In this document: in pieces, positions 1 to 64,000 of the stretch | Layout: each line of letters opens with the position of its first letter | Numbering within the stretch: position 1 is the first letter of the stretch | Virus record (IMG/VR): IMGVR_UViG_3300008114_000011 | DNA length: 64,000 nt | Source: a virus | Lineage: Duplodnaviria; Heunggongvirae; Uroviricota; Caudoviricetes | Strand: one strand, 5' to 3' | The notes under the pieces: generated by a model | What the model was told of the DNA's origin: nothing | Database searches by the model: none | Seen by the model: the letters and a program-made list of their open reading frames with translations, nothing else | Program-made: the position numbers and the translations under genes

Positions 1-2
1 CA

Positions 3-266
3 TTGAGTTTAATTCATAAACAACAAACATCATACATGAGTTGGATTGATGAATTTATAACTGTTCGTAGAAGTAATTATATAAAATTAATTCATAAGAA
101 ACTACACACAAAAGATCTTACTTATTATAATATAAAGGTTATTGAACACCCATTTGAAATTAATAAGTCCTATTATGATTTAGAATTATGTGGTAATATC
201 CAAATAATAACAAATATCATAAAAGAGAAAATAAGAGACATAAAATTAAATCAATTAGGAATATAA
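3..266 (+). CDS. small protein of the C-terminal KLNELGI-tail family (5' end at window edge, alt start TTG)
   Basis: ORF ends ...IRDIKLNQLGI, the family tail, followed by stop. Confidence 0.5.
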   Translation: MSLIHKQQTSYMSWIDEFITVRRSNYIKLIHKKLHTKDLTYYNIKVIEHPFEINKSYYDLELCGNIQIITNIIKEKIRDIKLNQLGI

Positions 267-277
267 TATATTGTCAC

Positions 278-991
278 ATGGAACATAATGAAAATATTCT
301 AAATAAAATTAGATCCAATATAAAAGACTTTTGGAGATTGATTTCTATCGAGAAAAGTAAAGTTAAAGATGATAAATATTATGATATTACTTACATAAGT
401 TTAGAGTATTATAATAACAAACCACAATTTACTATTGAGTGTGAAATGCTTGATATAAAAGCTGAAGTTCGTGATAGTCTTATAGACTTCATCTTAAAAA
501 CAGATAGAGAAGAACTACCATCATTTGATGTAGAAAGTATTATCTATACACAAGAACAACAAAAACGATTAGAAGAACTTAGAACTCCAACTAAACAATA
601 TAAGTTTGATTATCGTCAAGTTATTGAAGCAAAGAAAGAATATTCAAAGTCTTTTGAAATAGGAGACCCAGTACACTACAATGGACACTATGGTATTATA
701 ACATTCAAACACCAATATCTTGGTGGTAACCAACTATGGAGTGTTAAAGTAGGAGATACCGAACATAGATATGTAGATGGTGTTTGTTTACGTAAACGAA
801 AAAAAGAAGATCTTACTAATATTTCAATTGATAAAAAACTTGATAAACTCTCTACTGAAAGACTTTTAAAGATGTATAAAAGAAGTTTGTTTATAAATCA
901 AGGAAGAGGAAATCTAAAAATAAAAAGAATACTTAACGAACGCGAACACGTTCAAAAAGGAGAAACTAAAGTAATAAATCACAAACACTAA
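278..991 (+). CDS. hypothetical protein (237 aa)
   Basis: long ORF with ATG start, tightly packed with neighbours. Confidence 0.55.
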   Translation: MEHNENILNKIRSNIKDFWRLISIEKSKVKDDKYYDITYISLEYYNNKPQFTIECEMLDIKAEVRDSLIDFILKTDREELPSFDVESIIYTQEQQKRLEELRTPTKQYKFDYRQVIEAKKEYSKSFEIGDPVHYNGHYGIITFKHQYLGGNQLWSVKVGDTEHRYVDGVCLRKRKKEDLTNISIDKKLDKLSTERLLKMYKRSLFINQGRGNLKIKRILNEREHVQKGETKVINHKH

Positions 992-1272
992 TGGAAAAAA
1001 TATTCTGTATAAAAACTTTTATATTATCAGGAACAGAAAACATTCTTGTAGAAGAAGGTAAATGGTATGTTGGTGAAGAGTTTATGAATAAAGTATATAG
1101 AATATTTGGTGAAGGTAAATCAACACCATCTGAATTAGTTATACCAGAACCAACAGGATTTAAAGTTGATGGTGTTGATATTTATGATAATTATATCGGT
1201 ATGTTTATGAAAGAACTATTCATAAACCATACCATGTTTAGAGATGAAAAACTTAATAAGATATTAGAATGA
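991..1272 (+). CDS. hypothetical small protein, degenerate tail (RDEKLNKILE)
   Basis: ORF; ATGA overlap with next gene. Confidence 0.5.
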   Translation: MEKIFCIKTFILSGTENILVEEGKWYVGEEFMNKVYRIFGEGKSTPSELVIPEPTGFKVDGVDIYDNYIGMFMKELFINHTMFRDEKLNKILE

Positions 1273-1499
1273 AAGTTATTTGTATAGATGATTATGACTT
1301 AGCTGGACGTAAAGTAAAACTAACACCAGGTAAAATATATAATGTTGATTCAAATAAAAACGGTTATTTATTTGATAAAGATAAAGGAGCATGGGTCGTA
1401 ACAAATGATGCTGGTATACAAAGATGGTATTACAAGGATGTTTTAATGCCACTAGAAAAATGGAGAGAAATTAGAATAAAAGAATTGGGAATATCCTAG
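1269..1499 (+). CDS. MKVICI-type small protein with C-terminal EWREIRIKELGI tail
   Basis: N-terminal MKVICI..LTPGKIYNV core and C-terminal family tail. Confidence 0.7.
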   Translation: MKVICIDDYDLAGRKVKLTPGKIYNVDSNKNGYLFDKDKGAWVVTNDAGIQRWYYKDVLMPLEKWREIRIKELGIS

Positions 1500-1507
1500 A
1501 AAATTAT

Positions 1508-1515
1508 TATATTTG
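1508..1515 (+). promoter_or_regulatory. Bacteroidetes-type -7 promoter box TAnnTTTG
   Basis: TATATTTG ~20 nt upstream of ATG 1534. Confidence 0.4.
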
Positions 1516-1533
1516 TTATAAAATCTAAAGAAT

Positions 1534-1986
1534 ATGGAAAAAACACCAATGCAACAACTTATCGATAAGATAGAACTTTATGACCAAAGAGGTGGTATTA
1601 ATATGCCTACACTTAAAGCAGTATTACAATCCTATCTTAGATTAGAAACTGAGTATTTAGAAAAACTAAAAGAAAATCAAACATCTAATATCAGTGAAGA
1701 TGCTTCTTTACTTATTGATAAGATAGATAAAGCAATTCAAAAGTTCGGCACTTACAGTTATGATGATAAAGGACCACATGAAGTAATGAACATGAATGAT
1801 ATCATAAAATTTCTAAAAAACAAACCTTTAAAAGAAATTGGTAAGATCCTATCCGAAGTATTAGACAACTACTCCAATTACTCAAGAGCATCTTATTTTG
1901 TTAATACTGTTATAGGAGAGTTTGATTATCTTCCTGAAGAAGAGTTTGAGCAATTACTTGATTGTGATAAAAGATTTGAATACTAA
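1534..1986 (+). CDS. hypothetical protein; N-terminus paralogous to 11292..11528
   Basis: MEKTPMQQLIDKIELYDQRGGINMPTLKAVLQSYL vs MADKTPMEQLIDKIDLYDKNGGINMFTLKDVLQSYL; TAnnTTTG box at 1508. Confidence 0.6.
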   Translation: MEKTPMQQLIDKIELYDQRGGINMPTLKAVLQSYLRLETEYLEKLKENQTSNISEDASLLIDKIDKAIQKFGTYSYDDKGPHEVMNMNDIIKFLKNKPLKEIGKILSEVLDNYSNYSRASYFVNTVIGEFDYLPEEEFEQLLDCDKRFEY

Positions 1987-1990
1987 GAAT

Positions 1991-2386
1991 ATGAAAGTAC
2001 TGACAGCAGAATTAGTGGCATCAAACAGAAGAGAAAAAATATCTGGTGGTGTTTATATTGAATTCGAAACCACAGAGAATGTTAAGAAAGGCGATTACTT
2101 TAAAGTAAGAGTTGGTAATGATAATTATGACTTCAAAGCAACTGGTATTAAAGTAATTGGTGAGAAACTAATGATAACAGCTAAAGAGGTTGGTTATTGG
2201 GCATGGAAACTCGAAGATAAACCAGAGATACAAAATATAATTCTATGGGATGATTCTATGGATGTGTATGGTGTTTGGGATAAAATGCCAAATTGGAAAG
2301 AACTATTAGTGGCTTATAGAAAAACCATTTGGTTTAGTAAGAGCTTAGAAGATAAGAGAGATCAATTATTAAGGACGATATTATGA
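1991..2386 (+). CDS. hypothetical protein (probable ATG at 1991; ORF-track start 1922 overlaps upstream gene)
   Basis: ORF; internal ATG right after upstream stop. Confidence 0.5.
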   Translation: MKVLTAELVASNRREKISGGVYIEFETTENVKKGDYFKVRVGNDNYDFKATGIKVIGEKLMITAKEVGYWAWKLEDKPEIQNIILWDDSMDVYGVWDKMPNWKELLVAYRKTIWFSKSLEDKRDQLLRTIL

Positions 2387-2727
2387 GTTTAGAAGATTGT
2401 TTTAACACACCATTTTTTGATTGGGTAATTGATAGTAATTATCCAAAATCAATTAAGTATTGGGATAAAATAACACATTCATTTAATAAAATGCCTCAAA
2501 GCACTCAGAAAGAATTAGAAGATGATATAGTTAAAGGAGCATTAGAAGAAATATATGATGTTCTTAAAAGAGAACCTCTTGCTGATTACTTCTGGTATAC
2601 CCATGATGGTAAACTAACTTGGACTACACCAGATTCTAAACTCGCACCTGGAGATTCATTAAGAATTAATAAAGAAAAGATTAAAGCCTTTTTTAGAGAA
2701 GAAAAATTAAATCAATTATTATCATGA
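2383..2727 (+). CDS. small protein with variant family tail (REEKLNQLLS)
   Basis: ATGA overlaps both sides; C-terminal tail variant. Confidence 0.55.
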   Translation: MSLEDCFNTPFFDWVIDSNYPKSIKYWDKITHSFNKMPQSTQKELEDDIVKGALEEIYDVLKREPLADYFWYTHDGKLTWTTPDSKLAPGDSLRINKEKIKAFFREEKLNQLLS

Positions 2728-3110
2728 ATGTCTTAAAAACCAAGAATCTAAAGTTAGAAATGATAGAAAGAATTCTAAGCTATTTAGATAGAAACAATAA
2801 ATTAAAAATAAGTGGAGATGATTTAATGGGTTATAAACCTAATCTTTACTTATTCAGTAATCCGGTTATGCCATTCATTATAACTAATATCTACTTTAAA
2901 GGAGATGTTTTAAATATAGATATTAAATCTAATGATGATTTCTATAATTATCATAATAAACCCATCTTAGAAACCATAGAAATATCACATAAAGAAGAAT
3001 GTTATAGATTGAAGTCTGACTTAAAATACTTATTAAGTATTAAAGCTCTTAGGAGTTTAGAAGGAATATTATATACAAATCATATTAGATATGAAAGTAC
3101 TTTGTATTAA
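2724..3110 (+). CDS. hypothetical protein
   Basis: ORF in coupled array. Confidence 0.5.
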   Translation: MNVLKTKNLKLEMIERILSYLDRNNKLKISGDDLMGYKPNLYLFSNPVMPFIITNIYFKGDVLNIDIKSNDDFYNYHNKPILETIEISHKEECYRLKSDLKYLLSIKALRSLEGILYTNHIRYESTLY

Positions 3111-3306
3111 TAATGATGATGTTAGTTCTATAACAGTTGGTAAGTGGTATAGAATTGCCGACCCCAAAGTATTTACTGAACAATTTAAGAATGGTAAATA
3201 TATAATATGTGATGATAAACATCGTTGGATTACTATAAGTCAAGATTTTTTTAAAACCATACAACAAATTAGAGAAGAAAAACTAAATGAATTAGGAATA
3301 TGTTAA
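3091..3306 (+). CDS. MKVLCI-type small protein with REEKLNELGI tail
   Basis: family N-core and C-tail. Confidence 0.7.
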   Translation: MKVLCINNDDVSSITVGKWYRIADPKVFTEQFKNGKYIICDDKHRWITISQDFFKTIQQIREEKLNELGIC

Positions 3307-3749
3307 TAGTTATTATATGTTTGTCTATAGCACTGGTAATCTCTGCTATAACCATATCAAACCTCCTTGATAAAAACACTACACTCAGAACAGAATTAGA
3401 TTCTGCTAAAAAGGTAGTTGTAAAAGAAAAAGAGATATTTGATATAATGCCTGGTGATACTGGGATAATAAAGGACTATGGGATTGTAAACACCAACCCG
3501 AAAAGAGATCCTGTTAAAATAGAATATAAAGTAACTTATGAGGTAACCATCTTAGAAGTATCAAAAGATAGTGTTAAGGTTACTGCTACTGATTTCTCTT
3601 CATTTGATCTTTATCCAAGAGATCCTAATAACAGACCTAGTATAATTAACTTTATGAAAGAGAAGTGGATAGATAAGAGAATAGTAGAGATAGTTGTTGA
3701 TCAGAAAAAGATCAGAGATAGAAAATTATCAGAATTAGGAATAGAATAA
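3300..3749 (+). CDS. membrane-anchored small protein with RDRKLSELGI tail
   Basis: N-terminal hydrophobic helix; family tail. Confidence 0.6.
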   Translation: MLIVIICLSIALVISAITISNLLDKNTTLRTELDSAKKVVVKEKEIFDIMPGDTGIIKDYGIVNTNPKRDPVKIEYKVTYEVTILEVSKDSVKVTATDFSSFDLYPRDPNNRPSIINFMKEKWIDKRIVEIVVDQKKIRDRKLSELGIE

Positions 3750-3759
3750 ATATAAAATA

Positions 3760-3978
3760 ATGGGAAGTGGACTAGATAAAATGTATGATGATTACGACGA
3801 CTATCAATACATTTGTAAAAATTTAGGTGAGAAATCAACTCGTGGTTACACCGAGTTCCGTTCACATGAAACTCAGGTTTTAAGAAAACACGGGTTTAAA
3901 AGTAAATATGATTATTTTGATTATTTACACAAACAAGAAGAACGAGATAAAAAGATAGAGAATATACTTAAAAGATGA
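3760..3978 (+). CDS. hypothetical small protein
   Basis: ORF. Confidence 0.45.
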   Translation: MGSGLDKMYDDYDDYQYICKNLGEKSTRGYTEFRSHETQVLRKHGFKSKYDYFDYLHKQEERDKKIENILKR

Positions 3979-4142
3979 AAATATTTAATAACCTATTATA
4001 CTTAATCGTCATATCTTTTTGGTTTTTTTGTATAATTTTTGTATCATTTATATATTTAATGACACCTAAAAAGTATAAAGATTCTCTTAGAAGAAAATTA
4101 AAGATTTTTATAAATGATTAAAAGAATTTTAATATATAACTA

Positions 4143-4403
4143 ATGAAGTATATTAAAAATTTTAAGATGCTAAAAGAGCAATCTCATAAAGAGTTGCTTT
4201 CATTAAGTGAATTAAGAAAAAAATATCCAGAAGCAGTATTGACAATGGATACTAAACCTGGAGGTTATTTCGTTAGAGTGGATATAAAGACACAAGGTGG
4301 TGAACTGAAGTATATTGGTTCTCTTAGAGGAACTGTCTCAAAAGAGAAAGCTTTAGAGTTTCTTAATTCAACAATTGATGATAATTACGATAAGTATTAC
4401 TAA
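4143..4403 (+). CDS. hypothetical small protein (N-term MKYIKNFKML)
   Basis: ORF after AT-rich intergenic. Confidence 0.5.
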   Translation: MKYIKNFKMLKEQSHKELLSLSELRKKYPEAVLTMDTKPGGYFVRVDIKTQGGELKYIGSLRGTVSKEKALEFLNSTIDDNYDKYY

Positions 4404-4413
4404 AAAATAAATA

Positions 4414-4692
4414 ATGATTATGAAATATTTACACAGATATAACGAAAGTAATGAAAATTTAGAAGGAGTTGCTCTTAAATTATATCCACCAGATCTATAT
4501 GAAGGAGATTATGGTAGCACCGAAGATTATAATAAAGATGTTAGAAATGCTTTCAAAGCTGGTGCTAAATGGCAATCAGAAAAAATGTACACCGAAGAAG
4601 ATATGAAACAATTTGGTTTATACTTAGGTGACAACCTTAAAAATTTAAAAGGTAAAACTATTGACGAGATTTTTGAAGAATTTATAAAGTAA
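4414..4692 (+). CDS. hypothetical small protein (N-term MIMKYLHRYNESNENL)
   Basis: ORF; N-terminus resembles shared MKYLKxFNE leader. Confidence 0.5.
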   Translation: MIMKYLHRYNESNENLEGVALKLYPPDLYEGDYGSTEDYNKDVRNAFKAGAKWQSEKMYTEEDMKQFGLYLGDNLKNLKGKTIDEIFEEFIK

Positions 4693-4697
4693 ATCAT

Positions 4698-4922
4698 ATG
4701 AAAGCTATTTGTATAAACGAATACGTCGGTGATACTTATATGGAACTAACTTTAGGTAAGATCTATAATGTCGTTAAAAAAGCTAAAGAAATAAAATTCC
4801 CGGATGATAAAATGAGATTCTTTATTATTAACGATGCTGGATATGGATCATACTATACGAGAAGAGTTATAATTCCATTAGATGAATGGAGAGAGAAACA
4901 ATTAAATGAATTAGGAATATGA
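4698..4922 (+). CDS. MKAICI-type small protein with EWREKQLNELGI tail
   Basis: family core LTLGKIYNV and tail. Confidence 0.7.
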   Translation: MKAICINEYVGDTYMELTLGKIYNVVKKAKEIKFPDDKMRFFIINDAGYGSYYTRRVIIPLDEWREKQLNELGI

Positions 4923-5140
4923 AAGCAATCTGCATAAGAAAATCCCACCCTGGATACTGCAAATGGGACCTCACCCCAGGAAAGGCCTACGACGTGCTGG
5001 AACAGGGGAAAGACAACAACACCGAAGAGCCGATCTACCTAATACAGGACGACGAGGGAAACACATACTGGTACAGCAAGATCACGGTGATGCCGATAGA
5101 TGAATGGAGAGAGAAAAGGCTAAAAGAGATAGGAATATGA
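4919..5140 (+). CDS. MKAICI-type family member with EWREKRLKEIGI tail, GC-rich codons
   Basis: family motifs; markedly higher GC than flanks. Confidence 0.7.
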   Translation: MKAICIRKSHPGYCKWDLTPGKAYDVLEQGKDNNTEEPIYLIQDDEGNTYWYSKITVMPIDEWREKRLKEIGI

Positions 5141-5189
5141 AAAAGATATTCATCTATAAAGTGAGACATATTGATTCAAAAAAGGAAGA

Positions 5190-5432
5190 ATGAAAGTTAT
5201 TTGTATAAACAACCATATGGATCAGATTCCACTTACTATGGGAAAAGTCTATGATATCAAACAAAGATTTTATAGATATGATTTTTCAAATATGAAATCT
5301 TTGTTTGATATAGAAGGAAAAGAACATTTTTCTATAAAGAACAACAAAGGTAAGGAATCTTGGTATACTAGAGAAGAAGTAGTTCCACTAGAAGAGTGGA
5401 GAGAAATTAAACTTAATGATTTATTAAAGTAG
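5190..5432 (+). CDS. MKVICI-type family member (tail EWREIKLNDLLK)
   Basis: family motifs. Confidence 0.65.
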   Translation: MKVICINNHMDQIPLTMGKVYDIKQRFYRYDFSNMKSLFDIEGKEHFSIKNNKGKESWYTREEVVPLEEWREIKLNDLLK

Positions 5433-5434
5433 TT

Positions 5435-5626
5435 ATGGAAATAAAATTTATTGAAAGTCACTCCTTCTTAGGGGAAGAAATGACTATGATAGTTAATGGT
5501 AATCATCACCGTTTAGAAATGAATAGGATGACATATGCTCAACATGCTGTAAAGATATTGAAAGATATTTATGATATTGATTTCAAACTAGAAGATGTTA
5601 AGTTTGAATGGGATGGGTATTTATAA
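5435..5626 (+). CDS. hypothetical small protein
   Basis: ORF. Confidence 0.4.
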   Translation: MEIKFIESHSFLGEEMTMIVNGNHHRLEMNRMTYAQHAVKILKDIYDIDFKLEDVKFEWDGYL

Positions 5627-5659
5627 AAAATTTGTTAATCACTAAAAAGAATTAGGAAT

Positions 5660-5887
5660 ATGAGAACATATGAAGAGTTAGTACCAGAGTTTGCTAGTAA
5701 AGGTAGAGAAGAGAAACAGAAATGGATTGATGAACTACCCATAGAAGAAATTAAAGTTCTTATAAATGGATTGAAGGGTGTTGCTTACACTGGTATATGG
5801 GATTCTTGGATTGAGTATATGGAAATGATTATACTTATAAAGATTGAATTGGAAAGAGAAAGGAAACTAAATGAACTTGGTATATGA
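5660..5887 (+). CDS. small protein with RERKLNELGI tail
   Basis: family tail; ATGA coupling. Confidence 0.65.
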   Translation: MRTYEELVPEFASKGREEKQKWIDELPIEEIKVLINGLKGVAYTGIWDSWIEYMEMIILIKIELERERKLNELGI

Positions 5888-6231
5888 TGTTAGAAGACTT
5901 TTTAAAATTTGTAAAAGATATTGGATTCACTCTCACTATTATAAGAGATGAGTTTATCTACCTTTCTTATGGAAGATACACGATAACCATATACAATCCG
6001 GAAGAACATAGTGGATTCGAAAAAAGATATAGTCTGGGGTTTAAAAAAAATGAACACAACGTTACATATATCACAAGTGGTTCCGAAACAACTTTGAGTA
6101 GGACTACCATTTGGCTTGGCGAAAAAGTCACGTCTAACAAGATAAACTTCAAATTAGATGACTTTGAAGTACTTGAAAATGAATTCAAAGATATTATTAG
6201 AGAAAGGAAACTAAATGAACTTGGTATATGA
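5884..6231 (+). CDS. small protein with RERKLNELGI tail
   Basis: family tail. Confidence 0.65.
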   Translation: MMLEDFLKFVKDIGFTLTIIRDEFIYLSYGRYTITIYNPEEHSGFEKRYSLGFKKNEHNVTYITSGSETTLSRTTIWLGEKVTSNKINFKLDDFEVLENEFKDIIRERKLNELGI

Positions 6232-6470
6232 ATGAGTTTAGAATAGGAGATATCGTAGTATGTATAGAAGGTGGAACAAATATACCATTCTCAGAAGGGA
6301 GATATCTAACGGAAGGTAAACAATATGAGATACAATCACTTAAATATTTAAATGGTAGAACCTATATATTCATAATTAACGATAGAAGGGCCAGGGAGAT
6401 ATATGATGTGAAAAGGTTCCGAAATTTTCAGAGAGAAAGAGATAATAAACTAAATGAACTTGGTATATGA
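6228..6470 (+). CDS. SH3/KOW-like small protein (GDIVVCIEG) with RERDNKLNELGI tail
   Basis: family tail. Confidence 0.65.
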   Translation: MNEFRIGDIVVCIEGGTNIPFSEGRYLTEGKQYEIQSLKYLNGRTYIFIINDRRAREIYDVKRFRNFQRERDNKLNELGI

Positions 6471-6700
6471 AAGTAGGAGACTTAATAAAACCCATCAACG
6501 GATTTAAATTTGGTAAAGGTAAAATGGAAATAATACAGATAATACCAGATACTAATATATCATCCGGACGAATACTCGTGAAGTACCATAATAGATCTAC
6601 ATTAAATAGAGAACCTTTAATGTCCTGGGAAGCCGCAGATGAATTTGTAGTAGATGTGGAGAGAATGAGAGATGAGAAATTAAACGAATTAGGAATATGA
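6467..6700 (+). CDS. small protein (MKVGDLIKP) with RDEKLNELGI tail
   Basis: family tail. Confidence 0.65.
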   Translation: MKVGDLIKPINGFKFGKGKMEIIQIIPDTNISSGRILVKYHNRSTLNREPLMSWEAADEFVVDVERMRDEKLNELGI

Positions 6701-6948
6701 ACGTAGGAGATTGGGTTAAGATAAGAAACATGGTAATGAAACCACACATTAAAATGAGAATAATAGAAATGAGGAAATACGTCGATCCGAACACATCCAC
6801 CAACTTCGTTATCGATCAGGTTCGCGTGAGGTACTATGATAAATGGTGGGTCAACGGAAAGGATATGTCTGGCTGGGAAAATGCATACGAATACGAATTG
6901 GATGTGGAGACAATGAGAGAAGAGAAACTTAAAGAACTGGGTATATGA
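6697..6948 (+). CDS. small protein (MNVGDWVKI, DUF2158-like start) with REEKLKELGI tail
   Basis: family tail. Confidence 0.65.
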   Translation: MNVGDWVKIRNMVMKPHIKMRIIEMRKYVDPNTSTNFVIDQVRVRYYDKWWVNGKDMSGWENAYEYELDVETMREEKLKELGI

Positions 6949-7235
6949 AAGATTTAAGAATAAACCAATCAACATTCCCACTTAAAAATGGTGGCACTGG
7001 TGTAATAGCAATATTCATGTATGCCGGTGATGAAGATCCAAAACCTATATTAGAAGATGCTATAAGAAAATATACCGAAGGAACTGATAACTACGATACC
7101 TTTATTGATGCTCAAATGAATTGTCCATGGGTAAGAGTAATCATAAGTGGTATAAGTGAAATGGAACAAATGAATTTTAATGACTTTATAGTTCAATGGA
7201 GAAGAGATCAAAAACTAAATGAACTTGGAATATGA
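6945..7235 (+). CDS. small protein with RDQKLNELGI tail
   Basis: family tail. Confidence 0.65.
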   Translation: MKDLRINQSTFPLKNGGTGVIAIFMYAGDEDPKPILEDAIRKYTEGTDNYDTFIDAQMNCPWVRVIISGISEMEQMNFNDFIVQWRRDQKLNELGI

Positions 7236-7591
7236 TAAAAGTTAGGGCTATATTAAAAAGAACCGGTGAAGAATTTAACATAGATATAATAAGAACTTCT
7301 AAGGCAATGCCTGGTTCCATTACAATAAACGTTAGAGATTTAGAAAATAAACTAAATATTGTAAGTGTAAGATATGAAGAAGAAGAAAGACCAAAAGTTT
7401 GGAATGCCGACGGAACCCCTAAATATATTAGAATAGAAACTTTCCATGAGTTTAATAAATATTGGGATGTTATTTGGGTTGATGTTGATAGTTATGATAG
7501 ATTAGGATCTAATAAAGAAAGATATGAGATGATATATGGGAGCTTTAAAAGAATCATAAGAGATCAAAAGTTAAATGAGCTTGGTGTATGA
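7232..7591 (+). CDS. small protein with RDQKLNELGV tail
   Basis: family tail. Confidence 0.65.
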   Translation: MIKVRAILKRTGEEFNIDIIRTSKAMPGSITINVRDLENKLNIVSVRYEEEERPKVWNADGTPKYIRIETFHEFNKYWDVIWVDVDSYDRLGSNKERYEMIYGSFKRIIRDQKLNELGV

Positions 7592-7782
7592 ACGATTTAC
7601 CGAATGATTTCGAAGAACTTATGAAAATTCTCTCAAAAAAGAGAAGTTCCGAACGTGATAAGAATAGGATAAAAGAAATCGATGATTTGACGAAATCATT
7701 TAGAGAGATGAGGTCAAAGAACAATTCTTTAAAAAGAAAGGGGTTTATTGAGAAGATTTTCCTATATTTGTATAAACATTAA
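7588..7782 (+). CDS. hypothetical small basic protein
   Basis: ORF coupled by ATGA. Confidence 0.4.
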   Translation: MNDLPNDFEELMKILSKKRSSERDKNRIKEIDDLTKSFREMRSKNNSLKRKGFIEKIFLYLYKH

Positions 7783-7787
7783 AGGAT

Positions 7788-8084
7788 ATGAGTAATTCTA
7801 AGAAGAAATCTTTAGAAAAGATAAGATTAAAAAATAGATACTTATCTGATCTTCATAAAAAACAGAATGAAGATTTTATGAAAAGTATAGGTAAAAATAT
7901 AGGTGAGTTTGTAACTTGTAAAAAAAGTCTTAAAGCACCTGGATTACTTGGTGGTTTCACAAAAGGTATATCATATAAAATACTTGGCTTTTGTGGTGAA
8001 CATGTTTGTTTATTAGATGATGAGAATAAAGAATATGATTCCATGGATTTATCCTTAAATTATTATAAAGAGTATTTTTATTAA
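7788..8084 (+). CDS. hypothetical small protein
   Basis: ORF. Confidence 0.45.
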   Translation: MSNSKKKSLEKIRLKNRYLSDLHKKQNEDFMKSIGKNIGEFVTCKKSLKAPGLLGGFTKGISYKILGFCGEHVCLLDDENKEYDSMDLSLNYYKEYFY

Positions 8085-8096
8085 ACAAAGACTAAT

Positions 8097-8318
8097 ATGA
8101 TAACAGAATACTCAACAACCGAACCAATAGTTACTAAAAGAGATATTATTAGATTAACCGTAAATATCATTCCGGTTGACTTTTATGTAGATGAAATAAT
8201 AGATGGAATTCCACAAATAAGTATTCTATTACCTTATCTCAATAATGTTGAATATACAGAGTATAGATTAGGAGCTACTCAACCTTTAAGAACAGGACAA
8301 GAATATGAAAAACTATAA
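8097..8318 (+). CDS. hypothetical small protein
   Basis: ORF. Confidence 0.4.
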   Translation: MITEYSTTEPIVTKRDIIRLTVNIIPVDFYVDEIIDGIPQISILLPYLNNVEYTEYRLGATQPLRTGQEYEKL

Positions 8319-8344
8319 CACATAATTTACTTTTAATATGGTTT

Positions 8345-8569
8345 ATGAAAGAAGGTGATATTGTTTTTTGTATTGATTCATCTGATCATGGTAAGAAACA
8401 GAAATTAACTTATGGTAAAGGATATACAATTAAAAGAATTGATAATTATAAATTAAATTCAAGTATATCCATTAAAAATGATAGTGGTGTAATTGGTATT
8501 TATAATTTTAATAGATTTATAACTCTCAAAGAATGGAGAGATAAGAAACTAAAAGAACTTGGGTTATGA
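8345..8569 (+). CDS. family member (LTYGKGYTI core, EWRDKKLKELGL tail)
   Basis: family motifs. Confidence 0.7.
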   Translation: MKEGDIVFCIDSSDHGKKQKLTYGKGYTIKRIDNYKLNSSISIKNDSGVIGIYNFNRFITLKEWRDKKLKELGL

Positions 8570-8835
8570 AAATGGTTTGTATAACAAATAAAATAAAAGG
8601 AAAAAACTTATCCAACCAATTAGTTGTTGGTAAAGAGTATGATTTCAAAGTGCAAGACTATGGTAGACTAACAAGTAATAGATATTGCTCTGTTTATTAC
8701 TATTGTACAAATGTTAGAGATAAATCAAATGCTTGGATAAGATTTACCGGTTCTGGTGGAGTTGATTGTATTTGGAGATGGTTTTCAACTAAACAGAATA
8801 TTAGAGATCAAAAACTAAAAGAGATTGGGATATGA
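8566..8835 (+). CDS. MKMVCI-type member with RDQKLKEIGI tail
   Basis: family motifs. Confidence 0.65.
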   Translation: MKMVCITNKIKGKNLSNQLVVGKEYDFKVQDYGRLTSNRYCSVYYYCTNVRDKSNAWIRFTGSGGVDCIWRWFSTKQNIRDQKLKEIGI

Positions 8836-9032
8836 ATGTAGATGAAGATTTACTAAGATATTTTATTATACATTCACAAGGAATTAAACACGACGGTCCT
8901 TTATTTGATATCAGATTACTTGGTAATTCAATTATGTTTAGACTGAATCCTAATAGTGGTGCTTATGGTGTTGATTATAACTACTATAAGAGTTTATTAA
9001 GAGATAAGAAACTAAAAAATCTTGGGATATGA
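8832..9032 (+). CDS. small protein with RDKKLKNLGI tail; shares ~70-nt near-identical segment with 15463-15535
   Basis: family tail; PLFDIRLLGNSIMFRLNPNS segment duplicated elsewhere. Confidence 0.65.
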   Translation: MNVDEDLLRYFIIHSQGIKHDGPLFDIRLLGNSIMFRLNPNSGAYGVDYNYYKSLLRDKKLKNLGI

Positions 9033-9247
9033 AAGAGATAAAGATTGGTACCAGATACCTTTGGATTGAAGATGGATATATCATAAGAGGAATTATAAAG
9101 GATATAAAAGAGAAAAACATAATCATACACTGGTATGGTAAGACAAACTATTCATACAAAATAGATTATTTTATGAATGAAACCAGAATACAGATGGATA
9201 AAGAGTATTATAGAGATCAGAAACTAAAAGATCTTCTGGGTATATAA
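9029..9247 (+). CDS. small protein with RDQKLKDLLGI tail
   Basis: family tail. Confidence 0.65.
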   Translation: MKEIKIGTRYLWIEDGYIIRGIIKDIKEKNIIIHWYGKTNYSYKIDYFMNETRIQMDKEYYRDQKLKDLLGI

Positions 9248-9262
9248 AAATAAAAACGAATT

Positions 9263-9481
9263 ATGAAGAAAGTAAAATGTAAACAATGTGATTGTGAAAT
9301 ATTTCATGAATATACATCAATAGAAAGTCTAAACACTGGCTTTTGGTCTAAAAAAAAGAAAGAGAAATATATATCTGAACTTGAACAGATACCATCAGAA
9401 ACATGTCATACTTCAATATATTTAACATGTGGTAATGGTCATTTCGATAATTACTTCTGTAATGTAGAAACTCGTGATTAA
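9263..9481 (+). CDS. Cys-rich small protein (CKQCDC..CHTS..CGNGH)
   Basis: ORF with zinc-ribbon-like cysteines. Confidence 0.45.
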   Translation: MKKVKCKQCDCEIFHEYTSIESLNTGFWSKKKKEKYISELEQIPSETCHTSIYLTCGNGHFDNYFCNVETRD

Positions 9482-9490
9482 ATTGGACTT

Positions 9491-9775
9491 ATGAAAATAT
9501 TAAAACTCTTATTAAAGATATTTGAGGAGAAACCTAAACTAAAAAAAGTTATTGATTATGGAAAGGATCATCCATCAATTGGTGATTTTATCATTTCAAT
9601 TTCAAATGATAGAGGTTTAATTTATGGCAAGAAATATGAAGTAACTCGATTATATTATAATAATGGTGCCATTAATGAACTTGGACATGGTGTTTCTGAT
9701 ATGAACCTATTTGTTTATGAAAGAGATTTATTACAGTACAATAGAGATAAAAAACTAAGAAAACTGGGTTTATAA
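9491..9775 (+). CDS. small protein with RDKKLRKLGL tail
   Basis: family tail. Confidence 0.65.
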   Translation: MKILKLLLKIFEEKPKLKKVIDYGKDHPSIGDFIISISNDRGLIYGKKYEVTRLYYNNGAINELGHGVSDMNLFVYERDLLQYNRDKKLRKLGL

Positions 9776-9780
9776 AAAAA

Positions 9781-9810
9781 AGTTTGAGTAGTCAATTAAC
9801 TACTCAAACT
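9781..9810. terminator. hairpin between convergent genes
   Basis: AGTTTGAGTAG-tcaattaa-CTACTCAAACT flanked by A-run / T-run. Confidence 0.45.
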
Positions 9811-10344
9811 AATATTATTTCCTACATAAAAAAGATAAGGAACACCACTTGGACTAGTTCCACTAACTGTCGGCGCACCATCCAAAGATGTCAATTTATT
9901 ATCTCTACAATCAAAAACATAAACCTTTTTTGGTGAACCTTCTAAAGATGTCAATTCATTTTTACTACAATCAAATCTTTCCACACCAATTTGTGGTGAT
10001 CCAACTAAAGTTGTTAATTGATTATTACTACAATTGAAATCCCCATTAATTTCTTTTGGAGCACCTTCTAAGGATGTTAATTGATTGTTACTACAATTGA
10101 AATCACCATTGACTTTATTAAACTTAACCGGTAACTTAGTTAGCTTTAAACCAGATAAATCAACATGACAATAAACATCAACAGATAAATCATCATTAAC
10201 TCTAAACCTTTTACCAATAGAGCTATCACCAATTAAATATAAATTACAAAGTCCAATCACTTTATTTTTAGCGGACTTTAACTTTTGTTCATCACTTTTT
10301 TCGAAGAAGTCAAAAAAACCTTCAAATGTTTTTAATTTTTTCAT
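9796..10344 (-). CDS. leucine-rich-repeat-like protein (~22-aa tandem repeats GDFNCSNNQLTSLEGAP) with MKKLKTFEGF N-terminus
   Basis: five tandem ~22-residue LRR-like units visible in protein and as ~66-nt DNA repeats. Confidence 0.65.
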   Translation of the reverse strand: MKKLKTFEGFFDFFEKSDEQKLKSAKNKVIGLCNLYLIGDSSIGKRFRVNDDLSVDVYCHVDLSGLKLTKLPVKFNKVNGDFNCSNNQLTSLEGAPKEINGDFNCSNNQLTTLVGSPQIGVERFDCSKNELTSLEGSPKKVYVFDCRDNKLTSLDGAPTVSGTSPSGVPYLFYVGNNISLSS

Positions 10345-10374
10345 TTCATTTATTTTTTTAAATATAATAATAAA

Positions 10375-10914
10375 TTATTTAAACTCTATAACAAACTTAA
10401 AATCATGTTTAAGTCCCACTATTTCACTTTCTGAAATTTTCTTTGAATATCTAAGTGAATTTACAGAGAAGTTTTCAGGTTTTAACCAATCTTGTTCACT
10501 ATATGTAAACATATAATAAGTAACCGAATAACCACTATCAGTTATTTTATTAGCAATTTCAAATAACTTCTTTTTATCAACCTTATCTAAAACTACATAG
10601 ATTGGTAAGTTTAATTTTTTTATATTCTTAGTTTTAATATAATCTGGATCATTTTTATAAAGGTATTCAATTGAATTTCCCATACTCAATAAATGAGCAC
10701 CTTTATCATTTGAATTATCAAAACTAGACTTTGATGTACTAACTAAATCACCTTCTTCAAAATTCAATTTAATCAATTTAACGCTTGGGTGGTTAAATGT
10801 AAACCTTCCTGGTGATGAATAGATAATAGCATCTGGTTTTATATTATTAAGTTCTTTTACTAAAGAAACTAAACTATCATTTGATAGTGACTCATATGTT
10901 TGTAAATATCTCAT
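10375..10914 (-). CDS. hypothetical protein (N-term MRYLQTYESL)
   Basis: ORF. Confidence 0.55.
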   Translation of the reverse strand: MRYLQTYESLSNDSLVSLVKELNNIKPDAIIYSSPGRFTFNHPSVKLIKLNFEEGDLVSTSKSSFDNSNDKGAHLLSMGNSIEYLYKNDPDYIKTKNIKKLNLPIYVVLDKVDKKKLFEIANKITDSGYSVTYYMFTYSEQDWLKPENFSVNSLRYSKKISESEIVGLKHDFKFVIEFK

Positions 10915-11210
10915 TATTCTTCATCATTATTTTCTGGTATCATATTACCTAAAGCATTAAAAATCTGAATACCATCAAAACCTTCAGTTCTTAATACATG
11001 ATAGAACTCAGCAAACTCTTGAGTTGAAAAATCTCTATTACCAAACTCAGCTTTAAATCTTTCGATAATTTCGGATGTTTTATCATCATTGATTACATTT
11101 TTCTTTCTTAAAAAATTGTCTAACTCTTTAGTTCTATCTGAACGTCTTTCATTTTCTTGATATGTTCCTCTATCACGTCCATAATTTTCAAATGTTTTAA
11201 TATTCTTCAT
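10914..11210 (-). CDS. hypothetical acidic small protein (N-term MKNIKTFENY)
   Basis: ORF; 3' ~40 nt duplicated at 16934-16970. Confidence 0.5.
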   Translation of the reverse strand: MKNIKTFENYGRDRGTYQENERRSDRTKELDNFLRKKNVINDDKTSEIIERFKAEFGNRDFSTQEFAEFYHVLRTEGFDGIQIFNALGNMIPENNDEE

Positions 11211-11258
11211 AATAATTTTTATTTTCTTTATATATTAAAAAGTAATTTTTATTTTTTT

Positions 11259-11266
11259 TATATTTG
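11259..11266 (+). promoter_or_regulatory. Bacteroidetes-type -7 box TAnnTTTG
   Basis: TATATTTG upstream of 11292. Confidence 0.4.
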
Positions 11267-11291
11267 TAGTATAAATTAAAAACGAAAAGAG

Positions 11292-11528
11292 ATGGCTGAT
11301 AAAACTCCAATGGAACAATTGATTGATAAGATTGATTTATACGATAAAAATGGTGGTATTAATATGTTTACATTAAAAGATGTTTTACAATCTTATCTTA
11401 AAATAGAGACTGAATATTTATCTAATTTAAAACTAGAGAAAGTAGAGAAGGTCAAGGAGGAGAAAAAACACCGTTGTCCAGAGTGTGGTAGATATAACTC
11501 AGGTACTTGTAATTGTTGGTTCTCTTAA
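11292..11528 (+). CDS. hypothetical protein, paralog of 1534..1986 N-domain with C-terminal zinc ribbon (CPECG..CNC)
   Basis: paralogy; TAnnTTTG box at 11259. Confidence 0.55.
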   Translation: MADKTPMEQLIDKIDLYDKNGGINMFTLKDVLQSYLKIETEYLSNLKLEKVEKVKEEKKHRCPECGRYNSGTCNCWFS

Positions 11529-11559
11529 TTGACTTCGTTAAAAATAAAACTGGAATAAT

Positions 11560-11823
11560 ATGAAAAGAATACTTTTAGGAATAGCAATCGGTATAACCGT
11601 AATCACTACATTATCAATGACTATTAGTGGTGCAACGAATGATAATAGATTTGGTGGAAACAGTGGTGTTATGTTAACTGTACCTGCTAAACCAACTTCG
11701 ACGGTATATGTAGGATACGATCAATTAAATAAATATCTACAAAAGGGATATCAAGTACAACAAGTAGTGACTGGTGATTATAATGAACCAAGAAATCATA
11801 GTTTCTTAATGGTTAAATATTAA
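11560..11823 (+). CDS. small secreted/membrane protein (signal-peptide-like N-terminus)
   Basis: hydrophobic N-terminus MKRILLGIAIGITVITTLS. Confidence 0.5.
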   Translation: MKRILLGIAIGITVITTLSMTISGATNDNRFGGNSGVMLTVPAKPTSTVYVGYDQLNKYLQKGYQVQQVVTGDYNEPRNHSFLMVKY

Positions 11824-11856
11824 AAGATTTTGGTGATTATTGTAAAAATATTACTA

Positions 11857-11950
11857 TATTTGTTTTAGTCAGGTGGCGGAATTGGTAGACGTTATTAGAG
11901 GTAAATCCATGTAGGTAAAATCGAAAGGTTCTCATACAGGTTCGAGTCCT
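11857..11950 (+). tRNA. tRNA-like gene (long-variable-arm type; GGCGGAATTGGTAGAC D-arm, GGTTCGAGTCC T-arm)
   Basis: acceptor AGTCAGG/CCTGACT pairing, canonical D and T arms; anticodon arm not resolved by eye; TAnnTTTG box immediately upstream. Confidence 0.5.
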
Positions 11951-12125
11951 GTCCTGACTACGAGGTTCTAACTATGTGTGGTTTTGTGTATTACATAGGG
12001 TGAGGTTTAGTAAATACCATTTATTGAATAAAAAATACACGCCAGGGCGGAAATGTAACTTAATACAACTGGGTTGACCTTGATCAGGTGTTACGTGAGT
12101 TCAAATCTCAATCTGTCCACTAAAT

Positions 12126-12215
12126 AGTCAGATCGTCTAATGGTAGGACGGCTAGATGACTCAGATACTGATTCTGAAAATTTTGCTTATATAGGTTCGA
12201 ATCCTTTTCTGACTA
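12126..12215 (+). tRNA. tRNA-like gene (D-arm CGTCTAATGGTAGGACG, T-arm GGTTCGAATCC)
   Basis: acceptor AGTCAGA/TCTGACT pairing; long extra arm; anticodon not resolved. Confidence 0.45.
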
Positions 12216-12224
12216 CGAACATGG

Positions 12225-12449
12225 TTGCTAAATAATATGAAAGACGAAATTAGAAAAATCATTGAGAGTGGTAATAATACTGATGATATTGTTGATAATA
12301 TATTAGAGTTATTAAAGAATAAATCAATAGTGGTTTATGATACTCGAGATAATATTGAATGGAAAAAAAATTTAAAACATATATTATTAGATAATAAAAA
12401 GTATGTTTTATATCCGAATAGAGAAAGAATTATAATTACTTGTGTATGA
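12225..12449 (+). CDS. hypothetical small protein
   Basis: ORF directly after tRNA-like gene. Confidence 0.4.
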   Translation: MLNNMKDEIRKIIESGNNTDDIVDNILELLKNKSIVVYDTRDNIEWKKNLKHILLDNKKYVLYPNRERIIITCV

Positions 12450-12506
12450 AGGGTAACTTCATAGATGAAATTAAGTTTGTGGGTATAACAGATTAAAACC
12501 CTCGTT

Positions 12507-12672
12507 AGTCAGGTGGCGGAATATTAACATCCCCGTTCTAGTTGTAAAAATAATGTGGTTAGAATCCACTACGGGGACAATGTTAATTTGGTAGACGCAC
12601 GAGAAGTACAATCGACAAGGCGGCCCTATAAACGGGAACGAGTGTGTACAGGTTCGAGTCCTGTTCTGACTT
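12507..12672 (+). tRNA. tRNA-like gene interrupted in the D-loop by a ~66-nt inverted-repeat insertion
   Basis: GTCAGGTGGCGGAAT[insert]TTGGTAGACGC...GGTTCGAGTCCTGTTCTGACT; insert ATTAACATCCCCGT...ACGGGGACAATGTTAAT. Confidence 0.4.
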
Positions 12673-12674
12673 CT

Positions 12675-12992
12675 ATGAGATCTATTAAAAAGGTCACCGA
12701 ATTATTTTATTTGGTGAATGAAAAAAATGATTATTCCGGTGAATACGATATAGAAATATTGTCAGAGATTACAGGGGAGGATTTTGATGATGAATCTATT
12801 GGAATATTTACAATAGATTCAAACAATACAATCGATGATGATTTTATATCAATCCGTCGTAAAACGATTTCAAGTGAACCATTTTTCTCTGAGGAGAAGA
12901 CAATATTCTATGAAGAGATACATCGAATAAGTATGAACGAATATAAGACATATTTAAGAGATAAGAAGATAAGTGAATTATTAAAAAAATAA
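12675..12992 (+). CDS. hypothetical protein with variant tail (RDKKISELLKK); ORF-track start 12555 overlaps tRNA-like gene
   Basis: internal ATG at 12675 after tRNA 3' end. Confidence 0.45.
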   Translation: MRSIKKVTELFYLVNEKNDYSGEYDIEILSEITGEDFDDESIGIFTIDSNNTIDDDFISIRRKTISSEPFFSEEKTIFYEEIHRISMNEYKTYLRDKKISELLKK

Positions 12993-13038
12993 TATGAGAG
13001 ATTTATAATAATTGGGTTTATAGTGTGTGATTTTTTAT

Positions 13039-13046
13039 TATATTTG
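13039..13046 (+). promoter_or_regulatory. Bacteroidetes-type -7 box TAnnTTTG
   Basis: TATATTTG upstream of 13063. Confidence 0.4.
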
Positions 13047-13062
13047 TTATAAAAGTATCTAA

Positions 13063-13542
13063 ATGAAAGTAATATTTTTAGACATAGATGGCGTTCTTAA
13101 CCTTTGTTACGAAGGTAGAGATGAATATGGATCACTATTTCATCCACACTTAGTAGACAATCTAAAACGATTGATTGATGAAACTGGTGCTAAGATTGTT
13201 ATAAGTAGTACTTGGCGTTTAAGTGGGTTAGAAATAATGAAAGAAATGTGGATTAAAAGAGGTTTACCAGGTGAGGTTATTGGTATAACTCCAAACTTTA
13301 TGAGACATTATGGCACAACTTTATGTAGAGGAAAAGAAATAGACGCTTATCTTAAAGAGAACAAAGATATTACGAGTTATTTAATCTTAGACGATGATAC
13401 AGATATGGAAGAACACCAACTACCTTATTTCGTAAAAACATCTGGTAATAAAGATCACGAAGATTGTGTTGATATTGGTTATGGTTTGACAAGAATCTGT
13501 ACGGATAAGGCAATAGAAATACTAAATAACTTAGAGTTATGA
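13063..13542 (+). CDS. HAD-superfamily phosphatase
   Basis: motif I FLDIDGVL near N-terminus, motif II VISSTWR; TAnnTTTG box at 13039. Confidence 0.65.
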   Translation: MKVIFLDIDGVLNLCYEGRDEYGSLFHPHLVDNLKRLIDETGAKIVISSTWRLSGLEIMKEMWIKRGLPGEVIGITPNFMRHYGTTLCRGKEIDAYLKENKDITSYLILDDDTDMEEHQLPYFVKTSGNKDHEDCVDIGYGLTRICTDKAIEILNNLEL

Positions 13543-13578
13543 ACTCGAATCTGATTTAAAACATTCTAAAGAAATTAA

Positions 13579-13956
13579 ATGTATAGAGAGTTCAAAAAAG
13601 GAGAAACATACCACGTAACATCAATCAGAGTTGATGGTACTGAAGGCTTTAGTATATTTAGACCCAACTCAACACAAAATGTATTCGACTCTATAATAGA
13701 TTGCCAAAGCTTCTCTAATATGAATAACCACTGGCACAAAAATAGTGTTGTATTCATTAGAAAATCAGATGGGGCCAACACTTACCCCTGGACATTAGGT
13801 GAAGGTACTTCTGTATGGAATAGACCAACTCGTCTTGCGACCGAACAAGAAAAACTAATATTAGATTCTGTACTACAAAGAGACGAGGCTCTAACAACTG
13901 CTGAAATTAGAGATATAAAGATTAATACCATTCTAAGTAAAAATGAAAAAAATTAA
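13579..13956 (+). CDS. hypothetical protein with decayed family tail (EIRDIKINTIL...)
   Basis: ORF. Confidence 0.45.
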   Translation: MYREFKKGETYHVTSIRVDGTEGFSIFRPNSTQNVFDSIIDCQSFSNMNNHWHKNSVVFIRKSDGANTYPWTLGEGTSVWNRPTRLATEQEKLILDSVLQRDEALTTAEIRDIKINTILSKNEKN

Positions 13957-14281
13957 AACCTGGTTCATTTATAGAACATATAAATTATTTTATAATGCAC
14001 CTGCTCCTAAATTTAAAATAGGTGACTCTGTTGTAACAGATGGTTATCTTAATACTAATGGTTATAAAATTGAAGGTGAAATAATCTCTATGAGATATAA
14101 TAAGCATGATAATATGTGGTTATGTGTAGTTAAGGATAATACACCATTTGAAAATAATCATACAACCAGTATGGGTTATGAATTTGACATTGATTTTCTA
14201 ACACTTACATTTCAAGAAGATCAATTACTACCTAGTAAATCTTATATTAGAAATAAAAAATTGGAAGAGTTAGGTATTTAA
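13943..14281 (+). CDS. small protein with RNKKLEELGI tail
   Basis: family tail. Confidence 0.6.
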   Translation: MKKIKTWFIYRTYKLFYNAPAPKFKIGDSVVTDGYLNTNGYKIEGEIISMRYNKHDNMWLCVVKDNTPFENNHTTSMGYEFDIDFLTLTFQEDQLLPSKSYIRNKKLEELGI

Positions 14282-14299
14282 ATAATAATAAATTAATAA

Positions 14300-14866
14300 A
14301 TGAAGTTTGAAACTGAACATTATAAATATTTTACATATTTATTGAATAAATATTTAATTTTAAAGGAAAAGTTCAAAGAAATATCTAATAGGGATTATAA
14401 ATTAAATATACTATTAAATCAAAAATATAGTGATATAGATGGAGATATTTCACAGTTAATTGATTTGATTGATAATTTATATGATGATTTGGATATAAAT
14501 AATTTGAATGAGAAAGTTTTATCTTGTATAGATTCACATATGGTAAAATTATCACACTTAATTAGTATTAATTATGGTAAGGGTGGCATTAGAACATCCT
14601 TGGAACGTGAATTGGATGGATATGCTGATAGAAATTTATGTGTATCTCCTGGTTTAACTGATATATCAAAATCAGGTGTCATACCAGCTAATTATTCAAA
14701 TGGAACTGGTGATGTACAAGAAATTATATATGCTACACATATATCAGGTGGTATGGATTCAACATTAAATATGCCTAATAGAATTGTCTTAGATAAATTA
14801 TCATATATTGATGGTGTCTTATTCAAATATAAAGGAATTTATAAATTAAGTAGTGATGGAAAATAA
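14300..14866 (+). CDS. hypothetical protein
   Basis: ORF. Confidence 0.5.
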   Translation: MKFETEHYKYFTYLLNKYLILKEKFKEISNRDYKLNILLNQKYSDIDGDISQLIDLIDNLYDDLDINNLNEKVLSCIDSHMVKLSHLISINYGKGGIRTSLERELDGYADRNLCVSPGLTDISKSGVIPANYSNGTGDVQEIIYATHISGGMDSTLNMPNRIVLDKLSYIDGVLFKYKGIYKLSSDGK

Positions 14867-15116
14867 ACTAAGTATTGGAGACTTCGTCAAATATAAATCT
14901 CATCCAAGTATATCACATTTCACTCGTAAATATCATAGAGGTCAGATAATCGATATCATAGAACCTTATACATGTCCTCATACCGGATCTCCTGAACCAG
15001 GTTCGATAACCATAGTAAGAGAAGATGGTTCTATAAACACAGACTATCATTATGTATTCGAATTAGATAGGGAGAAAATGAGGGATGATAAACTAAAGGA
15101 ATTAGGAATATGTTAA
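14853..15116 (+). CDS. small protein with RDDKLKELGI tail
   Basis: family tail. Confidence 0.65.
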   Translation: MMENKLSIGDFVKYKSHPSISHFTRKYHRGQIIDIIEPYTCPHTGSPEPGSITIVREDGSINTDYHYVFELDREKMRDDKLKELGIC

Positions 15117-15388
15117 AAGATATTATGACCGCAAAGCTGATTGCCAAGGAAGACTACTTCCTAACGCTCGACCTGGGATATAAAAATCCCACCCCCAACA
15201 AGGTGCTCACGAGAGGGAAGATCTACGAGTGCGAGGACATCTCCGGGACATCCCCTGATGATTTCCCTGATTATGACAAGTACTACAAGGTGATCGGCGA
15301 CGACGGAAACCGTCTGACCCTTGGCAAAGGAAGGTTCTTCTCCATAGAAGAGACGAGAGAAATGAAGCTGAAAGAAATTGGACTATGA
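15110..15388 (+). CDS. family member with REMKLKEIGL tail, strongly GC-rich codon usage
   Basis: family tail; GC-rich island. Confidence 0.65.
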   Translation: MLKDIMTAKLIAKEDYFLTLDLGYKNPTPNKVLTRGKIYECEDISGTSPDDFPDYDKYYKVIGDDGNRLTLGKGRFFSIEETREMKLKEIGL

Positions 15389-15872
15389 AACTCAAGATAG
15401 GAGATTGGGTCTTGCCGAAGAACCACATACGACAAAGCCCGCACATCAAAATGAAGGTCATAGACACGAGGGTCCTTTATTTGATATTAGATTAGTTGGT
15501 AATTCAATTATGTTTAGACTGAATCCTAATAGTAGAATTAACGATTTAGTTGAAACTATTGGATTCAAAATAAATAAACTATTAATTGATAACATTGCAT
15601 CAAAGAGTAGATTAGAAGTATTGGAATTCAGAAAAGGAAATATTTCAATCAAACTGGAAGCTACTAATTTTGGGAATAGATATGATTTTTTAATAAGTGA
15701 AGATGTTGAATACTCATATAATAGAAATGATATTGAAAAAAGAAGAGATCCAGGATTTAGATATACTGGATCCAGATTAGTCGGTACAGATACCAAAATC
15801 GATTATGGTTATATTAAATATGATTCATTTACATTAAATCTAAGTTCTTCACAAACTGAACCAGATTTTTAA
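15378..15872 (+). CDS. chimeric ORF containing PLFDIRLVGNSIMFRLNPNS segment; coding status uncertain
   Basis: ORF track; no family tail; mosaic. Confidence 0.3.
   Translation: MDYETQDRRLGLAEEPHTTKPAHQNEGHRHEGPLFDIRLVGNSIMFRLNPNSRINDLVETIGFKINKLLIDNIASKSRLEVLEFRKGNISIKLEATNFGNRYDFLISEDVEYSYNRNDIEKRRDPGFRYTGSRLVGTDTKIDYGYIKYDSFTLNLSSSQTEPDF
15385..15495 (+). pseudogene. truncated family member (MKLKIGDWVLPKNHIRQSPHIKMKVID..., homolog of 6697..6948 N-terminus)
   Basis: 36-codon ORF matching GDWV..KPHIKM+IIE then running out of frame into a segment copied from 8832..9032. Confidence 0.4.
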
Positions 15873-16003
15873 ACTATTATAGAAATAATAAAAAAAACCT
15901 TTAAAGGAGAATTGAGAGATATTAAAATCAATCAACTGATGAGTTAATTGAAAAAATTTATTATCTTTGAGTAAGTTTTGTTATTTAAATAAACATAAAC
16001 ATA

Positions 16004-16216
16004 ATGAAAAAGTTAATTAAAGAATATGAGAAGCTCAATCCTGGGTGTAAGATTAAGTACATACCTGAAAATTTTGCTTCTATTGAAATTTATAATAGTG
16101 GTGGATTAATTGCTATATTAGAGCCATTTGAATTGAGAGTGGAAGTGGAAAGAATGGTGAAAAATAAAGCTGAAGTTCGTGATAAAAAACTTAGTGAGTT
16201 ACTTGGAGAAAATTAA
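16004..16216 (+). CDS. small protein with RDKKLSELLGEN tail
   Basis: family tail variant. Confidence 0.55.
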   Translation: MKKLIKEYEKLNPGCKIKYIPENFASIEIYNSGGLIAILEPFELRVEVERMVKNKAEVRDKKLSELLGEN

Positions 16217-16308
16217 AACTAACGGTTATGGAGATATAAAGATTAACAACATTATAGAAACTAATTGAAAAAATTATTATCTTTGATGTGTAAATTAAAA
16301 CCACCAGA

Positions 16309-16638
16309 ATGGCATCATCCAGAAAACGAAGACTTAAAATTAAAAAAGGTGAAACTCATAAGAGTATAGAAATTAAATATTGTAAGCCAGAAATATCTAT
16401 ACAACATACTCGTGAATATTCAAAGATATTTGTTGAATGGGAAGATAAAAACGAAAAATCAGAAGATCTACGTAGAGAAGGTAAATACCATATAGTGTCA
16501 TATACTTATAGAAATAAACAAGAGTTGGATGATAATATCCAAAAGATCTCCGACTTAAAGAATATATTCCCATATCTAAGTATAAAATCATCACTTATTA
16601 AGTATTTGAAAACTCTAAGACCATTATCATATGTTTAA
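16309..16638 (+). CDS. hypothetical basic protein
   Basis: ORF. Confidence 0.4.
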   Translation: MASSRKRRLKIKKGETHKSIEIKYCKPEISIQHTREYSKIFVEWEDKNEKSEDLRREGKYHIVSYTYRNKQELDDNIQKISDLKNIFPYLSIKSSLIKYLKTLRPLSYV

Positions 16639-16870
16639 AAAGGGAGATATATTAATTGCTAAAACGAGCTCAATTTATAATAACCATAATAAATTGACTA
16701 TTGGTAAAGAATATGTAATAAAAAATACATATGGTGGTCTAAATATTTATGATGATACTTTAAAAGCTTGGTTCTTTTCTCCAGATGAATATGATATTCA
16801 TTACTATGGGAAATTCTTTTATACCAAAGAGGAGTTGAGAGATATGAGATTATCCACTTTACTTGAATAA
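16631..16870 (+). CDS. family member (LTIGKEYVI core, RDMRLSTLLE tail)
   Basis: family motifs. Confidence 0.55.
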   Translation: MFKKGDILIAKTSSIYNNHNKLTIGKEYVIKNTYGGLNIYDDTLKAWFFSPDEYDIHYYGKFFYTKEELRDMRLSTLLE

Positions 16871-16987
16871 AATTGATAATATTTTATTTATATATTTTTC
16901 TTTGAAAAGAATTTTGAAATGATAGATATTTCATTATTCTTCATCATTATTTTCTGGTATCATATTACTATTAAACTCCAACCTGCT

Positions 16988-17560
16988 TTATACACATACT
17001 TGAAGAAGTGAACCTTTATTTAATAATACTACTAATTTACCATCAATATTTAACCAATTATTCATGATGGTTTCTTTACTCCATTCCCACGCCTCCTTCT
17101 TGTATATATTCAATAAAAAACCATATCTCTCAAAAAACGACCAGATTGAAGTGCTTACGTAAATTCGTCTATCTCTACTTTTATCATAAAAAATTATATT
17201 GTCACCTGGATTATACCTATAAAGAACACATCCAGGGTGATCCTTACTCTCAACTTTTTCCATATCAGAAAAGTTTTTATTTAACCAATCAATACATACA
17301 TTCTCTATTGGTTTATCAGTAACTATAATTCCTTTACTTGTTTTATGAGAGTAATATCCTTCCTCTTCTATCCATGATTTTAAATGGTTTATTTTATCTT
17401 CACTAGGTTCTTCACTAAATTCAAATAAACGAAACATAGATGTATCTCCGTACTTCTCATCAAAGGTAACCTCATCAACCTCTATTGGATCTAAAGCAGA
17501 TGTTACAATCCATTTAGGATCTTCTCCATCGAAGTTTTCAAATAATTTTAAGTATTTCAT
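16988..17560 (-). CDS. hypothetical protein with MKYLKLFENF N-terminus
   Basis: ORF; shared N-terminal decapeptide. Confidence 0.55.
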   Translation of the reverse strand: MKYLKLFENFDGEDPKWIVTSALDPIEVDEVTFDEKYGDTSMFRLFEFSEEPSEDKINHLKSWIEEEGYYSHKTSKGIIVTDKPIENVCIDWLNKNFSDMEKVESKDHPGCVLYRYNPGDNIIFYDKSRDRRIYVSTSIWSFFERYGFLLNIYKKEAWEWSKETIMNNWLNIDGKLVVLLNKGSLLQVCV

Positions 17561-17915
17561 ATTTCTATATATTATTTATTAAATGATTCAGATGGATAGA
17601 TTCATTAAATTTTCTTATCTTCATAAAGTATATATTAACTTTGTTTATTCTAAAAAAATTCATATCTTTATATAAACTAAAAATAGAATTATGAAATTGT
17701 CTCCATTTACCTCATTAGTAATTAGTATGATATTCACCATCATTTGTACAATGGTCGTATTATCACATATACACCAAAACTTCCCTAATTGTAAATAATC
17801 ATGAAAGAAGGAGTACAACCATGGCATATCATTTTATCAGTAGTTCCACTGGTTATTACCGTCATAATTCTAATATTCATAGTACTCAAAAGAATATCAA
17901 AAGACTTAGATTAAA

Positions 17916-18098
17916 ATGAAAGGAATAAACAATATTAAATCAACCTCATCAGTAGATAAATTTACCGATGATGTATGTGTTTTTAGAGAACATAATGAAC
18001 TAAGACTTGAGTTCGATTGTCAAGAAACAATCATTCTCACATTAACAAAAGAACAATCAGAACAAATGATTCTTATGTTAGAGAAAATGTATAAATAA
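17916..18098 (+). CDS. hypothetical small protein
   Basis: ORF. Confidence 0.35.
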   Translation: MKGINNIKSTSSVDKFTDDVCVFREHNELRLEFDCQETIILTLTKEQSEQMILMLEKMYK

Positions 18099-18099
18099 T

Positions 18100-18399
18100 A
18101 TGAGTTCTAAGAAACGGAGACAAGCATTAAGAAAATGCTCACACCCTATGAATATATTAGAGGGTAAAGGCGTAAAGTTTACATCCGGCCCATGGGAAGG
18201 TTGTGATGCAAATATAGGACGTAGAAGTAAAAAGGGTATTTGGGACATAACGGTTCGATACCCGAAAAATGGGTCTTATCAAACCAATATTTGGTGGGAT
18301 CTTCATAAAATAAAAGATAAACACCTATTTGAATATTCAGAAGATGTTAGAATACTTCTGAGAGATGTTAGATTAGCAAACTTATTAAAAACTTATTAA
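18100..18399 (+). CDS. small basic protein with RDVRLANLLKTY tail variant
   Basis: ORF. Confidence 0.5.
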   Translation: MSSKKRRQALRKCSHPMNILEGKGVKFTSGPWEGCDANIGRRSKKGIWDITVRYPKNGSYQTNIWWDLHKIKDKHLFEYSEDVRILLRDVRLANLLKTY

Positions 18400-18400
18400 A

Positions 18401-18637
18401 ATGAAAACACAAATAACAATAGATGTTAGTGCTCACCTACCTAATGGTAAGTTTATAGGTGATGAACAATTAAAAATGATTATATGGCAATTTGAGAATA
18501 TTGGTGGGAAATATATTAATTCTCAATATATCAGACCAGAAAATCTTTCTCAACAGCCTTATTATAGTTCAACATTTGAATTTGAGTGTAAGGAAGATCC
18601 TTCATTCTTCACCCCATTAAGTATGAAAGTTATTTAG
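18401..18637 (+). CDS. hypothetical small protein
   Basis: ORF. Confidence 0.4.
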   Translation: MKTQITIDVSAHLPNGKFIGDEQLKMIIWQFENIGGKYINSQYIRPENLSQQPYYSSTFEFECKEDPSFFTPLSMKVI

Positions 18638-18699
18638 ATTTTAATCATTTTTATTTGAAAAGAGTAACAAAGTTACTATATTTGTAAAAGAGTTAAACT

Positions 18700-19062
18700 A
18701 TGAATACCACCAATATTTTAAATAAGTTAAAAGATTTCTTAGAGAAACATGATTATGTAAAAGATGCATTCCCTGAAATCTTAGAGAAACATAATGTAAC
18801 CAATATTAAATCAGAGTTCGCTGATAAACTGGATACAATAACAGATCCATTCGAAAGACTTATAGTAGGAATGCATATGGTGGACCTCATCGATGAAGAC
18901 CAGGCAGATGATCAAGTCCTATCCGACCTAAATGAAAGACACCAATCTCTTATTAAGGTTTGGTTATATATGAATGATAACAAAATACAAAGAGCAGAAG
19001 AATCTTTAAGAGTATATCTGGCTCAGATAAGAGATTCGAGACTTACACATTTAGGTATATAA
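18700..19062 (+). CDS. small protein with RDSRLTHLGI tail
   Basis: family tail; TAnnTTTG box upstream. Confidence 0.55.
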   Translation: MNTTNILNKLKDFLEKHDYVKDAFPEILEKHNVTNIKSEFADKLDTITDPFERLIVGMHMVDLIDEDQADDQVLSDLNERHQSLIKVWLYMNDNKIQRAEESLRVYLAQIRDSRLTHLGI

Positions 19063-19074
19063 TCTATTAAAACT

Positions 19075-19332
19075 ATGAAATTCGAAATAGACTTCAACGA
19101 TACTCATTACCAAAATGATGATCTCCTAATAAAATTAGGAGCCAAATTAGTACCCACTGGAAGTACTAAATATCCACCATTTGAAGTATTCGAAATTGAA
19201 ATCGATAGTTTAGATAAACTAAAAGATATTACTGAGATCGTAGATGAAGAACTCTACGCAATATCAAGTTTAGTTATATCATTTGATCCAGCAACTATAT
19301 TTATAGATTTCATGGAGAAAAAGAGATACTAA
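19075..19332 (+). CDS. hypothetical small acidic protein
   Basis: ORF. Confidence 0.4.
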   Translation: MKFEIDFNDTHYQNDDLLIKLGAKLVPTGSTKYPPFEVFEIEIDSLDKLKDITEIVDEELYAISSLVISFDPATIFIDFMEKKRY

Positions 19333-19667
19333 TGGATTATAGTACAGATTTAAATACTTTTACTAGCCAAAAAGTATTCAACTATGGTACTGATTGCCAA
19401 TTTTACCATGAGTTAAAGTCGCATTATGAGTGGAATATAACTCTTGATGGGTTTTATGATGATGAATACTCTGGTTGGAGATGGTCTATTAATATTAGTT
19501 ATCCAGGTGGAACTATGATGTGTGGTGGTTATGGAGATAATAATGAGATTCTATTTAAAACATATAAGGATGCTTTAGAATACGCAATTGAAATTATCTG
19601 TGGAAACAGATCTGATGGTAAAGAATTAAGAAGAGATATGAGATTAAAATTAATATTAGAATTATGA
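19332..19667 (+). CDS. small protein with RDMRLKLILEL tail variant
   Basis: ORF. Confidence 0.5.
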   Translation: MDYSTDLNTFTSQKVFNYGTDCQFYHELKSHYEWNITLDGFYDDEYSGWRWSINISYPGGTMMCGGYGDNNEILFKTYKDALEYAIEIICGNRSDGKELRRDMRLKLILEL

Positions 19668-19823
19668 ATATATTCCAAATAAGAGAAATAATTGCTGAGA
19701 GTGGTAGACTAAAAGTTAAAGAAGTATTAGAATACTTTGAAAGTCTTCACCCTCAAGCTGATCCTAAAATCGTGGAGGAACAAGCTAAAGAAATGATTAA
19801 AGAAGCTAAAAAATACATATAAA

Positions 19824-20084
19824 ATGAAAAATGTAATCTTAGGTGGTCTTATCACCATCATAACACTCGCTCTATTTAGTTATACAACAACTGATAATAG
19901 TCGCACCAATTATAATCATAGAACGATTTACAACATCCCTCTTAAACAAAGGAGAGTAATTACAACGAATGATATCAAAGTAGTAAATAAACTCGTTAAA
20001 GGAGGTTATAGAGTCGAATTCGTTACAGAGAATTGGTATAATAGTAATGGATCAGAAACAACTTATACTCTAATCTTATACTAA
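19824..20084 (+). CDS. small protein with N-terminal TM/signal
   Basis: hydrophobic N-terminus. Confidence 0.45.
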   Translation: MKNVILGGLITIITLALFSYTTTDNSRTNYNHRTIYNIPLKQRRVITTNDIKVVNKLVKGGYRVEFVTENWYNSNGSETTYTLILY

Positions 20085-20245
20085 AGATGAAAAAATTAAT
20101 TTATTCACCAGCCATTTCACTAATACTACATATTTTTATGTTTTATATGTTGTGGTTTTATTGGTCACTTCCAATGATTATAGTTTGGTCTATTTTTCTT
20201 GTAATTTACAATGAGAGAAGATACAATTGGAAAAAGTCCAGAAAA

Positions 20246-20271
20246 TACTAAAATCCGCACGTTTTTTAGTA
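20246..20271 (+). repeat. 26-nt GC-cored inverted-repeat element, orientation A (TACTAAAATCCGCACGTTTTTTAGTA)
   Basis: copy 1 of 8. Confidence 0.8.
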
Positions 20272-20364
20272 TTTTACTACGTAAAAATCTAAACTAAGTT
20301 TAGTATACCTGAGCTTGTGAAATCCAGATAAAATGCTTATCTTTGTTAATAATAATTTTATTAT

Positions 20365-20598
20365 ATGACAAAGTCCGAAATATTCAAATCTCAATTTCCC
20401 GATTTTTGTGGAACTCTTGGTTTCTATACTGAAGATTGCCAAATGGTAAACTTCATCGATGTTGAATCTGATATAGTTGAATTTGCAACATTAGTACCTA
20501 TGAGTTGTTCTAAAACCAAAGCACATTCAATTACATTATCCGAACTACTTGATGAAATGCCGGATAATGATTTTGAAAAATTCCTTGAAATTTTTTAA
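20365..20598 (+). CDS. hypothetical small protein
   Basis: ORF in repeat-delimited cassette. Confidence 0.4.
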   Translation: MTKSEIFKSQFPDFCGTLGFYTEDCQMVNFIDVESDIVEFATLVPMSCSKTKAHSITLSELLDEMPDNDFEKFLEIF

Positions 20599-20608
20599 AT
20601 TATAAGAT

Positions 20609-20965
20609 ATGGCATCTAAGAAAGCTAGAAAAAAGTTAAGACCCAAAGAAGATAAACAAAATTATCTAAAAGCTTATGTTTCATGGGACTTTGGGTTTAA
20701 ATCATTCAGAATATTAAATCGTGATAATTTTGATGTTATTTCAGAAAGAAAACTAATTAAAGATGGTAAACAATGCTGGTTTGATCTATCTAACGTTAAA
20801 GATGAAGTTGAAAGATATGCCACAGAAAGAGATTTATCTACATGGGGTTTAGGAGAATTATACCAATGTATCGATGATGAAGGGTTTAGTTATTCACATA
20901 AAGATCCTAACTTAGAAGGAGTTAAATCAAAGGCGAAACAAAAATCAATTATATTGATAGATTAA
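20609..20965 (+). CDS. hypothetical basic protein
   Basis: ORF. Confidence 0.45.
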   Translation: MASKKARKKLRPKEDKQNYLKAYVSWDFGFKSFRILNRDNFDVISERKLIKDGKQCWFDLSNVKDEVERYATERDLSTWGLGELYQCIDDEGFSYSHKDPNLEGVKSKAKQKSIILID

Positions 20966-20977
20966 AATATAATACAT

Positions 20978-21163
20978 ATGAAAGTAAGAAAAGGTGATAG
21001 TGTTAAGTTATTAAACGGCTTTAAAGAGACTATAAATGAAATTGATGTACATAAAGGTAAATTCAATATAAATGGTGAATATAATTATATGTCATTTATT
21101 ATTGCTGATATTATAGAATTAAATGGCGTAGATGTTAGATATAATACAAATTTGACTTTTTAA
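20978..21163 (+). CDS. hypothetical small protein
   Basis: ORF. Confidence 0.35.
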   Translation: MKVRKGDSVKLLNGFKETINEIDVHKGKFNINGEYNYMSFIIADIIELNGVDVRYNTNLTF

Positions 21164-21432
21164 AAAAATAAACTATGATAGCAATTATTCTTATACCAAT
21201 AATAATCACCAGTTTCCTTATCGGGAAATATACAGAGAGATTTCAATGGAATAAACTAATCAAATTAGGTAGAATTCCTAAACCAAATAACCCTAATCTA
21301 AATCATTCAGATTATTGGGCAAATAACTAGACTAAACAAACTAAAACATAAATATATGGAATACTTAGCTTATACATTTTTTGGAATGGTTATATACATT
21401 CTTGCTTATTTACTATTAAAACCTGAGAAATA

Positions 21433-21657
21433 ATGAATTTAGCAGACCAAATGAAAGCTGATATTAACTTTAATAAGATAATATCACAACTACAAAGAGA
21501 ATTCTCTTCCGGTAAATCTCAAGTTCTTATTGATAGCAACCTTTTAGAGAATAACATACAACGCCTTAGAGACGAAGGCTTCCATGTTGATACTGATGGT
21601 TTCCAATATAATGGTGGTGCCTACGTTTCATTCAAGAAGAAAAATCAATGGATGTAA
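21433..21657 (+). CDS. hypothetical small protein
   Basis: ORF. Confidence 0.4.
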   Translation: MNLADQMKADINFNKIISQLQREFSSGKSQVLIDSNLLENNIQRLRDEGFHVDTDGFQYNGGAYVSFKKKNQWM

Positions 21658-21664
21658 ATCAGAT

Positions 21665-21982
21665 ATGATTAAAAATCCAAAATTTACTCAGATTGGTGAA
21701 GAAGTTCATGATGATATAATTGAACTAATTCAGGATATTACTGTTTCTGGTATTCATTATTCTTCAAAGCCATATAGTAATTGTGAAATCAAAATAAAGA
21801 GTATTCTACTTACACTCGTATTTGGTAAATGGTCATATCTTATCAATTATGAAATAGGTGATAAAAATATGAATTTCTATACTTCTGAGAGACATAGTTC
21901 ATTAGATAATAAAATTGAAGAATATTTAGATAAACATATGACCCAAATAATAAGGGATGAGAAAATAAGAGAAATACTTTGA
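21665..21982 (+). CDS. small protein with RDEKIREIL tail variant (ORF-track start 21584 overlaps upstream gene)
   Basis: internal ATG. Confidence 0.45.
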   Translation: MIKNPKFTQIGEEVHDDIIELIQDITVSGIHYSSKPYSNCEIKIKSILLTLVFGKWSYLINYEIGDKNMNFYTSERHSSLDNKIEEYLDKHMTQIIRDEKIREIL

Positions 21983-22410
21983 AAATGGTCTTTACCATGT
22001 CAATGAAACAAAAAACAAACCAAATGATTAACACACGTATCTTCAATATAAAGTCATTTAAAGGGTTCACCTTAGGTAAAGAGTATCTTATATTAGATAA
22101 CTCACCAGGGACTAAGAAATCACACGAAATCATTGGCTCAAATGATCATGACTGGATAGCATTCCACTATCAATATGATGGATATGTAAGTCCATATGAG
22201 TATTTTGATTACCTATCTAAAAGGAACGCTATGCGTAAAAAGAAAATAGGCAAACAAAAGAATGAAAAGAAAGAAAGATTCTATATCATAGATGATTTTG
22301 GAAAAAGAAGATCATTCACAAGAAATGAATTAAATATGATATTCACTAATAATAGTGATGATATAACTTTAGAAATACGTAACGCTAAACTAAATACTTT
22401 AAATATATGA
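21979..22410 (+). CDS. small protein (FTLGKEYLIL core) with RNAKLNTLNI tail
   Basis: family motifs. Confidence 0.5.
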   Translation: MKMVFTMSMKQKTNQMINTRIFNIKSFKGFTLGKEYLILDNSPGTKKSHEIIGSNDHDWIAFHYQYDGYVSPYEYFDYLSKRNAMRKKKIGKQKNEKKERFYIIDDFGKRRSFTRNELNMIFTNNSDDITLEIRNAKLNTLNI

Positions 22411-22736
22411 TAGATTTATTAGAAATAATACTTATAGTAGGATTATTGGTATTCACATTTTTTCTTTTTACCACACTTTGGTTATTAATTAAATACCCAA
22501 AGTATGCAAATAAAATGATAAGTAAAATGATATGGGGTAAAGAGTGGGTTAAAAAGAATAAAAAACTAAATCCATAAGAAGTTGTTTTTATGAAATAAAA
22601 ACCCTACTCACTTGTGAGAGTCATATAAAATGACTATCTTTATAATGTCAATGAGAACATCGAAGACGGGTCCGTATAACTCCAATACGTAGAGGGTAAA
22701 CTCCAACCTGCTTATATAAATAATAAAACAAATAAA

Positions 22737-22762
22737 TACTAAAAAACGTGCGGATTTTAGTA
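22737..22762 (-). repeat. 26-nt element, orientation B (TACTAAAAAACGTGCGGATTTTAGTA)
   Basis: copy 2. Confidence 0.8.
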
Positions 22763-22780
22763 TTTTGTCTCATTTTTATT

Positions 22781-22788
22781 TATATTTG
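22781..22788 (+). promoter_or_regulatory. -7 box within conserved promoter TTATATTTGTATAAACTAAA (copy 1), 20 nt after a 26-nt repeat
   Basis: identical 20-mer at 23979-23998. Confidence 0.45.
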
Positions 22789-22834
22789 TATAAACTAAAT
22801 GTTATGGCTAAAACTAATACTAAATTAAATAGAA

Positions 22835-23041
22835 ATGGAAAAGTTTTTTAAAATACTAATAATAGTTTGTGCAATATTTATAGTTGTGAATAATTACCAA
22901 AATGGAATTGATAAAAATTACCCAATAATGCAATTAGGTGTAACATCTTTATGGATGTTGGTATCTTTTATTCTGTATAAAAGTATTAATAGTAAAGGTA
23001 AACTAAAAAGAAAACCTTTAAATTTTGAGGAAAAATACTAA
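22835..23041 (+). CDS. small membrane protein (2 TM)
   Basis: ORF flanked on both sides by the 26-nt repeat. Confidence 0.4.
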   Translation: MEKFFKILIIVCAIFIVVNNYQNGIDKNYPIMQLGVTSLWMLVSFILYKSINSKGKLKRKPLNFEEKY

Positions 23042-23061
23042 AAAACGTGCGGATTTTAGTA
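23036..23061 (-). repeat. 26-nt element, orientation B
   Basis: copy 3. Confidence 0.8.
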
Positions 23062-23107
23062 TAATCTAAACAAAGTTTAGTATATTTGTTCTACAAAACA
23101 AGTTCCT

Positions 23108-23386
23108 ATGAAAACTACCGAAGAATATAAAATGGATACTTTCCGTATGTGGGAAGGAGACTGCCACCCAGCTATATACAAGAAAAATAAAAAAGGTGAA
23201 TGGGATTACCTATTCCTCGTCAGTAGCAAAGAAGAGGGACAGGCATACCTGGAAGACCACTCCACCATAAAGAGACGATACATTCAGGACCGCGTACTAA
23301 TCTACACCCTTTTCGTGATACCAGCGTCAGCTCTGTTGTTATGGTCAATAATAGTAGGTATATTGGCAGTAACCGGGAATATGTAA
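23108..23386 (+). CDS. small membrane-anchored protein, GC-rich
   Basis: ORF; C-terminal TM. Confidence 0.45.
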   Translation: MKTTEEYKMDTFRMWEGDCHPAIYKKNKKGEWDYLFLVSSKEEGQAYLEDHSTIKRRYIQDRVLIYTLFVIPASALLLWSIIVGILAVTGNM

Positions 23387-23421
23387 TCAAGATTTAATGT
23401 AGGTAAAATTATTTTATTAAA

Positions 23422-23715
23422 ATGAAAACACATTTGACTAACCCCAAGACAAATAAAACATTAGTCTTGGACCACAATATAGAACAGACTGTTTTTGATT
23501 CAATATTTAATGATTCAAAAGAATTGTTTTATAATAAACAAGAAGAAATTGAAGAAATATATGGTGTTTCTTTTGATTTATGTGATTTGAAAATTGATGG
23601 TGAATTATTATATGGTTATTTTATCAACGATTTAACTTCAGATGAAATTTTAGAAGAAATATTTAACGATTTAAATAAATTCATCATAGATAATATTGGA
23701 GAAGTAATAAACTAA
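23422..23715 (+). CDS. hypothetical acidic protein
   Basis: ORF. Confidence 0.45.
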   Translation: MKTHLTNPKTNKTLVLDHNIEQTVFDSIFNDSKELFYNKQEEIEEIYGVSFDLCDLKIDGELLYGYFINDLTSDEILEEIFNDLNKFIIDNIGEVIN

Positions 23716-23728
23716 AAGAATTAGGAAT

Positions 23729-23932
23729 ATGGACCAACAAATGAATATTATATGTATAGCTGAAGGTACTTACAAAATAACTAAAGGCAAGACCTACCAA
23801 GTAAACGCACATTCAACTCACCAATATTGGATCATAGATGATGAAGGTCATATGCAATTGATAGGTAAAGACTTTTTCAGAACACAACAAGAAATAAGAG
23901 AAGAGAAGTTAAATGAACTTGGAATAATCTAA
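23729..23932 (+). CDS. family member (NIICIAEGTYKITKGKTYQV, REEKLNELGII)
   Basis: family motifs. Confidence 0.65.
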   Translation: MDQQMNIICIAEGTYKITKGKTYQVNAHSTHQYWIIDDEGHMQLIGKDFFRTQQEIREEKLNELGII

Positions 23933-23945
23933 ATTTTACTAATAA

Positions 23946-23971
23946 AATACTAAAATCCGCACGTTTTTTAG
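23946..23971 (+). repeat. 26-nt element, orientation A
   Basis: copy 4. Confidence 0.8.
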
Positions 23972-23980
23972 TATTTATTT

Positions 23981-23988
23981 CTTATATT
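23981..23988 (+). promoter_or_regulatory. -7 box within conserved promoter TTATATTTGTATAAACTAAA (copy 2)
   Basis: identical 20-mer at 22779-22798. Confidence 0.45.
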
Positions 23989-24012
23989 TGTATAAACTAA
24001 AAATAAACAACC

Positions 24013-24177
24013 ATGATAACCTTATTCAAAAAACTATTCAATAAAGATTGTAATCACAAGTGGGAACTTGTACAAAACGATAAAAAACTAAATATCAAAG
24101 TCCACCAATGTGACAATTGCAATAAAAGAAAATTAAATGTATCAACATCATTCGGTAATGAAGTAATTGAATTATAA
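24013..24177 (+). CDS. 54-aa zinc-ribbon-like protein (below ORF-track cutoff)
   Basis: ATG 24013 sits ~25 nt after TAnnTTTG box at 23981; CNHKW..HQCDNCNKRK. Confidence 0.3.
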   Translation: MITLFKKLFNKDCNHKWELVQNDKKLNIKVHQCDNCNKRKLNVSTSFGNEVIEL

Positions 24178-24500
24178 TCTTAAAGGTTAGATACAAACCT
24201 AATCAGCGTCCATCTCCATAATCCAATAGGAGGCAAATATATCTAACCTTCAATGAAACTAAGGCATTGAGCCAAGATGCTGTTAGTGTGCGTTATTTAT
24301 TAGTAGAATGGCTTGAGGGCAACCCTATTATCGAATGTTTAGAGTATTGGAGTAATCTACCTAAATACGAAGGTTTTAAAATAGAACACACTATTTGTCG
24401 TATTACTAATGCACACTAACGTATCGGGGCTTTGCGTAGTAGTCCTTAGTAGAAACTTAAAATTAACCACGACACTTGATAGGGCTATTACACAAAGCCC

Positions 24501-24731
24501 TTGTTATGTGCCGTTAAATTTCACAAAATGAGATACGAAGAAAAAATTATCGAACACACAGAAGAAGAAACAGACTTCTTACCACTCAAAGAAGCAATAG
24601 TGAATATCGAATTTTCTCAAGGTGACTTGATTGAAATGAGAGATATTTTAAGACAATTTAAGCCTAATTTATGGGCAAAAGGATTGTTGTCAGATATAGA
24701 AGCCACACTCGAAAAGGTGTCGGTGTATTAA
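24501..24731 (+). CDS. hypothetical small protein
   Basis: ORF between two GC-richer non-coding segments. Confidence 0.35.
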   Translation: MLCAVKFHKMRYEEKIIEHTEEETDFLPLKEAIVNIEFSQGDLIEMRDILRQFKPNLWAKGLLSDIEATLEKVSVY

Positions 24732-24871
24732 TGGCCCGTTTTGCGGTTTTGTGTTAGGCTACGAAGCCTTGGCATTGAGCGGTCGAGCAGCTTGCACAAA
24801 ACCGCTGTTATACGCTGGCACGGGTAATTTAGTAGGAACTTAATTTGAAACACAAATAAAAATCAAAAGCA

Positions 24872-25174
24872 ATGGCAACAGTAATTTATGAAATACCAAA
24901 CTCCGTAAAGGAAATGTTTGAACAAGGCGAAAATAGTTATCGCATTATTGACTATTCAATACAGGAAATGGATAACATCCAAAGTATGCAACATTTCCTT
25001 GACTGTATAGGTGCAACAACGGATAATATCGAAACAGATGATGGAACGCAAGTAGTAGTAATTCATCCCGATTTTGACCACAAACTTGTAATTGATAGTG
25101 GTGGGTTGGGTGATTTTTATTCTCACGGTTATGACGTAACTCTCTATTCGGAAACGGTCAGTAGTGCTTGTTAA
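24872..25174 (+). CDS. hypothetical acidic protein
   Basis: ORF. Confidence 0.4.
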   Translation: MATVIYEIPNSVKEMFEQGENSYRIIDYSIQEMDNIQSMQHFLDCIGATTDNIETDDGTQVVVIHPDFDHKLVIDSGGLGDFYSHGYDVTLYSETVSSAC

Positions 25175-25188
25175 ATATAAAAAACATC

Positions 25189-25398
25189 ATGAAAGATTAC
25201 AAGAAAGGTGATGAATTCACATCTAAAAACTCAGGGACTATTTCAACAATAATAGAGATTGCATCGGAAGATGTCCTAAACTGGTACGGATTAGAAGGTC
25301 CAGCGTTCTGGATAAATGAGAATGGAAGCTCTCAATTAAGACTTTGTACCATAGAAGGCCTCAAAGAACTATTCATTATACCCGAAGAGAAAAAATAG
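25189..25398 (+). CDS. hypothetical small protein
   Basis: ORF (probable start MKDYKKGDEF). Confidence 0.4.
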   Translation: MKDYKKGDEFTSKNSGTISTIIEIASEDVLNWYGLEGPAFWINENGSSQLRLCTIEGLKELFIIPEEKK

Positions 25399-25474
25399 GT
25401 TTCTGACTTCGTGGAAAAATAGTGAACCTTCGTTAACTCAGGTACTAAACTTCGTTTAGAGTTTCTAAAGAAAC

Positions 25475-25500
25475 TACTAAAATCCGTGCGGATTTTAGTA
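25475..25500 (+). repeat. 26-nt element variant (TACTAAAATCCGTGCGGATTTTAGTA, near-perfect palindrome)
   Basis: copy 5. Confidence 0.7.
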
Positions 25501-25584
25501 TCATTAGCTTGTGATATACAGATAAAATCATTATCTTTATACTCACAGAGTGAGAGTATAAAATACTAAAACAAAATAAGAGAT

Positions 25585-26004
25585 ATGAACCTTGACACTA
25601 TAATAAAATCACAAATAATCGGATTAGAAATCGGAATAATAAACGTTATCAAAACAACCGAGTTTAACGTACACGCAATCGCAAACGAATTATCCGATAT
25701 ATTAGGTAAAGAAAATATCCAAATATTCAAAGTTGGTACCCACACAGGTATATCAATACCAGAAATCGTTAAACAATTCGATAACTTCGACTACTCTAAA
25801 CCAATCATAATCGTTACAAACAAAGACGCAATCTATAAACATATCATACCAAGAAACGGTAAAGTAATTCAATCTAAATGCCCAAAAACAGGCTTCCTAA
25901 TCCTAAACGATGTTAAATGGAAATTCACACGTTTCCAATCTACTTTCGAAGGAACAATAACTCAACTAAGAAGAGATTACCAATTAGAAACACTAATAAA
26001 TTAA
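25585..26004 (+). CDS. hypothetical protein with RRDYQLETLIN tail variant
   Basis: ORF. Confidence 0.5.
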   Translation: MNLDTIIKSQIIGLEIGIINVIKTTEFNVHAIANELSDILGKENIQIFKVGTHTGISIPEIVKQFDNFDYSKPIIIVTNKDAIYKHIIPRNGKVIQSKCPKTGFLILNDVKWKFTRFQSTFEGTITQLRRDYQLETLIN

Positions 26005-26019
26005 AAAATAGGTTAGGTG

Positions 26020-26093
26020 GGTAGCTCAACTGGAAAGAGCCTCTCATTAAGAGAGAGATTAAGGTTCGAATCCTGTCCCTTCTGACCTATACT
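26020..26093 (+). tRNA. tRNA-like element, possibly degenerate or partial (GTAGCTCAACTGG D-arm, GGTTCGAATCC T-arm, candidate TAA anticodon)
   Basis: D-arm, anticodon hairpin CTCTC-ATTAAGA-GAGAG and T-arm are recognisable but the acceptor stem pairs poorly. Confidence 0.35.
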
Positions 26094-26108
26094 AAACTTC
26101 AGAGAAGA

Positions 26109-26134
26109 TACTAAAATCCGCACGTTTTTTAGTA
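26109..26134 (+). repeat. 26-nt element, orientation A
   Basis: copy 6, directly after the tRNA-like element. Confidence 0.8.
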
Positions 26135-26348
26135 TCTTCTTTAGTTCTGATTGATCCGAGCCGCCCGAAATCACCGATTAAAATTGTTAAAAACCAGGTA
26201 AAAACCCAGTGGATTTTTTACTGAAAAATGACCCTCTGGAAACGTAAGCAGGTCAAGGCTTTCCGAGAGGTGTGTATATACAAATTGGTGCTGAAAATAA
26301 GGCTACTGGTAGAGAAAATGAAATGGCGATAGAGTTTACACAAAAATA

Positions 26349-26374
26349 TACTAAAAAACGACCGGATTTTAGTA
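26349..26374 (-). repeat. 26-nt element variant (TACTAAAAAACGACCGGATTTTAGTA)
   Basis: copy 7. Confidence 0.65.
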
Positions 26375-26389
26375 TGTTGAAAAATAAGG

Positions 26390-26415
26390 TACTAAAAAGT
26401 GTGCGGAATTTAGTA
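26390..26415 (-). repeat. 26-nt element variant (TACTAAAAAGTGTGCGGAATTTAGTA)
   Basis: copy 8. Confidence 0.6.
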
Positions 26416-26571
26416 TTAACTAAAAGTGAAGTATGACTTTGAAATCGTTCCATTCAAATTAAATCAAAACTAATTCAAATTCTATAAACGTAAAATTGTT
26501 CACATTACACTATAATTTATTTTTATTATTCGTATAGAGTTCTTATATTTATTAAATCAAAACGAAAATAT

Positions 26572-26913
26572 ATGAATGTATTTGATCTAAAAAACAAAAA
26601 GGGATATTTCTTTGACGGATTTACACTTCTTTCTGGTTATATCGGTGGTGGTGAATCAGTATATAGTAGATACTTATCAGGTAAAGTTATTTATGACAAA
26701 CCAGTTTGGTTTTCCAGAACTTGGAGACACGGTTATAAATACGATAATTGGGATTTTAGTAATTTTGAATTCATACCATACGATACATTCAAAAACTTAG
26801 AAACTTATCTTAAATTCATTGAGAAAGCAACCTACAATGAAATTAAAATGTACTTCAAATTGAAAGAGGTAATGAAGTCAGAAGACTTTATAGAATGTGG
26901 GATTAAATTATAA
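26572..26913 (+). CDS. hypothetical protein
   Basis: ORF. Confidence 0.45.
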   Translation: MNVFDLKNKKGYFFDGFTLLSGYIGGGESVYSRYLSGKVIYDKPVWFSRTWRHGYKYDNWDFSNFEFIPYDTFKNLETYLKFIEKATYNEIKMYFKLKEVMKSEDFIECGIKL

Positions 26914-27144
26914 AATAATATGAAACAGATTAATTTATTACTGGATAAGATTTCTAACATTCTTCTGAGTTAGAGGTTATAGTTTATACCAAGGGTATAG
27001 ATTTATTAAATGAGATGTATTAAAATTTTTTTACCTAACGGTAAGAAGTAGTTATTTTTTATTTATATTTGTAGAAATATCTCACTATGAAAGGACACAA
27101 TAGTTATGTGGGAATTAGGTTTATTTAATGGTAATTTATAAGTT

Positions 27145-27609
27145 ATGGAAGGTAGATTATTTAAGGTTGATGATGTTTGGAGGTTAGTCAATTCAAAGAA
27201 TTCAATAATAGCAACGAGTGATTTAGAGTATCAGAGAGCTTTTAGGTGTTATAAACTATCTAATGATAATTGTGAGTTTATATATGATTATGAAAAAATA
27301 TACAATGATTTTAAATTAAATAATCAGTATTGGTTTGCTAAACTTAAAGATGGTAGTATTTTATCTTGTGGATATGGATTAGTTGAAAACGAATTTAATG
27401 GTGATACTTGGTTTGAAATTGGTAAAATAATACCAGATGAGTTGAAAAGTATAGATGGGTATTATACTTTTGATGAGACTCATGATTTAATTAATAATAA
27501 TGGTATAAAAATTGGTAAATTAAGTGATATTGGATATAATAGTCATCCAGATGAAAATAGTTTTGTTCTGATACCTAAATCTGATATTATTGAAACTTAT
27601 TTCAAATAG
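27145..27609 (+). CDS. hypothetical protein
   Basis: ORF; TAnnTTTG box at ~27070. Confidence 0.45.
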   Translation: MEGRLFKVDDVWRLVNSKNSIIATSDLEYQRAFRCYKLSNDNCEFIYDYEKIYNDFKLNNQYWFAKLKDGSILSCGYGLVENEFNGDTWFEIGKIIPDELKSIDGYYTFDETHDLINNNGIKIGKLSDIGYNSHPDENSFVLIPKSDIIETYFK

Positions 27610-28019
27610 CGAAGCTTTCATCAATTTTATTACTTATAACGTCTGATGATAAATTATCGTTTTAATGTTGTTTATCATTTGTTATGTGTAGGTTTTTAGT
27701 TAATTAAAAAAATATAAATATGAAAAAGATAATAGAAGAAATAGATTTTTTGTGGAAAGGTGATAGAAGTATGTTAATTACTATGTGGTTATGTATATTG
27801 TTAGCACTTGTAGTTTTAACTGAACTTGGTTTTAACATATACTTCACTTTTTTTAATTAATGTTAAGAAAACTTACACATAACGGTTGAGAATATAAGCA
27901 GTTATTAACGAAAACTTAAATTGAAACACAGAACTTAATTATTAACAGACAACTTTTATTTGAAAGTAATGAAATAATTGCTTATATTTTTTGTTAGTTT
28001 TAGTATTTAATTTTAATTC

Positions 28020-28274
28020 ATGATTATGAAAAAAACAGATTTGATTTCTTATTTAAAAATATTAGGTGGTTTATCACTTACATTTCCATTATCTCATGCG
28101 TTTTTTGCACTTGACTTTGGGTTAGTAAAAGGTGGATTTATAGCACTTGGTTTATATTTTTTGATGATGTTAATTGCAATACCAATGTTTAACTACCTTG
28201 AATATGGTAAATTTTGGTATTGGGTAAGTGATAAACATAGAGATAGTTTTGATAAAATTAAATATTGGAACTAA
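28020..28274 (+). CDS. small membrane protein
   Basis: two hydrophobic helices. Confidence 0.4.
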   Translation: MIMKKTDLISYLKILGGLSLTFPLSHAFFALDFGLVKGGFIALGLYFLMMLIAIPMFNYLEYGKFWYWVSDKHRDSFDKIKYWN

Positions 28275-28353
28275 CGGTTGGTTGTATATGTAGGTTTTTT
28301 AATTCTAACCTTTAATATATACTATGACTTAATAAAAAACTTGCATATACACC

Positions 28354-28803
28354 TTGTTATATACCGTAAAAATGTGGGATGGTAAAAAATTAAAATTAGA
28401 TATGAAACATAAAATAAAAACAACTCTACGAGAGTTTATTAGGGAAGAACTTGAAAAATTAGATTATTTTTCAACTAATATAGATGGACATCGTTTTGAA
28501 TTGTTGAAAGATGGTGAAGTGGTAGGTTGGACAATGTTTAGTAATGTCATTAAAAATAATAAATTCAATAATCAACCACATATAAGTTTGTGGGATTTAA
28601 TGATAAAAGAACAATATAGAAAGAAAGGATATTCTAAAATATTAATGGAAAAAGTTTTAGAATATTTAAGATACAGTGTAGATATTGTGGATTTACAGGT
28701 TATGGAACATAATAAACCTGCAGTAAATTTATATAAGAGTTTTGGATTTGAAATTTATCATAATACTGGACAAGGTGTTCTTTATATGTCAAAAAAATTT
28801 TAA
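28354..28803 (+). CDS. GNAT-family N-acetyltransferase
   Basis: acetyl-CoA motif A Q-YRKKGYSKILMEKVLEY and motif B NKPAVNLYKSFGF. Confidence 0.6.
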   Translation: MLYTVKMWDGKKLKLDMKHKIKTTLREFIREELEKLDYFSTNIDGHRFELLKDGEVVGWTMFSNVIKNNKFNNQPHISLWDLMIKEQYRKKGYSKILMEKVLEYLRYSVDIVDLQVMEHNKPAVNLYKSFGFEIYHNTGQGVLYMSKKF

Positions 28804-28920
28804 TTTTTTTAAGAAGGGTGTAAAATTTTTATTGTATATAACGGTTGAGAATATGTTTCGTTTCAATGATAAATATTCTTTGTTAGATTGCGTTTCAATG
28901 TGATCTAACGATACTCAGAT

Positions 28921-28948
28921 ATATTTAGGTTTTCTTTTTAATATATAC
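28921..28948 (+). promoter_or_regulatory. local promoter-like repeat ATATTTAGGTTTTCTTTTTAATATATAC
   Basis: near-identical copy at 29227-29258, related copies at ~28295 and ~27690, each ~25-30 nt upstream of an ATG. Confidence 0.45.
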
Positions 28949-28968
28949 TTAAAAATAATAAACGAGTT

Positions 28969-29217
28969 ATGAATAAATTAACACACCTTAAAAGATTTAA
29001 CGAGTCAGAAGAAAACTTGAATATATCTGATGTTAGTGAGAGTAGATGGAATATGATTCCAGATAGATGTGAATATAATGGTAAAATATACAGAATTCTC
29101 AATATAGAACTACAAGGTGGATATTTTACACTACAAGATTTAGAAGCAGAAAGAGGTGACATTCAAGTTTTAGATGATATAGATATGGATAAATGTATTC
29201 CAGTCTATTCTCACTAA
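28969..29217 (+). CDS. small protein with conserved N-terminal leader (..FNESEENLNISDVSES)
   Basis: leader shared with 29276..29644. Confidence 0.5.
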   Translation: MNKLTHLKRFNESEENLNISDVSESRWNMIPDRCEYNGKIYRILNIELQGGYFTLQDLEAERGDIQVLDDIDMDKCIPVYSH

Positions 29218-29226
29218 CGGTCACAG

Positions 29227-29258
29227 ATATATTTAGGTTTTCTTTTTAATATATAAAC
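29227..29258 (+). promoter_or_regulatory. local promoter-like repeat (copy 2)
   Basis: see 28921-28948. Confidence 0.45.
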
Positions 29259-29275
29259 TAAAATAATTTACAAAG

Positions 29276-29644
29276 ATGAAAGGTAAAAATAACATACAAA
29301 GTTTCGAAGAGTTTAAAGAAAACTTGAATATATCTGATGTTAGTGAGAGTAAAACTATTGGAGATATAATAGATGATAACACTAAAGATTCTAATGGATT
29401 TTTTTGGGGTGTATTTTCTGATACTATGAATTTTTTCATTGTTGATAAGGGGTTTAATGTTATATTTGAAACACCTGCGTTTTTTAATGGAAAATGGACA
29501 AATGATGTAAAAGAAGCAATGAAAAAATATGGAATAGACGACAACAAATCAAGAATGAGAACTGATAATAACATAGAAAAATTAAAAAAATCCATTAAAC
29601 TAGAATATGATTTATGGAAAATGTATAGTGATAGAACTAAATAG
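29276..29644 (+). CDS. small protein with conserved N-terminal leader (..FEEFKENLNISDVSES)
   Basis: leader shared with 28969..29217. Confidence 0.5.
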   Translation: MKGKNNIQSFEEFKENLNISDVSESKTIGDIIDDNTKDSNGFFWGVFSDTMNFFIVDKGFNVIFETPAFFNGKWTNDVKEAMKKYGIDDNKSRMRTDNNIEKLKKSIKLEYDLWKMYSDRTK

Positions 29645-29693
29645 TTTTATTCTCACTAATGGTTTGTGTATATGTATAGTTAAATTTTTTAAT

Positions 29694-29873
29694 ATGAAAG
29701 TTAAATGTATAAAAAACAGTATTGATTCAATGACAATACAAATGCCTTGGATAAAGGTAGGAGAAATTTATGAAGTAGTTGGTGAGCATTGGTCAAGGGA
29801 AGATTATTTTGCAGTAAAAGGTGAAGGCGGTTGTATTGCGTTTTATAGGAAGAGTTGGTTTGAAAAAATTTAA
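29694..29873 (+). CDS. MKVKCI-type family member lacking the C-terminal tail
   Basis: N-core MKVKCIKNS..KVGEIYEVV; internal ATG of ORF 29607..29873. Confidence 0.45.
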   Translation: MKVKCIKNSIDSMTIQMPWIKVGEIYEVVGEHWSREDYFAVKGEGGCIAFYRKSWFEKI

Positions 29874-29969
29874 TTATTCATATACGCTGTTAGCAAATCG
29901 TTTTAATGTTTGCTAACTAGATTATATCTCTAAATCAACATTAATAATTAATTTACAAATACTTAACAT

Positions 29970-30770
29970 ATGAAAAAGACAAATTATTACGAAATTTGTA
30001 ATCAAAAATTGAAGTATTTAAACTATTCAGATAGGACTATCAAGTCCTATCTTTATTATATTAATCAATTTTTAGAAAATACTAAAATACCACCAACCAG
30101 ATTAACAGCAACAGATTTCCAACAATATCTCAATAATTACAATTTTACCTCCACCTCACAACAAAATCAAGTCATAAACTCAATAAGATTCCTATACAAA
30201 GAATCACTTAATAAAAAATATGATAAGGTTGATTTTAAAAGACCTAGATCTGAAAAGAAACTACCAAAAGTAATTGATGGCGATTATATCAAATCTAAAC
30301 TTTCTAAAATAGAAAACCTTAAGCATAAAACTATACTTACTTTAACCTATTCAGTTGGTTTAAGAGTTTCCGAAATAATAAATCTTAAAATAGAAGATAT
30401 TGACTCCAAAAGAATGATTATTCATATTAAAAATGCTAAAGGTAAAAAAGATAGAATTGTACCACTTTCAGAAAACGTACAAAATCTAATAAAAATATAT
30501 TCAGAAAAATATACACCAAAAGAATATCTTTTTAATGGTCAATCCACAAACAAATATTCAATACAATCCTGTCAAAATATCTATAAAAAATATATTGATG
30601 AAAATTCATCTATACATACCCTCAGACACTCAGCCTTTACCAACCTCTTAGAAAATGGAACAGATCTAAGAATAATACAGAAAATAGCAGGTCACTCATC
30701 CACCAAAACAACAGAGATATATACACACGTTTCTAATCAACTTTTAAATAAAGTTAATCTACCAATTTAA
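29970..30770 (+). CDS. tyrosine recombinase/integrase (XerC/D-like)
   Basis: C-terminal catalytic block HTLRHSAFTNLLENGTDLRIIQKIAGHSSTKTTEIYTHV (R..H-x-x-R..Y). Confidence 0.85.
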   Translation: MKKTNYYEICNQKLKYLNYSDRTIKSYLYYINQFLENTKIPPTRLTATDFQQYLNNYNFTSTSQQNQVINSIRFLYKESLNKKYDKVDFKRPRSEKKLPKVIDGDYIKSKLSKIENLKHKTILTLTYSVGLRVSEIINLKIEDIDSKRMIIHIKNAKGKKDRIVPLSENVQNLIKIYSEKYTPKEYLFNGQSTNKYSIQSCQNIYKKYIDENSSIHTLRHSAFTNLLENGTDLRIIQKIAGHSSTKTTEIYTHVSNQLLNKVNLPI

Positions 30771-30794
30771 CTTTTCTTTGAAAAGAATTATTAA

Positions 30795-31256
30795 ATGATT
30801 ATATTTGTATATAATCACACACATAATATGATAAAGTTTGTTAAGAAGTCGAGTTCGGGGTCTACAAAAGAGGTGGATTTAATATTATCTGATGTTAGTA
30901 ATTGTAAATCATTAGCATCTTCTATCTTATTAAGAAAATATTTAATGGAGATGGATGTGGATTATATAGAGAAGATGGATTTGATTAATAAACGTATTGA
31001 GTTTAGTAGAAGTTATTTAGAGAGTGTTTTATCTCGTGATGGTGATATTAAGTGTACTTATTGTGGTAAGGGAGATTTGGTTATTGAGTATGATGGGATG
31101 CGTGTCAAAGAAAGTATAAAGGCTACGATTGATCATATCGTTCCTGTATCAAGAGGAGGAGGTAGGTTTGATGTTAGTAATATAACTCCATGTTGTGGTG
31201 AGTGTAATGGTAAGAAGGGTAATAAGTCATTAGATGATTTTCTAAAGTCGATTTAA
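30795..31256 (+). CDS. HNH endonuclease
   Basis: CTYCGK...IDHIVPVSRGGGRFDVSNITPCCGECNGKKGNK. Confidence 0.7.
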   Translation: MIIFVYNHTHNMIKFVKKSSSGSTKEVDLILSDVSNCKSLASSILLRKYLMEMDVDYIEKMDLINKRIEFSRSYLESVLSRDGDIKCTYCGKGDLVIEYDGMRVKESIKATIDHIVPVSRGGGRFDVSNITPCCGECNGKKGNKSLDDFLKSI

Positions 31257-31257
31257 T

Positions 31258-31650
31258 ATGAATAAGATCACATTTTGTTTATCGGATAAGGCTGAATCAT
31301 TTTCATTTGATTTTGATTACTTTACTTTATTGGATGATGGTTCCATAACTTATAGTGGTGTAAATAGACATACTGGTTTTAGCACTAACGAGTTTTATGA
31401 TATTGAGAATATTTTTAAACAAAATGAGAGGTTTGATTTAATTGTATTGAGATGTTTTAGAATTAGAATAAATACTGTAAATAGGGTTATACATGGAGAG
31501 ATTACAAGTTTTGAGAGTTCTGGTCTTAGTAAGGTAAATTTAACTATTAAACCTAAGTTTATTTGGGATCTCGATCTTGGTGATGAGTTTTACAAACATT
31601 TACCAGCAATCAGAAGAGAAATAAAATTAAATAATATTATAGGAATATGA
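31258..31650 (+). CDS. hypothetical protein with RREIKLNNIIGI tail
   Basis: family tail. Confidence 0.55.
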   Translation: MNKITFCLSDKAESFSFDFDYFTLLDDGSITYSGVNRHTGFSTNEFYDIENIFKQNERFDLIVLRCFRIRINTVNRVIHGEITSFESSGLSKVNLTIKPKFIWDLDLGDEFYKHLPAIRREIKLNNIIGI

Positions 31651-31946
31651 CATTAGAAGAATTAAGAGATCGTCCTTTAGAAGAAAAGGTAGATTATATA
31701 TGTGACTACGTTATCTCTCATGGATTGGGACCAAAGTTTAGAAATATTTCTTTCCGTGGAGTAATTGTTGAATATAAGGATATATTTGATGCTATTAGAG
31801 AAGTTAATAGGAGTTTAAGACCAGCTGAATATCATACCGATTGGTATCGATTAGGTGCTAATGTATTTAAAAATGAATTAGTTAAGGGAGTTTTAAATCA
31901 TGAATTGATATTCCCACGTATAAAAGAAGAAATATCAAAGTTATGA
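31647..31946 (+). CDS. hypothetical protein, tandem paralog A
   Basis: MTLEELRDRPLEEKVDYI...VKGVLNHELIFPRIKEEISKL. Confidence 0.55.
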   Translation: MTLEELRDRPLEEKVDYICDYVISHGLGPKFRNISFRGVIVEYKDIFDAIREVNRSLRPAEYHTDWYRLGANVFKNELVKGVLNHELIFPRIKEEISKL

Positions 31947-32242
31947 CATTAGAAGAGTTAAGAGAAAAGTCTTTAGAAGAAAAGGTGAATTATATTTTTG
32001 ATTATGTTACGTCTTATGCTCGTGAAAGAGAAGATAGGTTTAAAGATATACCTTTACGTGTATTAATTGATGAGTATGATGATATAATTGATGTTTTCAG
32101 AGAAGTTAATTATGGTCTAAGAAGATTTTGGAGTCAACCCGGATATCGAGCAAGTATTGAATATAAGAGAGAAGTAGTTAAGGGAGTTTTAAATCATGAA
32201 TTGTTATTCCCACGTATAAAAGAAGAAATATCAAAGTTATGA
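31943..32242 (+). CDS. hypothetical protein, tandem paralog B
   Basis: near-identical N- and C-termini to 31647..31946. Confidence 0.55.
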   Translation: MTLEELREKSLEEKVNYIFDYVTSYAREREDRFKDIPLRVLIDEYDDIIDVFREVNYGLRRFWSQPGYRASIEYKREVVKGVLNHELLFPRIKEEISKL

Positions 32243-32565
32243 GAGTGGTAACTGAAAGCCCAGAGAACTGGGTTATATTAAAAATTGACGGTGTTGATGG
32301 TGTTTACTATCGAGTTTTCGGTGGTTGGCGTGGTGGTTATGCCGGCAGTGATCGTTGGAAGATGAACTCTGGTATTGTTAAGGTGGAATCTGATAGTGAT
32401 TACTATTACTTTATAGGAGCTAGTGGTAGTTGTTATAAATGTCACAAGGAGAGTTATGCTGGTTTCAGTGGTTGGGTTTATGGAGTTTTGTCTAAGATAA
32501 TGGATGGAAGTCCGGTTCCTATTGAGGTTTTAGATGAAATGAATTTTGAGGAGTTAGGTATTTAA
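32239..32565 (+). CDS. hypothetical protein ending ..EELGI
   Basis: ORF; partial family tail. Confidence 0.5.
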   Translation: MRVVTESPENWVILKIDGVDGVYYRVFGGWRGGYAGSDRWKMNSGIVKVESDSDYYYFIGASGSCYKCHKESYAGFSGWVYGVLSKIMDGSPVPIEVLDEMNFEELGI

Positions 32566-32604
32566 TTTATTATACGGAATTTGTAAATTAAAAAAGATAT
32601 TAGG

Positions 32605-32865
32605 ATGAAAGATGGGATGGTTCAGTGTGTATCAAATGGTTGTGGTTATTACAAGAGTTTGAAGGTTGGTAAGTGGTATAAATTTAGAGAGGTATCTGAT
32701 TTAGTGGTCCCACCTCGGCTCGAAGGTCAATATTTAATTTACTTTGATGATTATGTTTCTGGACCAAAGGGTTCTCAAATGCTCAGATGTTCTTATCCAA
32801 AGAAATTATTTAGAACGGTTTCTGATAGAAGAGATTTTAAACTTAAAAAGATCGGTGTAATATAA
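32605..32865 (+). CDS. family-like small protein (LKVGKWYKF core, RRDFKLKKIGVI tail)
   Basis: family motifs; GC-richer. Confidence 0.5.
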   Translation: MKDGMVQCVSNGCGYYKSLKVGKWYKFREVSDLVVPPRLEGQYLIYFDDYVSGPKGSQMLRCSYPKKLFRTVSDRRDFKLKKIGVI

Positions 32866-32870
32866 AAAAT

Positions 32871-33170
32871 ATGAATGGAATTTTAATATCATTAGTAGTC
32901 GTATTAGGAATTATTGCGATTGCTGTATTATTTTTAATTTGGAAGATTGTTTCTTTCAAAAGTAAAATTGAGGATACTGTTGTCGATAGTATCAAAGAGG
33001 TTATTGTAACAAGAGGACCTGAGGCTGTTAAGTATGTTAATGGTAAGATTAGTAAACCAAAACCACCAAGAAGTCAGATAATAAAAGAAGGGCGTGATCC
33101 AGTTCCTGCACCACCAAAAGATAGGATTTTAAAAGAAGGTGAACAACCACCTAAACCAGATAATTTATAA
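32871..33170 (+). CDS. small membrane protein with Pro/Lys-rich tail
   Basis: N-terminal TM. Confidence 0.4.
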   Translation: MNGILISLVVVLGIIAIAVLFLIWKIVSFKSKIEDTVVDSIKEVIVTRGPEAVKYVNGKISKPKPPRSQIIKEGRDPVPAPPKDRILKEGEQPPKPDNL

Positions 33171-33172
33171 AT

Positions 33173-33889
33173 ATGAGAAATAATTTAGTAGAGATATTTC
33201 ACGATACTCAAATCAAGTCCGTGAAGTTTAATGATGGTGTTACAACACAACATTCAAATAATGAGATAGTTGGACCTTATTTATCAGTTTATAAAGGTAA
33301 TGTTAAGGTCGTTAATTTAGATACGGTATCTGCTCTTGTAGAGTTATCTAAGTCTGGTAAAACTTGTGGCTTGAATATGGCTTCGTATAAGAAACCGGGT
33401 GGTGGAGTTCGTAATGGAGCCAGAGCTCAAGAAGAATGTTTATTTAGATGTTCTAACTTAATCAATTCAATTGTAGAAGATTTTTATCCATTAGAAGATG
33501 GTACTTGTCTTTATACATCAGATGCTACATTCTTTAAAGATAAGGATTATAATGATATGGAACCGGTTGAGTGTGATATTATTACGATAGCTGCTATAAA
33601 CTTAAACAGTCGTAGTTATGATAAAGAGACTTATGAAGAGATTACACTCCAAAAGATAAGATTGATGCTTACTATCCCATCTAAACATGGTGTTGAGAAC
33701 TTGGTTTTGGGAGCTTTTGGTTGTGGTGTTTTTGGGAATGATCCCCATGTGATGTCAGAATTATTTAGAAAGGTTTTAGTTGAAGAAGGTTATTCATCTT
33801 TATATAAAGAGGTTGTTTTTGCTGTTATAAACGATCATAATTCTGTTGGTAATAATTATAGTGTGTTTTCTGATAAATTCTACTCTTAA
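33173..33889 (+). CDS. bacterial-type poly(ADP-ribose) glycohydrolase-like macrodomain protein (DUF2263 family)
   Basis: PARG signature GGG-x7-QEE (KPGGGVRNGARAQEE) plus GAFGCGVFGNDP. Confidence 0.65.
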   Translation: MRNNLVEIFHDTQIKSVKFNDGVTTQHSNNEIVGPYLSVYKGNVKVVNLDTVSALVELSKSGKTCGLNMASYKKPGGGVRNGARAQEECLFRCSNLINSIVEDFYPLEDGTCLYTSDATFFKDKDYNDMEPVECDIITIAAINLNSRSYDKETYEEITLQKIRLMLTIPSKHGVENLVLGAFGCGVFGNDPHVMSELFRKVLVEEGYSSLYKEVVFAVINDHNSVGNNYSVFSDKFYS

Positions 33890-34317
33890 CCAAATTGAAT
33901 TAAAATACTCATTGAATTATTAAAATTACCGCGCCCACTTAGAATAGATTTTCCATCTATATAATCTAAGTGTTCTTTCAGAAGAACAATAAAATTATTA
34001 AGTATTTCATTATCAGAAGGTGAAAAATCAAGTCTAGTTTTTTTAGATGTCTCAATCGAATTTTTGTGAATAACTAAAGAAATTCCATTTATCTTTTTTC
34101 TAGCTCTACCAGCATCTCTTGATGTGTTATAATCATCAACATTTATAAATGATTGTTTCCAATCTTTACTGAATTGAAAGGTATATTGAATATCAAATCC
34201 CTCATCTTCTATGATATATGATATACTTTTAATATCTTCTAGTATTTCATTAGCCTTTTTATTATTTTCAATGAGTTCTTCAATAGTGAATTTTTCAAAT
34301 AGTTTTAGATATTTCAT
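33886..34317 (-). CDS. hypothetical protein with MKYLKLFEKF N-terminus
   Basis: ORF; shared N-terminal decapeptide. Confidence 0.5.
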   Translation of the reverse strand: MKYLKLFEKFTIEELIENNKKANEILEDIKSISYIIEDEGFDIQYTFQFSKDWKQSFINVDDYNTSRDAGRARKKINGISLVIHKNSIETSKKTRLDFSPSDNEILNNFIVLLKEHLDYIDGKSILSGRGNFNNSMSILIQFG

Positions 34318-34471
34318 AGTGTATATATTAAAATAATTTAGTATATTTGTTATATGAAACTAAAGAGATTTTTATTGAAGGAATTGAGACCTATTTTAGG
34401 TAGTCTTTTATTCTTTATATTCATAACAGCACTACATGGGTTGTTATGGGGATTTATAATCACTGTAATAT

Positions 34472-34717
34472 TTGTTTCTCTTTGTTTATTTTTATATAGA
34501 TAGTATGGAAAATTTTATTAGAAATTTTATTGGAAAGGGACCAGATAAAGGGTTTAGGGGTATTTTAGTTGTAATAATACTATGTCTTTTATTATGGACA
34601 TCAATTTTCACAATCGAGTTTGTAACTGGTTTATTTATGCCAAGAATGTTGACTGGTGCGATTGCTGCCATATCAGGGGTTTTAATTGGAACTTGGGTTG
34701 GTCGTTTAACTGATTAA
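34472..34717 (+). CDS. small membrane protein
   Basis: ORF; 2 TM. Confidence 0.35.
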   Translation: MFLFVYFYIDSMENFIRNFIGKGPDKGFRGILVVIILCLLLWTSIFTIEFVTGLFMPRMLTGAIAAISGVLIGTWVGRLTD

Positions 34718-34718
34718 G

Positions 34719-35027
34719 ATGGAACATTTATTAAAAGATAAGAATTTCATGAAGTTAGTTAACATTGCTGAGGTGTTATCTGAATTCATAGTTAAGGAAT
34801 CAGAAAGTGGTTCATTACTTAGACTTTATAAGCAATGTGATTACATCAGAGATGCTGTTAATAAGTTCAATCAGAAGTTTGATGGTGAGAAAGCACTATT
34901 CTACAATAGAATATTTGAAAGAAGTTTAGAGAAGTCTATGAAGATATTGGAGATTGATGGGTTTCATCAATCTGAGATTTATTTTGTACAAGATTTATTA
35001 AGTCATATAAGATCATTTAAAAAATAA
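34719..35027 (+). CDS. hypothetical protein
   Basis: ORF. Confidence 0.4.
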   Translation: MEHLLKDKNFMKLVNIAEVLSEFIVKESESGSLLRLYKQCDYIRDAVNKFNQKFDGEKALFYNRIFERSLEKSMKILEIDGFHQSEIYFVQDLLSHIRSFKK

Positions 35028-35029
35028 AT

Positions 35030-35233
35030 ATGAGATACGCAATTAAACACAAACCCACTAATACCTTTTTATATGAAGATGAGGGTGGTGCCTTTTTAAT
35101 TCCTGAGGAAGAGGCTTTTATAACATTTGGTAGAAAATTAGATGCTGAAGAAATGCTAGATTGTTATGATGATGTTATTTACACAGAGAATGGAGATTTT
35201 CCAGTTAATGAATTTGAAGTAGTTGAAATATAA
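35030..35233 (+). CDS. hypothetical small acidic protein
   Basis: ORF. Confidence 0.35.
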   Translation: MRYAIKHKPTNTFLYEDEGGAFLIPEEEAFITFGRKLDAEEMLDCYDDVIYTENGDFPVNEFEVVEI

Positions 35234-35236
35234 GTT

Positions 35237-35674
35237 ATGAGTTATACAAAAGAAGAATTTTACAAAGCGTTTATTGAAACGCAAAAGTTAACAGGTCAGG
35301 GAACATCTGGAATTGTTAAAGTTGCTGGTGGTCCAACAATCGCAAAGATACTTGATGATTTAATCGAAGAAGGTCTTTGCGTGGCTGAGAATACTGGTGG
35401 TTCATTAGGTCACCCAGAGTCTAATATCTTTTACATGCCATCAAAAGGTTATAATGTTTGGCGAGAAGAAAACAGTATGGCGGCGTTAGAGTGTGTTAGG
35501 TATTACATTGCTAAACAAAGAGGTGAGAAATATAGTGGAGATCGTTTCTTAAAGATTGACGAGAGTTCGTTTGAAGAAGGTGGTCCATTCCACGAGTTCT
35601 ATAATAATTGGTTAGAACGAAATAGAGAGGAGTTAGATGTGATGATGAATCTATCAGATGTTTATCCGAATTAA
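35237..35674 (+). CDS. hypothetical protein
   Basis: ORF followed by terminator hairpin. Confidence 0.45.
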   Translation: MSYTKEEFYKAFIETQKLTGQGTSGIVKVAGGPTIAKILDDLIEEGLCVAENTGGSLGHPESNIFYMPSKGYNVWREENSMAALECVRYYIAKQRGEKYSGDRFLKIDESSFEEGGPFHEFYNNWLERNREELDVMMNLSDVYPN

Positions 35675-35677
35675 ATA

Positions 35678-35707
35678 AAAGTCCTGATGAAAATCAGGAC
35701 TTTTTTA
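35678..35707 (+). terminator. rho-independent terminator
   Basis: GTCCTGAT-GAAA-ATCAGGAC stem-loop followed by TTTTTT. Confidence 0.6.
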
Positions 35708-35915
35708 TTTAATATATAATGAATGAGATACTTAAAGTTATACGAAGCTTACTTCAAGAAAGAAGATATTGATATACAAAAGGTTTGTGATATTTATGAA
35801 GATGTTAAGTCAATTGGATATATTCTTTTGATGAGAGTTTTATTAAGGTTGAAGGTTGGAGACCACCACAAAGAAAAGATATAATTATATCAAAAAATTA
35901 TTTTATGGAAAAGGT

Positions 35916-36203
35916 TTAGGTCCAAAGTGATTTTCTGATTTTCATAAGACGAAGTAACATTTCATCATCTTCATCATCAGAGTTTAACTTCCAATCTCTA
36001 TCTGAACGAATTTTCCACCATTGATAAAGAAATCTTACTTCATCTACAAAATCTTTGTGAGCTTCATAATTACAATGAGTGTCAACTCCTTCTTTTTCAA
36101 CACAATCTACAAGAATTTGAAAGCAAGAGTGTAACATAATGACATCTCGATCAATCCAAGCGTCTGATGCTTTTGGAAGTGTTGTTATTTTAACAAGTCT
36201 CAT
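35916..36203 (-). CDS. hypothetical protein
   Basis: ORF coupled to 36190..37002. Confidence 0.4.
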   Translation of the reverse strand: MRLVKITTLPKASDAWIDRDVIMLHSCFQILVDCVEKEGVDTHCNYEAHKDFVDEVRFLYQWWKIRSDRDWKLNSDDEDDEMLLRLMKIRKSLWT

Positions 36204-37002
36204 ATAAATCTGTTATTTCAATTTTAAATTTCTGATAAGTTTCATCACTTATACCTAATTTTTCTAACCAATTCTTAAAGTATTGATCTAATTCATTACT
36301 TCTCGGATGTGTTCCTAAATGATAAAGTTCAAAATCTTTTCTATTTTGAATTTTATCAGCGATCAACATATCATTTACATCTTTTAAAGGAGATAATCTA
36401 ATTTCTTCTAAAGAATTAATCTCTCTTTTAGATAAGTATTCATTTGCTACTGAACGATATTCTGTTAAAGCAATTATAGTCTTTGTATCAAATTCCTTTA
36501 ATTGGTCATAGTTTTGTTTTAATGCCTCATCACTTTGAATAATAGGGTGTAACATATAAGCCTTTTTAGCTGTTTCTGATGCTCCTATTTTTTCTAAAAT
36601 ATAAAGACCTTCATCTATGTGGTTCATTAAGTAAACACCACTACGAGTTGCCTTTTGATCACCATAAAATTGTGATATTGTTTTGTATTCTTTCGTATCT
36701 TCAAAATCTACTTCTACGAATGGTATATCATTCTTTTTTAAGTAATCTGAAATGTTACAATCAGTTGACGTTATAATTTTATTTGTTATCCACTCTTTGT
36801 AAATTCCTTTACCTCGGTACCCATCTAATATATAAATTGATTGGTATGGTAGTCCACCTTTAATAAAATAAGCAATAACAACACCTTCATCCGGAGTTAT
36901 TATTTCATTTAATGAAAAACCAAATCGTAACAATTGTTTAGCTCTCGCCATAAAATATTCAATTGCTTCATCAGTTGTTTTAGCGTCGTGGTTAAATCTC
37001 AT
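36190..37002 (-). CDS. hypothetical protein (270 aa)
   Basis: long ORF; no motif recognised. Confidence 0.5.
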   Translation of the reverse strand: MRFNHDAKTTDEAIEYFMARAKQLLRFGFSLNEIITPDEGVVIAYFIKGGLPYQSIYILDGYRGKGIYKEWITNKIITSTDCNISDYLKKNDIPFVEVDFEDTKEYKTISQFYGDQKATRSGVYLMNHIDEGLYILEKIGASETAKKAYMLHPIIQSDEALKQNYDQLKEFDTKTIIALTEYRSVANEYLSKREINSLEEIRLSPLKDVNDMLIADKIQNRKDFELYHLGTHPRSNELDQYFKNWLEKLGISDETYQKFKIEITDLYETC

Positions 37003-37423
37003 TTATAATTTGTTTTAGTTTTAATTCTCTATTCCAAGAAACAGACTCTTCTATTATCCCCTCTGATATTAGTATATCAATTTTTTCAATAAAAGGTTTT
37101 TTATCAAAGAATGTTCCAATGGTTCTCACACCATCACCATCATATGACTTTATAGTAGGATTTATGATATTGATATTATCAACATCTTTGGTATGTTCTT
37201 TTGTTTTTATTTCACCTGATTCATCTTTATAAAGATTTTGTTCTGAATAGATAACTCTTCTTAATATAAAGACTTCCTCTGATTTAGAAGAATAATTACT
37301 ATTCCAGAATCCACTTTCAATGAAAAATGAATCTCCATTTTCTAAATGAATACCATAATCAACCTTTTCTTTATTATGAAAAGAAAGTTCTATACTTTTA
37401 ATAACTTTATATGCTTTTAACAT
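36992..37423 (-). CDS. hypothetical protein
   Basis: ORF. Confidence 0.45.
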   Translation of the reverse strand: MLKAYKVIKSIELSFHNKEKVDYGIHLENGDSFFIESGFWNSNYSSKSEEVFILRRVIYSEQNLYKDESGEIKTKEHTKDVDNINIINPTIKSYDGDGVRTIGTFFDKKPFIEKIDILISEGIIEESVSWNRELKLKQIINEI

Positions 37424-37561
37424 TAGTTATAATAAGTTAAATCATAGATAAGTGCGTCTAAAGCAATCGCTTTTGTCATAAGTTTTATTAGTTCTGTGTC
37501 AAAGTAGTCTTCGTACTGGTTCATGATTTTTATTTTTATATAAATATAGTTATTTTAAATT

Positions 37562-37590
37562 AAAAAAGAGGTCTGTGACCTCTTTTTTTT
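37562..37590. terminator. bidirectional terminator hairpin
   Basis: AAAAAAGAGGTC-TGT-GACCTCTTTTTTTT, immediately 3' of minus-strand gene 37589..38272. Confidence 0.55.
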
Positions 37591-38272
37591 ATGAGTTAAT
37601 CATATAACTTGCTAAGTTTTTCCAAGTATCTGGGTAACAACATCTGATTTTTGAAATCATAATTAATGTTCTCATATTCAACTCACACTTATCTTTGTTA
37701 AGATCTAAGAAGTTTAATGCTTCTTCTTTTACTTTAATGTCATAGTCTGGTAAGATATTTGGTAGGATAAATTTCATACGTTGTATCTTTTCAGATGGAG
37801 TCATTGACAAGTCAACAGTTAAAGATCTTGATAAAACTGCTTGATCAATACTAGACTTATTTTTATTTGAAATAAAGATGATATTACCTGTAAACTTAAA
37901 TTGTTGTGGGTATTCATCACTCTTATTCATTTTAGCCATCCAAGAAATTTCACGAGTATCATAAGAGTCAAGTGCTGACTTTAAGATATTAACAGCAACT
38001 CTATCATCTAGTACTGAGTCACAATCGTCAAAAATAATCAACTTACCATTGTTATCGTAAAGAGTATTATAAAGACCTCTTGCTGTTGAGTAACCTTTAA
38101 AGAAAACATAATCATCTGGTTGTAAACCACTCTCATTAATAGATTCTTTAACTGTATGAGTTTTACCTAAACCACCTTCACCAGTTACTAAGATAGAAGG
38201 AGTTATACCAGCTACTACCATTGAGGTTAAGTCTTGTAAGAAATTAAATTTTTGATTGATGTCGTATACCAT
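37589..38272 (-). CDS. P-loop NTPase (AAA-like ATPase)
   Basis: Walker A LVTGEGGLGKTHT, Walker B LIIFDDCD. Confidence 0.6.
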   Translation of the reverse strand: MVYDINQKFNFLQDLTSMVVAGITPSILVTGEGGLGKTHTVKESINESGLQPDDYVFFKGYSTARGLYNTLYDNNGKLIIFDDCDSVLDDRVAVNILKSALDSYDTREISWMAKMNKSDEYPQQFKFTGNIIFISNKNKSSIDQAVLSRSLTVDLSMTPSEKIQRMKFILPNILPDYDIKVKEEALNFLDLNKDKCELNMRTLIMISKIRCCYPDTWKNLASYMINS

Positions 38273-38315
38273 TTTTCTCAGATTTTGTTTAACAAATATA
38301 GTGAAAAATGTTTAT

Positions 38316-38507
38316 TTAATTCGTGTATTTTGGTTTTTTTCTAAATTTTTTTGTTCTTCTACCACTTGAACATTTTTTTCTTACCTTATGAACTTCGTGA
38401 AACATTTTGATAGAATCTTCTTTTCTATCATTCATTCTTTGTTGGTATATATTGTAATTATTACAAGAAGTTAAAATTAATACTATTATAATTAATACTA
38501 TTTTCAT
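38316..38507 (-). CDS. small putative lipoprotein (MKIVLIIIVLILTSCNN)
   Basis: signal peptide with lipobox-like TSC. Confidence 0.35.
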   Translation of the reverse strand: MKIVLIIIVLILTSCNNYNIYQQRMNDRKEDSIKMFHEVHKVRKKCSSGRRTKKFRKKPKYTN

Positions 38508-38854
38508 ACTAAATCATCTAAATTTTTTCTTCTTCTATATTTCTTTTTTGATTCTTCTAATTGTTTATCAGCGTTTCTATAATCAGCACTCTTAAATATT
38601 AATAAAGTAGCATCATTAAGATTTTCTTTTATACAATCATCACATATAGCAATAATGAATTGGTCCATATCATGGACAGATCCGTATCCAGCATCAATTA
38701 TATGTATAATACCATTATTGATCATTTCATTATTGATGGTTAATCTTCTACCTTGTTTCTCAACAGATCTCCAAAGTAAATCTTCTTCGGTTTCATCAAG
38801 ATTTTTATCAATAAATGGTGATACATTATTTTTCTTACAACAGATACAATACAT
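38504..38854 (-). CDS. hypothetical Cys-containing protein
   Basis: ORF. Confidence 0.4.
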   Translation of the reverse strand: MYCICCKKNNVSPFIDKNLDETEEDLLWRSVEKQGRRLTINNEMINNGIIHIIDAGYGSVHDMDQFIIAICDDCIKENLNDATLLIFKSADYRNADKQLEESKKKYRRRKNLDDLV

Positions 38855-39060
38855 TACTTTTTCTTTTTAAGTTTTTTTGTGAATTCAACCATTGAAATAC
38901 AAATATCATTCACACCTTTAATATAATCTGTTTCTTCACAATCGTTGTGATGACACCATTGATAGTTTCTATAAACATGATACCTTAATTTTTCAATTAC
39001 TTTATCAAGCTTATCATTTTTCTTTTTTAATTTATTCTTTTTTTTCTTGTCTTTTTTCAT
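38854..39060 (-). CDS. hypothetical Lys-rich small protein
   Basis: ORF. Confidence 0.35.
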   Translation of the reverse strand: MKKDKKKKNKLKKKNDKLDKVIEKLRYHVYRNYQWCHHNDCEETDYIKGVNDICISMVEFTKKLKKKK

Positions 39061-39128
39061 ACAACATATTTAGTGTAAAATTAAATAAAGTTTTTTAAAA
39101 TTCATATCGATTTAAAAAAAATATTTTT

Positions 39129-39136
39129 TATATTTG
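39129..39136 (+). promoter_or_regulatory. Bacteroidetes-type -7 box TAnnTTTG
   Basis: TATATTTG upstream of 39153. Confidence 0.4.
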
Positions 39137-39152
39137 TCAAAAATTGTATTAA

Positions 39153-39794
39153 ATGAGTAAGATTTGGAAAATAACAAGTAAGAAGTATTATGGTCAGAAT
39201 AACCAATATACTTACAACAACATAACATATGTTTATAGCGAGAAAAAACTAAATCAAGAGTTAAAAAAGTCAACAGAGGGTACAGTTGAAGTTTTTGAAT
39301 TAACCAAAACTTTTGATATCGCAGCTCATTTATCTTCTTTAGTTAGAGATAATCAACTAGATAGTTTACTTTGTGTTGATGATGAAAAATCAATTCTTCA
39401 CTCTAAATTTATTGAGTTATTAGAAAGTGCTAACACACCTAATAGAGAATATGATAGACGTTATCTCAACTCTCTTAAAAAAGAATGGGACTTCTTAAAG
39501 AAAAGTGATGAACCAGCACTTAAAAAGTTTTTTGCGAAATATAGAACTTACTTATTACATTATGCTAATGATAGTGTTGAGTGGTATCAAACACTTTTAA
39601 GTATTTACAATTTTGCTGATATAAAACCAATTTATACTTCAAATTGGACTTATAATAGAGTAACTAACCGACATGAAAGTGTTAAAAAGTTAGTTCTTGA
39701 TTTAACAGAAGATCAAAAAACCAATTTTGCTGAAGCCAAGAAAGTAGTAAGTGCTGAGAAAAAGGCTAAAAAGAAACTTAAATTACAAAAGTAA
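39153..39794 (+). CDS. hypothetical protein with Lys-rich C-terminus
   Basis: ORF; TAnnTTTG box at 39129. Confidence 0.45.
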   Translation: MSKIWKITSKKYYGQNNQYTYNNITYVYSEKKLNQELKKSTEGTVEVFELTKTFDIAAHLSSLVRDNQLDSLLCVDDEKSILHSKFIELLESANTPNREYDRRYLNSLKKEWDFLKKSDEPALKKFFAKYRTYLLHYANDSVEWYQTLLSIYNFADIKPIYTSNWTYNRVTNRHESVKKLVLDLTEDQKTNFAEAKKVVSAEKKAKKKLKLQK

Positions 39795-40057
39795 TGAAAC
39801 TATTTCTACTTAGATGTTACCTAATAATTCTACATTTATTTGATTTAAACCTTTTTTATTTCTTCACAAAATATATATTAGGTGTAGATTTAATTTTTGG
39901 TAATATACCACTAGTTTTCAAATTATTAATGTTATACATAATGTATAATATGATTAAGTGGATTATTAAAAAAAGTGAATTAGATCAAACATTCGAATCA
40001 TTAATAGAAAAAGAACTATCTAAAAATGATATACAAGATAGAAATAGAGATAAATAA
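39794..40057 (+). CDS. small membrane protein
   Basis: ORF; hydrophobic. Confidence 0.3.
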   Translation: MKLFLLRCYLIILHLFDLNLFYFFTKYILGVDLIFGNIPLVFKLLMLYIMYNMIKWIIKKSELDQTFESLIEKELSKNDIQDRNRDK

Positions 40058-40526
40058 AACCACTTTTTTGTCTGGTGATAGATGGGGTAATAACTTAACA
40101 AAAGTTATTGAATCTATTTATCACCAAACTAATAGTTTGATGTTACATTCATATTCAAGTCAAGAAACTTGGGGCAATAGTTATTGTTTAAAAAACATTA
40201 AAAAGTTTAATTTAGACAGATTGAAACACAAAAGAGTTTTCATTAGAGATTTAAGAATGTTTCACGAAGAAGATGGTGGTAGATTTCTAAAAGAAGAAAC
40301 AAGTGAGTTTTTAAAACATTTTACAGGTGATGTAGATATTTATCTACCTTTTTATCATAATCAACATTATCATGAGAATAAATGGATTACTAAGTTGGGA
40401 GATTTCTTTTCTTATGTAGAAGAAAACTTCGATGTGAAAGACTTTATCAAATTTTCTGATAATGATGCTTACTCCACCATTTCAAAAAACATAATTAGAG
40501 ATATTAAACTAAGTGATTTAATCTAA
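40026..40526 (+). CDS. hypothetical protein with RDIKLSDLI tail variant
   Basis: ORF. Confidence 0.5.
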   Translation: MIYKIEIEINKTTFLSGDRWGNNLTKVIESIYHQTNSLMLHSYSSQETWGNSYCLKNIKKFNLDRLKHKRVFIRDLRMFHEEDGGRFLKEETSEFLKHFTGDVDIYLPFYHNQHYHENKWITKLGDFFSYVEENFDVKDFIKFSDNDAYSTISKNIIRDIKLSDLI

Positions 40527-41150
40527 AGAGTTTCTTAACCAATCAACCTTTGATTCGTGTACTAACAAACAAGGACTTGATGTGAAAAACTCAACACCTC
40601 CACGTAAATTAGCTTTATCTAATTTAGATAAGTCTTCTAAAGGAACTTTAAAATCTGGAGTATAATTAACCATTATAAAATTATCTTTACTAATTTGTTT
40701 TCTACCAACTAATTCACTTCCACCAGGTCTATCATTAGATAAAGCCCATAAGTCAACAATTGGACAAAAAACAATTTCTGAATTATCATAAGGTATAACT
40801 AAGAACATATCACTATCAACTAAAAATTTCAGTGTATCAAGATTGGTACCACCAATCAACGAATTCTTTCTTTTAACTGGGAAATTAGGATCATCAGCTA
40901 TGTCATTAAAAAATTTAGGAAATGCAACTGGTCTAGCATTACGAGGACTTGGTTGAAATAATTGTAAATCAGACTTACTAACTTTATTTTTACCTCTCCA
41001 CAACAAATCATTACTAAATGAGAAGTTTTTACAATTTTGTCTTAATAAGTCTAAGAATTCCTGTTCGTTAAGATCTTTACATCTTTCTATTCTTTCTAAA
41101 TTTGTATCAACACCAGCAATACTCTCTTTAAATGATTTTAAATATTTCAT
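40518..41150 (-). CDS. hypothetical protein with MKYLKSFKES N-terminus
   Basis: ORF; shared N-terminal decapeptide. Confidence 0.5.
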   Translation of the reverse strand: MKYLKSFKESIAGVDTNLERIERCKDLNEQEFLDLLRQNCKNFSFSNDLLWRGKNKVSKSDLQLFQPSPRNARPVAFPKFFNDIADDPNFPVKRKNSLIGGTNLDTLKFLVDSDMFLVIPYDNSEIVFCPIVDLWALSNDRPGGSELVGRKQISKDNFIMVNYTPDFKVPLEDLSKLDKANLRGGVEFFTSSPCLLVHESKVDWLRNSLD

Positions 41151-41331
41151 AGATTATATATTAAACTTTTAGCTTTATTTTATTATATTTGTAATGTACC
41201 TTCTGGTAGTTATATAATACTTGATATATAAAATGATTATAACTTTACAGAGACCAACCGAAGAGGAACCGAACAGCAACAAGAATATAGAAGTGGTGTT
41301 GTGGGTACATTTTTAATAAATAAATTTAAAT

Positions 41332-41820
41332 ATGAAGATTTTGATTCTTGGTAACATGAGGTCTGGAAAAGACACACTCGCTGAATTATTAAATGAGTAT
41401 TTCGGAATGACTTACAGATCTTCATCCGAAATGGCAAATGAGCTATTCATTTACGACACAATTAAAGATGAATATGGTTACCAATCAATCGAAGAGTGTT
41501 TTGAAGATAGAGTAAACCATAGAAGTTTATGGTATAAACTTATCTGTTTCTTCAACAAAGAAGATAAAGCCAAGTTAGCAAAAGCCATCTTGAAAGAAAA
41601 TGATTGTTATGTTGGAATGAGAGATTTAGAAGAGTTTGAAGCGTCTAAACATCTTTTTGATATAATCATATGGGTTGATGCTTCAAAGCGTCTTGGTAAC
41701 TCTGAAATCACAAATAAAATATCAATCGAAGATGCTCATATTGTTGTACATAATAATGGTACATTTGAAGAGTTTCAAGAAAAAGCAAAAGTAATCGGTA
41801 AATTATTGTTTAAAAAATGA
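41332..41820 (+). CDS. deoxynucleoside monophosphate kinase-like (T4 Dnk-like P-loop kinase)
   Basis: MKILILGNMRSGKDTLAELL resembles T4 gp1 MKLIFLSGVKRSGKDTTADF; C-terminus HIVVHNNGTFEEFQEK resembles T4 LVITNDGSLEELFSK. Confidence 0.6.
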   Translation: MKILILGNMRSGKDTLAELLNEYFGMTYRSSSEMANELFIYDTIKDEYGYQSIEECFEDRVNHRSLWYKLICFFNKEDKAKLAKAILKENDCYVGMRDLEEFEASKHLFDIIIWVDASKRLGNSEITNKISIEDAHIVVHNNGTFEEFQEKAKVIGKLLFKK

Positions 41821-42071
41821 AGATTGATATCGATGTAATGAGGAAGATACTAATTATCTTAAAAGAAGAAAACACAGCAAATGTAAATGATATTTGGTTT
41901 GATGATTGTGTTGAGGTTATTAGACTTAGAGAAATCCACGTAGAAATGTTATCAGTTGATTTATTCCACCCGGAACGCAGAATAATGGGTAATTTTTATT
42001 TCGGTAAATGTAGAGTTAATGAGGTTTTAAGAAAAGAAAGAGAAAATAAATTAAATGAGTTAGGTATTTAA
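41817..42071 (+). CDS. small protein with RENKLNELGI tail
   Basis: family tail. Confidence 0.6.
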   Translation: MKIDIDVMRKILIILKEENTANVNDIWFDDCVEVIRLREIHVEMLSVDLFHPERRIMGNFYFGKCRVNEVLRKERENKLNELGI

Positions 42072-42103
42072 AATATTTTTATTATCTTTACAAAAAAAAC
42101 AAT

Positions 42104-42394
42104 ATGATATTTAGATTTTTAATCGCATTTGTTCCACTTATTATAGTCATGATTATGATCTATAAGGTATTGGAAAAACCAAAGAAAGTACGTGAACCCA
42201 GTAAGTTTATGACTTTAATCAACAAACCTTTTTTTAAAATACCGATTGGTATTATTATTTCACTAATCTCAATCTTATTAGCTCTGAGATTTGCGAAAGT
42301 CTTACCACTTGTTGGTAAAATCGCGGTGATTGGATTAGAATTCACAATCATCTATTTAGTAGTAAATTATTTAATAATCAATAAACAAAAATAA
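42104..42394 (+). CDS. small membrane protein (3 TM)
   Basis: hydrophobic. Confidence 0.4.
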   Translation: MIFRFLIAFVPLIIVMIMIYKVLEKPKKVREPSKFMTLINKPFFKIPIGIIISLISILLALRFAKVLPLVGKIAVIGLEFTIIYLVVNYLIINKQK

Positions 42395-42396
42395 AA

Positions 42397-43242
42397 ATGG
42401 AAATGACACCAAAAAACATCATTAAATTAGTAGCGATTTCTTTAGTTTCGCTTATCAGTATTATCATCTTTATCACGTCTTGGGAAGATGTAGAACAAGG
42501 TTCAGAAGGGTTCCTTTATAAACCATATAGTGGAGGTATCCAAAAAGAAGTAATCTATGACGAGGGTACTTACTTTGTAGCTCCTTGGAACGAAATGGTT
42601 ACTTACAACATTCGTCAACAATCAAAACGTGATACAACAACCGTAATGGATATCAACGGTACAGATATCACAGTTGTTTTATCAACTAACTATTCAGCGG
42701 CTAAAGGTAAAACACCTAAACTACACTTAAAACACGGACCTGGTTATATCCAAGTTATTGATGATAAAGTGAAAGGTGCTATTAAAGACGTAATTGGTCG
42801 ATATACTTACCAAGAGGTTTACTCAACTAAACGTGAAGCACTTGAAGAAGAGATTGAGGAAATCCTAAGAGAAGACTTTTCTAAAAACTTTATAACATTG
42901 AACTATGTTGAGTTAGCAGACGTAAACTTACCAGGAGCAATTGCGAATGAGATTGTTAGTAAAGAAACTCAAAAACAGCGAAACTTAACTTCTGAGTTAA
43001 AGAAAACTGAAGAGAAAAACTTAGCAGACGCTAGAATTGAAAAAGCACGTGGTGACTCTTCTTTAATCATTACAGCAACCTTTAAAGCAGAAGCAATTAA
43101 GAAAGAGGCTCAACAATTAAATAAAAACCCTCAGTATATCGAATACATTAAGTGGAAAGGATACGCTGATGGTCAAGGTTCACCTTATGGTTCTGGCAAC
43201 GTCTTTGGTTCAGGGACTACTGTGATAAAAGGAATTAAGTAA
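42397..43242 (+). CDS. SPFH/band-7 (prohibitin/HflC-like) membrane protein
   Basis: N-terminal TM then SPFH-type core and coiled-coil region. Confidence 0.65.
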   Translation: MEMTPKNIIKLVAISLVSLISIIIFITSWEDVEQGSEGFLYKPYSGGIQKEVIYDEGTYFVAPWNEMVTYNIRQQSKRDTTTVMDINGTDITVVLSTNYSAAKGKTPKLHLKHGPGYIQVIDDKVKGAIKDVIGRYTYQEVYSTKREALEEEIEEILREDFSKNFITLNYVELADVNLPGAIANEIVSKETQKQRNLTSELKKTEEKNLADARIEKARGDSSLIITATFKAEAIKKEAQQLNKNPQYIEYIKWKGYADGQGSPYGSGNVFGSGTTVIKGIK

Positions 43243-43256
43243 TAAACAGTTTAACT

Positions 43257-43289
43257 AAATGAGTCACCTAAATGGTGACTCATTTTTAT
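43257..43289 (+). terminator. rho-independent terminator
   Basis: ATGAGTCACC-TAAAT-GGTGACTCAT followed by TTTTT. Confidence 0.6.
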
Positions 43290-43300
43290 TTATAATAAAT

Positions 43301-43897
43301 ATGAATATCTTTAAAAGACTTTACAATTACTTTTTAGAAAAAGTTGAGAAACAAAAAGAAATAATTGAGGAAAAAGAAATAGAACGCAAGGTAGAAAAAG
43401 CTCTTAACAATGTATGTAAAAGTTGTAATGGTATTGGAATAGTAGATCATGAAAATGCTGAGTTTCGAACTGTTAAACATTGGTGTAACTGTAAAGTGCA
43501 TGAAAATGGTAGACCACCAGGTGATGCTTGGTCATTTGATATTAGATGGAGAGAGTGTTATAAGATGATTATAATGTCTAATTCTGAATTTGATAAACCA
43601 AACATGACATCTATTTCCGAAATTAAAACATCTCTACCAAGACCGGAACTAGTATTTGAACCTTATATAAAACTTTATATACATGAAGATAATAAAGTAG
43701 TAAAGATTGTTACATTTGAGAAAAAATATGGGTATAATAGATTCTTAGGTTTAGGAAATTATAAACCAGAAGTATCAAATACAAAAAAAGTTTTTTATTG
43801 GGATCATATTGATGTTCAATCGTGGATCACAGATGAAGATAATAAAATTTTTCTTAGTGAATTAAGAGATATTAAATTAAAAGAACTCGGAATATAG
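43301..43897 (+). CDS. hypothetical protein with CxxC..CNC zinc site and RDIKLKELGI tail (ORF-track start 43259 lies inside terminator)
   Basis: family tail; ATG at 43301. Confidence 0.55.
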   Translation: MNIFKRLYNYFLEKVEKQKEIIEEKEIERKVEKALNNVCKSCNGIGIVDHENAEFRTVKHWCNCKVHENGRPPGDAWSFDIRWRECYKMIIMSNSEFDKPNMTSISEIKTSLPRPELVFEPYIKLYIHEDNKVVKIVTFEKKYGYNRFLGLGNYKPEVSNTKKVFYWDHIDVQSWITDEDNKIFLSELRDIKLKELGI

Positions 43898-43920
43898 TTT
43901 ATTTTCCATATCTTTGTTAT

Positions 43921-44130
43921 ATGGAAAAAATAAACAAAATATTGAACAACGGCTTTAGTGATATAAAAGTATTTTATGAAAAAGTTGATGATGAATATAT
44001 TGTTTATCAAAAGTATAATTTTTTCTGGGTGAAATTTAAAAGTAAAGTTATTTCTTGTAGAAATTTTGAAACTTTAAAAGAAGTAGATAATAGATGTAAT
44101 TTAGGACTATTTGAGAAATCCTCAAAATAG
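43921..44130 (+). CDS. hypothetical small protein
   Basis: ORF. Confidence 0.35.
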   Translation: MEKINKILNNGFSDIKVFYEKVDDEYIVYQKYNFFWVKFKSKVISCRNFETLKEVDNRCNLGLFEKSSK

Positions 44131-44152
44131 ATAATTAATATCATGATGTTAC

Positions 44153-44410
44153 ATGAAAGTTAAATGTATTTCCAATCAAAAGAGATGGGGTGGGTCAGTT
44201 AGTACCTACCCTTTAGTAGTTGGTAAAGTATATAATGTTATATCAACTGGTCACGTACCATTTGTTTCGAGAAGATATGATGATTATAGTGGACCTTTCT
44301 ATAAAGTCACTAATGAAGATGGTGTAGAGGGTAATTATAGTGATGATATTATGAGACCATTAAATAAGTCTGAAATGAGAGACGAATTGTTAAAAGAGTT
44401 GGGTATATGA
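44153..44410 (+). CDS. MKVKCI-type member with RDELLKELGI tail
   Basis: family motifs. Confidence 0.65.
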   Translation: MKVKCISNQKRWGGSVSTYPLVVGKVYNVISTGHVPFVSRRYDDYSGPFYKVTNEDGVEGNYSDDIMRPLNKSEMRDELLKELGI

Positions 44411-44625
44411 TTGGAATTATTTGGGTTTGTGTTGACAATACTGCTAATGAACATAGACTAACTGTTGGTAAAAAATATACCGAGATTTTAAATAAATTTG
44501 CTGATCTTGATTGTATTTTAATAAAAGATGATAATGGTATGATATCAGAGGTTTATCAACCTGGTTTCTTTATTAAAATTGATGAATGGAGAGATAGTCA
44601 GTTAAGAAAAATTGGAATAAAATGA
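44407..44625 (+). CDS. family member (LTVGKKYTEI, EWRDSQLRKIGIK)
   Basis: family motifs. Confidence 0.65.
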   Translation: MIGIIWVCVDNTANEHRLTVGKKYTEILNKFADLDCILIKDDNGMISEVYQPGFFIKIDEWRDSQLRKIGIK

Positions 44626-44858
44626 TAAAAGTAATTTGTATAAATGAACCAGATATTTCTTATACAAGAAATAAAAAGTTAGAATTGAATAAACAATACA
44701 ACGCTAAAACCAATGAGGTTTCTTTAGGTTTTTCATATGGTATTGTTTATATGTATAAGATATTTGATGGTAATAACTATCTTGGTGAGTATTATAGACG
44801 TGATTTTCTCACTGTTGAAGAATATCGTGATAAAAAATTAGAATCAATTTTAGACTAA
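44622..44858 (+). CDS. MIKVICI-type member (tail RDKKLESILD)
   Basis: family motifs. Confidence 0.6.
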   Translation: MIKVICINEPDISYTRNKKLELNKQYNAKTNEVSLGFSYGIVYMYKIFDGNNYLGEYYRRDFLTVEEYRDKKLESILD

Positions 44859-45163
44859 TGAAATTCTTCACTGATTATAAAAATTTAAAATGTAACTATG
44901 AACAATTTGAGTTCATAAAACCTTATCTTTATGCTGATGGTTGGGATTGGTATAATGGTGATATATTCTTGTATGACGAATCAAATGAAAATATTGATGA
45001 TTATCTTGATGATTTAGTTATGATACAACCACATTATAAATATGAAGAAGATAAAAATCATAAATTCTTTATTCCTTATTATGAAGATGAAATTGAATAC
45101 TTAAAATTTGAAAAAGATGTTAAAGAAATAATCAGAGAAATTAAATTAAATGAATTATTATGA
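44858..45163 (+). CDS. acidic small protein with REIKLNELL tail
   Basis: family tail. Confidence 0.55.
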   Translation: MKFFTDYKNLKCNYEQFEFIKPYLYADGWDWYNGDIFLYDESNENIDDYLDDLVMIQPHYKYEEDKNHKFFIPYYEDEIEYLKFEKDVKEIIREIKLNELL

Positions 45164-45411
45164 GCCCGTATAAAATATCTGGTGTAGAAAGGCGAAAACT
45201 CAAAAAAGAACTTTCTGAATTAAAATACTTTGTTAAAATGTTTTGGCACTTCGAAGATATAGATAGAGTTTATGGTGGTGGTTTAACAGACAAAGAATGT
45301 GATGATTTAATAGAAGAAAAGAATAAAGAAATAGAAAAGTTAGAAAGTTTATTAAATGAACCTTCTGATCAAATAGTTAGAGATTTTAAATTAAATGAAT
45401 TAGGTATATGA
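45160..45411 (+). CDS. small protein with RDFKLNELGI tail
   Basis: family tail. Confidence 0.6.
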   Translation: MSPYKISGVERRKLKKELSELKYFVKMFWHFEDIDRVYGGGLTDKECDDLIEEKNKEIEKLESLLNEPSDQIVRDFKLNELGI

Positions 45412-46004
45412 TAGTTTTAGTATTGTTATTGATAGCATCACAAGTTTTTCTATTTGTGAAATATTCAGAGTTATTAAAAGTAAAGAAAGAAAGTGAAGAG
45501 GTTATTGAAAAGTATAAAGATGTTAAGATAGTTGCTAATATACCTGAAGAGCCTCAATATGAAGATATCGAACCTGATTATAAAACATTTTATAATTTTA
45601 TGGAGAACATAAAGTTAGAAAACTGGAAGGTAAAGATTGATGATGATTATTGTACGGATACTTATTCATATTGGACGGTTTTGATTGAGTCACATGATGG
45701 TGAATATTGTATGTATATTTCATTAAATTGTTACGATGGTAAACAAGTTGAATTTTCAACTTGTCGAATTGGTAGAACACAATTAGGTGTCGGTAATACA
45801 GAACATCATCTATACATAAAAAGTACAACAAAACACCAAATTAAGAAAGATGTTACTATATTTGCATGGGATTATATTATCAAATATTATGAAGATAAAA
45901 ATCAGAAAATATTTGATAAAATAAAAGATAATATTGATGTTATCAATAAGAGTATGAAAACATTAAATCGTAGTAATAGATTGGATGGTATTTTAAAATT
46001 TTAA
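45408..46004 (+). CDS. membrane-anchored hypothetical protein
   Basis: N-terminal TM. Confidence 0.45.
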   Translation: MIVLVLLLIASQVFLFVKYSELLKVKKESEEVIEKYKDVKIVANIPEEPQYEDIEPDYKTFYNFMENIKLENWKVKIDDDYCTDTYSYWTVLIESHDGEYCMYISLNCYDGKQVEFSTCRIGRTQLGVGNTEHHLYIKSTTKHQIKKDVTIFAWDYIIKYYEDKNQKIFDKIKDNIDVINKSMKTLNRSNRLDGILKF

Positions 46005-46006
46005 TT

Positions 46007-46366
46007 ATGAATATTAAAATAGGAGAACGAGAATACAAAACCATGGATATGCTTGGGAAAGCATCAGAATTAAAAAAAGCCGGAACTGTTGTACTTCATC
46101 TTTATGATTGTGTTGAAGATGATTTAAATTACTTAAAATCATTTCCGGAAATTGATAAAATGGTGTGTATGAAAAGACATTACACTTGGGTATTCTTGAA
46201 TTGTGAGATTCAGACTTTACATTTCGCTCCTGCGAGATGGAGTTATAATCATGAACACAAAGATTTAATTGTTACTTTTAAATTCAAAGATATAGTTGGC
46301 TCACATAGTGATGAATTGGTAAAAGGTAAAATCAGAGATAAAAAATTAAAAGAATTATTAAAATAA
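46007..46366 (+). CDS. small protein with RDKKLKELLK tail
   Basis: family tail. Confidence 0.55.
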   Translation: MNIKIGEREYKTMDMLGKASELKKAGTVVLHLYDCVEDDLNYLKSFPEIDKMVCMKRHYTWVFLNCEIQTLHFAPARWSYNHEHKDLIVTFKFKDIVGSHSDELVKGKIRDKKLKELLK

Positions 46367-46404
46367 TTTCCCGTCTGAGGGAGTAAGTTTTTTATATATA
46401 GATA

Positions 46405-47193
46405 ATGGGAAAACATTATTTATATAAACATATAAGAAATGATAGTAATATCATTTTCTATATTGGTATAGGGACAAAAAATAAATCTGATATAACTTAT
46501 AATAAGTATAGTAGGGCTTTTAATAAAAAAAGGAGAAATAAACATTGGTTAAATACAGTTTCTTTATTGAATGATGATTATTCAATTGAGATAGTATGTG
46601 AGACCGATGATTATGAATATGTGAAAAGTCTAGAAAAAAATCTGATTTTATTTTATGGTAGAAAGGATCTAGGTTTAGGTAATTTAGTAAATATGACAGA
46701 TGGTGGTGATGGTCAAATAAAAAGAGTTTGGAGTGAAGAGTCTAGGAAGAAGGCATCTAAATCACACATTGGTAAAGTAATTGATGGTGAGTGGAAGAAA
46801 AATTTAATAAAAGCTAGATTTGGAAATAAATCACATTCTGGTCGAACTTTTTCAGATGAACATAGAAAAAAAATATCAGAAGCAGGTAAGGGAAAAATAC
46901 CTTGGAATAAGAATAGAGAATTATCCAATGATGAGATTGAAAAAATAAAAAAGGGTATAGAAGAAAATAAAAAAATTTGTTATATTTGTAATGTTGAGTG
47001 TGACTCTGCTAATTATAATAGATGGCATGGTGATAAATGTGAGATGGGATCTATTTTAGATAGGGTTGATGAGATAAAGGATTTATTGTATAATAAAGTT
47101 CCTTTACTTAGGATTAGTAGAGTTTTAGGAATAAAGTATAAATTATTGAGAAGATTAAAAGAGTCAGTTTTATTTAAAGAAGAATTATTATGA
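46405..47193 (+). CDS. GIY-YIG homing endonuclease with NUMOD3 repeats (I-TevI-like)
   Basis: YLYKHI..IIFYIGIG..R..NKHW GIY-YIG core; repeated SEESRKKASKSHIGK / SDEHRKKISEAGKGK. Confidence 0.8.
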   Translation: MGKHYLYKHIRNDSNIIFYIGIGTKNKSDITYNKYSRAFNKKRRNKHWLNTVSLLNDDYSIEIVCETDDYEYVKSLEKNLILFYGRKDLGLGNLVNMTDGGDGQIKRVWSEESRKKASKSHIGKVIDGEWKKNLIKARFGNKSHSGRTFSDEHRKKISEAGKGKIPWNKNRELSNDEIEKIKKGIEENKKICYICNVECDSANYNRWHGDKCEMGSILDRVDEIKDLLYNKVPLLRISRVLGIKYKLLRRLKESVLFKEELL

Positions 47194-47963
47194 AATATTT
47201 AAAAAAGAAATATCCGGATGGTAGCTTTTATGTTGAAGTAGAGGATTTTAGTGAACCTATAATAACCGAAAGAATAAATTCATATGAGGACCTTTTTTTC
47301 ATAAAATCCATCAAAGAGGTTTGTGATTTTAATGGAATTAAAGATGTTGAGTTATTTATACCATGTATGTTTCAACAGCAACATGACCGTAGATTTTTTG
47401 ATAATCAATCATTTGAACTAAAGATAGTTTGTGACTTTATCAACTCATGTAATTTTAGTAAAGTTTATGTTTTCCATCCACATTCTGATTCCACTCAAAT
47501 GGGATTGAATAATATTAGAGTTGTTGATAATTCTAAATTTATATCAAGTGTTTTAAGTAGAATTGATTCTAATCCAATATTATTTTCAACAGATGCTGGT
47601 TCATTTAAATGGATAAATAAATTAGTTGATAAAATAGGATTTAATGGTGATGTTTATTGTGCTAGTAAGTCTAGAGATTTAAAAACACATGATTTGAAGC
47701 AAGTTATTGATTGTTCTGATTTTGGTGGTAGAGATATATTAGTATTGGATGATTTATGTGTAAAGGGTGGTACATTTATAGGTCTATTGAATATGTTAAA
47801 GGAGAGAAATGTTGGTAAGATATACTTAGCAGTTAGTCATATGACTATTCAAGATCCAAATACAAGTCTTGAGTGTTATGATAAGATATTTACTACTAAT
47901 AGTAAGTATGACTATTATGTTCTAAATAATTTAGAATTGATTGATTATAAAAGTATTATATAA
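47190..47963 (+). CDS. ribose-phosphate pyrophosphokinase (Prs)-like phosphoribosyltransferase-fold enzyme; possibly a phage Adps-type ADPR pyrophosphokinase
   Basis: FHPHSD (cf. Prs MDLHADQ), PRPP-binding loop ILVLDDLCVKGGTF, LAVSHMT. Confidence 0.65.
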   Translation: MKYLKKKYPDGSFYVEVEDFSEPIITERINSYEDLFFIKSIKEVCDFNGIKDVELFIPCMFQQQHDRRFFDNQSFELKIVCDFINSCNFSKVYVFHPHSDSTQMGLNNIRVVDNSKFISSVLSRIDSNPILFSTDAGSFKWINKLVDKIGFNGDVYCASKSRDLKTHDLKQVIDCSDFGGRDILVLDDLCVKGGTFIGLLNMLKERNVGKIYLAVSHMTIQDPNTSLECYDKIFTTNSKYDYYVLNNLELIDYKSII

Positions 47964-47968
47964 AAGAT

Positions 47969-48826
47969 ATGAAAAACTTTAAAATAGGAGGTGTTCCCGA
48001 ACACTTCAACTTACCTTGGCGTTTAGCCATTGAAGAAGGAAGATTAAATGATTTAGATGTAAATCTACACTGGTCTGATATGACTGGTGGTACTGGTCAA
48101 ATGATTAAAGGTTTACAAGCAGGTTCAATTGACATCGCAGTTCTTCTTACTGAAGGAATTACAAAAGCAATTTTAGATGGTTTGGATGCCAAAATATTAA
48201 CAGTTTATGTTAAAAGTCCATTACGATGGGGTATTCACGTACCTTTTAATTCAGAAATGAAAACTTCTGATGATATCAAAGGTAAAACATTTGCTATCTC
48301 AAGAGAAGGTTCTGGTTCACACTTAATGGCTTATGTAAACTCATTTCAAAGAGGTTGGAATACCGATGATTTAAAGTTTGAAGTTGTTGGTGATGTTTAT
48401 GGTGGTTTATGGGCTTTAGAGAATGGGCAGTCTGATGTTTTCTTATGGGAAAAGTTTACAACTTATCCATTTGTTAAAGCAGAGAAATGTAAATGTATCG
48501 GTGAAGTTGTAACACCTTGGCCCTGTTTCGTAGTTGCTGTTAGAAACGAGATCTATGAACAACACAAAGATTTGTTAAGAGAAGTTATGAAAGTCGTTGG
48601 TGGTGTCGCAAATGAGATTAAAAACCCATCATTACATGATTTCTATTCAAATGAAATTTCTTGGAGATATAACTTAGAAAAAGATCAAGCTTCTACTTGG
48701 TTGAATGAAGTAGAATGGAACTACACTGGTGATAATGATGTTAATGATTATGAATTAGTAGTTGATTATCTACAAAAAATATCTCTTATTGAAGAAAATA
48801 AAGACTGGAAATCTAAATTATTTTAG
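47969..48826 (+). CDS. NMT1/THI5-like (periplasmic-binding-fold) protein, tentative
   Basis: FKIGGVPEHFNLPW N-terminus resembles the NMT1/ThiY/THI5 family; weak. Confidence 0.35.
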   Translation: MKNFKIGGVPEHFNLPWRLAIEEGRLNDLDVNLHWSDMTGGTGQMIKGLQAGSIDIAVLLTEGITKAILDGLDAKILTVYVKSPLRWGIHVPFNSEMKTSDDIKGKTFAISREGSGSHLMAYVNSFQRGWNTDDLKFEVVGDVYGGLWALENGQSDVFLWEKFTTYPFVKAEKCKCIGEVVTPWPCFVVAVRNEIYEQHKDLLREVMKVVGGVANEIKNPSLHDFYSNEISWRYNLEKDQASTWLNEVEWNYTGDNDVNDYELVVDYLQKISLIEENKDWKSKLF

Positions 48827-48862
48827 AGGTAATAGGTTCTTATATATATAAGTATAAAAGAA

Positions 48863-49846
48863 GTGATACTTATGTTAGAAGAATTTATAAAAAAATCGAT
48901 AGTTAAATTTGGTAATAAATTTGATTATAGTAAGTTTAATTATGTGAATGCTAAAACTAAATCTATAATCATATGCCCAGTACATAAAGATTTTTTTCAA
49001 ACACCTGATAAGCATTTACGTTCAAAATATGGATGTAAATTATGTTGGGAAATTGAAAAAAAGAAAATAAAAAGAGATTATGTAAAGGGTCCAAATATCA
49101 TTTCAAAAGATGAGTTCTTGGGTAGATGTTATGAGAAGTTTGGTGATAAATTCAAATACGATTTATCAAACTACAATGGGTTTGTTGGTGATTATATAAA
49201 AATAACTTGTTCAGAACATGGTGATTTTTATACAAAACCGAATATACATTTATTAAGTAATAACACCTATGGGTGTAAATTATGTGCTAATGATAATAGA
49301 GTACTCAATAAAACACAAACCTATGATGATGTTATAGAAAAATTATCAAATATTTATAATGATAAATATATTTATCCTGAATATAATAGAGATACTTATA
49401 TTAACAAGAGGTCGAAAATAGATATAATTTGTCCGGATCATGGGCTATTTGTTAAGAGTGTTCAAAAACACCAAAGCGGTCAATATTGTTTTGAGTGTAA
49501 AATTAAGAATATGGTTTTTAATAATATTTTAGTTGGTGGTTACACTGAGAAATTATTTGAAGATAAACCAGAATTAAAGGATAAAAAATCTAAATTATAT
49601 TATTTGAGAATAAATAATGGTGATTATTATAAAATAGGAATAACAACAGTTTCGGTTGAAAGTAGAATAAAGTCATTGAAGAGTAAATCTAAAGGTTTTA
49701 TAAAAGATGTTGAGATTTTATTTGAAAAGGAAATGTCTTTATATGAATCATATATCATGGAGAGTAAAATATTAAATGATAATATAGATAGTAGAGTTTA
49801 TAAAAAATGGAGTACTGAAATTTTCAACAAAAATGTTTTGGAATAA
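48863..49846 (+). CDS. homing-endonuclease-like protein: three zinc-ribbon modules plus C-terminal T5orf172/GIY-YIG-like domain
   Basis: three CP-xHG-x-F..H..GC-xxC repeats; KLYYLRINNGDYYKIGITT..R C-domain. Confidence 0.5.
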   Translation: MILMLEEFIKKSIVKFGNKFDYSKFNYVNAKTKSIIICPVHKDFFQTPDKHLRSKYGCKLCWEIEKKKIKRDYVKGPNIISKDEFLGRCYEKFGDKFKYDLSNYNGFVGDYIKITCSEHGDFYTKPNIHLLSNNTYGCKLCANDNRVLNKTQTYDDVIEKLSNIYNDKYIYPEYNRDTYINKRSKIDIICPDHGLFVKSVQKHQSGQYCFECKIKNMVFNNILVGGYTEKLFEDKPELKDKKSKLYYLRINNGDYYKIGITTVSVESRIKSLKSKSKGFIKDVEILFEKEMSLYESYIMESKILNDNIDSRVYKKWSTEIFNKNVLE

Positions 49847-49881
49847 TAGAATAATTATTATCTTTATAAAAAATAAAAACT

Positions 49882-51462
49882 ATGAACTTTTTAGAAATTT
49901 ATTATACCGATGTGTATAAAACAGGACACAAACCAATGCTACCAGTGGGTAGTGTTTTGATGCAATCAAATTTTACACCAAGGAGTGGTAAATATAGCAA
50001 TTGTCCAAATAATGGTAAAATTGTTTCGTTTGGTCAACAAATGATGGTGAGAAAAATGAAACAAGATTGGGATGTTAACTTTTTTCAAAGACCAATTGAA
50101 GAAATCGATCAATTTGGGAAGGATTTAACAGATATGTTAATGCTGAGTGATCCTTTTGATGTTACTCACTTCAAAGAACTACATAAATTGGGATATCTTC
50201 CGATTGAGTTTAGAGCAATCACTGAAGGTGAGAGAATTCCGTATAAAATACCATTATCGACTATCGTTAATACTAAACCTTTAAATGGTCAAGTTTTTGA
50301 CTGGATAGTTAATTACTTAGAAACTATTAATTCTGCTGAATCTTGGCAAGCACCAACTTCAGCGACGCTATCATTCGCATTAAGAGAGTTATCAACAAAG
50401 TGGATCACAAAAACAGATCCGGAGAGTTTGTGGTTTGTTGACTATCAAAATCATGATTTCTCAATGAGAGGTATGGGTGGTAAATCAGCTATTGTTAATA
50501 GTGGTTTAGGATTTGCTACTTGTTCGAGAGGTTCAGATACACTACCTGTTATACCAGCTGCTAGAATGTATTATGATGAAAAAGATGTTTGTATCAACTC
50601 TGTTATCGCATCTGAACATGCTATTATGTGTTCATTGACTGGATTTTTCATTAAGACTAAAGATGGTTCTTGGGATAAGGTTGGTAACTTTGAAGTTGAG
50701 ACATTTAGGTATTTATTAAGAACTTTTCCAACTGGAATATTGTCATTAGTATCTGATACTTGGGATTTATGGAGAGTTATTACGGAGTACTGTCAAATAT
50801 TAAAAGATGAAATTTTAGCAAGAGATGGCAAACTTGTTATCCGTCCTGACTCTGGTGATCCAGTAGATATTATTTGTGGTAGCATAACTCCAGATATGTC
50901 TTCTTATAATGAAAGATACAAACAACCTCAATATAAAGGTGTTATCGAGTTATTATGGGATATCTTTGGTGGTACTGAAACATCAACCGGATATAAAAAA
51001 TTAGACTCACACATTGGTGCTATCTATGGTGACTCTATTAACTATAAGAGAGCTGAGAGTATTTATGAAAGATTATCAGCTAAAGGATTTGCAACAACAA
51101 ACATCGTTCTCGGTGTGGGATCCTATTCACTTCAGATGGTAACACGCGATACACATGGTATGGCTCAAAAAGCAACCTACATCGAAATTGAAGTTGATGG
51201 TGATGTTGAAGGTATCAACATCTTTAAAGACCCTATCACTGATGATGGTACTAAAAAATCAGCAACTGGATTACTAAAAGTAGTTAAAGTTGATGGTGAG
51301 TTTACATTAATTGATAAATGTACTTGGGATGATGTTAACTCGGAAGATAATGAGCTGAAAGTTATCTTCAAAGATGGTAAGTTCTATAACGAAACGACTT
51401 TGACCATCATACGTGGGAAGTTAGAGGATCTTGTTTCTAAAGAACAACCTGAATTAGTTTAA
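49882..51462 (+). CDS. nadV: nicotinamide phosphoribosyltransferase (NAMPT/NadV) family
   Basis: TDVYKTGH, IRPDSGDPVD and NIFKDPITDDGTKKSATGLL match NAMPT blocks. Confidence 0.85.
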   Translation: MNFLEIYYTDVYKTGHKPMLPVGSVLMQSNFTPRSGKYSNCPNNGKIVSFGQQMMVRKMKQDWDVNFFQRPIEEIDQFGKDLTDMLMLSDPFDVTHFKELHKLGYLPIEFRAITEGERIPYKIPLSTIVNTKPLNGQVFDWIVNYLETINSAESWQAPTSATLSFALRELSTKWITKTDPESLWFVDYQNHDFSMRGMGGKSAIVNSGLGFATCSRGSDTLPVIPAARMYYDEKDVCINSVIASEHAIMCSLTGFFIKTKDGSWDKVGNFEVETFRYLLRTFPTGILSLVSDTWDLWRVITEYCQILKDEILARDGKLVIRPDSGDPVDIICGSITPDMSSYNERYKQPQYKGVIELLWDIFGGTETSTGYKKLDSHIGAIYGDSINYKRAESIYERLSAKGFATTNIVLGVGSYSLQMVTRDTHGMAQKATYIEIEVDGDVEGINIFKDPITDDGTKKSATGLLKVVKVDGEFTLIDKCTWDDVNSEDNELKVIFKDGKFYNETTLTIIRGKLEDLVSKEQPELV

Positions 51463-51512
51463 TTTAAACAAGGCACCAAACTTGTAAACTAATTTCTTTA
51501 TTCACTCGTTAA

Positions 51513-51541
51513 AAAACCCACTCAATTGAGTGGGTTTTTTG
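51513..51541. terminator. bidirectional rho-independent terminator between convergent genes
   Basis: AAAACCCACTCA-AT-TGAGTGGGTTTTTT. Confidence 0.7.
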
Positions 51542-51548
51542 TTTATAG

Positions 51549-51932
51549 TTATTCAAATATAGATACTTTTATTTGTGGATTTCTAATAAGTTCTCCATAT
51601 TCCATACCATCATCATATGTTATTACACATTCGTAATTTGGATATTCATCTTTTACTTTTTTAATACCACTATTTATATCATTCATTATATCTTTTGTAA
51701 TTTGGAGATCTTTTATATAATCTTCAATTTTCATAAGAGGTGATCCATCCCAATTATTTCGATAATCTACTTTTGGCTCTGGTAACTTTTCAAACTCTAT
51801 TAAAACAAAATCTTCATCATCAATATATTTGATTTTATCAGACTCTATTAAATCAATAAAGCATAATTTTACATAGTCGTAGTCAAAACTATCATCTTCA
51901 ATATTCTCATTAAACTTTTTTAAGTGTTTCAT
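51549..51932 (-). CDS. hypothetical acidic protein with MKHLKKFNEN N-terminus
   Basis: ORF; shared N-terminal motif. Confidence 0.5.
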   Translation of the reverse strand: MKHLKKFNENIEDDSFDYDYVKLCFIDLIESDKIKYIDDEDFVLIEFEKLPEPKVDYRNNWDGSPLMKIEDYIKDLQITKDIMNDINSGIKKVKDEYPNYECVITYDDGMEYGELIRNPQIKVSIFE

Positions 51933-51947
51933 ATTTATCTTTATATT

Positions 51948-53663
51948 TTATGTACAATCTGGACAATCAATTCTACCATCACCATCACATCGATTACACC
52001 AAATTCTACCTTCACCATCACAATCACCACACTCTCTGGTACCATCACCACCACATCTATCACATTCGTTAGTACAGTCACCCTCACATTCAGAACAATC
52101 TTGTTTACCTGATCCACTACAATAAGAACACTCATTTCCCTCATCATCTTCTCCAGTTCCATCACAACTAGAACAGTCTTCTTTTCCAGTTCCTTCGCAG
52201 TTATCACAAGGTAGAGTACCGTGTCCATCACAATTAGAACATTCTACTTCACCAGAGGCACCACATTCTTCACAATCATATCTTCCATCACCCTCACATT
52301 CATAGCAATCAATTCTTTCATCACCACCACATCTTTCACATTCTTCTCCATTACCACCATCAGTTTCTCTTAGTTCGTAATAGTTACTATTTATTACTAA
52401 TTTTTGCTCATTTGTTAAGAATCCATAATCCCATTCATAATAACAAAGAGTATCTAAATAAGGGTATTTACTAAAGCCGTTCATTTCTAAATCAACTTTA
52501 ATTGTTCCGATGTTTGAATCAGAACCATTAAACATAAACTCTTCCTCTGAAATATTTTGATTTTTCTTATAAACATATCCCATTTTAATTGCGTATTTAA
52601 TAAACAATTCTTGGTCTGGTGAATTACTCACATAAATTCTATCCATAAATGGTTTTCCTTCTGATTCGGTATGTTTTACTAAATTATATTTCGTTATTAC
52701 TCCTTCATCATCACCACCATCCCATGGCATATATTCTGGTTTTTTCCAAAGAAGAGCTCTACCTATAATTTTAGTTGGATCTTCTTTAGATTTTAATATA
52801 ACTAATCCAACACTTTTAGGATTTTTAGAATATATGTTTAAGTAGTCTTGACATCTAGCATGTCTCATACAAGATGCTCCTAAAGTATGATTACCACCTC
52901 GATAATAATTACCTTCATAATAAAACTTTTTAATATCATCACCTTCAACCAATTCAAAATCAGAGAATATATTTTCTTTTTTAGCTTTAGTGGCAATTGA
53001 AAACTTAGTTACAAAATCTTCAACTTCAGTTCCTTTAACTTCTTTACCAGCTTTCTTCAATAGTGATTGAACGAATGATCCAACTCTAACTTCTTGTGAG
53101 GAAACCGCTCCCTCACCAATTTTAAGACCATAATCTTCAATGATAAGATCAATATTCTCACCACTTCTATTAAATCTTATATGATAAATTTTACGTCCTT
53201 GATCAAGATACCATTTTAATCTATTTTTTACATCCTCATCATTAAAATCATCAATACTTGTTATCTGTTTAGTAATAGTAGCTTTTTGGTTTCTTTGAAG
53301 TAATTCATACCAATTCAAAAAACCTTTTTCGACTCTTGGATCTTCAAATAATTTAGCAAATGATGTAAATATTTCTTTTGATAAGATAGACAATGATGCG
53401 CCAAAATCAATTATAACACAAGAGTTTTTAGACTTTTTATCGGATTTAAATTGTATAAAGTTGTCTTTATCATCAGAAATATCAATAAAGTTTGTATCAA
53501 CATCAACGTCAACACCCTCTAAATCTAAAATCTCTTTTGAAAGTGGACTATTAACCGACTTCAAAATTTCTTTGAAATCATCTTTATAAACCATATTACC
53601 TTCAAGTAGTAAATTGAGTTTACTCTCGTTTAGGAAACTATCATATCTTAAAATATTACTCAT
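51948..53663 (-). CDS. hypothetical protein, paralog of 61155..62276, with C-terminal array of ~12 DnaJ-type CxxCxGxG zinc-finger units
   Basis: shared core GxSCM..GRALLWKKP..FMDRIYV..KYPYLDTLC; tail CERCGGD..CYECEGDG..CEECGASG.. Confidence 0.6.
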   Translation of the reverse strand: MSNILRYDSFLNESKLNLLLEGNMVYKDDFKEILKSVNSPLSKEILDLEGVDVDVDTNFIDISDDKDNFIQFKSDKKSKNSCVIIDFGASLSILSKEIFTSFAKLFEDPRVEKGFLNWYELLQRNQKATITKQITSIDDFNDEDVKNRLKWYLDQGRKIYHIRFNRSGENIDLIIEDYGLKIGEGAVSSQEVRVGSFVQSLLKKAGKEVKGTEVEDFVTKFSIATKAKKENIFSDFELVEGDDIKKFYYEGNYYRGGNHTLGASCMRHARCQDYLNIYSKNPKSVGLVILKSKEDPTKIIGRALLWKKPEYMPWDGGDDEGVITKYNLVKHTESEGKPFMDRIYVSNSPDQELFIKYAIKMGYVYKKNQNISEEEFMFNGSDSNIGTIKVDLEMNGFSKYPYLDTLCYYEWDYGFLTNEQKLVINSNYYELRETDGGNGEECERCGGDERIDCYECEGDGRYDCEECGASGEVECSNCDGHGTLPCDNCEGTGKEDCSSCDGTGEDDEGNECSYCSGSGKQDCSECEGDCTNECDRCGGDGTRECGDCDGEGRIWCNRCDGDGRIDCPDCT

Positions 53664-53753
53664 AACTTATATATAAAAATGTTTAACTTAAAAAAATTTT
53701 TTCACATTTTATGAAAAGAAACTTTTCGATTTTGATAATAAATATATACTATT

Positions 53754-54587
53754 ATGGAAAAGGGATATATTTATAAAATAATTTCACCAACTAACAGGAT
53801 TTATATTGGTAAAACTTTTAATTTGGAAAAGAGAGTAAGATCTTATAAAGGTTTATGGTGTAAAAAACAAAGAGTTTTGTATAAATCATTAGTTAAATAT
53901 GGTTGGGATAAACATAGTTTTGAGATACTATTTGAAGATTTTTGTAGTGAGGAATATTTATCTGAGTTGGAGACAAAGTATATAATTGAATATAATAGTT
54001 TTCGAAGATACAACTATAAATTTGGAATGAATTTAACTCTTGGTGGTGAAGGATCTTGTGGATTAAAACATACGGATAAAACTAAAAAAATGATATCCGA
54101 AACTAAGAAAAAGGCTAAAAGAACGGAGAAAGAGATTTTAGCAAGTGAAAAAAGAAGAGGGACTAAGGTTTATAAAAGTGAAGAGTGGATTAAAAATAAC
54201 GCAGAGAGTATAAAAAAACCAATATTGCAATATGATTTGGATGGTAATTTTATCAAAGAATGGAAAAGTGCTAAAGATATTGAATTGGAATTGGGATTTT
54301 CTAGGAAAAACATTTCCTGTAATGTTAGATATAAAAGTAATAGTGCATTTAACTTTATATGGATTTTTAAAAATGCCGATCTTAAAATAGATGATATTCT
54401 AATAAGGAGAAAAAGAGAAAGAAAAAAACCAACTAATAGTATTAAGGTTTTAGATATTGAATGTAATATTGTCTATGATAGTATAATGGATGTAGTTAAA
54501 AATACTAACATGACATATGCTAAAGTTTATCGAGTTATATACAGTAATGATGAGAATAAAAAGTATATTATATATGAAGAGAAATAA
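53754..54587 (+). CDS. GIY-YIG homing endonuclease with NUMOD-type DNA-binding repeats
   Basis: GYIYKI..IYIGKT..R..Y core; HTDKTKKMISETKKKAK repeat. Confidence 0.75.
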   Translation: MEKGYIYKIISPTNRIYIGKTFNLEKRVRSYKGLWCKKQRVLYKSLVKYGWDKHSFEILFEDFCSEEYLSELETKYIIEYNSFRRYNYKFGMNLTLGGEGSCGLKHTDKTKKMISETKKKAKRTEKEILASEKRRGTKVYKSEEWIKNNAESIKKPILQYDLDGNFIKEWKSAKDIELELGFSRKNISCNVRYKSNSAFNFIWIFKNADLKIDDILIRRKRERKKPTNSIKVLDIECNIVYDSIMDVVKNTNMTYAKVYRVIYSNDENKKYIIYEEK

Positions 54588-54978
54588 AATATCTATGGAT
54601 TTTGATAGCACTATGTCACGTAAAGATGTACAAGAATACGCAACCAAACTAGTAAATGAAGGTTATGAAGTTTGGATTGTAACAAGTCGATGTGCTACTG
54701 AACCAGCTTTAGCCAAGGGTTGGTGGTGGGTTGAAAAACAAAATCAAGAGTTATATGATGTTGCTGAATTGGTTGGTATTCCAAGAGAAAGAATACAATT
54801 TACAGAACACGTTGATAAGATTGAGTTTTTAGAAGGTAAAAACTTTATTTTTCATTTAGATGATGATCCGGATGAATTATGGGCTATTATTAGAAGTGGT
54901 GATCCTTGTAAACCGGTAAATGTTGAACATTTTGAATGGTTAGAAACTTGTAAAGAAATTTTAAAAAAATGTAAATAA
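54574..54978 (+). CDS. HAD-like phosphatase/nucleotidase (start uncertain)
   Basis: DxDxT motif ISMDFDSTMS, motif II VWIVTSR. Confidence 0.5.
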   Translation: MKRNKISMDFDSTMSRKDVQEYATKLVNEGYEVWIVTSRCATEPALAKGWWWVEKQNQELYDVAELVGIPRERIQFTEHVDKIEFLEGKNFIFHLDDDPDELWAIIRSGDPCKPVNVEHFEWLETCKEILKKCK

Positions 54979-55133
54979 TATTAAACTTTTTTTTATTTTT
55001 GTAAAAAAAGTAATTATGAATAAGTGTAGAAGTAGAGAAATTAAACCGTTGAAAAGAAGATATAGAAAACAAGTTAAATTTCATAATTATTTGAAAGAAT
55101 TTTTGTTCGATTTAAGAATTTTATTACAGTAAT

Positions 55134-55571
55134 ATGATTAATATAGGTGATAAACAAATAGAATGTTCTGTTCATGTTGTTCAGACATCAAAATTATCAA
55201 ATATAAGACGATTTGATGATACTTATGATATTTTAGGTAAGAATATACCAGGTGGTGAAAATTGTTTATTAGAGTTTCGTATTTTTGATAAAGTAGTTGC
55301 TACTTCTGACTTAGAAGATGAATACCCAAATATCGGATATGATTTTATTTGGACTTGGATTAAAAGTCCAAGTATTAGATCAGTTAAGGTTTCCTATGAT
55401 AGTGATAACAAAGTTAAAATACACAATGGTGTTGTAGTTGTTTCACCAGTTAAAAAGTTATATTCTGAAACAGATGTTATTGATATGTTATCATATGCTT
55501 TAACTAGTGATAGTAGTGAAAATATTAAAGAAAAAATAATTGAAGTGTTGGGTTGGTTTAAAACTAAATAG
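55134..55571 (+). CDS. hypothetical protein
   Basis: ORF. Confidence 0.4.
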   Translation: MINIGDKQIECSVHVVQTSKLSNIRRFDDTYDILGKNIPGGENCLLEFRIFDKVVATSDLEDEYPNIGYDFIWTWIKSPSIRSVKVSYDSDNKVKIHNGVVVVSPVKKLYSETDVIDMLSYALTSDSSENIKEKIIEVLGWFKTK

Positions 55572-55576
55572 TTTTT

Positions 55577-56014
55577 ATGAGGAGTTGGATTTTGTTTTTG
55601 ATTTTTTTACCATTTGTTACTTTCTCTCAATGGAATTTACATGAGGAAGTAACAAGTGGTTTAGATGCTTATAGAGTTGCTGATATTAAATCAGGTAATA
55701 GTGAATTGTTATTACAAGAGTATTATGAAGATGTTATGTTTTGTTTACATGACTCTACTTTTATTTCTGATACACAGACCGTAGTTTTAGAAATAACATA
55801 TGGTTTAGAAACAAAAACTTTTATCCTAAAAGACTTAATTGTTAATGACTATACTATTATACTATCTCCTGATGTAAAAAAAGAAGAATATTTTAATTAT
55901 TTGGAATTATCAAGGTCTATTAAAATTTCTTTAGTAGGAACTTCACCAACAAAGTGTTATCAGTTTAGTACAATAGGTACTATTAATGCTTATAACTACA
56001 TTATAGATTTATAA
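55577..56014 (+). CDS. secreted hypothetical protein (signal peptide)
   Basis: MRSWILFLIFLPFVTFSQ. Confidence 0.45.
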   Translation: MRSWILFLIFLPFVTFSQWNLHEEVTSGLDAYRVADIKSGNSELLLQEYYEDVMFCLHDSTFISDTQTVVLEITYGLETKTFILKDLIVNDYTIILSPDVKKEEYFNYLELSRSIKISLVGTSPTKCYQFSTIGTINAYNYIIDL

Positions 56015-56024
56015 ATTAAGAAAC

Positions 56025-57749
56025 ATGAAAAGAATATTATTTTTACTAACACTATTATTATCATTTAGTTCATTAGCAACTAATTATTATATTAGTTCAA
56101 CCGGAAACAATACAAACAATGGAACATCATCTATTACACCAAAATTAACATTAGCAAACGTTTTCAGCACCTATAATTTAGGTTCTAATGATACTATTTT
56201 CGTTGAAGCAGGAACTTATTCTGAGACAGGTATTACTGTTGGTACTGATGATGAAGGTTTTGTAATTTCTGGTGCGGCTTTATCATCTGGTGTACCTACA
56301 TCTATTTTTGATGCAGGTAGTACCGCAAGATGGTTATTGTTAAATAACACAAATAATGATAATATCACAATCACTAAATTAATTATAAAGGATCATAAAA
56401 ATTCTGATGGAGGTGATCCAGGAGGTGGTGGAGCAATTAAAATAATTGCTGGATGTACAGGATTTAAAGCAACTTATTGTCAGTTTGATAATTGTGATAC
56501 AAGAACTGCCTCTTTACATCACCGAGGTGGTGTTATTTATTCTGCTGAGGGAATAACCATCGATTATTGTACTTTCAAAAATTGTAATGCTGAATATTAT
56601 GGTGGTGCTATTTCAATAGAATTATCACCAACATCATCATCATCAATAAAACATTCAATTTTTTATTCAAATACCGCTACTAATTACGGAGGTGCTATAT
56701 TCTTTGGTGTTGGATCTACCTCTACTCTAACATTAGAAAACTGTTTATTTTATGAAAATAATACATCATCAGGAGAGGCTGTTATTGTTGCTATGAATAC
56801 ATATAGTACATTAAATATTATGAACTGTACTATAACTGCTAATGGTAATGCTTCTGTTGGAACTGGAGGTGTTTTGGCTTTATCATCAGCTAAAATAAAT
56901 TTAATAAATACAATTATTTATAATAATTTAGGTAATACTTTCAATGATGTTTATAATAATGCCGCTACCGTTAACATGACAAATTGTTGTTATGGAAATT
57001 CAGCTGAGATAAAATCAGCTACATCAAATACATCACCGTTAATATCAAATCCACTATTCACAAATAGTGCTAGTGATGATTATACACTTTCTGGTACATC
57101 ACCTTGTATAGATTGGGGAACAACAACCGGAGCACCAACTGATGATTTGAGACATTATAGTCGTATTGGTAATCCAGATGTTGGATGTTATGAATCAAAT
57201 GGTATTGCTTTACCAATTGAGTTGATTTACTTTAAAGTTAAATTTGAAGATGGTGTTGTTAAATTAAGATGGTCAACAGCATCAGAACACAATAATGATT
57301 ATTTCACAATTGAAAAGTCAAAAGATGGTTTAGATTATGATATAGTTACAACTCTACCAGGTGCTGGTAATTCAACTCAAAGAATAAACTATCAAGCAAT
57401 TGATCGAAATATTGAAACTGGAATAACTTACTATCGATTAAAACAAACTGATTATAATGGTGATTATAAAAGAACAGATTGGGAGTCTATATTAATTCAA
57501 TTAAATATTGAGAACTTAACGGTTTATCCAAATCCAATTACAAATGAAATAAATGTTTCTTTACATTCATCTTTTAGTAAGGTTGAAGACTTATTGATAT
57601 ATGATTTAACCGGTAAACAATTTTATAAAAAATCATTAGATTTACAATTAGGTGATAATTATTTTGATGTAGAGTTACCACAACTTTCTAAAGGTCTTTA
57701 CATACTACAAATAGGTGATAAGAAACTTAAACTTGAATATAATGATTAA
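56025..57749 (+). CDS. secreted right-handed beta-helix (pectin-lyase-fold) protein with T9SS C-terminal sorting domain
   Basis: signal peptide; Gly/Asn/Thr-rich beta-helix repeats; C-terminal ~80 aa match Por secretion-system CTD (..LTVYPNPITNEINVS..LYILQIGDKKLKLEY). Confidence 0.7.
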   Translation: MKRILFLLTLLLSFSSLATNYYISSTGNNTNNGTSSITPKLTLANVFSTYNLGSNDTIFVEAGTYSETGITVGTDDEGFVISGAALSSGVPTSIFDAGSTARWLLLNNTNNDNITITKLIIKDHKNSDGGDPGGGGAIKIIAGCTGFKATYCQFDNCDTRTASLHHRGGVIYSAEGITIDYCTFKNCNAEYYGGAISIELSPTSSSSIKHSIFYSNTATNYGGAIFFGVGSTSTLTLENCLFYENNTSSGEAVIVAMNTYSTLNIMNCTITANGNASVGTGGVLALSSAKINLINTIIYNNLGNTFNDVYNNAATVNMTNCCYGNSAEIKSATSNTSPLISNPLFTNSASDDYTLSGTSPCIDWGTTTGAPTDDLRHYSRIGNPDVGCYESNGIALPIELIYFKVKFEDGVVKLRWSTASEHNNDYFTIEKSKDGLDYDIVTTLPGAGNSTQRINYQAIDRNIETGITYYRLKQTDYNGDYKRTDWESILIQLNIENLTVYPNPITNEINVSLHSSFSKVEDLLIYDLTGKQFYKKSLDLQLGDNYFDVELPQLSKGLYILQIGDKKLKLEYND

Positions 57750-58476
57750 ACAAAAATTAGACGAATACTTAGAGTTTGATTCATCTTTGTTATTTGGTGA
57801 TGATACTTTCATCACTAATGAATTAAAAGATCGTGGAATAATTTATAATAAGTTAGTTAGAGTTTTTGGTGGAGCTTTAAGAGATATTATAGCCGGTCAA
57901 AAAATCAATGATGTGGATATATTAATTGGTACTAAATCAATGAATTTTGTTGATAAAGTATTAGTTGAGAATGGATATATTTATCATGAAAATTTAGCAC
58001 CTAAAGATCTATCATCTGTTTATGATATGAATATGGTTATATCTGAACCCTATTCTTATGTTAAAGGAACTAAAGTGGTTCAACTTATAAGACCAAGAGT
58101 TATGTCTGTTGAAAGACCATCCGATGTTACTCAAGATTTATACACGCAAACGTTTATTGATTTGATTGCTAATGTTGATATTAGTTGTTGTGGTATATCT
58201 TATGATGGTAAAAACTTATATCAAAACTATCCAGGTGCTATTTCACATGCTAAACATAGAAAGTTTCTTGTAAATAACTTAGCTAAAATGTATAATCAAA
58301 AAAGAATTAGTTCTAGAAGATGGAAGCTGATAAATAGAGGTTGGGAAGAGTTGAATGGAGTTGCTGATTATAGAGATTTTAAAATAGATGCTATTTTTGA
58401 TATCGAAAATTTTGAATATATAGATGAATCAAAAACCATAAATAAAAAGAAGAATAAAGAGTTCGATTTGTGGTAA
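57742..58476 (+). CDS. nucleotidyltransferase, CCA-adding/poly(A) polymerase head-domain family
   Basis: VFGGALRDIIAGQKINDVDILIG matches GGxVRDxLLG..DxDI (ORF-track start is GTG at 57715). Confidence 0.5.
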   Translation: MIKQKLDEYLEFDSSLLFGDDTFITNELKDRGIIYNKLVRVFGGALRDIIAGQKINDVDILIGTKSMNFVDKVLVENGYIYHENLAPKDLSSVYDMNMVISEPYSYVKGTKVVQLIRPRVMSVERPSDVTQDLYTQTFIDLIANVDISCCGISYDGKNLYQNYPGAISHAKHRKFLVNNLAKMYNQKRISSRRWKLINRGWEELNGVADYRDFKIDAIFDIENFEYIDESKTINKKKNKEFDLW

Positions 58477-58499
58477 TAAAAATAAAAAATAAAAAATAA

Positions 58500-59033
58500 A
58501 TGAGAAAACCCTTTAAGAGAGTAGAACCAAAAAGAAAACACAAAATTAATTTAGAAATAACATCAAGTGATGTTAGATTGATTGGTAATGGAGAACCAAT
58601 CGTTATTTCTAGAAATGAAGCTATTAGAATGGCTGAAGCAGAGGAAAAAGATTTGATTATGATTAATGAAAATCAAACTCCACCTATTGTTAGAATTGAG
58701 GACTACAACAAATTTCTTTATAATCAAGAAAAGATTGAGAAAGAGAAAAAGAAAAATGCTGTTAAATCCTCTTTAAAAGAAATACAATTATCGGTTAATA
58801 TATCAGATCATGATTTAGAAACTAAATCTAAAAAAGGTAGAGAGTTTTTAAGTGACGGTGATAAAGTAAAAGTTGTTATCTCTTTAAAAGGTAGAGAGAA
58901 AGCATCTCCAGAAAGAGGTGAGTTAGTTATGTTAAAATTTGCTCAATCCGTTGAAGAGTTTGGTACACCAGAGGCACTTCCTAAATTAGAATCCGGAAAG
59001 TGGTTAATGATTTTGAAATGTAAAAAGAAATAA
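58500..59033 (+). CDS. infC: translation initiation factor IF-3 homolog
   Basis: near full-length collinear match to bacterial IF3: VRLIG..GE..IS..EA...AEE...DL+.I.....PP+.RI.DY.KFLY...K...K.K......KEI......D..D...K......FL..G.KVK....+GRE.......++.......F........K.EG+..+M+L. Confidence 0.85.
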   Translation: MRKPFKRVEPKRKHKINLEITSSDVRLIGNGEPIVISRNEAIRMAEAEEKDLIMINENQTPPIVRIEDYNKFLYNQEKIEKEKKKNAVKSSLKEIQLSVNISDHDLETKSKKGREFLSDGDKVKVVISLKGREKASPERGELVMLKFAQSVEEFGTPEALPKLESGKWLMILKCKKK

Positions 59034-59136
59034 CTATCTTCACTTTATGAAGAAAACCATTCTAATATTAGGATTTTTTTTAGGAGCTATTGCCGGTATG
59101 ATAGCTTATAAATTAGAAAAACTATTCAAATGAGTA

Positions 59137-61158
59137 TTAAACCCATTTATCATTTTTTCTTTTAAGAAGTTTATCTCCTTCTAATTTATAAAACTTATAT
59201 TTTTTATCAATAGAAGTTATAACATAATATTTATCTGGTCCTAATTCCTTATATCTTTTCATATTACCAGTTACCTTAACACCATCCACTTCACCACCCA
59301 TTTGTTTGGCATAAGCCCATTTAATATAGTGTGGATCAACGTGTCTCGATCTTAATTTATCTTGTTCAATTGATGTTTCTAATGTAGATAATAAGTGAAT
59401 AAAAACTATTTCATATCCATTCTCTCTTGCTAAATCAAATATATCCTTAATGTGTTCATAACCAGTATCAGTATATTCTTTACCAGCACCGGTTGTATCA
59501 TAGATAAAGTTTTGACCAGTTTTCATAAAACCTTTCATCTTCATTAAGTTTAATTCAGACGCATTTTTTGTTCTACCACCTTCTTCTTTTTCTTTTCCTT
59601 TATAATAAACATTTGGATCTTTTGTGTAAAGAAGTGAAATATCATCAGTTGAGAAGTCTTTAATGTTTGTATTTTTTGTATGTAAATAATTATTCACAAA
59701 GTGTGAATTATGTAGTATTGTTGGTAAGTTACCACCTATGAAGTTATGATGTTTATCTAAGACTATATCATAAACATAATCATTATGTTCTATTGTTGAT
59801 ATATTAGTTATTTTATCAAAAAATAAGTTATTGTGATGATTAATATATGTTTCTGGTATATAAACATTATTCTCATTTAAAAAATTACATATTTTATTAA
59901 AACGTTTTTTCGTTATTACTCTTCTATATTTATAACTTCTAGTAAATCTATATCCAGTTTCATCTTCTGGTATAAATTCGGTAATAAAAAATAAAAAAAC
60001 AAATTTAAATAATAAGGATTTTTTATCATATATAGTCAGGGTAACAAGTGATGATTTTAATTTATTTGGAGAAATATTAAATAAATATATTAGATGTAGT
60101 AGAAAAAAAATTAAACCAATTGAAAAAACTAATACAAATATTGGTGGATTTATACCAAATGATGACATGGTGGAATTAATTTATAATAATAAATTAAACA
60201 TTAAAAGTGCATAAGATAAATCAGTAGCCATTTCATATGACGATGTGTAATATTCAACTCTATTTTCAAATACAGAACCATCACAAGATAAATAACTACC
60301 TAAGAAATGTTTTAATGATTCACTGTTTGATATTATATCATCCGGAATTCTAACTTTATGTGATTTGTTGCCAAAAATATAATCACCACATATTTCAGAA
60401 ATATTTGAAATAAAATCATATTTATCTTTTTTAAATCTTCGATTTCCTAATTTAATATCATCTGAATATTGAACACTATGTCTTATTTTTTTAGATTTTA
60501 CTGTTAATATTTTATTTTCTTTTTCGACACATTTTCTAAAATCATCTATTATATCAATATCTATATTTGTTAGTGTTAGAAATTTACTATTTTTATTTTT
60601 TATAAAATTACCATCACTTAACGAATAACCAATAATCCTTGATAATTCATTACTTATTTTTGATTTATTATTAAAAGTGTTATTTATTATTCTAGGTCTG
60701 GCTAACTTATCATCTATTGTTATTTCTGATGATTTTTTCCAAATAATATCACCGTTTTTTTCTAAAACTAATAATGGGTGTATAGGTGTAACTTTTATAT
60801 CAACACCCGTTTGTGTTTTTATATTTATTAACTTTTCTGAATAGCCTCTATATAAACTCGAAATCTCATTTTCCACAAACTCACCACTATCATTTAATGA
60901 TTTAACATATAAGTTTTTAACAGGAATATTTATTTCACCAATTTTTGATTCGGTGTTATAGTTATCTATCAATTTACCAATTTTAGTCATTTTATTATTC
61001 ACTAAAATGGGTGTATTATATTCTAAGCACTTTCCAATACCGGGAGCACCGATTAGGAAAACAGCTAATCCTTTTTCTTTATCTAATATTTCTGGAATTG
61101 GTTCATTCTTTGACCATTCTTCTTTTATGTAATTGAAAAATTCTTTTATATATCTCAT
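59137..61158 (-). CDS. P-loop kinase-like gene interrupted by a LAGLIDADG intein; intein reading frame contains an in-frame TAA (60181-60183)
   Basis: Walker A GAPGIGK|C-LEYNTPI (intein start) ... VYDIVLDKHHNFIGGNLPTILHN|S (intein end), restoring GAPGIGKS. Confidence 0.6.
59707..61029 (-). mobile_element. intein with LAGLIDADG homing-endonuclease domain (~441 codons)
   Basis: blocks A (CLEYNTPI), C (RIIGYSLSDGNF), E (HFLGSYLSCDGSV), F/G (VYDIVLDKHHNF..ILHN). Confidence 0.65.
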
Positions 61159-62276
61159 ACTAATCTATTTATTTTAGTTTCAATTCCTTTTCTTTTCAAA
61201 AAGATGTGACCATCTCCACAAACATCACAGATTCCATTGTAACTTGAGAAACATTCACCATCACATTCATAACATTGATCATCACCACCATCCGTTTCAT
61301 GTAACCAATTACAATTCTTAGATGGTAAGTTTGATAACTTTTTACCTTTTAAGAAACAAAGTGTATCAATGAATGGATATTTATTGAAGTTTGATTTTTC
61401 TAATTTGACAGATATTTCGCCAAAAAATTCCTTATTATCATATAAAAAACAAACATTTGTTTCCGTATGACTATTCATTTTCTGTTTATATAAAAATTTA
61501 TTCTCATTAGCAAAATTTTTAAACTTTATAACATCAGAATCATTATTTACATAAACTCTATCCATAAAATATTTAGCATCACAAGGTGACTTTTTTAGTT
61601 TCCAAACTAAAGCTCGACCACAAATTTGATCAGTTTCTTTATTGTGTAGAATTAAAAGACCAACTTTATTATCATTCTCCACATATAGTTTTAATTTACC
61701 CCTAGCATCACCCATACAAGATCCTCCTAAAGTCCCATTAGTGTTTAAGTAATTAGATGTGTTATAATATTTGATAATATCATCACCTTTAACAATTTTA
61801 AACTGCCATTTATCATTTATTTCTAATGATTTATATGCGTTCACAAAGTCTTCAACATCTTTATCGGTTAAATTAAAATTAATAGATTTTGAACTTTGTA
61901 TCATAGACACAATAGATCTCAAAACTCTACCAATTTTCATTTCAGATCTCCCTAATGTGTATGGCAAATCTGGATCTTCATCATTATCCCAATCTTTAGG
62001 AACTTTATCATTCATAGTGAAACTAACCATATCAACTCGATTGGTAGTATCAAAAAAGTTTTGAGTTATTGAATCATCTTTTAATTGATGAAATGGATCT
62101 GCTTTTCTATTTAAGAATTCATCAATGATTTTAGAAATATCACCCACTCTACCAGATTGTCTAGATAATTCGGAAATCTTTCTATGAAATTCGGATGTCG
62201 AATATAAATACCCCTCTAATAAGATGACTAAATCATTATTTAATTTTTCTAAAATAAATTGGTTATACTTTCTCAT
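61155..62276 (-). CDS. hypothetical protein, paralog of 51948..53663 N-domain with short Cys-rich tail
   Basis: GGSCMGDARG..GRALVWK..FMDRVYV..KYPFIDTLC; tail CYECDGEC..CDVCGDG. Confidence 0.55.
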   Translation of the reverse strand: MRKYNQFILEKLNNDLVILLEGYLYSTSEFHRKISELSRQSGRVGDISKIIDEFLNRKADPFHQLKDDSITQNFFDTTNRVDMVSFTMNDKVPKDWDNDEDPDLPYTLGRSEMKIGRVLRSIVSMIQSSKSINFNLTDKDVEDFVNAYKSLEINDKWQFKIVKGDDIIKYYNTSNYLNTNGTLGGSCMGDARGKLKLYVENDNKVGLLILHNKETDQICGRALVWKLKKSPCDAKYFMDRVYVNNDSDVIKFKNFANENKFLYKQKMNSHTETNVCFLYDNKEFFGEISVKLEKSNFNKYPFIDTLCFLKGKKLSNLPSKNCNWLHETDGGDDQCYECDGECFSSYNGICDVCGDGHIFLKRKGIETKINRLV

Positions 62277-62294
62277 TTCTTATATATTTAATCT

Positions 62295-62906
62295 TTATCT
62301 TTTAATTCTTTTAATAGCACCTTTTATAACAGATTTATGATCAAATGCCATATCAACAATAGTTTCACCACTATAACTAACATCAATCCAATCACATTCA
62401 TCAGCATCATCAGCCGCGGATGTTTCAGGTATATCACTTAAAATAACTGAGAAAGCATAAGAAATACAATTCTTATTTCTTGGATCTCTCCACGGTTCAT
62501 TGAATACATCAATAAATCTCAAATATCTTTTAGGTACTTTTAAACTTGTTTCTTCTTCCAACTCACGAATAGCAGCATCTATTGGTTCTTCACCTTCGTC
62601 AATGTTCCCACCAGGACAAGCCCACTTGCCTTTAAATGGATCTTTATTTCTTAGAATTGCCAACATCTTATAATTTGAGCCAGTATCAACTAAAATAACT
62701 AAATCGACACAAGACATACCCGTATCAACTATCATATCACCATTCAATCTAAAAACATATGTATAACCTTTCTTTATTTGATTTATAGAATTATTTACAA
62801 AATTTCCAGAAGTTGTATAAACTTTACGATCTTTTATATCTAGAACCTTAACAGGTCCAAACCAATCACTCGAATTAAATTGGTTATAAGTTTTAATTTT
62901 TAACAT
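62295..62906 (-). CDS. Nudix hydrolase (ADP-ribose pyrophosphatase-like)
   Basis: Nudix box GGNIDEGEEPIDAAIRELEEETSL. Confidence 0.75.
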   Translation of the reverse strand: MLKIKTYNQFNSSDWFGPVKVLDIKDRKVYTTSGNFVNNSINQIKKGYTYVFRLNGDMIVDTGMSCVDLVILVDTGSNYKMLAILRNKDPFKGKWACPGGNIDEGEEPIDAAIRELEEETSLKVPKRYLRFIDVFNEPWRDPRNKNCISYAFSVILSDIPETSAADDADECDWIDVSYSGETIVDMAFDHKSVIKGAIKRIKR

Positions 62907-62949
62907 AATGTATATATAAAATATTAAAAAAATTTTTTAATTTTGTAGA

Positions 62950-63375
62950 ATGAATTTAGATAGTTTAAGAGATTGGCTTGACTCAGAAGAAGGTCAACAA
63001 AGTATTATTGAGTTTGGTGAAAAACTCAAAAGAAAAAGAGAAAGACAAGAAAGATATACTCAATATATCCATGATAACTTCAGAGATAATCTCGATGAAC
63101 TTATTCAAAAGATTTATGATAAGTATAGTTCTGATAAGTATCGTGATCGTGAATATAGTTTAGGTAGAGAACCTATGGAAGTTCTTTACTGGACACTACT
63201 TGAGTATTCTAAAGAATATGGTGTAGAGTTTACTGAACAAGAGTATGAAGATTATTCTTGTATGTTTACCGGTGAAATGTATTACTTAGGTGATTGGGTA
63301 TTTGAGGTTCTTCACGGACAAGGATCTTGTGTAGAAGTTTATAAAAAAGACCAATTAAAAAGAAACTCTCAATAA
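62950..63375 (+). CDS. hypothetical acidic protein
   Basis: ORF. Confidence 0.4.
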   Translation: MNLDSLRDWLDSEEGQQSIIEFGEKLKRKRERQERYTQYIHDNFRDNLDELIQKIYDKYSSDKYRDREYSLGREPMEVLYWTLLEYSKEYGVEFTEQEYEDYSCMFTGEMYYLGDWVFEVLHGQGSCVEVYKKDQLKRNSQ

Positions 63376-63392
63376 TTATTGAGAGTTTTTCT
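63361..63392. terminator. palindromic hairpin between convergent genes
   Basis: AAACTCTCAATAAT/ATTATTGAGAGTTT perfect palindrome then TTT. Confidence 0.45.
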
Positions 63393-63954
63393 TTGTTAGG
63401 TTTTCAATATCTTTTAAAATTGATTGTTGCCAAGGAATATCACCACCTATATAAGGTATAACAACGTCCAGGTCTTCGTTTATAGGTAATTCAGTAATAT
63501 CATCATTATCTAAGTTGAATATATTTAATATATTTTCTTTATATTTCTCCTTAAACTCGTTTATATTATCACCTGTATATTCATAAATAGGATAAGCATC
63601 AATTCTTGAGTATCCAAGAGATTTTAAATCTTTATGAATAAATATCTTATCCAACTTAAATGCTGATCTTTTAACATTATACTTTTGTTTAATCTCTTCC
63701 GCGAGTTTCTTAGTTCTTGTATCATAATCATCATCTAACTTAATAACACAACTATCATTTTCTATTTCTCTTAATAAAACTTGAGAAGCCCACTCACCAA
63801 TATTTAAATTTAATTCACTACAATACTTTTTAATAGTAGAATGAGTTTTACCAGGTATTGTAATCGTTTTTGGTTTATTTTTTTCTCTCAATTCTTTTTC
63901 CATTTGCTTAACCTTCTTCTTCATTTCGATTAAGTCTTCTTCTGTAAAGTCCAT
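63376..63954 (-). CDS. hypothetical protein
   Basis: ORF. Confidence 0.45.
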   Translation of the reverse strand: MDFTEEDLIEMKKKVKQMEKELREKNKPKTITIPGKTHSTIKKYCSELNLNIGEWASQVLLREIENDSCVIKLDDDYDTRTKKLAEEIKQKYNVKRSAFKLDKIFIHKDLKSLGYSRIDAYPIYEYTGDNINEFKEKYKENILNIFNLDNDDITELPINEDLDVVIPYIGGDIPWQQSILKDIENLTKKNSQ

Positions 63955-64000
63955 ATAATTATTTTTATTTTTAATTATATATATAATAATTATCTCTCCC

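What the first reader, a model, noticed from the sequence alone, without database searches (positions are those of the whole stretch)
26020..31256. Tyrosine recombinase and HNH endonuclease downstream of a degenerate tRNA-like element
A XerC/D-like tyrosine recombinase (29970..30770, intact R..HxxR..Y block) and an HNH endonuclease lie ~4 kb from a tRNA-like element at 26020-26093. That element has a recognisable D-arm, anticodon hairpin and T-arm, but its acceptor stem pairs poorly, so it may be degenerate or partial. tRNA-3'-end-like fragments occur nearby. Phage-type integrases commonly target tRNA 3' ends and leave partial duplicates, so this may mark an integration module or an att site within the element.
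Basis: partly seen in the sequence, partly recalled or inferred. Interest (0 to 1): 0.5.

Follow-up and report, generated by a model that had tools for sequence, protein, structure and literature searches.

The report
Integron-like gene-cassette array in a phage
The recombinase flagged here does not look like a tRNA-targeting prophage integrase: it sits at the end of an integron-like array of small gene cassettes separated by hairpin sites, a layout shared by hundreds of related large phages and by cultured Polaribacter phages, which suggests phages have their own gene-capture platform.

Summary
The recombinase (29970-30770) and the HNH gene (30795-31256) are real. The tRNA-like element is real but marginal, at 26015-26084 (Rfam 30.3 bits against a threshold of 29). 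It has no second copy of its 3' end in the window and no counterpart in related phages.

The recombinase instead ends an array (about 24.4-29.9 kb) of small genes separated by strand-specific hairpin sites of the form ...YTAAC|G-spacer-hairpin-T-GTTAK... In 80 related viral loci there are 313 such sites on the recombinase strand and 5 on the other. Sites lie 246 upstream and 12 downstream of the gene, and the stems covary.

Each cassette's first bases are complementary to its own last bases (193 of 323 cassettes against 4.3% by chance), which is the integron cassette hallmark. The same cassette occurs in different contexts, with breakpoints exactly after TAAC. Ten cultured Polaribacter Freya phages carry a 40%-identical integrase. 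The six whose junctions were read hold different cassette sets, all fused at ...YAAC|ACCCC, 47 nt before the integrase gene.

The enzyme is closest to XerA and integron integrases but lacks the integron-specific extra domain, and cassette genes have inverted polarity. Verdict: a phage-native integron variant, inferred from sequence only. The tRNA and the HNH gene are bystanders.

The parts
24417..24506 (+). Distal long hairpin site: TAAC-GTATC-(about 20-bp imperfect stem)-TT-GTTA
   Evidence: Own scan. Single-strand DNA fold is -16.2 kcal/mol on + against -14.0 on -.
24729..24810 (+). Degenerate site (TAAT variant): TAAT-GGCC..GCGGTTTTGTG...CACAAAACCGC-T-GTTA
   Evidence: Read directly from the sequence.
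26015..26084 (+). Marginal tRNA-like gene, 'Leu(UAA)', without a long variable arm. It lies within the array span but has no detectable link to the recombination sites.
27036..27054 (+). Remnant site: TAAC-GGT..-GTTA with the hairpin deleted
   Evidence: Sub-threshold covariance-model hit at 27026-27064 and sequence reading.
27145..27609 (+). Cassette gene, 154 aa, no family match
27637..27684 (+). Short-class hairpin site with the conserved loop TCGTTTTAATG
   Evidence: Covariance-model hit at 27627-27694, 75.8 bits, E 5e-16.
27720..27860 (+). Cassette gene, 46 aa, probably membrane protein. The cassette start GTTATGTGTAGG is complementary to its end ..TTACACATAAC.
27880..27996 (+). Long-class hairpin site (19-bp stem)
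28020..28274 (+). Cassette gene, 84 aa membrane protein. Its stop codon lies inside the TAAC of the next site.
28272..28359 (+). Long-class hairpin site
   Evidence: Sequence. Fold is -11.1 kcal/mol on + against -9.5 on -.
28372..28803 (+). Cassette gene: GNAT acetyltransferase carrying the shared leader-like motif MKHKIKTTLREFIRE
   Evidence: Pfam PF00583 1.1e-15.
28839..28885 (+). Degenerate short-class site (loop TCGTTTCAATG)
   Evidence: Covariance-model hit at 28829-28895, 54.6 bits.
28882..28909 (+). 'Empty cassette' hairpin: GTTAGAT-loop-ATCTAAC
   Evidence: Sequence.
28906..29035 (+). Extra-long site (24-bp stem) whose loop holds the start codon and leader of ORF 28969-29217
   Evidence: (I16).
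28969..29217 (+). Cassette gene, 82 aa, paralogue of the next one
29215..29342 (+). Extra-long site (22-bp stem) whose loop holds the start of ORF 29276-29644
29276..29644 (+). Cassette gene, 122 aa
29656..29892 (+). Giant site (TAAT variant). The arms GTGTATATG / CATATACGC enclose the 59-aa ORF 29694-29873. This parse is inferred.
   Evidence: Sequence reading and the gene call in L001.
29889..29917 (+). Integrase-proximal hairpin GTTAGCAAA-TCGTTTTAATG-TTTGCTAAC. The variable/conserved junction falls after 29917.
   Evidence: (33.7 bits).
29918..29969 (+). Conserved integrase-proximal region (TAGATTATATC...), the candidate attI-like insertion site
   Evidence: Conserved to the right of TAAC in 59 of 61 non-redundant loci. 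In the six Freya genomes whose junctions were read (Freya_1, _5, _6, _8, _9, _10) cassettes are inserted at the equivalent junction.
29970..30770 (+). Short tyrosine recombinase related to XerA and integron integrases, the presumed cassette recombinase
30795..31256 (+). HNH endonuclease, part of the finding but not of the system. Probably a free-standing selfish nuclease.

Best explanation
The recombinase at 29970-30770 is the integrase of a phage-borne, integron-like cassette platform.

Upstream of it lies an array of small genes. Each gene is a discrete cassette of the form [G-spacer-hairpin-T-GTTAKxxxx ... gene ... x'x'x'x'YTAAC]. When one strand folds, the end of a cassette (..YTAAC), the hairpin and the start of a cassette (GTTAK..) form an imperfect attC-like stem-loop.

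The integrase is inferred to cut and exchange strands at or just after TAAC. That would excise cassettes as circles, re-insert them at the conserved junction about 55 nt upstream of its own gene (an attI equivalent), and shuffle them within and between phages.

The cargo is accessory genes, including orphan DNA methylases, Mom, RNA-repair enzymes and acetyltransferases, so the platform plausibly serves rapid turnover of counter-defence functions.

Shown by sequence analysis: the architecture, the covariation, the cassette-specific end complementarity, the nucleotide-sharp junctions, the cassette differences between near-identical phages and cultured isolates, and the kinship of the enzyme to XerA and integron integrases.

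Inferred only: that this enzyme performs the reaction, that the substrate is folded single-stranded DNA, and what the cassettes do.
For: 1. Strand and position.
- The 64-kb window has only three significant covariance-model hits. All are on + and within 2.4 kb upstream of the integrase.
- In 80 integrase-oriented viral loci all 173 model hits are on +.
- My own scan gives 313 sites on + against 5 on -.
- Sites lie 246 upstream and 12 downstream of the integrase start.

2. Structure. In the 12-bp upper helix, 10 pairs show compensatory double changes and 99.1% of cells are paired. No shuffle out of 500 reached the observed values for cells paired, double-change cells or covariation score.

3. 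Integron hallmark.
- The variable 8 nt flanking TAAC and GTTA within one site match at chance level (2.96 of 8).
- The start and end of the same cassette are complementary in 193 of 323 cassettes, and in 85% of cassettes shorter than 300 nt. Chance gives 4.3%.
- The same pattern is seen by eye in the bacterial array L260 next to a homologous recombinase.

4. Mobility.
- 477 cassettes fall into 308 clusters, and identical cassettes occur with different neighbours.
- Similarity ends exactly after TAAC and resumes 1-4 nt after the previous TAAC.
- The hairpin on the 5' side travels with the gene.
- L029 and L042 are 97% identical in backbone but carry 100%-identical cassette blocks in a different order.

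5. Junction next to the integrase.
- 59 of 61 loci have ..TAAC|TAnnATATA within 120 nt of the start codon.
- In the cultured Polaribacter phages Freya_1, _5, _6, _8, _9 and _10, the junction upstream of the integrase was read directly. They carry different cassette sets, from none in Freya_1 to 12 small genes in Freya_10, always fused at ..YAAC|ACCCCTATAAC.
- Freya_1 and Freya_10 were compared whole and are collinear apart from this insertion.
- For Freya_2, _3, _4 and _7, only genome length and integrase position show intermediate amounts of upstream sequence.

6. Enzyme.
- NCBIfam ranks XerA/integron integrase (184.9 bits) and integron integrase TIGR02249 (158 bits) above XerD and XerC.
- In PDB the best matches are XerA and then VchIntIA.
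- Cellular homologues (40-49% identity) sit next to arrays with canonical GGCTAAC...GTTAGCC sites.

7. Cargo. Among the 149 longest cassette proteins are 5 N6/N4 methylases, 1 C5 methylase, Mom, an RNA ligase, an exoribonuclease and GNATs. Most have no family match.
Against: - No experiment shows recombination.
- The enzyme lacks the roughly 48-residue integron-specific domain that canonical IntI uses to read extrahelical bases. The query has 35 aa where VchIntIA has 83. It also falls below every curated family cut-off.
- Cassette genes lie on the same strand as the TAAC-G reading of the sites (295 of 308). In cellular arrays they lie on the opposite strand. The hairpins are therefore transcribed in sense and could also, or instead, act as RNA elements. 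Conserved G.T wobbles fit RNA as well as single-stranded DNA.
- Repeated elements allow shuffling by homologous recombination.
- The window's own array is partly degenerate (TAAT variants, a deleted hairpin).
- Loci were de-duplicated only by exact sequence, so the P values are inflated by relatedness.
- Only 10 kb on either side of the integrase was available for relatives. L032 has sites 8-10 kb downstream, so arrays elsewhere in these genomes cannot be excluded.
Confidence: 0.75

Rival explanations
1. The hairpins are regulatory elements such as terminators, RNA-processing sites or mRNA stabilisers, combined with promoter cassettes like the T4 PeSL elements. Genes would be shuffled by homologous recombination between these repeats. 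The recombinase would do something unrelated.
For: - The hairpins lie on the coding strand between co-oriented genes and show G.T (G.U) wobbles.
- Many cassettes have a Bacteroidota-like TAnnTTTG box between the hairpin and the start codon.
- Hybrid hairpins whose two arms come from different types exist (L044, L018).
- The plus strand is only modestly more stable than the minus strand.
Against: - This does not explain why the start of each cassette is complementary to its own end while the two flanks of one hairpin are not.
- It does not explain breakpoints at the same nucleotide after TAAC regardless of neighbouring homology.
- It does not explain the 246:12 polarity toward the integrase, although genes downstream are also on +.
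- In cellular arrays next to homologous recombinases the same asymmetric TAAC-G strand is antisense to the genes, so the site polarity follows the recombination system and not transcription.
Confidence: 0.13
2. One reading: a temperate-phage integration module in which the integrase inserts the phage into a host tRNA gene, and the tRNA-like element at about 26.0 kb is or contains the att site.
For: - Integrase and a tRNA-like gene lie 4 kb apart.
- The nearest annotated phage homologues are labelled 'integrase' and were taken as a sign of temperate potential (PMC8776804).
Against: - There is no repeat of the tRNA 3' end in the window.
- The tRNA region is absent from all relatives except the same phage.
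- The integrase is conserved in 212 viral contigs of up to 362 kb.
- The best match on a sizeable contig among 185,579 species genomes is 49% identical, so no prophage copies were seen.
- The conserved sequence next to the integrase is the cassette junction, not a tRNA.
Confidence: 0.04
3. The recombinase is a Xer/Cre-like resolvase that acts on one site upstream of its gene to resolve replication multimers or circularise the genome. The cassette array would be coincidental.
For: - The protein has Xer-like size and domain architecture.
- A single strongly conserved sequence lies about 55 nt upstream of the gene.
- Contig ends pile up there.
Against: - Contig ends are explained by the repeated sites.
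- The conserved sequence is exactly the point where cassettes differ between isolates.
- The conserved junction has no visible inverted-repeat arms around a central spacer, as dif or lox sites have.
- The two roles could coexist.
Confidence: 0.05

Closest known systems
Integrons (IntI integrase, attI, attC gene cassettes; for example class 1 and the Vibrio cholerae chromosomal integron)
   Same: - A tyrosine recombinase sits at one end of an array of co-oriented cassettes.
- Sites are imperfect hairpins of 40-130 nt with ..YTAAC and GTTAK.. at the base, an unpaired spacer and a variable tip.
- Structure is conserved more than sequence.
- Cassette ends are complementary to each other.
- The crossover maps to the AAC/GTT box.
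- New cassettes join at a conserved site next to the integrase gene.
- Along the TAAC-G strand the order is array, junction, then integrase in sense, which is the canonical geometry.
   Different: - The integrase lacks the IntI-specific extra domain.
- Cassette genes are on the strand that is 'bottom' in canonical cassettes, so the hairpin lies 5' of its gene.
- Hairpin tips can hold a start codon or a whole small gene.
- Many cassettes seem to carry their own promoter-like box.
- The host replicon is a virus, and the system is conserved across a viral clade.
attC clusters without integrase (CALINs) and captured integrons in phage genomes (Qi et al. 2023, PMC9892861)
   Same: attC-type sites and orphan DNA methylase cassettes occur in virulent phages, including a Polaribacter phage.
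   Different: Those were 2-4 canonical attC sites without an integrase, or bacterial integrons captured by temperate phages. They were interpreted as acquisitions from bacteria. Here the integrase is phage-encoded and clade-wide, with up to 14 sites per 10 kb.
XerA-type 'site-specific tyrosine recombinase/integron integrase' (NCBIfam NF040815) next to attC-like arrays in Ignavibacteriota, Nitrospirae, Desulfitobacterium, Bacteroidota and DPANN-archaeal MAGs
   Same: They are the closest cellular homologues (40-49% identity). They also lack the IntI extra domain and also sit next to TAAC-hairpin-GTTA arrays.
   Different: The array lies downstream of the recombinase, on the opposite strand, with cassette genes in the canonical polarity. 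The phage protein scores below the family cut-off (184.9 against 220 bits).
XerCD-mediated integration of the folded single-stranded CTX-phi genome
   Same: It is a precedent for a Xer-type recombinase without an IntI domain recombining a folded single-stranded hairpin site.
   Different: CTX-phi uses host enzymes, a single site and whole-phage integration, with no cassettes.
T4-type PeSL mobile regulatory cassettes in hyperplastic regions (from my own knowledge of Arbiol et al. 2010)
   Same: Repeated stem-loop elements flank small accessory genes in large lytic phages, and the genes are shuffled in modules.
   Different: PeSLs are promoter-plus-stem-loop repeats thought to act through homologous recombination. 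They have no dedicated recombinase, no cassette-specific end complementarity and no single insertion junction.

Membership tests
Integron | Integrase carries the IntI-specific additional domain around patch III (the basis of IntegronFinder's second profile) | tested here: not met
   In the alignment to VchIntIA (2a3v), query residues 172-206 (35 aa) face IntIA residues 175-257 (83 aa). TIGR02249 matches in two stretches at 158 bits, below the cut-off of 265.
Integron | Tyrosine recombinase with a complete catalytic set | tested here: met
   R132, K157-160, H216, R219, H242 and Y251 are present. PF00589 matches at 8.4e-35.
Integron | attC-type sites: imperfect hairpins with inverse core ..YAAC and core GTT.. 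at the base, an unpaired spacer and a variable tip, conserved in structure rather than sequence | tested here: met
   The consensus is YTAAC-G[TG][CT][CT]-stem-loop-stem-T-GTTA[TG]. Covariation is shown and the three length classes. The published attC covariance model was not run because no tool offers it.
Integron | The start of each cassette is complementary to the inverse core at its own end (evidence of a circular intermediate) | tested here: met
   193 of 323 cassettes match at 6 or more of 8 positions, against 4.3% for random pairs. Flanks within one site are at chance level.
Integron | Array adjoins the integrase gene through a conserved insertion site (attI) | tested here: met
   The junction is conserved in 59 of 61 loci. 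Freya_1, _5, _6, _8, _9 and _10 differ by cassettes inserted exactly there.
Integron | Cassette gene lies 5' of its attC, on the top strand, expressed from a common promoter Pc | tested here: not met
   Genes are on the TAAC-G strand in 295 of 308 clusters. The 5' hairpin travels with the gene. Cellular control arrays show the opposite polarity. Pc was not tested.
Integron | Integrase-dependent excision and insertion of cassettes | not testable with these tools
   This needs a recombination assay or detection of cassette circles.
Temperate-phage integration module targeting a tRNA | att core shared with, or duplicated from, the 3' end of a tRNA gene | tested here: not met
   There is no second copy of the 25-nt 3' segment at up to 3 mismatches in the window. 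The host genome is unknown.
Temperate-phage integration module targeting a tRNA | Integrated copies (prophages) in host genomes | tested here: not met
   The best match on a sizeable contig in one genome per 185,579 species is 49% identical. One 67% partial match lies on a 2-kb contig.
XerC / XerD / XerA chromosome-dimer resolvases | Score at or above the curated family cut-off | tested here: not met
   XerA scores 184.9 against 220, XerD 147.7 against 329.6, and XerC 145.3 against 335.
tRNA (Rfam RF00005) | Reaches the gathering score; for tRNA-Leu, a long variable arm | tested here: inconclusive
   The score is 30.3 bits against 29, with mismatches in the acceptor and T stems. There is no long variable arm, whereas tRNA-Leu(taa) genes in relatives are 82-88 nt.
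HNH endonuclease (PF01844) | HNH motif domain above the gathering score | tested here: met
   42.8 bits against a cut-off of 21.4.

The most novel reading that the evidence does not exclude
A clade of Bacteroidota phages, from 44-kb Freya-type siphoviruses to contigs over 300 kb, carries its own integron. A short IntI-like recombinase without the canonical extra domain would capture, excise and reorder cassettes with inverted gene polarity. This would create a shared, fast-moving pool of counter-defence and accessory genes that is exchanged between phages. A subset of cassettes may supply proteins with a common N-terminal leader for packaging into the capsid.
Probability: 0.6. Interest if true: 0.9.

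Novelty: new variant of a known kind. Interest (0 to 1): 0.85.

Why it matters
Integrons are regarded as bacterial (and recently archaeal) gene-capture devices. Phages were known only to carry stray attC sites or captured bacterial integrons.

A phage-native platform would mean that viruses use the same logic to shuffle accessory and anti-defence genes. It would help explain the hyperplastic small-gene regions of large phages. It would also show that recombination at attC-type sites does not require the IntI-specific domain.

The idea is directly testable, because cultured Polaribacter phage isolates already in GenBank differ by cassettes at the predicted junction.

It also exposes a blind spot in integron finders that require the IntI domain. 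The same kind of short recombinase sits next to attC-like arrays in many bacterial and archaeal MAGs.

Tried and rejected
- Megablast of 24-33 kb against 50,697 phage records found no match.
- A search for direct repeats of the tRNA 3' end found none.
- An Rfam E-value scan of 25-32 kb found only the tRNA.
- Idea that the pile-up of contig ends marks a genome terminus or an invertible segment: rejected, because the repeats explain the assembly breaks and all sites share one orientation.
- Idea that the hairpins are insertions with target duplications: rejected, because the two flanks of one site are unrelated.
- Idea that tRNAs sit inside the hairpins: 0 of 209 ARAGORN tRNAs do. One tRNA-like structure in L050 does sit at a hairpin tip.
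- HNH as a conserved partner of the integrase: rejected.
- The palindromes ATACTAAAATCCGCACGTTTTTTAGTAT around the tRNA as recombination sites: they are specific to this phage and not array-like, so I left them unexplained.
- PHROG and Pfam scans of the large ORFs found no structural genes in the window.
- Six literature searches found no description of this system.
- Structure prediction was not run, because an alignment built from locus-derived sequences is not accepted and the sequence alignment already settles the missing domain.

Full report
**What the window is**

- The 64-kb window is densely packed with small, mostly unannotatable genes, nearly all on the + strand up to about 33 kb.
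- It encodes several homing endonucleases, an intein-like protein, NAMPT and a PARG-type enzyme.
- One protein has a Bacteroidota type-IX secretion sorting domain.
- Its NAMPT is 46% identical to that of the 225-kb Tenacibaculum phage PTm1.
- The exact integrase protein occurs on a 79-kb JGI metagenome contig.
- Relatives at 58-83% identity occur on 212 IMG/VR viral contigs of up to 362 kb, many with clusters of 20 or more tRNA genes.
- I therefore treat the window as the accessory-gene region of a large phage of a Bacteroidota host. This is an inference, because no structural gene lies in the window.

**Checking the observation**

- The tyrosine recombinase (29970-30770) and the HNH endonuclease (30795-31256) are as described, with all catalytic residues present.
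- The tRNA-like element is real but marginal, and lies at 26015-26084.
  - ARAGORN calls tRNA-Leu(UAA), and Rfam gives 30.3 bits against a threshold of 29.
  - It lacks the long variable arm that genuine tRNA-Leu(taa) genes of related phages have (82-88 nt).
  - The 3' segment has no second copy in the window.
  - The whole 25.4-26.6 kb region has no counterpart in any relative other than the same phage.
  - The other T-loop-like 11-mers lie 13-14 kb away, in a separate cluster of odd tRNA-like genes.

**What led away from the tRNA**

Among contigs of 30 kb or more that carry a related integrase, 15 of 58 end within 2.5 kb upstream of the gene. Uniform placement predicts 2.1, and only 3 end within 2.5 kb downstream.

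Aligning the upstream regions showed a sharp boundary about 55 nt before the start codon. Everything to the right of a TAAC is conserved (TAAC|TAttATATAt...), and everything to the left differs between loci. Three contigs begin at or within 3 nt of that TAAC. Of 61 non-redundant loci, 59 have this junction.

**The repeated element**

Left of the junction lies a repeated, strand-specific structured element:

5'-(AWT)nnnnYTAAC - G[TG][CT][CT] - stem - loop - stem - T - GTTA[TG]nnnnAGT-3'

- The short class has an 11-12-bp stem of freely varying but always complementary sequence, and a conserved loop TCGTTTTAATG.
- Longer classes have 70-130 nt between TAAC and GTTA and stems of 20-24 bp. They show G.T wobbles at recurrent positions on the + strand in the examples inspected.
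- On a 49-sequence alignment, 10 of the 12 upper-stem pairs show double compensatory changes and 99.1% of cells pair. No shuffle out of 500 reached the observed values for cells paired, double-change cells or covariation score.
  - Caveat: I selected sequences with 11 or more of 12 pairs. However, 231 of the 258 raw pattern matches already had 12 of 12.
- A covariance model finds three significant copies in the whole window with filters off, all on + and all within 2.4 kb upstream of the integrase.
- The same model finds 173 copies in 80 integrase-oriented loci, all on +.
- A simple structural scan finds 313 sites on + against 5 on -. Sites lie 246 upstream and 12 downstream of the integrase, and their density rises toward it.
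- Of 46 loci with at least 1.5 kb of upstream sequence, 41 have at least one strict site, and there are up to 14 sites in 10 kb.

**Evidence that these are recombination sites and not just terminators**

1. The 8 variable bases next to TAAC and next to GTTA within one site match at chance level (2.96 of 8). In contrast, the bases after GTTA at the start of a cassette are the reverse complement of the bases before TAAC at the end of the same cassette.
   - This holds in 193 of 323 unique cassettes, and in 85% of those under 300 nt, against 4.3% for random pairs.
   - It is the classical signature of integron cassettes, which pass through a circular form carrying one complete site.
   - The same pattern is visible by eye in the bacterial array L260.
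2. The 477 cassettes fall into 308 sequence clusters, and the same cassette recurs with different neighbours.
   - In every such case similarity ends exactly after ...TAAC on the right. On the left it begins 1-4 nt after the preceding TAAC.
   - The hairpin 5' of a gene stays with it when the left neighbour changes (identity 0.79-1.0 in 5 of 6 cases).
   - The hairpin 3' of it does not (0.41-0.61 in 6 of 8 cases).
   - The unit is therefore [G-spacer-hairpin-T-GTTA...gene...TAAC], with the crossover at or just after TAAC.
3. Recent events are visible.
   - L029 and L042 are 97.2% identical across the integrase and 3.8 kb downstream, yet they carry 100%- and 99.9%-identical cassette blocks in swapped order.
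   - L029 and L030 are 99.6% identical from -2.1 kb onward and differ in the more distal cassettes.

**Cultured phages show the same thing**

- The closest annotated relatives of the integrase (40% identity) are the Polaribacter phages Freya_1 to Freya_10, isolated on one host strain.
- In these ten genomes the integrase lies between 83 and 4,180 nt from the record start, and genome length rises from 43,978 to 48,920 bp.
- Freya_1 and Freya_10, compared whole, are collinear. They differ by 12 small genes (4,942 bp) inserted immediately upstream of the integrase in Freya_10.
- I read the junction in six genomes. It is always ...YAAC|ACCCCTATAACAACAATAAG, 47 nt before the integrase coding sequence, with a different cassette end on the left each time:

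| Isolate | Sequence left of the junction |
|---|---|
| Freya_1 | TTATTGTTTACAAC |
| Freya_5 | CAATTGTTACCAAC |
| Freya_6 | AAATTACTACCAAC |
| Freya_8 and Freya_10 | TAATTGTTGCTAAC |
| Freya_9 | CGCTTTTTACCAAC |

- Freya_9 equals Freya_10 minus the 307-nt integrase-proximal cassette.
- Freya_8 lacks the first 902 nt of the block that Freya_10 carries before the integrase.
- Freya_6 has a cassette that is absent from Freya_10.
- The left end of the Freya_10 block reads ...TTTACAAC|GGATATGG.
- The original paper read the integrase only as a sign of temperate potential (PMC8776804).

**The enzyme**

- The top NCBIfam matches are 'XerA / integron integrase' (184.9 bits) and 'integron integrase' (158.1 bits). 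XerD (147.7) and XerC (145.3) follow. All are below their curated cut-offs.
- In PDB the best matches are XerA (1.7e-38) and then the Vibrio integron integrase (2.3e-30).
- The match to the Vibrio enzyme comes in two pieces that leave 35 query residues opposite 83 residues. The integron-specific extra domain is therefore missing.
- In one genome per 185,579 species, the best homologues on sizeable contigs reach only 40-49% identity, which argues against prophage copies.
- At least 17 of those cellular loci carry TAAC-hairpin-GTTA arrays with canonical boxes such as GGCTAAC...GTTAGCC.
  - These arrays have 41 sites on the strand opposite the recombinase and 2 on the same strand, almost all downstream of its stop codon.
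  - Three of these array-adjacent recombinases were scanned. All pass the XerA/integron-integrase model and match TIGR02249 in two stretches below its cut-off, which indicates that they too lack the extra domain.

**Geometry**

- In the cellular arrays the cassette genes lie on the strand opposite to the TAAC-G reading. By the textbook convention this makes TAAC-G the bottom strand.
- In the phage, reading along that strand gives array, junction, then integrase in sense. This is the canonical integron layout.
- However, the cassette genes are on that same strand in 295 of 308 clusters. Gene polarity relative to the site is therefore inverted, and the hairpin precedes its gene.
- In the window, hairpin tips even contain the start codon and leader of two paralogous genes, and possibly one whole 59-aa gene.

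**The window's own array**

- It runs from about 24.4 to 29.9 kb. It has two distal sites, a 2.2-kb stretch without recognisable sites that holds three ORFs and the tRNA-like gene, and then nine sites or remnants between 27.0 and 29.9 kb (see the parts list).
- Several sites are degenerate.
- Cassette end complementarity is visible for the cassettes at 27681-27883, 27993-28275, 28356-28842, 29032-29218 and 29339-29659.

**Cargo**

- Most cassette proteins have no family match.
- Among the 149 longest are five N6/N4 DNA methylases, a C5 methylase, Mom, an RNA ligase, an exoribonuclease, a HAD RNA-repair domain, a PARP-like domain, phosphatases and GNATs. The window itself has a GNAT.
- This set is compatible with counter-defence functions, but that reading is an inference.

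**The HNH gene**

- It follows the integrase only in this phage, which is 1 of 60 non-redundant loci.
- The Freya phages also have an HNH gene after the integrase, but the two proteins are not detectably homologous.
- I regard it as one of the window's many free-standing nucleases.

**Rivals**

- The strongest rival is that the hairpins are RNA or regulatory elements shuffled by homologous recombination. They are transcribed in sense, and a regulatory role may well coexist. However, this rival does not account for the cassette-specific end complementarity, the single-nucleotide junctions, the polarity toward the integrase, or the homology to arrays in which the same strand is antisense to the genes.
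- The tRNA-att reading and a pure Xer/Cre-type resolvase role are weakly supported (see the rival entries).

**Limits**

- Nothing here is experimental.
- Only 10 kb on either side of the integrase was available for relatives.
- Loci are phylogenetically related and were de-duplicated only by exact sequence, so the P values overstate independence.
- My site scan is heuristic.
- The published attC model could not be run.
- The literature library is partial. Six searches found only canonical integrons or integrase-less attC clusters in phages (PMC9892861) and nothing that describes this system.

Noticed in passing
window 11860-12670: A cluster of three or four aberrant tRNA-like genes shares the 5' end GTCAGGTGGCGGAAT and the 3' end GGTTCGAGTCCTGTYCTGAC. 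Rfam calls only one of them (12126-12215, 90 nt, 40.3 bits) and ARAGORN calls none. The copy at about 12503-12670 has a roughly 60-nt hairpin insertion in the D-loop that itself contains a T-arm-like motif.
   Followed up: partly
window 3267-9777, 15077-15390, 23700-23930, 43865-45413: About 20 small ORFs end with the same roughly 35-nt sequence. It encodes a C-terminal peptide R-[DE]-x-K-L-x-E-L-G-I, followed by ATATGA, in which the stop codon overlaps the next start codon (families D1-D6). This is either a large paralogous family or a shared C-terminal tag. It is unexplained.
   Followed up: no
window 20240, 22731, 23030, 23942, 25469, 26103, 26343, 26385: A 28-nt near-palindrome, ATACTAAAATCCGCACGTTTTTTAGTAT, occurs in both orientations in intergenic regions, mostly 35-150 nt upstream of ORFs. 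One copy lies immediately after the tRNA-like gene. It is specific to this phage, although L015 has a similar core. It may be an operator, promoter or terminator.
   Followed up: partly
cassette proteins in L013, L022, L025, L030, L064, L071, L077, L089, L093, L167, L171, L186 and others; window 28402-28450, 28969-29040, 29276-29345: Some 7-12% of otherwise unrelated cassette proteins start with a shared leader, either MSKEMREQIDRVKNWKQFLNE or MKDLKQFIKTTIREFLNE (18 of 258 by a strict motif, against 0.8% background). From memory it resembles the T4 capsid-targeting sequence MKTYQEFIAE with its L-x-E protease site. The leader might direct these proteins into the capsid.
   Followed up: partly
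loci L004-L083 (IMG/VR contigs): Assembly breaks pile up just upstream of the integrase. Of 58 contigs of 30 kb or more, 15 end within 2.5 kb upstream, against 2.1 expected and 3 downstream. Three contigs start at or within 3 nt of the junction TAAC. The repeated sites, and probably population heterogeneity, explain this.
   Followed up: yes
L206, L210, L219, L223, L229, L238, L260, L267 and others (bacterial and archaeal genomes and MAGs): Short XerA-like recombinases that appear to lack the IntI extra domain sit directly upstream of canonical-looking attC arrays, for example nine sites in the Ignavibacteriota MAG locus L260. Tools that require the IntI-specific domain would probably score these as integrase-less arrays.
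   Followed up: partly
L283 (Cellulophaga phage Ingeline_1) about 5770-5967: Upstream of its integrase lie a GTTAG...CTAAC hairpin (TTACGTGTTAG-13 nt-CTAACACGTAA) and then ATTGTTGCTAAC|ACCC. This is the same kind of junction as in the Freya phages.
   Followed up: partly
L057 19564-19655: ARAGORN calls a suppressor-type tRNA with anticodon UUA (reading the UAA stop codon) in a related phage contig, next to a tRNA-Met.
   Followed up: no
window 56025-57749: A 574-aa phage protein carries a type-IX secretion C-terminal sorting domain (Por_Secre_tail, 1.5e-09). This points to a Bacteroidota host and to a secreted or surface-exposed phage-encoded protein.
   Followed up: no
window 31647-32242: Two tandem 99-aa paralogues (76-91% nucleotide identity in blocks) lie just downstream of the HNH gene (families D16, D18, D19).
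   Followed up: no
L050 2195-2342: A long hairpin site has a tip that contains tRNA-like T-arm motifs. The inner stem (GGGAG/CTCCC) doubles as an acceptor-like stem, and an 'empty cassette' hairpin follows it. The arrangement occurs twice in that locus.
   Followed up: no

Follow-up and report, generated by a model that had tools for sequence, protein, structure and literature searches.

Hairpin sites upstream of a Xer/IntI-clade recombinase gene form a probable integron-like cassette array in a large phage

The window analyzed in this study is a 64,000-nucleotide stretch of DNA from a phage (IMGVR_UViG_3300008114_000011) whose host is probably a member of the Bacteroidota. Between 24.4 and 29.9 kb it contains at least nine hairpin sites, which alternate with the bodies of small ORFs. 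The array leads up to a gene for a tyrosine recombinase (29970-30770; 266 aa, of the Xer/IntI clade and without the IntI-specific insertion), and a gene for an HNH endonuclease lies directly downstream of it (30795-31256). All of these sites, bodies and genes are on the + strand. Read on the coding strand, a site has the layout ATT-N5-TAAC, a bulge of 4-6 nt, a stem of 12-25 bp, a loop of 20-170 nt, the return stem, 1-2 nt, and GTTA-N5-AGT.

The most upstream site (24417-24506; 90 nt) has the sequence TAAC-GTATC-GGGGCTTTGCGTAGTAGTCC...GGGCTATTACACAAAGCCC-TT-GTTA, with 17 Watson-Crick and 3 G.T pairs in its stem, and is immediately preceded by a cassette-end pair (24282-24300/24402-24420). It is followed at 24729-24810 by what is probably a degenerate site, in which the core is TAAT (GCGGTTTTGTG...CACAAAACCGC-T-GTTA); this one is assigned with lower confidence. 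No confident site was found in the window from 24.8 to 27.6 kb; thus the array is either interrupted there or contains a large multi-gene unit. It resumes with a short leaderless site of ~47 nt (27637-27684; TAACGTCTGATGATAAA..TGTTTATCATTTGTTA), a type also present at two other loci, L058 (533-580) and L009 (11212-11259). The cassette body that follows (27681-27883), the repeat copy originally placed at 27690, carries a 46-aa hydrophobic ORF (27720-27860), and its ends, GTTATGTGTAGGTTTT and AAAACTTACACATAAC, are complementary with 15 Watson-Crick pairs and 1 G.T pair. Beyond it are a leaderless site of 117 nt (27880-27996; TAAC-GGTTG-AGAATATAAGCAGTTATT...AATAATTGCTTATATTTT-TT-GTTA) and a body (27993-28275) with an 84-aa membrane-like ORF (28020-28274), the ends of which (27993-28015/28253-28275) form 20 Watson-Crick and 3 G.T pairs. 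An 88-nt site without a leader (28272-28359, the copy originally placed at 28295) has a loop containing TTTAATATATAC and a mini-ORF of two codons. It precedes the body (28356-28842) of a GNAT acetyltransferase gene (28372-28803; PF00583, 9e-16), whose ends were read from the sequence as GTTATATAC and GTATATAAC. A short, 47-nt site (28839-28885; TAAC-GGTTG-AGAATAT...ATATTCT-TT-GTTA) is then followed by an "empty cassette" (28882-28909), read from the sequence as GTTAGAT-tgcgtttcaatgtg-ATCTAAC.

The next two sites are of the leader type, with the start codon of the following ORF inside the loop. One (28906-29035, 130 nt, the copy at 28921) has its start codon at 28969 and a 3' arm that is translated as ENLNISDV; it leads into the body (29032-29218) of an 82-aa ORF (28969-29217), in which the 5' end GTTAGTGAGAGTAGATGGAA pairs with the 3' end TCCAGTCTATTCTCACTAAC. 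The other (29215-29342, 128 nt, the copy at 29227) has its start codon at 29276 and leads into the body (29339-29660) of a 122-aa ORF (29276-29644), the ends of which (29340-59/29640-59) form 19 Watson-Crick pairs and 1 G.T pair over 20 positions. The last site (29657-29892, the copy at 29650) has a TAAT core and 26 Watson-Crick and 3 G.T pairs, and its 172-nt loop holds an entire 59-aa ORF (29694-29873). A second "empty cassette" (29889-29917; GTTAGCAAA-tcgttttaatg-TTTGCTAAC, read from the sequence) and a terminal TAAC followed by TAGATTATATCTCTAAATCAAC (29914-29939), a candidate for an attI-like primary site that ends ~30 nt before the recombinase ATG, complete the array.

A first-pass annotation of this DNA had described the region as a conserved block preceding six consecutive genes, ~25-30 nt from each ATG, and had suggested that the block was a distinct promoter class or an element recognized by a phage-encoded factor. 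The exact core of the block, TAGGTTTT, was found on the + strand at 27689, 28291, 28926, and 29234, and had seven matches in total when the whole 64-kb window was scanned. A longer 13-mer, AT[AG]T[TG]TAGGTTTT, was confined to 27.68-29.33 kb, as was its reverse-complement partner AAAACTT[AG][CA]A[CT]AT; CTAACGGT occurred 4 times versus 0.52 expected. The full block was present in only two copies (28916-28959 and 29224-29267), which are 91% identical; the copies at 27684 and 28286 have ~13-20 nt in common, and that at ~29668 is degenerate. The block repeat is real and well beyond chance, although more heterogeneous than first described, and the gene at 28020 has no block ahead of it. For the 28295 copy the proposed spacing was not borne out, as it sits 55-75 nt from the GNAT acetyltransferase start. 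The TAA of TAAC is the stop codon of the previous gene, a by-product of the site architecture (TAACGGT itself is at 27036, 27880, 28272, 28839, and 29215). The NLNISDVSES leader is indeed tied to the block, its coding sequence being the 3' arm.

Each block can pair with a reverse-complementary segment farther downstream (27681-96/27868-83, 28281-303/28331-53, 28915-42/29003-30, 29224-45/29315-36, and 29666-98/29855-87), and the TAAC of each copy is matched by GTTA at the opposite end. What had looked like a promoter is thus one half of an imperfect palindrome, its 5' arm. Where a site type has a start codon in the loop, translation of the 3' arm, ATATCTGATGTTA, yields the NLNISDV leader. At least six stem subtypes were distinguished among the sites, and site lengths clustered at ~47, 85, and 125 nt. 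The stems vary in sequence but keep their pairing, and the AT-rich box TTTTTAATATATAC is limited to one subtype, the loops of the others being unrelated. Because a permissive, generic hairpin scan of the window was swamped by chance pairs in AT-rich DNA, it was replaced by detectors anchored on the site.

Pairing was analyzed quantitatively in 86 distinct sites from many contigs, all 86 of which had both TAAC and GTTA. The 21-pair inner helix was 81.6% paired in these sites, a value inflated for the outer stem columns because the sites were chosen by a detector demanding 11/12 paired positions; columns 37-41, which lie outside that requirement, were still 72-90% paired. Nineteen of the 21 pairs changed on both sides, and the covariation score was 0.499, compared with 0.165 in shuffled alignments (0/500 reached 0.499) and 0.13-0.14 with slid partners. 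One G.T pair was retained in 74 of the 86 sites, and in the mRNA it is invariably a G.U pair. In an independent count over 87 sites there were 1504 Watson-Crick, 155 G.T, and 6 A.C pairs. The bodies show a pairing of their own: the first ~20 nt after GTTA are complementary to the last ~20 nt before the next TAAC. In single small cassettes, 13-20 of 20 positions at the 5' end of the body paired with the 3' end of the same body, compared with 7-13 of 20 for pairing of that 5' end with the flank adjoining it upstream. The sites answer to the description of attC sites as imperfect palindromes with AAC/GTT cores, conserved by structure and 55-140 nt long; their bulge is asymmetric, and no extrahelical bases were identified in them. 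A search of Rfam 15 with positions 24000-30200 (E<=1) returned only a tRNA-Leu and no family matching the hairpins.

Because the sites lie on the sense strand, strong hairpins must also form in the mRNAs, and these may add a regulatory layer. With RNA parameters, the coding strand and its complement folded at -58.6/-36.7, -24.1/-17.6, -38.4/-26.0, -46.2/-38.6, and -49.4/-28.5 kcal/mol. With DNA parameters the coding strand folded only slightly better than the complement, and for the site at 28905-29035 there was no advantage. Folding energy of the DNA was therefore rejected as the reason for a choice of strand. Since the DNA asymmetry is so slight, the conserved G.T fits selection at the RNA level at least as well as it fits a choice of DNA strand.

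The system was seen in 212 IMG/VR contigs. When loci were retrieved by the DNA pattern of the sites, the recombinase was the only conserved neighbor (in 28 loci), and the GNAT gene and six other neighbors recurred in none. In the reciprocal set of 79 loci, retrieved by the recombinase alone, 66 carried one or more sites in the 6 kb upstream; of the remaining 13, 11 were truncated. Site density in these 79 loci was 17.5, 16.0, 11.9, and 10.6 per 10 kb in the first through fourth kb upstream of the recombinase, and 0.1-0.6 downstream, a 30-50-fold excess in favor of the upstream 4 kb. In the nearest kb, 78 sites were on the recombinase strand and 7 on the opposite one; a co-oriented array of sites thus adjoins the recombinase gene, as it adjoins the integrase gene of integrons. 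The suggestion of a phage-encoded factor was, in spirit, close to this result, since the sites are tightly linked to the gene for a phage tyrosine recombinase. Cultured phages gave no match either to a leader-type site (blastn against INPHARED) or to the 10-kb neighborhood (megablast). Full-text literature searches returned only work on canonical integrons and Qi et al. (2023), and not a description of this system. The platform is present in hundreds of large uncultured phages and has apparently not been described so far.

The best NCBIfam match of the recombinase was the XerA model "tyrosine recombinase/integron integrase" (184.9 bits; cut-off 220), followed by the integron integrase model TIGR02249 (158 bits in two stretches; cut-off 265), and the protein fell below the curated cut-offs of all named families. 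The best solved structures were XerA and then VchIntIA. In alignment with VchIntIA, residues 172-206 of the recombinase (35 aa) lie opposite IntI residues 175-257 (83 aa), and the ~48-residue insertion specific to integron integrases is absent. In IntI this insertion, between patches II and III, reads the extrahelical bases of attC. The closest cellular relatives of the recombinase, at 40-49% identity, adjoin classical attC arrays, and AAC/GTT cores are common to those arrays and the phage sites. In the window the array ends in a distinct box, TAAC-TAGATTATATCT, 52 nt upstream of the recombinase. A corresponding box, TAAC-TA(T/G)nATATAT, which does not form a hairpin, was found in almost every one of 65 distinct arrays, 40-60 nt upstream of the recombinase start codon. 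It is a candidate for an attI-like primary site.

Comparison of 86 arrays with one another located the ends of shared segments. Homology began at TAAC in 53 of 81 nearby ends and stopped at TAAC+5. By class, 30 left ends (class A) and 19 right ends (class C) fell at TAAC, and 17 left and 2 right ends (class D) at GTTA; the majority (197 left and 171 right ends) fell at neither. The clearest exchanged unit was a 315-nt site-plus-ORF segment, bounded by TAAC(G) and 100% identical in L180 (5599-5914) and L231 (2130-2445), with unrelated flanks and different types of following site. Similarly, a metallopeptidase-like cassette common to L058 and L009 ended exactly at TAAC|G, with neither flank fully linked. 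Movement of a body together with its downstream hairpin, as in integrons, was rejected, because bodies kept their upstream site and class D comprised only 2 events. No target-site duplications were seen at the junctions. As in integrons, the first bases of a cassette can pair with the inverse core of that cassette, and breakpoints cluster at a conserved core; GTTA was used too, in 17 events. Since GTTA is also a junction, TAAC is a putative crossover point, and either strand may be the one that recombines. The cargo of the arrays is small and diverse (median 84 aa), and five of the ten longest cargo proteins are DNA methyltransferases. The N-terminal motifs LxISDV and FIxTTIREFLNE are shared among cargo proteins.

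These results are best explained, in our view with good probability, if the blocks are the 5' arms of attC-like hairpin recombination sites in an integron-like cassette array of a large phage. Like IntI at attC, the recombinase would bind a site formed by the folding of a single DNA strand; strand exchange would take place at the invariant TAAC and, more rarely, at GTTA. Units consisting of a site and the ORF downstream of it would be excised, captured at the terminal box, and reshuffled. Such recombination is suggested by comparative sequence data.

The arrays share several features with integrons, including chromosomal and "inverted-integrase" integrons. In both, a Xer/IntI-clade tyrosine recombinase gene adjoins a polar array whose ORFs are small, diverse, and co-oriented; these are separated by imperfect palindromes with invariant AAC...GTT cores, in which structure is conserved over sequence; the stop codon is often within the ...TAAC core; a cassette start is complementary to its own far end and homology breaks at the core; and a distinct primary site (here a candidate) adjoins the recombinase gene. 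There are also differences. The phage recombinase has 266 aa and lacks the IntI-specific insertion. Integron cassettes have a promoterless ORF followed by attC and are read from the Pc promoter away from intI, whereas on the coding strand the phage site comes before its ORF, so that the ORFs point toward the recombinase. Many phage sites hold a start codon and ~25 codons. Their central bulge is asymmetric (4-6 versus 1-2 nt), a conserved G.T replaces the known extrahelical bases, end complementarity extends over 15-24 nt rather than 6-7 nt, and the replicon is a large phage genome.

Sites of the attC type with small cassettes have been described in virulent cultured phages, including a flavobacterial (Polaribacter) phage, with DNA methyltransferases among the cargo; these phage CALINs consist of canonical attC sites found by IntegronFinder, mostly in two-site clusters without an integrase, or of pieces of bacterial integrons (Qi et al. 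2023, PMC9892861). The arrays described here share their attC-type sites, small cassettes, and methyltransferase cargo, but have a phage-specific site family with its own conserved recombinase, in 212 IMG/VR contigs. The PeSL cassettes of T4-type phages, in which an early promoter plus a stem-loop reportedly flanks ORFs of hyperplastic regions, are likewise small hypervariable phage ORFs bracketed by a repeated, regulatory-looking stem-loop element and shuffled in modules between related phages. PeSLs reportedly act through homologous recombination and are not known to have a dedicated recombinase; the arrays described here, in contrast, have abrupt junctions at a 4-nt core and are linked to a tyrosine recombinase. 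Xer-type recombinases act on a folded single-stranded DNA hairpin in attP(+) of CTX phage, and in Acinetobacter plasmids Xer sites bound gene modules, the pdif modules. The phage sites have an outer arm, ATT-N5-TAA, similar to the XerD arm of dif; unlike these modules, however, the phage arrays have tens of tandem sites instead of one integration site, no 11-6-11 double-stranded dif-like site, and a phage-encoded recombinase. The translational gating hairpins of T4 gene e, gene 49, and I-TevI and the T7 RNase III sites likewise place long stems in polycistronic phage mRNA, near translation starts or between cistrons; these are single-copy regulatory structures, not known to have recombinase linkage or cassette mobility. 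An analogy with the T4 capsid-targeting leader or with gated late promoters was dropped once the TAAC...GTTA frame had been found in 47- and 85-nt sites that lack a leader and the linkage to the recombinase had emerged.

A different possibility is that the hairpins work mainly in RNA, as RNase III-type processing sites, mRNA stabilizers or insulators, or translational gates, and that the recombinase is just a conserved neighbor; in one form of this proposal, modeled on T4 gene e, gene 49, and I-TevI, read-through transcripts would be blocked and only those started in the loop would be translated. Several observations fit: the sites are in sense orientation within a long run of co-directional genes, the coding-strand RNA folds much more stably than the complement and this asymmetry almost disappears with DNA parameters, the invariant mismatch is G.U on the mRNA strand (74/86 sites; 155 G.T versus 6 A.C), and leader-type sites carry start codons in their loops. 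Left unexplained by the proposal, however, are a linkage to a tyrosine recombinase that is polar and nearly universal, the whole units and homology breakpoints bounded by TAAC, the distinct terminal box at the recombinase gene, and the occurrence of AAC/GTT cores both here and in the attC arrays of the closest cellular relatives; in addition, no Rfam family matched. We consider it improbable as the main explanation; a role in RNA is nevertheless compatible with recombination as a second, added function of the sites.

That each small gene is served by a promoter of a distinct phage class, middle or late, or by some other site for a transcription factor, as first put forward, now seems very unlikely. 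The commonest subtype does have the conserved AT-rich box TTTTTAATATATAC 20-25 nt upstream of the ATG, and 22 sites, a subset of those of ~85 nt, have a perfect host-type TAnnTTTG abutting GTTA at a fixed position. Some loops may contain a promoter. Across the subtypes, however, it is the pairing of the arms and not their sequence that is conserved, the loop box is subtype-specific or missing, and TAnnTTTG is present in only 36 of 364 distinct sites. Moreover, the copies at 27690 and 29668 leave no space for a promoter-to-start spacing, and the motif is confined to the array, with no match ahead of other genes in the window. Very unlikely, too, is a reading in which the elements serve as switches that work by DNA inversion (invertons or a shufflon), or are palindromic mobile elements of the MITE, Correia, or RPE kind, instead of sites of excision and integration. 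Inverted-repeat arms do adjoin a tyrosine recombinase, the "empty cassettes" look like solo terminal repeats, and, compared with the L024-type arrangement, the box and leader that make up the loop at L009 12489-12621 are inverted. This was the only such loop, with the other sites and ORFs co-oriented. The near-uniform orientation of the sites (78 versus 7 in the nearest kb), their restriction to the array beside the recombinase rather than dispersal, the variation of shared units in presence and context and not in orientation, and the lack of visible target-site duplications all argue against such elements.

Within the preferred reading, that of attC-like recombination sites, we lean with moderate confidence toward a broader proposal: that the arrays represent a phage-specific, self-contained, integron-like lineage in which a minimal Xer-like recombinase lacking the IntI domain shuffles site-plus-ORF cassettes at folded hairpins, the sites doubling as translation-start or leader modules. 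The cassettes would form an exchangeable toolbox of small genes for large Bacteroidota phages, including many orphan DNA methyltransferases and shared across hundreds of phage genomes; given its richness in these methyltransferases, the toolbox plausibly serves counter-defense. To our knowledge, integrons have been regarded as bacterial (and recently archaeal) devices, and phages have been known only for stray attC clusters or hitch-hiking fragments. If the proposal is correct, it would supply a mechanism behind the hypervariable regions of small genes in large phages and a route for fast exchange of anti-restriction and host-takeover genes between phages, and it would account for the many phage contigs that end at the array locus. 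It would also mean that cassette recombination at hairpin sites is possible without the IntI-specific domain, which bears on the evolution of integrons from Xer systems. The compact recombinase and its site could be a useful pair for engineering, and the proposal yields a rule for metagenomes: accessory genes of phages are to be sought between TAAC...GTTA hairpins upstream of the gene for this recombinase.

The part of the HNH endonuclease in the system is putative. Its gene is a syntenic partner of the recombinase gene in the Polaribacter Freya phages too, in which insertions of 0-12 genes lie upstream of the integrase. A scan of those phages for TAAC...GTTA sites gave no convincing ones. Their integrase-proximal region is variable.

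The repeat reported between 27.6 and 29.7 kb is a real feature of this DNA. TAGGTTTT was present on the + strand at 27689, 28291, 28926, and 29234 and matched seven times in total in the 64-kb window, within which the longer motif AT[AG]T[TG]TAGGTTTT was restricted to the 27.6–29.7-kb region; CTAACGGT occurred four times, compared with 0.52 expected. The two long copies of the block (28916–28959 and 29224–29267) were 91% identical; of the remaining copies, two were partial and one, near 29668, was degenerate. The first-pass annotation had placed a block before each of several consecutive genes; several copies are real, but the gene at 28020 lacks one. The stop codon of the previous gene, noted inside cTAACGGT, was indeed there, but that TAAC is the 5′ frame of a hairpin structure.

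Each block had a reverse-complementary partner downstream. In the two full copies, the partner arm encodes the NLNISDVSES leader, which is shared by p82 (82 aa, 28969–29217) and p122 (122 aa, 29276–29644); CAGATATATTTAGGTTTTCTTT at 29224–29245, for example, pairs with AAAGAAAACTTGAATATATCTG at 29315–29336. Mismatches between arms were G.U on the coding strand. Every structure was framed by TAAC on the 5′ side and GTTA on the 3′ side, as were leaderless sites of 78–88 nt and ~47 nt, and site lengths clustered at ~47, ~85, and ~125 nt. Diverged copies retained pairing through compensatory changes (TTTAGGTTTTC/GAAAACTTGAA, TGTAGTTTTTT/AAAAAATTACA, TTCAGTTGTTT/AAACAATTGAA, TTTAGTGCCGA/TCGGCATTGAA, and CCTAGTTTGGG/CCCAAATTGGG).

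Covariation was counted over the arms only of 86 distinct sites (alignment A1). In these sites, which were chosen by a detector demanding 11 of 12 paired stem positions, the inner helix of 21 pairs was 81.6% paired, with changes on both sides at 19 pairs; columns outside the detector's 12-position window were still 72–90% paired, with many pair types. The covariation score was 0.499, versus 0.165 in shuffles (none of 500 reached 0.499) and 0.13–0.14 for slid partners. TAAC and GTTA were invariant across the 86 sites. One stem position was G.U in 74 of them, and another pair, in the outer ATT/AGT box, was U.G in 65.

Read in this way, the window shows sites alternating regularly with bodies (the small-ORF segments between sites), a series that ends at a recombinase gene. 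A site of the ~47-nt type (27637–27684) precedes the body with ORF46 (27681–27883), and leaderless sites at 27880–27996 and 28272–28359 precede the bodies with ORF84 (27993–28275) and a GNAT acetyltransferase (28356–28842). A short site (28839–28885) and an empty body (28882–28909) follow; leader-type sites at 28906–29035 and 29215–29342 then precede the bodies of p82 (29032–29218) and p122 (29339–29660). The last site (29657–29892) holds ORF59 in its loop and is followed by a second empty body (29889–29917), a terminal box (29914–29939), and the recombinase gene (29970–30770; Pfam Phage_integrase and SAM_4). An additional site lies at 24417–24506 and a probable one at 24729–24810.

Where the gap between consecutive sites was 330 nt or less, the 20 nt that follow GTTA and the 20 nt that lead into the next TAAC were complementary, with consensus flanks GTTA-N5-AGT at the body start and ATT-N5-TAAC at the body end. 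The ends of a body paired with each other at 13–20 of 20 positions, versus 7–13 of 20 with the adjacent upstream flank. This accounts for the window pairs 27681-96/27868-83, 27993-28015/28253-75, and 29340-59/29640-59; the first of these is the copy noted at 27690, a cassette end and not a site arm.

Other repeats were seen nearby. The segment 27036–27105, 5′ of a 154-aa ORF (27145–27609), looks like a decayed site (CCTAACGGTAAGAAGTAGTTATT...AATAGTTATGTG): it has the TAAC frame and a short stem, two of whose pairs are G.T, but a clean GTTA end is missing. A tRNA-Leu(TAA) at 26015–26084 is followed by three copies (26102–26141, 26342–26378, and 26382–26416) of a 34–37-nt palindromic repeat, ATACTAAAA..CG..TTTTAGTAT; these lie within the part of the array that has no TAAC...GTTA sites.

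Exact scans of IMG/VR found the 27-nt arm-plus-box in 18 contigs and the 22-nt 3′ arm in 55; the two-arm pattern was found in >120 stretches. Across these loci the ~130-nt element was conserved in nucleotides, and the protein bodies after it were all different. In 28 short loci fetched with the hairpin, a recombinase homologue 65–83% identical to that of the window lay just downstream on the same strand. Among the short hairpin-fetched loci there were no homologues of the GNAT protein or six other window neighbors; the HNH protein had only weak matches (28–35%) in three hairpin-fetched loci, and p82 and p122 matched via the shared leader only.

The reverse search, with the recombinase, gave 212 IMG/VR relatives, the best 80 of which were fetched with flanks. 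At least one TAAC...GTTA hairpin was present within 6 kb upstream in 66 of the 79 loci fetched by recombinase alone, and 11 of the 13 site-less loci had <1.5 kb of upstream sequence. Across the 79 loci, upstream sites were densest in the nearest kb (17.5 per 10 kb) and thinned to ~5 per 10 kb at 6 kb, against 0.1–0.6 on the downstream side. Nearly all of the 65 distinct arrays had TA(T/G)nATATAT(C/A) after the final TAAC upstream of the recombinase gene, a position at which cassette sites have G. By its position, 40–60 nt upstream of the recombinase start codon, this terminal box is a candidate equivalent of attI, the primary site of integrons. Numerous contigs in IMG/VR, of lengths up to 349 kb, terminate 0.1–2.5 kb upstream of the recombinase gene (L159, L161, L163, L177, L179, L185, L192, L193, L202, L226, L229, L232, and others), which would fit assemblies breaking within a heterogeneous array rich in repeats, or a genome terminus at that point.

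Among 86 arrays, 53 of the 81 nearby left ends of homology fell at TAAC, and homology stopped at TAAC+5 in 11. Counting only junctions with at least 100 nt of body, left ends fell at TAAC in 30 events (class A) and at GTTA in 17 (class B), and right ends at TAAC in 19 (class C) and at GTTA in two (class D). The majority of HSP ends were at neither, which is expected given divergence and undetected sites. Whole units with TAAC at both ends recurred in differing contexts: a 315-nt unit was 100% identical between two fetched loci (L180 5599–5914 and L231 2130–2445) with unrelated flanks and different following site types, a second was common to L169, L197, and L115 at 83%, and a metallopeptidase-like cassette common to L058 and L009 ended exactly at TAAC|G. 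These junctions and recurring units suggest that the exchangeable unit is mainly a site plus its downstream ORF, joined in TAAC, with GTTA a second and less used junction. At L009 12489–12621, two L-type arms enclose a leader-type loop (box, start, and leader) that is inverted compared with L024 and L057, whose arrangement is otherwise similar; this may be an inversion product.

The best NCBIfam model for the recombinase was XerA "tyrosine recombinase/integron integrase" (184.9 bits, under its cut-off), followed by integron integrase (158 bits, in two stretches), XerD, and XerC; the closest solved structures were XerA and then VchIntIA. Aligned with VchIntIA, the phage recombinase lacked the IntI-specific insertion, 35 of its residues facing 83. 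The closest relatives in 185,579 species genomes were 40–49% identical, apart from one partial 67% match on a 2-kb MAG contig. No sites were found upstream of these 40–49% relatives, and classical attC arrays (such as GCCTAAC...GTTAGCC, 60–130 nt) lay downstream. Such attC-flanked relatives (L241, L245, L258, L264, L273, L295, and L302, on MAG or genome contigs) came from Nitrospirae, Atribacteria, Altarchaeum, Desulfitobacterium, Ignavibacteriota, and Bacteroidota; their genes are just ~10–20 codons longer than that of the phage, and these relatives could be integron integrases in which the IntI insertion is short or missing. Given the family matches and the relatives beside attC arrays, the phage system appears to be one branch of the integrons. 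Reverse-complemented, the phage locus has the canonical layout, with the integrase pointing away, the primary site at its 5′ end, and the predicted crossover at G|TTA, the far end of each hairpin. The single departure is that every cassette ORF sits on the opposite strand, running in the same direction as the recombinase and the surrounding phage genes.

The cultured Polaribacter phages Freya_1 (MT732463) and Freya_10 (MT732472) (L318–L321) carry a 40%-identical integrase and then an HNH endonuclease, a gene pair also present at 29970–31256 of the window. In Freya_10, an additional 12 small ORFs (4.9 kb, the genome-size difference) are inserted exactly between the Freya1_66 homologue and the integrase, and the Freya_1 to Freya_10 isolates form a graded genome-length series. 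No clear TAAC...GTTA sites were found in this region of Freya_1 and Freya_10; the inverted repeats seen there were of other kinds, for example GTTGGTTACAG.../...TGTTACCAAC.

The best explanation is probably an integron-like array of gene cassettes that has a Xer-like recombinase of its own, recombination being deduced from sequence comparison. The first-pass annotation had suggested, as one of two possibilities, a distinct promoter class. TAnnTTTG does occupy one fixed position in 22 sites of the ~85-nt subtype, and promoters may be embedded in some loops; however, TAnnTTTG occurred in only 36 of 364 sites and the AT-rich box was confined to one subtype, so a promoter class does not unify the sites. 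The hairpins might instead act only as RNA: with RNA parameters the coding strand was far more stable than its complement in five of five cases, whereas with DNA parameters the two strands were nearly equal. We rank this well below recombination, because it leaves the recombinase linkage, cassette structure, mobility, terminal box, and recombinase relatives unexplained. Given the same folding contrast, the conserved G.T/G.U pair could reflect strand discrimination by the recombinase, selection for mRNA structure, or both, and a dual role of the sites in recombination and as RNA is plausible. We found no description of this phage cassette system in the searchable literature; the nearest published case (PMC9892861) concerns a few cultured phages that carry clusters of canonical attC sites.

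The arrays yielded 343 non-redundant cargo ORFs (median 84 aa). The 10 longest included five DNA methyltransferases (one C5, three N6/N4, and one Dam-like) and an RNA ligase; the window's own cargo comprises the GNAT acetyltransferase and small membrane-like peptides. Two N-terminal motifs that are not site-encoded recurred in otherwise unrelated cargo ORFs: FI(K/A)TTIRE(F/Y)LNE in 12 of 343 and MSKEMR...K(N/W)(F/W)KQF(V/L)NE in 13 of 343; the N terminus of the window GNAT (28372–28470) reads ...KIKTTLREFIREELE. Considered alongside the K(R)FNE..ENLNISDV leader, which the site does encode, these motifs suggest an N-terminal tag common to unrelated proteins, possibly with a targeting or packaging role.

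The window has a G+C content of 28.5%. Its 571-aa ORF was most similar to proteins of 630–735-kb uncultured megaphages and Cellulophaga phages, which makes a Bacteroidota host likely. Phage-type genes include nicotinamide phosphoribosyltransferase (49882–51462) and homing endonucleases; in 46405–54587, three homing-endonuclease-like genes (46405–47193, 48863–49846, and a GIY-YIG gene at 53754–54587) are interleaved with the former and ribose-phosphate pyrophosphokinase (47190–47963). Tandem 99-aa paralogues at 31647–31946 and 31943–32242 have overlapping stop and start codons and near-identical N and C termini (MTLEELR...VKGVLNHEL(I/L)FPRIKEEISKL).

Follow-up and report, generated by a model that had tools for sequence, protein, structure and literature searches.

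A microbial-type PARG gene in a huge phage

The window, by which we mean the entire 64,000-nucleotide stretch of DNA that was analyzed, carries a gene for a poly(ADP-ribose) glycohydrolase (PARG) of the microbial type. The gene and the parts of it discussed below are as follows.

33173..33889, + strand: PARG gene, a complete ORF with an ATG start (238 aa plus stop)
33398..33436, + strand: catalytic loop G76-G77-G78-VRNGARA-Q86-E87-E88, with the PARG signature GGG-x7-QEE
33710..33745, + strand: diphosphate-binding loop G180-AFGCGVFGNDP-P191 of the macrodomain, located by alignment
33833..33868, + strand: C-terminal segment D221-HNSVGNNYSV-F232, the presumed "ribose cap" region, placed by alignment

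The gene product is a stand-alone member of the microbial-type PARG family (DUF2263/TIGR02452) within the macrodomain superfamily. An initial annotation had proposed this identity, and profile matches, PDB matches, an invariant Glu-Glu pair and the predicted fold now agree on it. In the Pfam search that the annotation had recommended, PF10021 (PARG_cat_microb) matches the ORF with 75 bits (E=1.1e-20), compared with a curated cut-off of 23.5 bits. The NCBIfam model TIGR02452, for which the cut-off is 50 bits, scores 130.5 bits (E=8.1e-38) and aligns residues 38-232 with profile positions 52-264 of 266. Among PDB chains, phmmer retrieves the PARGs of T. curvata (3sig, E=3.9e-17) and D. radiodurans (5zdb, E=1.1e-16), and both PARG motifs pair residue for residue with these two proteins. 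A PHROGs search with the phage protein matched no family. A missing DUF2263 match or an unconserved Glu-Glu pair was to count against the assignment; neither was seen.

An AlphaFold (AF2) model of the 238-aa protein, built from a 92-sequence alignment, has a pLDDT of 94.8 and a pTM of 0.92, whereas single-sequence AlphaFold gave a pLDDT of only 40. Superposition on T. curvata PARG, also recommended at the outset, gives TM scores of 0.83-0.85 (Foldseek; 3sih and 3sij), and the score for 5zdc is 0.81. The best 13 Foldseek matches in the PDB all come from the PARGs of T. curvata and D. radiodurans (E values of 9e-18 to 4e-12); their TMq values are mostly 0.74-0.85, with 0.65 for 5zda, the apo form. 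Matches to canonical PARG and to other macrodomains have E values of 3e-6 or weaker, and generic macrodomains reach E ~1e-5 with TM ~0.5. By model and Foldseek, the protein has a macrodomain fold with the N-terminal extension of bacterial PARGs.

The structurally known T. curvata PARG (3SIG, 3SIH, 3SIJ) and D. radiodurans DRB0099 (5ZDA-5ZDG) thus belong to the same PF10021/TIGR02452 family as the phage protein. They are of the same size class (~250-277 aa versus 238 aa), and share with it the GGG-x7-QEE and G-A-[FW]-G-C-G-V-F-x-N-D-P loops and the fold (TM 0.81-0.85). However, these enzymes are cellular, and they are only 24-26% identical to the phage-encoded protein in structural alignments. 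The PARG family is well known, and the phage protein is not a new enzyme type; its sequence appears to depart from the known family only at the ribose-cap position.

Six independently assembled metagenome contigs are 100% identical over the PARG gene and its 900-bp flanks, except that the downstream flank in contig L006 spans only 104 bp, where the contig ends. The identical gene occurs on contigs as long as 171 kb. Because the gene is identical in six independent assemblies, it is not an assembly artefact.

Active site and loops

The segment KPGGGVRNGARAQEE (residues 74-88, read from the translation) holds the GGG-x7-QEE signature at residues 76-88, with exactly the seven-residue spacing that had been claimed for it. 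In the phmmer alignment, this catalytic loop pairs with PGGGFLSGAHAQEE of 3sig. Among 92 diverse homologues, G76, G77, G82, Q86, E87 and E88 are invariant, and G78 is present in 90. E88 is the counterpart of the catalytic residues E115 of T. curvata PARG, deposited as the E115A mutant in PDB 3sij, and E112 of D. radiodurans PARG, whose activity is abolished by E112A (PMC6445106). A catalytic role of the second glutamate of the signature has been described (PMC6445106, PMC8120803).

The second loop that had been named as typical of microbial PARGs is likewise present. This diphosphate loop, GAFGCGVFGNDP (residues 180-191), pairs with GAWGCGVFGNDP of T. curvata PARG (3sig) and GAWGCGVFRNDP of D. 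radiodurans PARG, and it is mostly near-invariant in the same 92 homologues: G185 is present in all, and A181, G183, C184, N189 and P191 are each kept in at least 85.

The ribose cap appears to differ. The position occupied by Arg268 in T. curvata PARG and by Thr267 in D. radiodurans PARG would be Asn in the phage protein (N227 or N228), according to a mapping made through the D. radiodurans D260..T267 segment (PMC6445106), which carries a one-residue ambiguity and is drawn from sequence rather than from superposition. Residue 228 is Asn in 89 of the 92 homologues, F232 is invariant, and neither Arg nor Lys occurs at residue 227 or residue 228 in any of them. In strict exo-glycohydrolases, Arg268 pairs with Asp261 to close the 2'-OH side of the pocket; by this mapping, the phage protein would lack that arrangement. 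T. curvata Arg268 makes for a strict exo-enzyme, whereas the phage Asn may be closer to D. radiodurans Thr267, which allows endo activity. The active site of the phage PARG is intact, and the enzyme is therefore expected to hydrolyze poly(ADP-ribose) or O-linked ADP-ribose to free ADP-ribose.

Viral relatives of the phage PARG

The carrier of the gene is an uncultivated huge phage. Proteins encoded in the window match uncultured phages of 634-735 kb, phages of Bacteroidota and PHROG families, and the window also encodes homing endonucleases, an intein, IF3 and a tRNA, all of which bears out the phage context assumed by the initial annotation. A PDB search with the intein-bearing gene matched nothing but the intein itself, leaving its host protein without a match. 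The phage host is probably a member of the Bacteroidota, a T9SS sorting domain and the phage relatives being the basis for this assignment.

Relatives of the PARG are encoded on 445 IMG/VR stretches, and the best 80 of these 445 reside mostly on contigs of 100-675 kb. Beyond the six identical copies, identity drops to 67% in the next relatives. The closest relatives, 45-67% identical, are encoded by viral contigs 100-675 kb long, with homologues of 55-67% identity on contigs of up to 658 kb, whereas cellular homologues, which occur in many phyla including Bacteroidota, reach at most ~39-43%. The greater similarity of the huge-phage copies argues for long residence of the gene in phages.

In GenBank, the PARG family is matched by 20 of 50,697 phage records, of which just one, Bacillus phage G, is an isolate. 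Neither a megablast search of GenBank phages with 8 kb around the PARG gene nor an exact 41-mer search of IMG/VR produced a match; hence the phage itself is absent from the collections as searched. Uncharacterized viral homologues of the same family include Bacillus phage G gp114, Lak megaphage ORFs, the uncultured phages LR756502 and LR756511, and giant-virus "microbial-type PARG" proteins. They are 33-52% identical to the phage PARG (tblastn), all come from very large viral genomes, and they have no described function, their labels (gp114, TIGR02452 family, Orfan) being automatic. The BFVD entry "Gp114 [uncultured marine phage]" is 50% identical, with a TM of 0.92.

These data bear on whether the gene could have been acquired recently from a bacterial NAD/ADP-ribose island, as a passenger that contributes nothing to infection, or could encode a non-catalytic binder or sponge of ADP-ribose. 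The wide occurrence of cellular homologues, Bacteroidota included, would suit such an origin, as would flanks made up of small ORFs of unknown function and mobile elements, including a recombinase and an HNH endonuclease. However, the phage copies form a clade much nearer to other huge-phage copies (45-67%) than to any cellular one (~40% at most). Moreover, the catalytic and ligand-binding residues are all invariant or nearly so in the 92 diverse homologues, and this conservation is therefore unlike that of a decaying passenger or mere binder. We regard either possibility as improbable.

Gene neighborhood

The PARG gene is an orphan: it stands alone, and no cognate toxin gene is adjacent to it. 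Its flanks consist of small ORFs without known function and of mobile elements; among 10 ORFs checked within ~3 kb, the only recognizable products are a tyrosine recombinase and an HNH endonuclease. Pfam and PHROG scans of 54 window ORFs (these 10 and 44 others) revealed no ADP-ribosyltransferase, although a small or divergent one could escape such scans and the window is only part of the phage genome. Searches of the window by tblastn with examples of KptA, ARH, Macro, NADAR, SIR2 and DUF4291 proteins produced no match, and an NrtR example matched only the Nudix gene described below. No defense target was found in the window, and the PARG gene is not located beside known anti-defense genes. 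A scan of 29-36 kb for promoter-like sites found 44, compared with 43.3 expected from shuffled sequence, in a scan whose coverage does not extend to Bacteroidota promoters.

Clustering of every ORF that lies up to 10 kb from PARG, across 49 distinct viral lineages, likewise revealed no stable partner. The top clusters are homing-endonuclease-like proteins, DHFR, Prs, RNA ligase, Nudix proteins and M42 peptidase, and because no neighbor family is found in more than six of the 49 lineages, a phage PARG operon was rejected. In cellular relatives, PARG is found with ARH, NADAR, Macro and NrtR genes, and its only transferase-type neighbors are Tpt1/KptA and SIR2. These cellular neighborhoods point to ADP-ribose on nucleic acids or metabolites, rather than protein poly(ADP-ribose).

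Such neighbors raise the question of whether the phage PARG, instead of countering host defense, serves nucleic-acid repair or the ADP-ribosylation carried out by the phage itself. Within the RNA-repair and translation toolkit of a huge phage, it might clear 5'-phosphate ADP-ribose caps left on RNA or DNA by Tpt1/KptA-type enzymes, or trim the marks of a phage-encoded transferase located elsewhere. In D. radiodurans, the PARG gene shares its operon with genes for a ligase and for a polynucleotide kinase/phosphatase, and 5'-phosphate ADP-ribose is a modification that bacterial PARGs remove efficiently (PMC11833690). Tpt1/KptA genes lie within 3 kb of cellular PARG homologues in 9-10 of 80 loci, and at viral locus L083 a 698-aa PARG fusion is directly followed by KptA. 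An RNA ligase is found near PARG in three viral lineages and a 2H-SAK domain in L008. The window itself has a gene (13063-13542) with the RNA-repair domain HAD_SAK_2, and ORF 57715-58476 weakly matches a nucleotidyltransferase (PolyA_pol head) domain, below the Pfam cut-off. However, KptA, ligase and transferase genes are all absent near PARG in the window, so that the D. radiodurans ligase/kinase operon has no counterpart there. KptA is adjacent in only one of 90 viral or metagenomic loci, and each repair-type neighbor occurs in a small minority of lineages. We consider a function in repair or in the phage's own ADP-ribosylation unlikely, although it deserves some weight.

NAD and ADP-ribose genes elsewhere in the window

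Three other genes in the window are related to NAD or ADP-ribose.

47190..47963, + strand: Adps-like gene resembling ribose-phosphate pyrophosphokinase; candidate Adps of a NARP1-like pair for NAD+ reconstitution (linkage inferred)
49882..51462, + strand: gene for a Namat-like nicotinamide (ADP-)ribosyl transferase; putative second member of the NARP1-like pair (linkage inferred)
62295..62906, - strand: Nudix hydrolase gene, similar to the Nudix domains with which NadM-Nudix and NrtR bind ADP-ribose

The Adps-like gene matches phrog_619 (E=6.3e-43), the PDB Prs structure 4twb (2.3e-12) and, below the cut-off, Pfam Pribosyltran (7.6e-6). The Namat-like protein is much closer to SPbetaL1 Namat (PDB 9W5X/9W5W, E=4e-110; PMC12774641) than to human NAMPT (3e-36), and it matches phrog_448 (1.7e-156); of its clamp residues, F392 is Tyr415, R40 is Lys37 and Y396 is Met419. 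The Nudix gene matches PF00293 (2.3e-17) and the PDB entries 2qjt and 2qjo (~1e-9), and it is 36% identical to an NrtR Nudix domain (E=2e-20).

A link between PARG and such genes had been suggested, and the genes do exist. However, their genomic association with PARG does not hold: they are 13-29 kb away (13.3 kb for the Adps-like and 16 kb for the Namat-like gene) and are unlinked in relatives. Leaving aside the phage studied here, 84 PARG loci were compared, 80 of them on viral contigs and four from metagenomes or GenBank. The 10 kb around PARG include an Adps-like gene at a single locus and a Namat-like gene at no locus, and tight PARG-NARP1 linkage was therefore rejected. The connection is instead one of metabolic logic, because ADP-ribose is both the product of PARG and the substrate of NARP1: the Namat-like enzyme would consume ADPR-PP made from ADP-ribose that PARG releases.

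In another reading, PARG would destroy host immune signals, with its linear ADP-ribose product feeding a NARP1-like pathway. Huge-phage PARGs would then form a second class of immune-signal glycosidase, evolved independently, that opens the 2'cADPR (perhaps also the 3'cADPR) of Thoeris/TIR systems and passes ADP-ribose to Adps and Namat for NAD+, with the near-invariant Asn admitting a cyclic substrate. The bond in 2'cADPR is a 1''-2' ribose-ribose bond such as PARG cleaves in poly(ADP-ribose) (PMC13232231, PMC11833690). [quoted passage not shown] A NARP1-like pair is present in the window, and Asn appears to take the place of the arginine with which the ribose cap closes the pocket in T. curvata PARG.

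However, the canonical PARG binding mode seems sterically incompatible with 2'cADPR, because the bound adenosine and the leaving-group adenosine differ in a PARG substrate but would be one and the same in 2'cADPR. The fold of RyDEP (PF02026) is unrelated to PF10021, and Pfam gives the phage protein PARG families only, with no RyR/R12 match. RyDEP is inside a NARP1 operon, whereas PARG is located outside, 13-16 kb from NARP1-like genes that are unlinked to it in relatives. No paper mentioning both gcADPR and PARG was found in the literature searched, and according to the RyDEP paper these signals had no other known hydrolase (PMC13232231). Activity of the phage PARG on cyclic signals is purely hypothetical; we consider destruction of immune signals by PARG very unlikely, and a second glycosidase class of this kind just as remote a prospect.

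A putative eraser of host ADP-ribosylation

Enzymes of the PARG family are known to cut three linkages: the alpha(1''-2') bond that joins riboses in poly(ADP-ribose), the same bond in RNA that is ADP-ribosylated at the 2'-OH, and the linkage of ADP-ribose to 5'-phosphate ends of RNA or DNA. We favor the view, with somewhat more confidence than doubt, that this stand-alone PARG, which has an intact active site and comes from a huge phage that probably infects Bacteroidota, acts as an orphan ADP-ribose eraser directed against host ADP-ribosylation. A counter-defense role had been suggested for it, and on the present analysis such a role is plausible.

By homology to the T. curvata and D. radiodurans enzymes, the macrodomain pocket would bind a terminal ADP-ribose, with the G180-P191 loop holding the diphosphate and the G76-E88 loop setting E88 against the ribose'' C1''-O bond. 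E88 would protonate the leaving oxygen, water would attack the oxocarbenium intermediate, and free ADP-ribose would be released. During infection, the eraser would strip ADP-ribose that host ADP-ribosyltransferase toxins or defense systems had placed on nucleic acids of the phage or the translation apparatus, the most likely targets being ADP-ribosylated RNA, DNA ends or poly(ADP-ribose). The ADP-ribose released would then be open to use by the phage's own NARP1-like Adps/Namat pair.

This role is proposed by analogy with two known phage erasers and with bacterial PARGs that neutralize the RNA toxin RhsP2. Besides reversing the 2'-OH ADP-ribosylation of RNA by RhsP2, SCO0909 and DRB0099 take ADP-ribose off 5'-phosphates, and they shield cells against the toxin (Lu et al. 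2025, PMC11833690). They share family and catalytic glutamate with the phage PARG and, as stand-alone protectors with no cognate toxin gene adjacent, provide a working model for it. However, they are chromosomal and guard bacteria from the toxin of a competitor, whereas the phage gene is viral and its putative attacker is the host.

The phage precedents are the NADAR protein AdfN of T4 and others (PMC11825919) and AdfM, a DarG2-like macrodomain of chimalliviruses (PMC13309987). Like the PARG, both are phage-encoded and stand-alone, with no cognate toxin gene adjacent; each looks like the antitoxin or immunity component of a bacterial system, and each reverses the action of a host transferase during infection. 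AdfN differs from the phage PARG in its NADAR fold, and AdfM belongs to another macrodomain subfamily. Both cut base-linked ADP-ribose on DNA, whereas PARG-type enzymes cut O-glycosidic ribose and phosphate linkages. Among the papers listed on phage PARG, on phage macrodomain or ADP-ribosylhydrolase counter-defense and on microbial-type PARG in huge phages, none describes a phage microbial-type PARG, and no enzymatic or infection data on a phage PARG were found in the literature searched.

Removal of ADP-ribose marks increasingly looks like a general counter-defense of phages. To our knowledge, the erasers shown so far in phages are only of the NADAR (AdfN) and DarG-like macrodomain (AdfM) types, both acting on DNA bases. 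A PARG-type eraser, if the proposal is correct, would extend counter-defense to RNA and nucleic-acid ends that carry ADP-ribose through O-glycosidic or phosphate linkages, which is the chemistry of RhsP2-like and Tpt1/KptA-like enzymes. The phage protein should be easy to test because it is small, soluble-looking and confidently modeled. PARG genes are rare in isolated phages and common in metagenomic huge phages, so they may mark a defense pressure that only the hosts of very large phages exert.

The PARG gene and its product

The gene under study encodes a candidate poly(ADP-ribose) glycohydrolase (PARG) of the macrodomain superfamily.

33173..33889, + strand: PARG ORF, ATG start, 238 codons

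The boundaries proposed for this ORF in the initial annotation are exact; KPGGGVRNGARAQEE corresponds to residues 74-88 of the translation, and GAFGCGVFGNDP to residues 180-191. The product matches Pfam family PF10021 (PARG_cat_microb, formerly DUF2263; E=1.1e-20, 75 bits; cut-off 23.5) and nearly the entire NCBIfam profile TIGR02452 (E=8.1e-38, 130.5 bits; cut-off 50), and touches the canonical PARG macro fold, PF05028, below threshold. A sequence-only search of PDB retrieved the PARGs of T. curvata (3sig, E=3.9e-17) and D. radiodurans (5zdb, E=1.1e-16), in alignments that pair PGGGVRNGARAQEE with PGGGFLSGAHAQEE and GAFGCGVFGNDP with GAWGCGVFGNDP.

Because AlphaFold gave a pLDDT of only 40 from the single sequence, an alignment of 92 diverse homologues, sharing 31-58% identity with the query, was used instead, which raised pLDDT to 94.8, with a pTM of 0.92. 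When this model was compared with PDB by Foldseek, bacterial PARGs alone occupied the first 13 places. TM scores were 0.83-0.85 to 3sih and 3sij, both T. curvata PARG, and 0.81 to 5zdc; next came canonical Tetrahymena PARG at E=3e-6 and then macrodomains of the ordinary type at ~1e-5. The DUF2263/macrodomain assignment made from sequence is therefore borne out by profiles above their cut-offs and by fold.

Residues G76, G77, G82, Q86, E87, E88, G185, and F232 are invariant in the 92-sequence alignment, so the Glu-Glu pair suggested previously as catalytic is fully conserved; L67, N68, A70, G78, V79, R92, G183, C184, N189, P191, and N228 are conserved in at least 90% of the sequences. E88 corresponds to catalytic E115 of T. 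curvata PARG, for which an E115A mutant is deposited as 3sij, and to E112 of D. radiodurans PARG, whose activity is abolished by E112A (PMC6445106). Judged by its sequence and predicted structure, the product has all the sequence and fold features of an active bacterial-type PARG.

T. curvata PARG is a strict exo-glycohydrolase in which Arg268, paired with Asp261 in a "ribose cap," closes off the bound unit on its 2'-OH side; at the cap position D. radiodurans PARG carries Thr267, and endo activity has been seen for it (PMC6445106). We mapped D. radiodurans D260-NHPQHP-T267-LGAF onto D221-HNSVGN-N228-YSVF of the window on the basis of sequence alone. The cap position, in place of Arg268, is Asn in the window PARG (N227 or N228, the register being uncertain by one residue). 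Of the 92 homologues, 89 have Asn in column 228, and none has Arg or Lys in 227 or 228. This mapping suggests that the pocket may be open, like that of D. radiodurans PARG, and could admit substrates that continue past the terminal unit, for example an RNA chain.

Immediate surroundings

The PARG start codon lies 2 nt past the end of an upstream 99-aa ORF, and a convergent 143-aa ORF shares 4 nt with the stop codon. The immediate neighbors of PARG in the window are small ORFs without assignable annotation. Six contigs, assembled independently from different samples (NCBI GCA_031545005 and GCA_031546785, JGI 3300031758 and 3300021575, one ENA and one Logan assembly), are 100% identical over PARG and 900 bp on each side, except that in locus L006 the downstream flank is 104 bp long, because that contig stops there. 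Therefore, the PARG sequence is real, and the phage population has been sampled repeatedly.

Just upstream of the PARG block (31647-32242, +) are two tandem 99-aa ORFs with a 4-nt overlap, clear paralogues with a common start (MTLEELR...LEEKV) and a common end (...KGVLNHEL.FPRIKEEISKL). Positions 29970-31256 (+) hold a 266-aa tyrosine recombinase/integrase and, after it, an HNH endonuclease; the recombinase gene call is 25 residues shorter in L002 and L006, otherwise identical contigs, which indicates local variation between populations. At 35677-35704, between convergent gene blocks, a perfect hairpin with a 12-bp stem (AAAAGTCCTGAT/ATCAGGACTTTT) is flanked by T-runs on both strands and looks like a bidirectional terminator.

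Distribution of the family

The PARG family comprises 8,518 cluster representatives (50% identity) at E<=1e-3, and 98 at E<=1e-30. Near relatives, at 55-67% identity, come from metagenomes, and several lie on contigs that measure 611-658 kb. A relative is encoded by 445 stretches in IMG/VR, of which the top 80 are mostly contigs of 100-675 kb, with some giant-virus bins. GenBank phage records match in 20 of 50,697 cases, among them LR756502 (52% identity), LR756511, Lak megaphages, and Bacillus phage G gp114. In BFVD, "Gp114 [uncultured marine phage]" ranks first (50% identity, TM 0.92), ahead of giant-virus proteins that carry the label microbial-type PARG. When each prokaryotic species was represented by a single genome, the top cellular matches reached only 39-43% identity over part of the protein; among them were Hoylesella, Porphyromonadaceae, Prevotella, Flavobacterium, Chryseobacterium, and many Clostridia. 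Because its viral relatives are closer than its cellular ones, the window PARG appears to belong to a sub-clade long resident in large phages. That it is a passenger or a noncatalytic protein is highly improbable, given that the active site does not vary and that the viral clade runs deep.

Gene neighborhoods

Viral neighborhoods were drawn from 90 loci (10 metagenome or GenBank loci and 80 viral contigs), which reduce to 49 lineages at 80% PARG identity. When all ORFs within 10 kb of PARG were clustered, no family occurred in more than six of the 49 lineages.

Families near viral PARG (lineages of 49)
Homing-endonuclease-like protein: 6
DHFR: 5
M42 peptidase: 4
Prs: 3
RNA ligase: 3
Nudix protein, ~600 bp from PARG: 3

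The phage PARG is an orphan gene. The best 80 cellular loci present a different picture. Their neighbors within 3 kb were identified by clustering and Pfam; the upper figure of a range is the number of loci in which tblastn matched at any position (up to 6 kb on each side).

Families near cellular PARG (loci of the best 80, not independent: many are from related Flavobacteriia, with Verrucomicrobiota, Bacillota, and Dysgonomonas also represented)
ADP-ribosylglycohydrolase (ARH): 12-14
Tpt1/KptA RNA 2'-phosphotransferase: 9-10
NrtR-type Nudix regulator: 8-11
Small Macro protein: 8
NADAR: 7-10
SIR2: 5-7
DUF4291: 5

These islands (cellular loci L109, L124, L135, L144, L150, L154, L156, L160, L165, and others) form a dense ADP-ribose/NAD neighborhood, mainly in Flavobacteriia but in other phyla too, and also include an adenylosuccinate-synthetase-like gene. 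Because KptA and SIR2 are the only ADP-ribose-transferring enzymes in them, the cellular islands suggest that the ADP-ribose handled there is attached to nucleic-acid ends or to small metabolites, and not to protein as poly(ADP-ribose). One viral locus, L083, keeps the KptA link: a 698-aa PARG fusion (9176-11968) is directly followed by a KptA gene. In this fusion the PARG domain is central, between an N-terminal region with a "FVFGSN..G.HGGGAA" motif, without a Pfam hit, and a C-terminal extension.

Proposed role

The PARG family carries out exo-hydrolysis of poly(ADP-ribose) (PMC8120803; PMC6445106), and D. radiodurans PARG endo-hydrolysis as well (PMC6445106). Bacterial PARGs also strip ADP-ribose that the toxin RhsP2 puts on RNA 2'-OH groups, a linkage chemically the same as the bond in poly(ADP-ribose), efficiently clear ADP-ribose from 5'-phosphate ends, and protect against RhsP2 in vivo (PMC11833690). 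By analogy, the phage PARG is probably an orphan eraser that would undo ADP-ribosylation inflicted by the host. Parallels are the phage NADAR protein AdfN, which acts against DarT1 (PMC11825919), and the phage macrodomain AdfM, which acts against DarT2 (PMC13309987). The main rival is a repair or housekeeping function tied to Tpt1/KptA-type chemistry or to a phage transferase encoded outside the window, which we consider unlikely.

The initial annotation linked PARG to NAD/ADP-ribose genes elsewhere in the window. Such genes are indeed present.

47190-47963, + strand: Adps/Prs-like gene (phrog_619, 6e-43; archaeal Prs 4twb, 2e-12)
47969-48826, + strand: Ca3427-like periplasmic-binding-protein gene
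48863-49846, + strand: T5orf172/MUG113-type gene
49882-51462, + strand: Namat-like gene (9W5X/9W5W, E=4e-110, versus human NAMPT, 3e-36)
62295-62906, - strand: Nudix hydrolase gene, resembling ADP-ribose-binding Nudix domains of NadM-Nudix and NrtR

The second and third of these lie between the Adps-like and Namat-like genes, which make up a NARP1-like pair for NAD+ reconstitution. The phage SPbetaL1 protein in structures 9W5X and 9W5W is Namat, which serves the NAD+ reconstitution pathway NARP1 as its ADPR-PP:nicotinamide transferase (PMC12774641). The Namat-like protein retains T398, R399, and D400, and its adenine clamp is partly conserved (Tyr415 for F392, Lys37 for R40, Met419 for Y396). 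The closest solved relatives of the Nudix protein include the ADP-ribose pyrophosphatase domain of NadM-Nudix, and its sequence shares 36% identity with the Nudix domain of an NrtR regulator adjoining bacterial PARGs.

However, the Adps-like, Namat-like, and Nudix genes are 13-29 kb away. With the window's own phage set aside, 84 PARG loci remain (80 on viral contigs, four from metagenomes or GenBank), and an Adps-like gene is within 10 kb of PARG in one of them and a Namat-like gene in none. The tie to NARP1 is one of metabolic plausibility, not of genomic association: PARG would free ADP-ribose, which NARP1 would use up. A speculative further rival is that PARG hydrolyzes the Thoeris signal 2'cADPR, whose 1''-2' ribose-ribose bond is of the kind found in the PARG substrate; RyDEP, an unrelated phage glycosidase, cuts that bond and feeds NARP1 (PMC13232231). 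Yet the presumed pocket geometry and PARG's lack of linkage to NARP1 make this very doubtful.

Neither the enzyme family nor its structure or chemistry is new, and viral copies stand in databases under automatic labels. In the literature searched, we found no description or experimental test of a microbial-type PARG from a phage; the biologic role of the eraser proposed here is directly testable.

Nature of the window

GC content is 27-31% throughout, and the genes are short, tightly packed, and mostly without a Pfam match.

26015-26084, + strand: tRNA-Leu, anticodon TAA, the sole tRNA in the window
51948-53663, - strand: 571-aa ORF, no Pfam or PHROG match
56025-57749, + strand: 574-aa protein with a C-terminal type IX secretion (Por_Secre_tail) sorting domain
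58500-59033, + strand: translation initiation factor IF3, full-length

Such sorting domains are typical of Bacteroidota, and the 574-aa protein points to a host in this phylum. The family of the 571-aa ORF has 8-16 copies per genome in uncultured phages LR756501-LR756504 and LR745206 (634-735 kb), and occurs in part in Cellulophaga phages; the 735-kb genome was described in "Clades of huge phages" (PMC7162821). A 270-aa ORF (36190-37002) matches phrog_21276 and jumbo phages including Tenacibaculum phage PTm1, which is also among the closest named matches of the Namat-like protein (45.7% identity). Because the window holds no virion genes, its assignment is based on relatives and gene content; it belongs to an uncultivated huge phage, probably one that infects Bacteroidota.

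Several genes of homing-endonuclease type (HNH, GIY-YIG/NUMOD1, NUMOD3, T5orf172) accompany the tyrosine recombinase. Three abutting ORFs of 373, 325, and 343 aa (59137-62276, -), the middle and last with intein splicing and LAGLIDADG domains, may be a single interrupted gene; the 373-aa part has no match in Pfam, PHROG, or PDB. The gene at 13063-13542 (+) carries the HAD domain found in "Swiss Army Knife" proteins of RNA repair (PF18143, E=1.7e-27), and in a related phage (L008) a 2H-SAK domain gene lies 6 kb from PARG.
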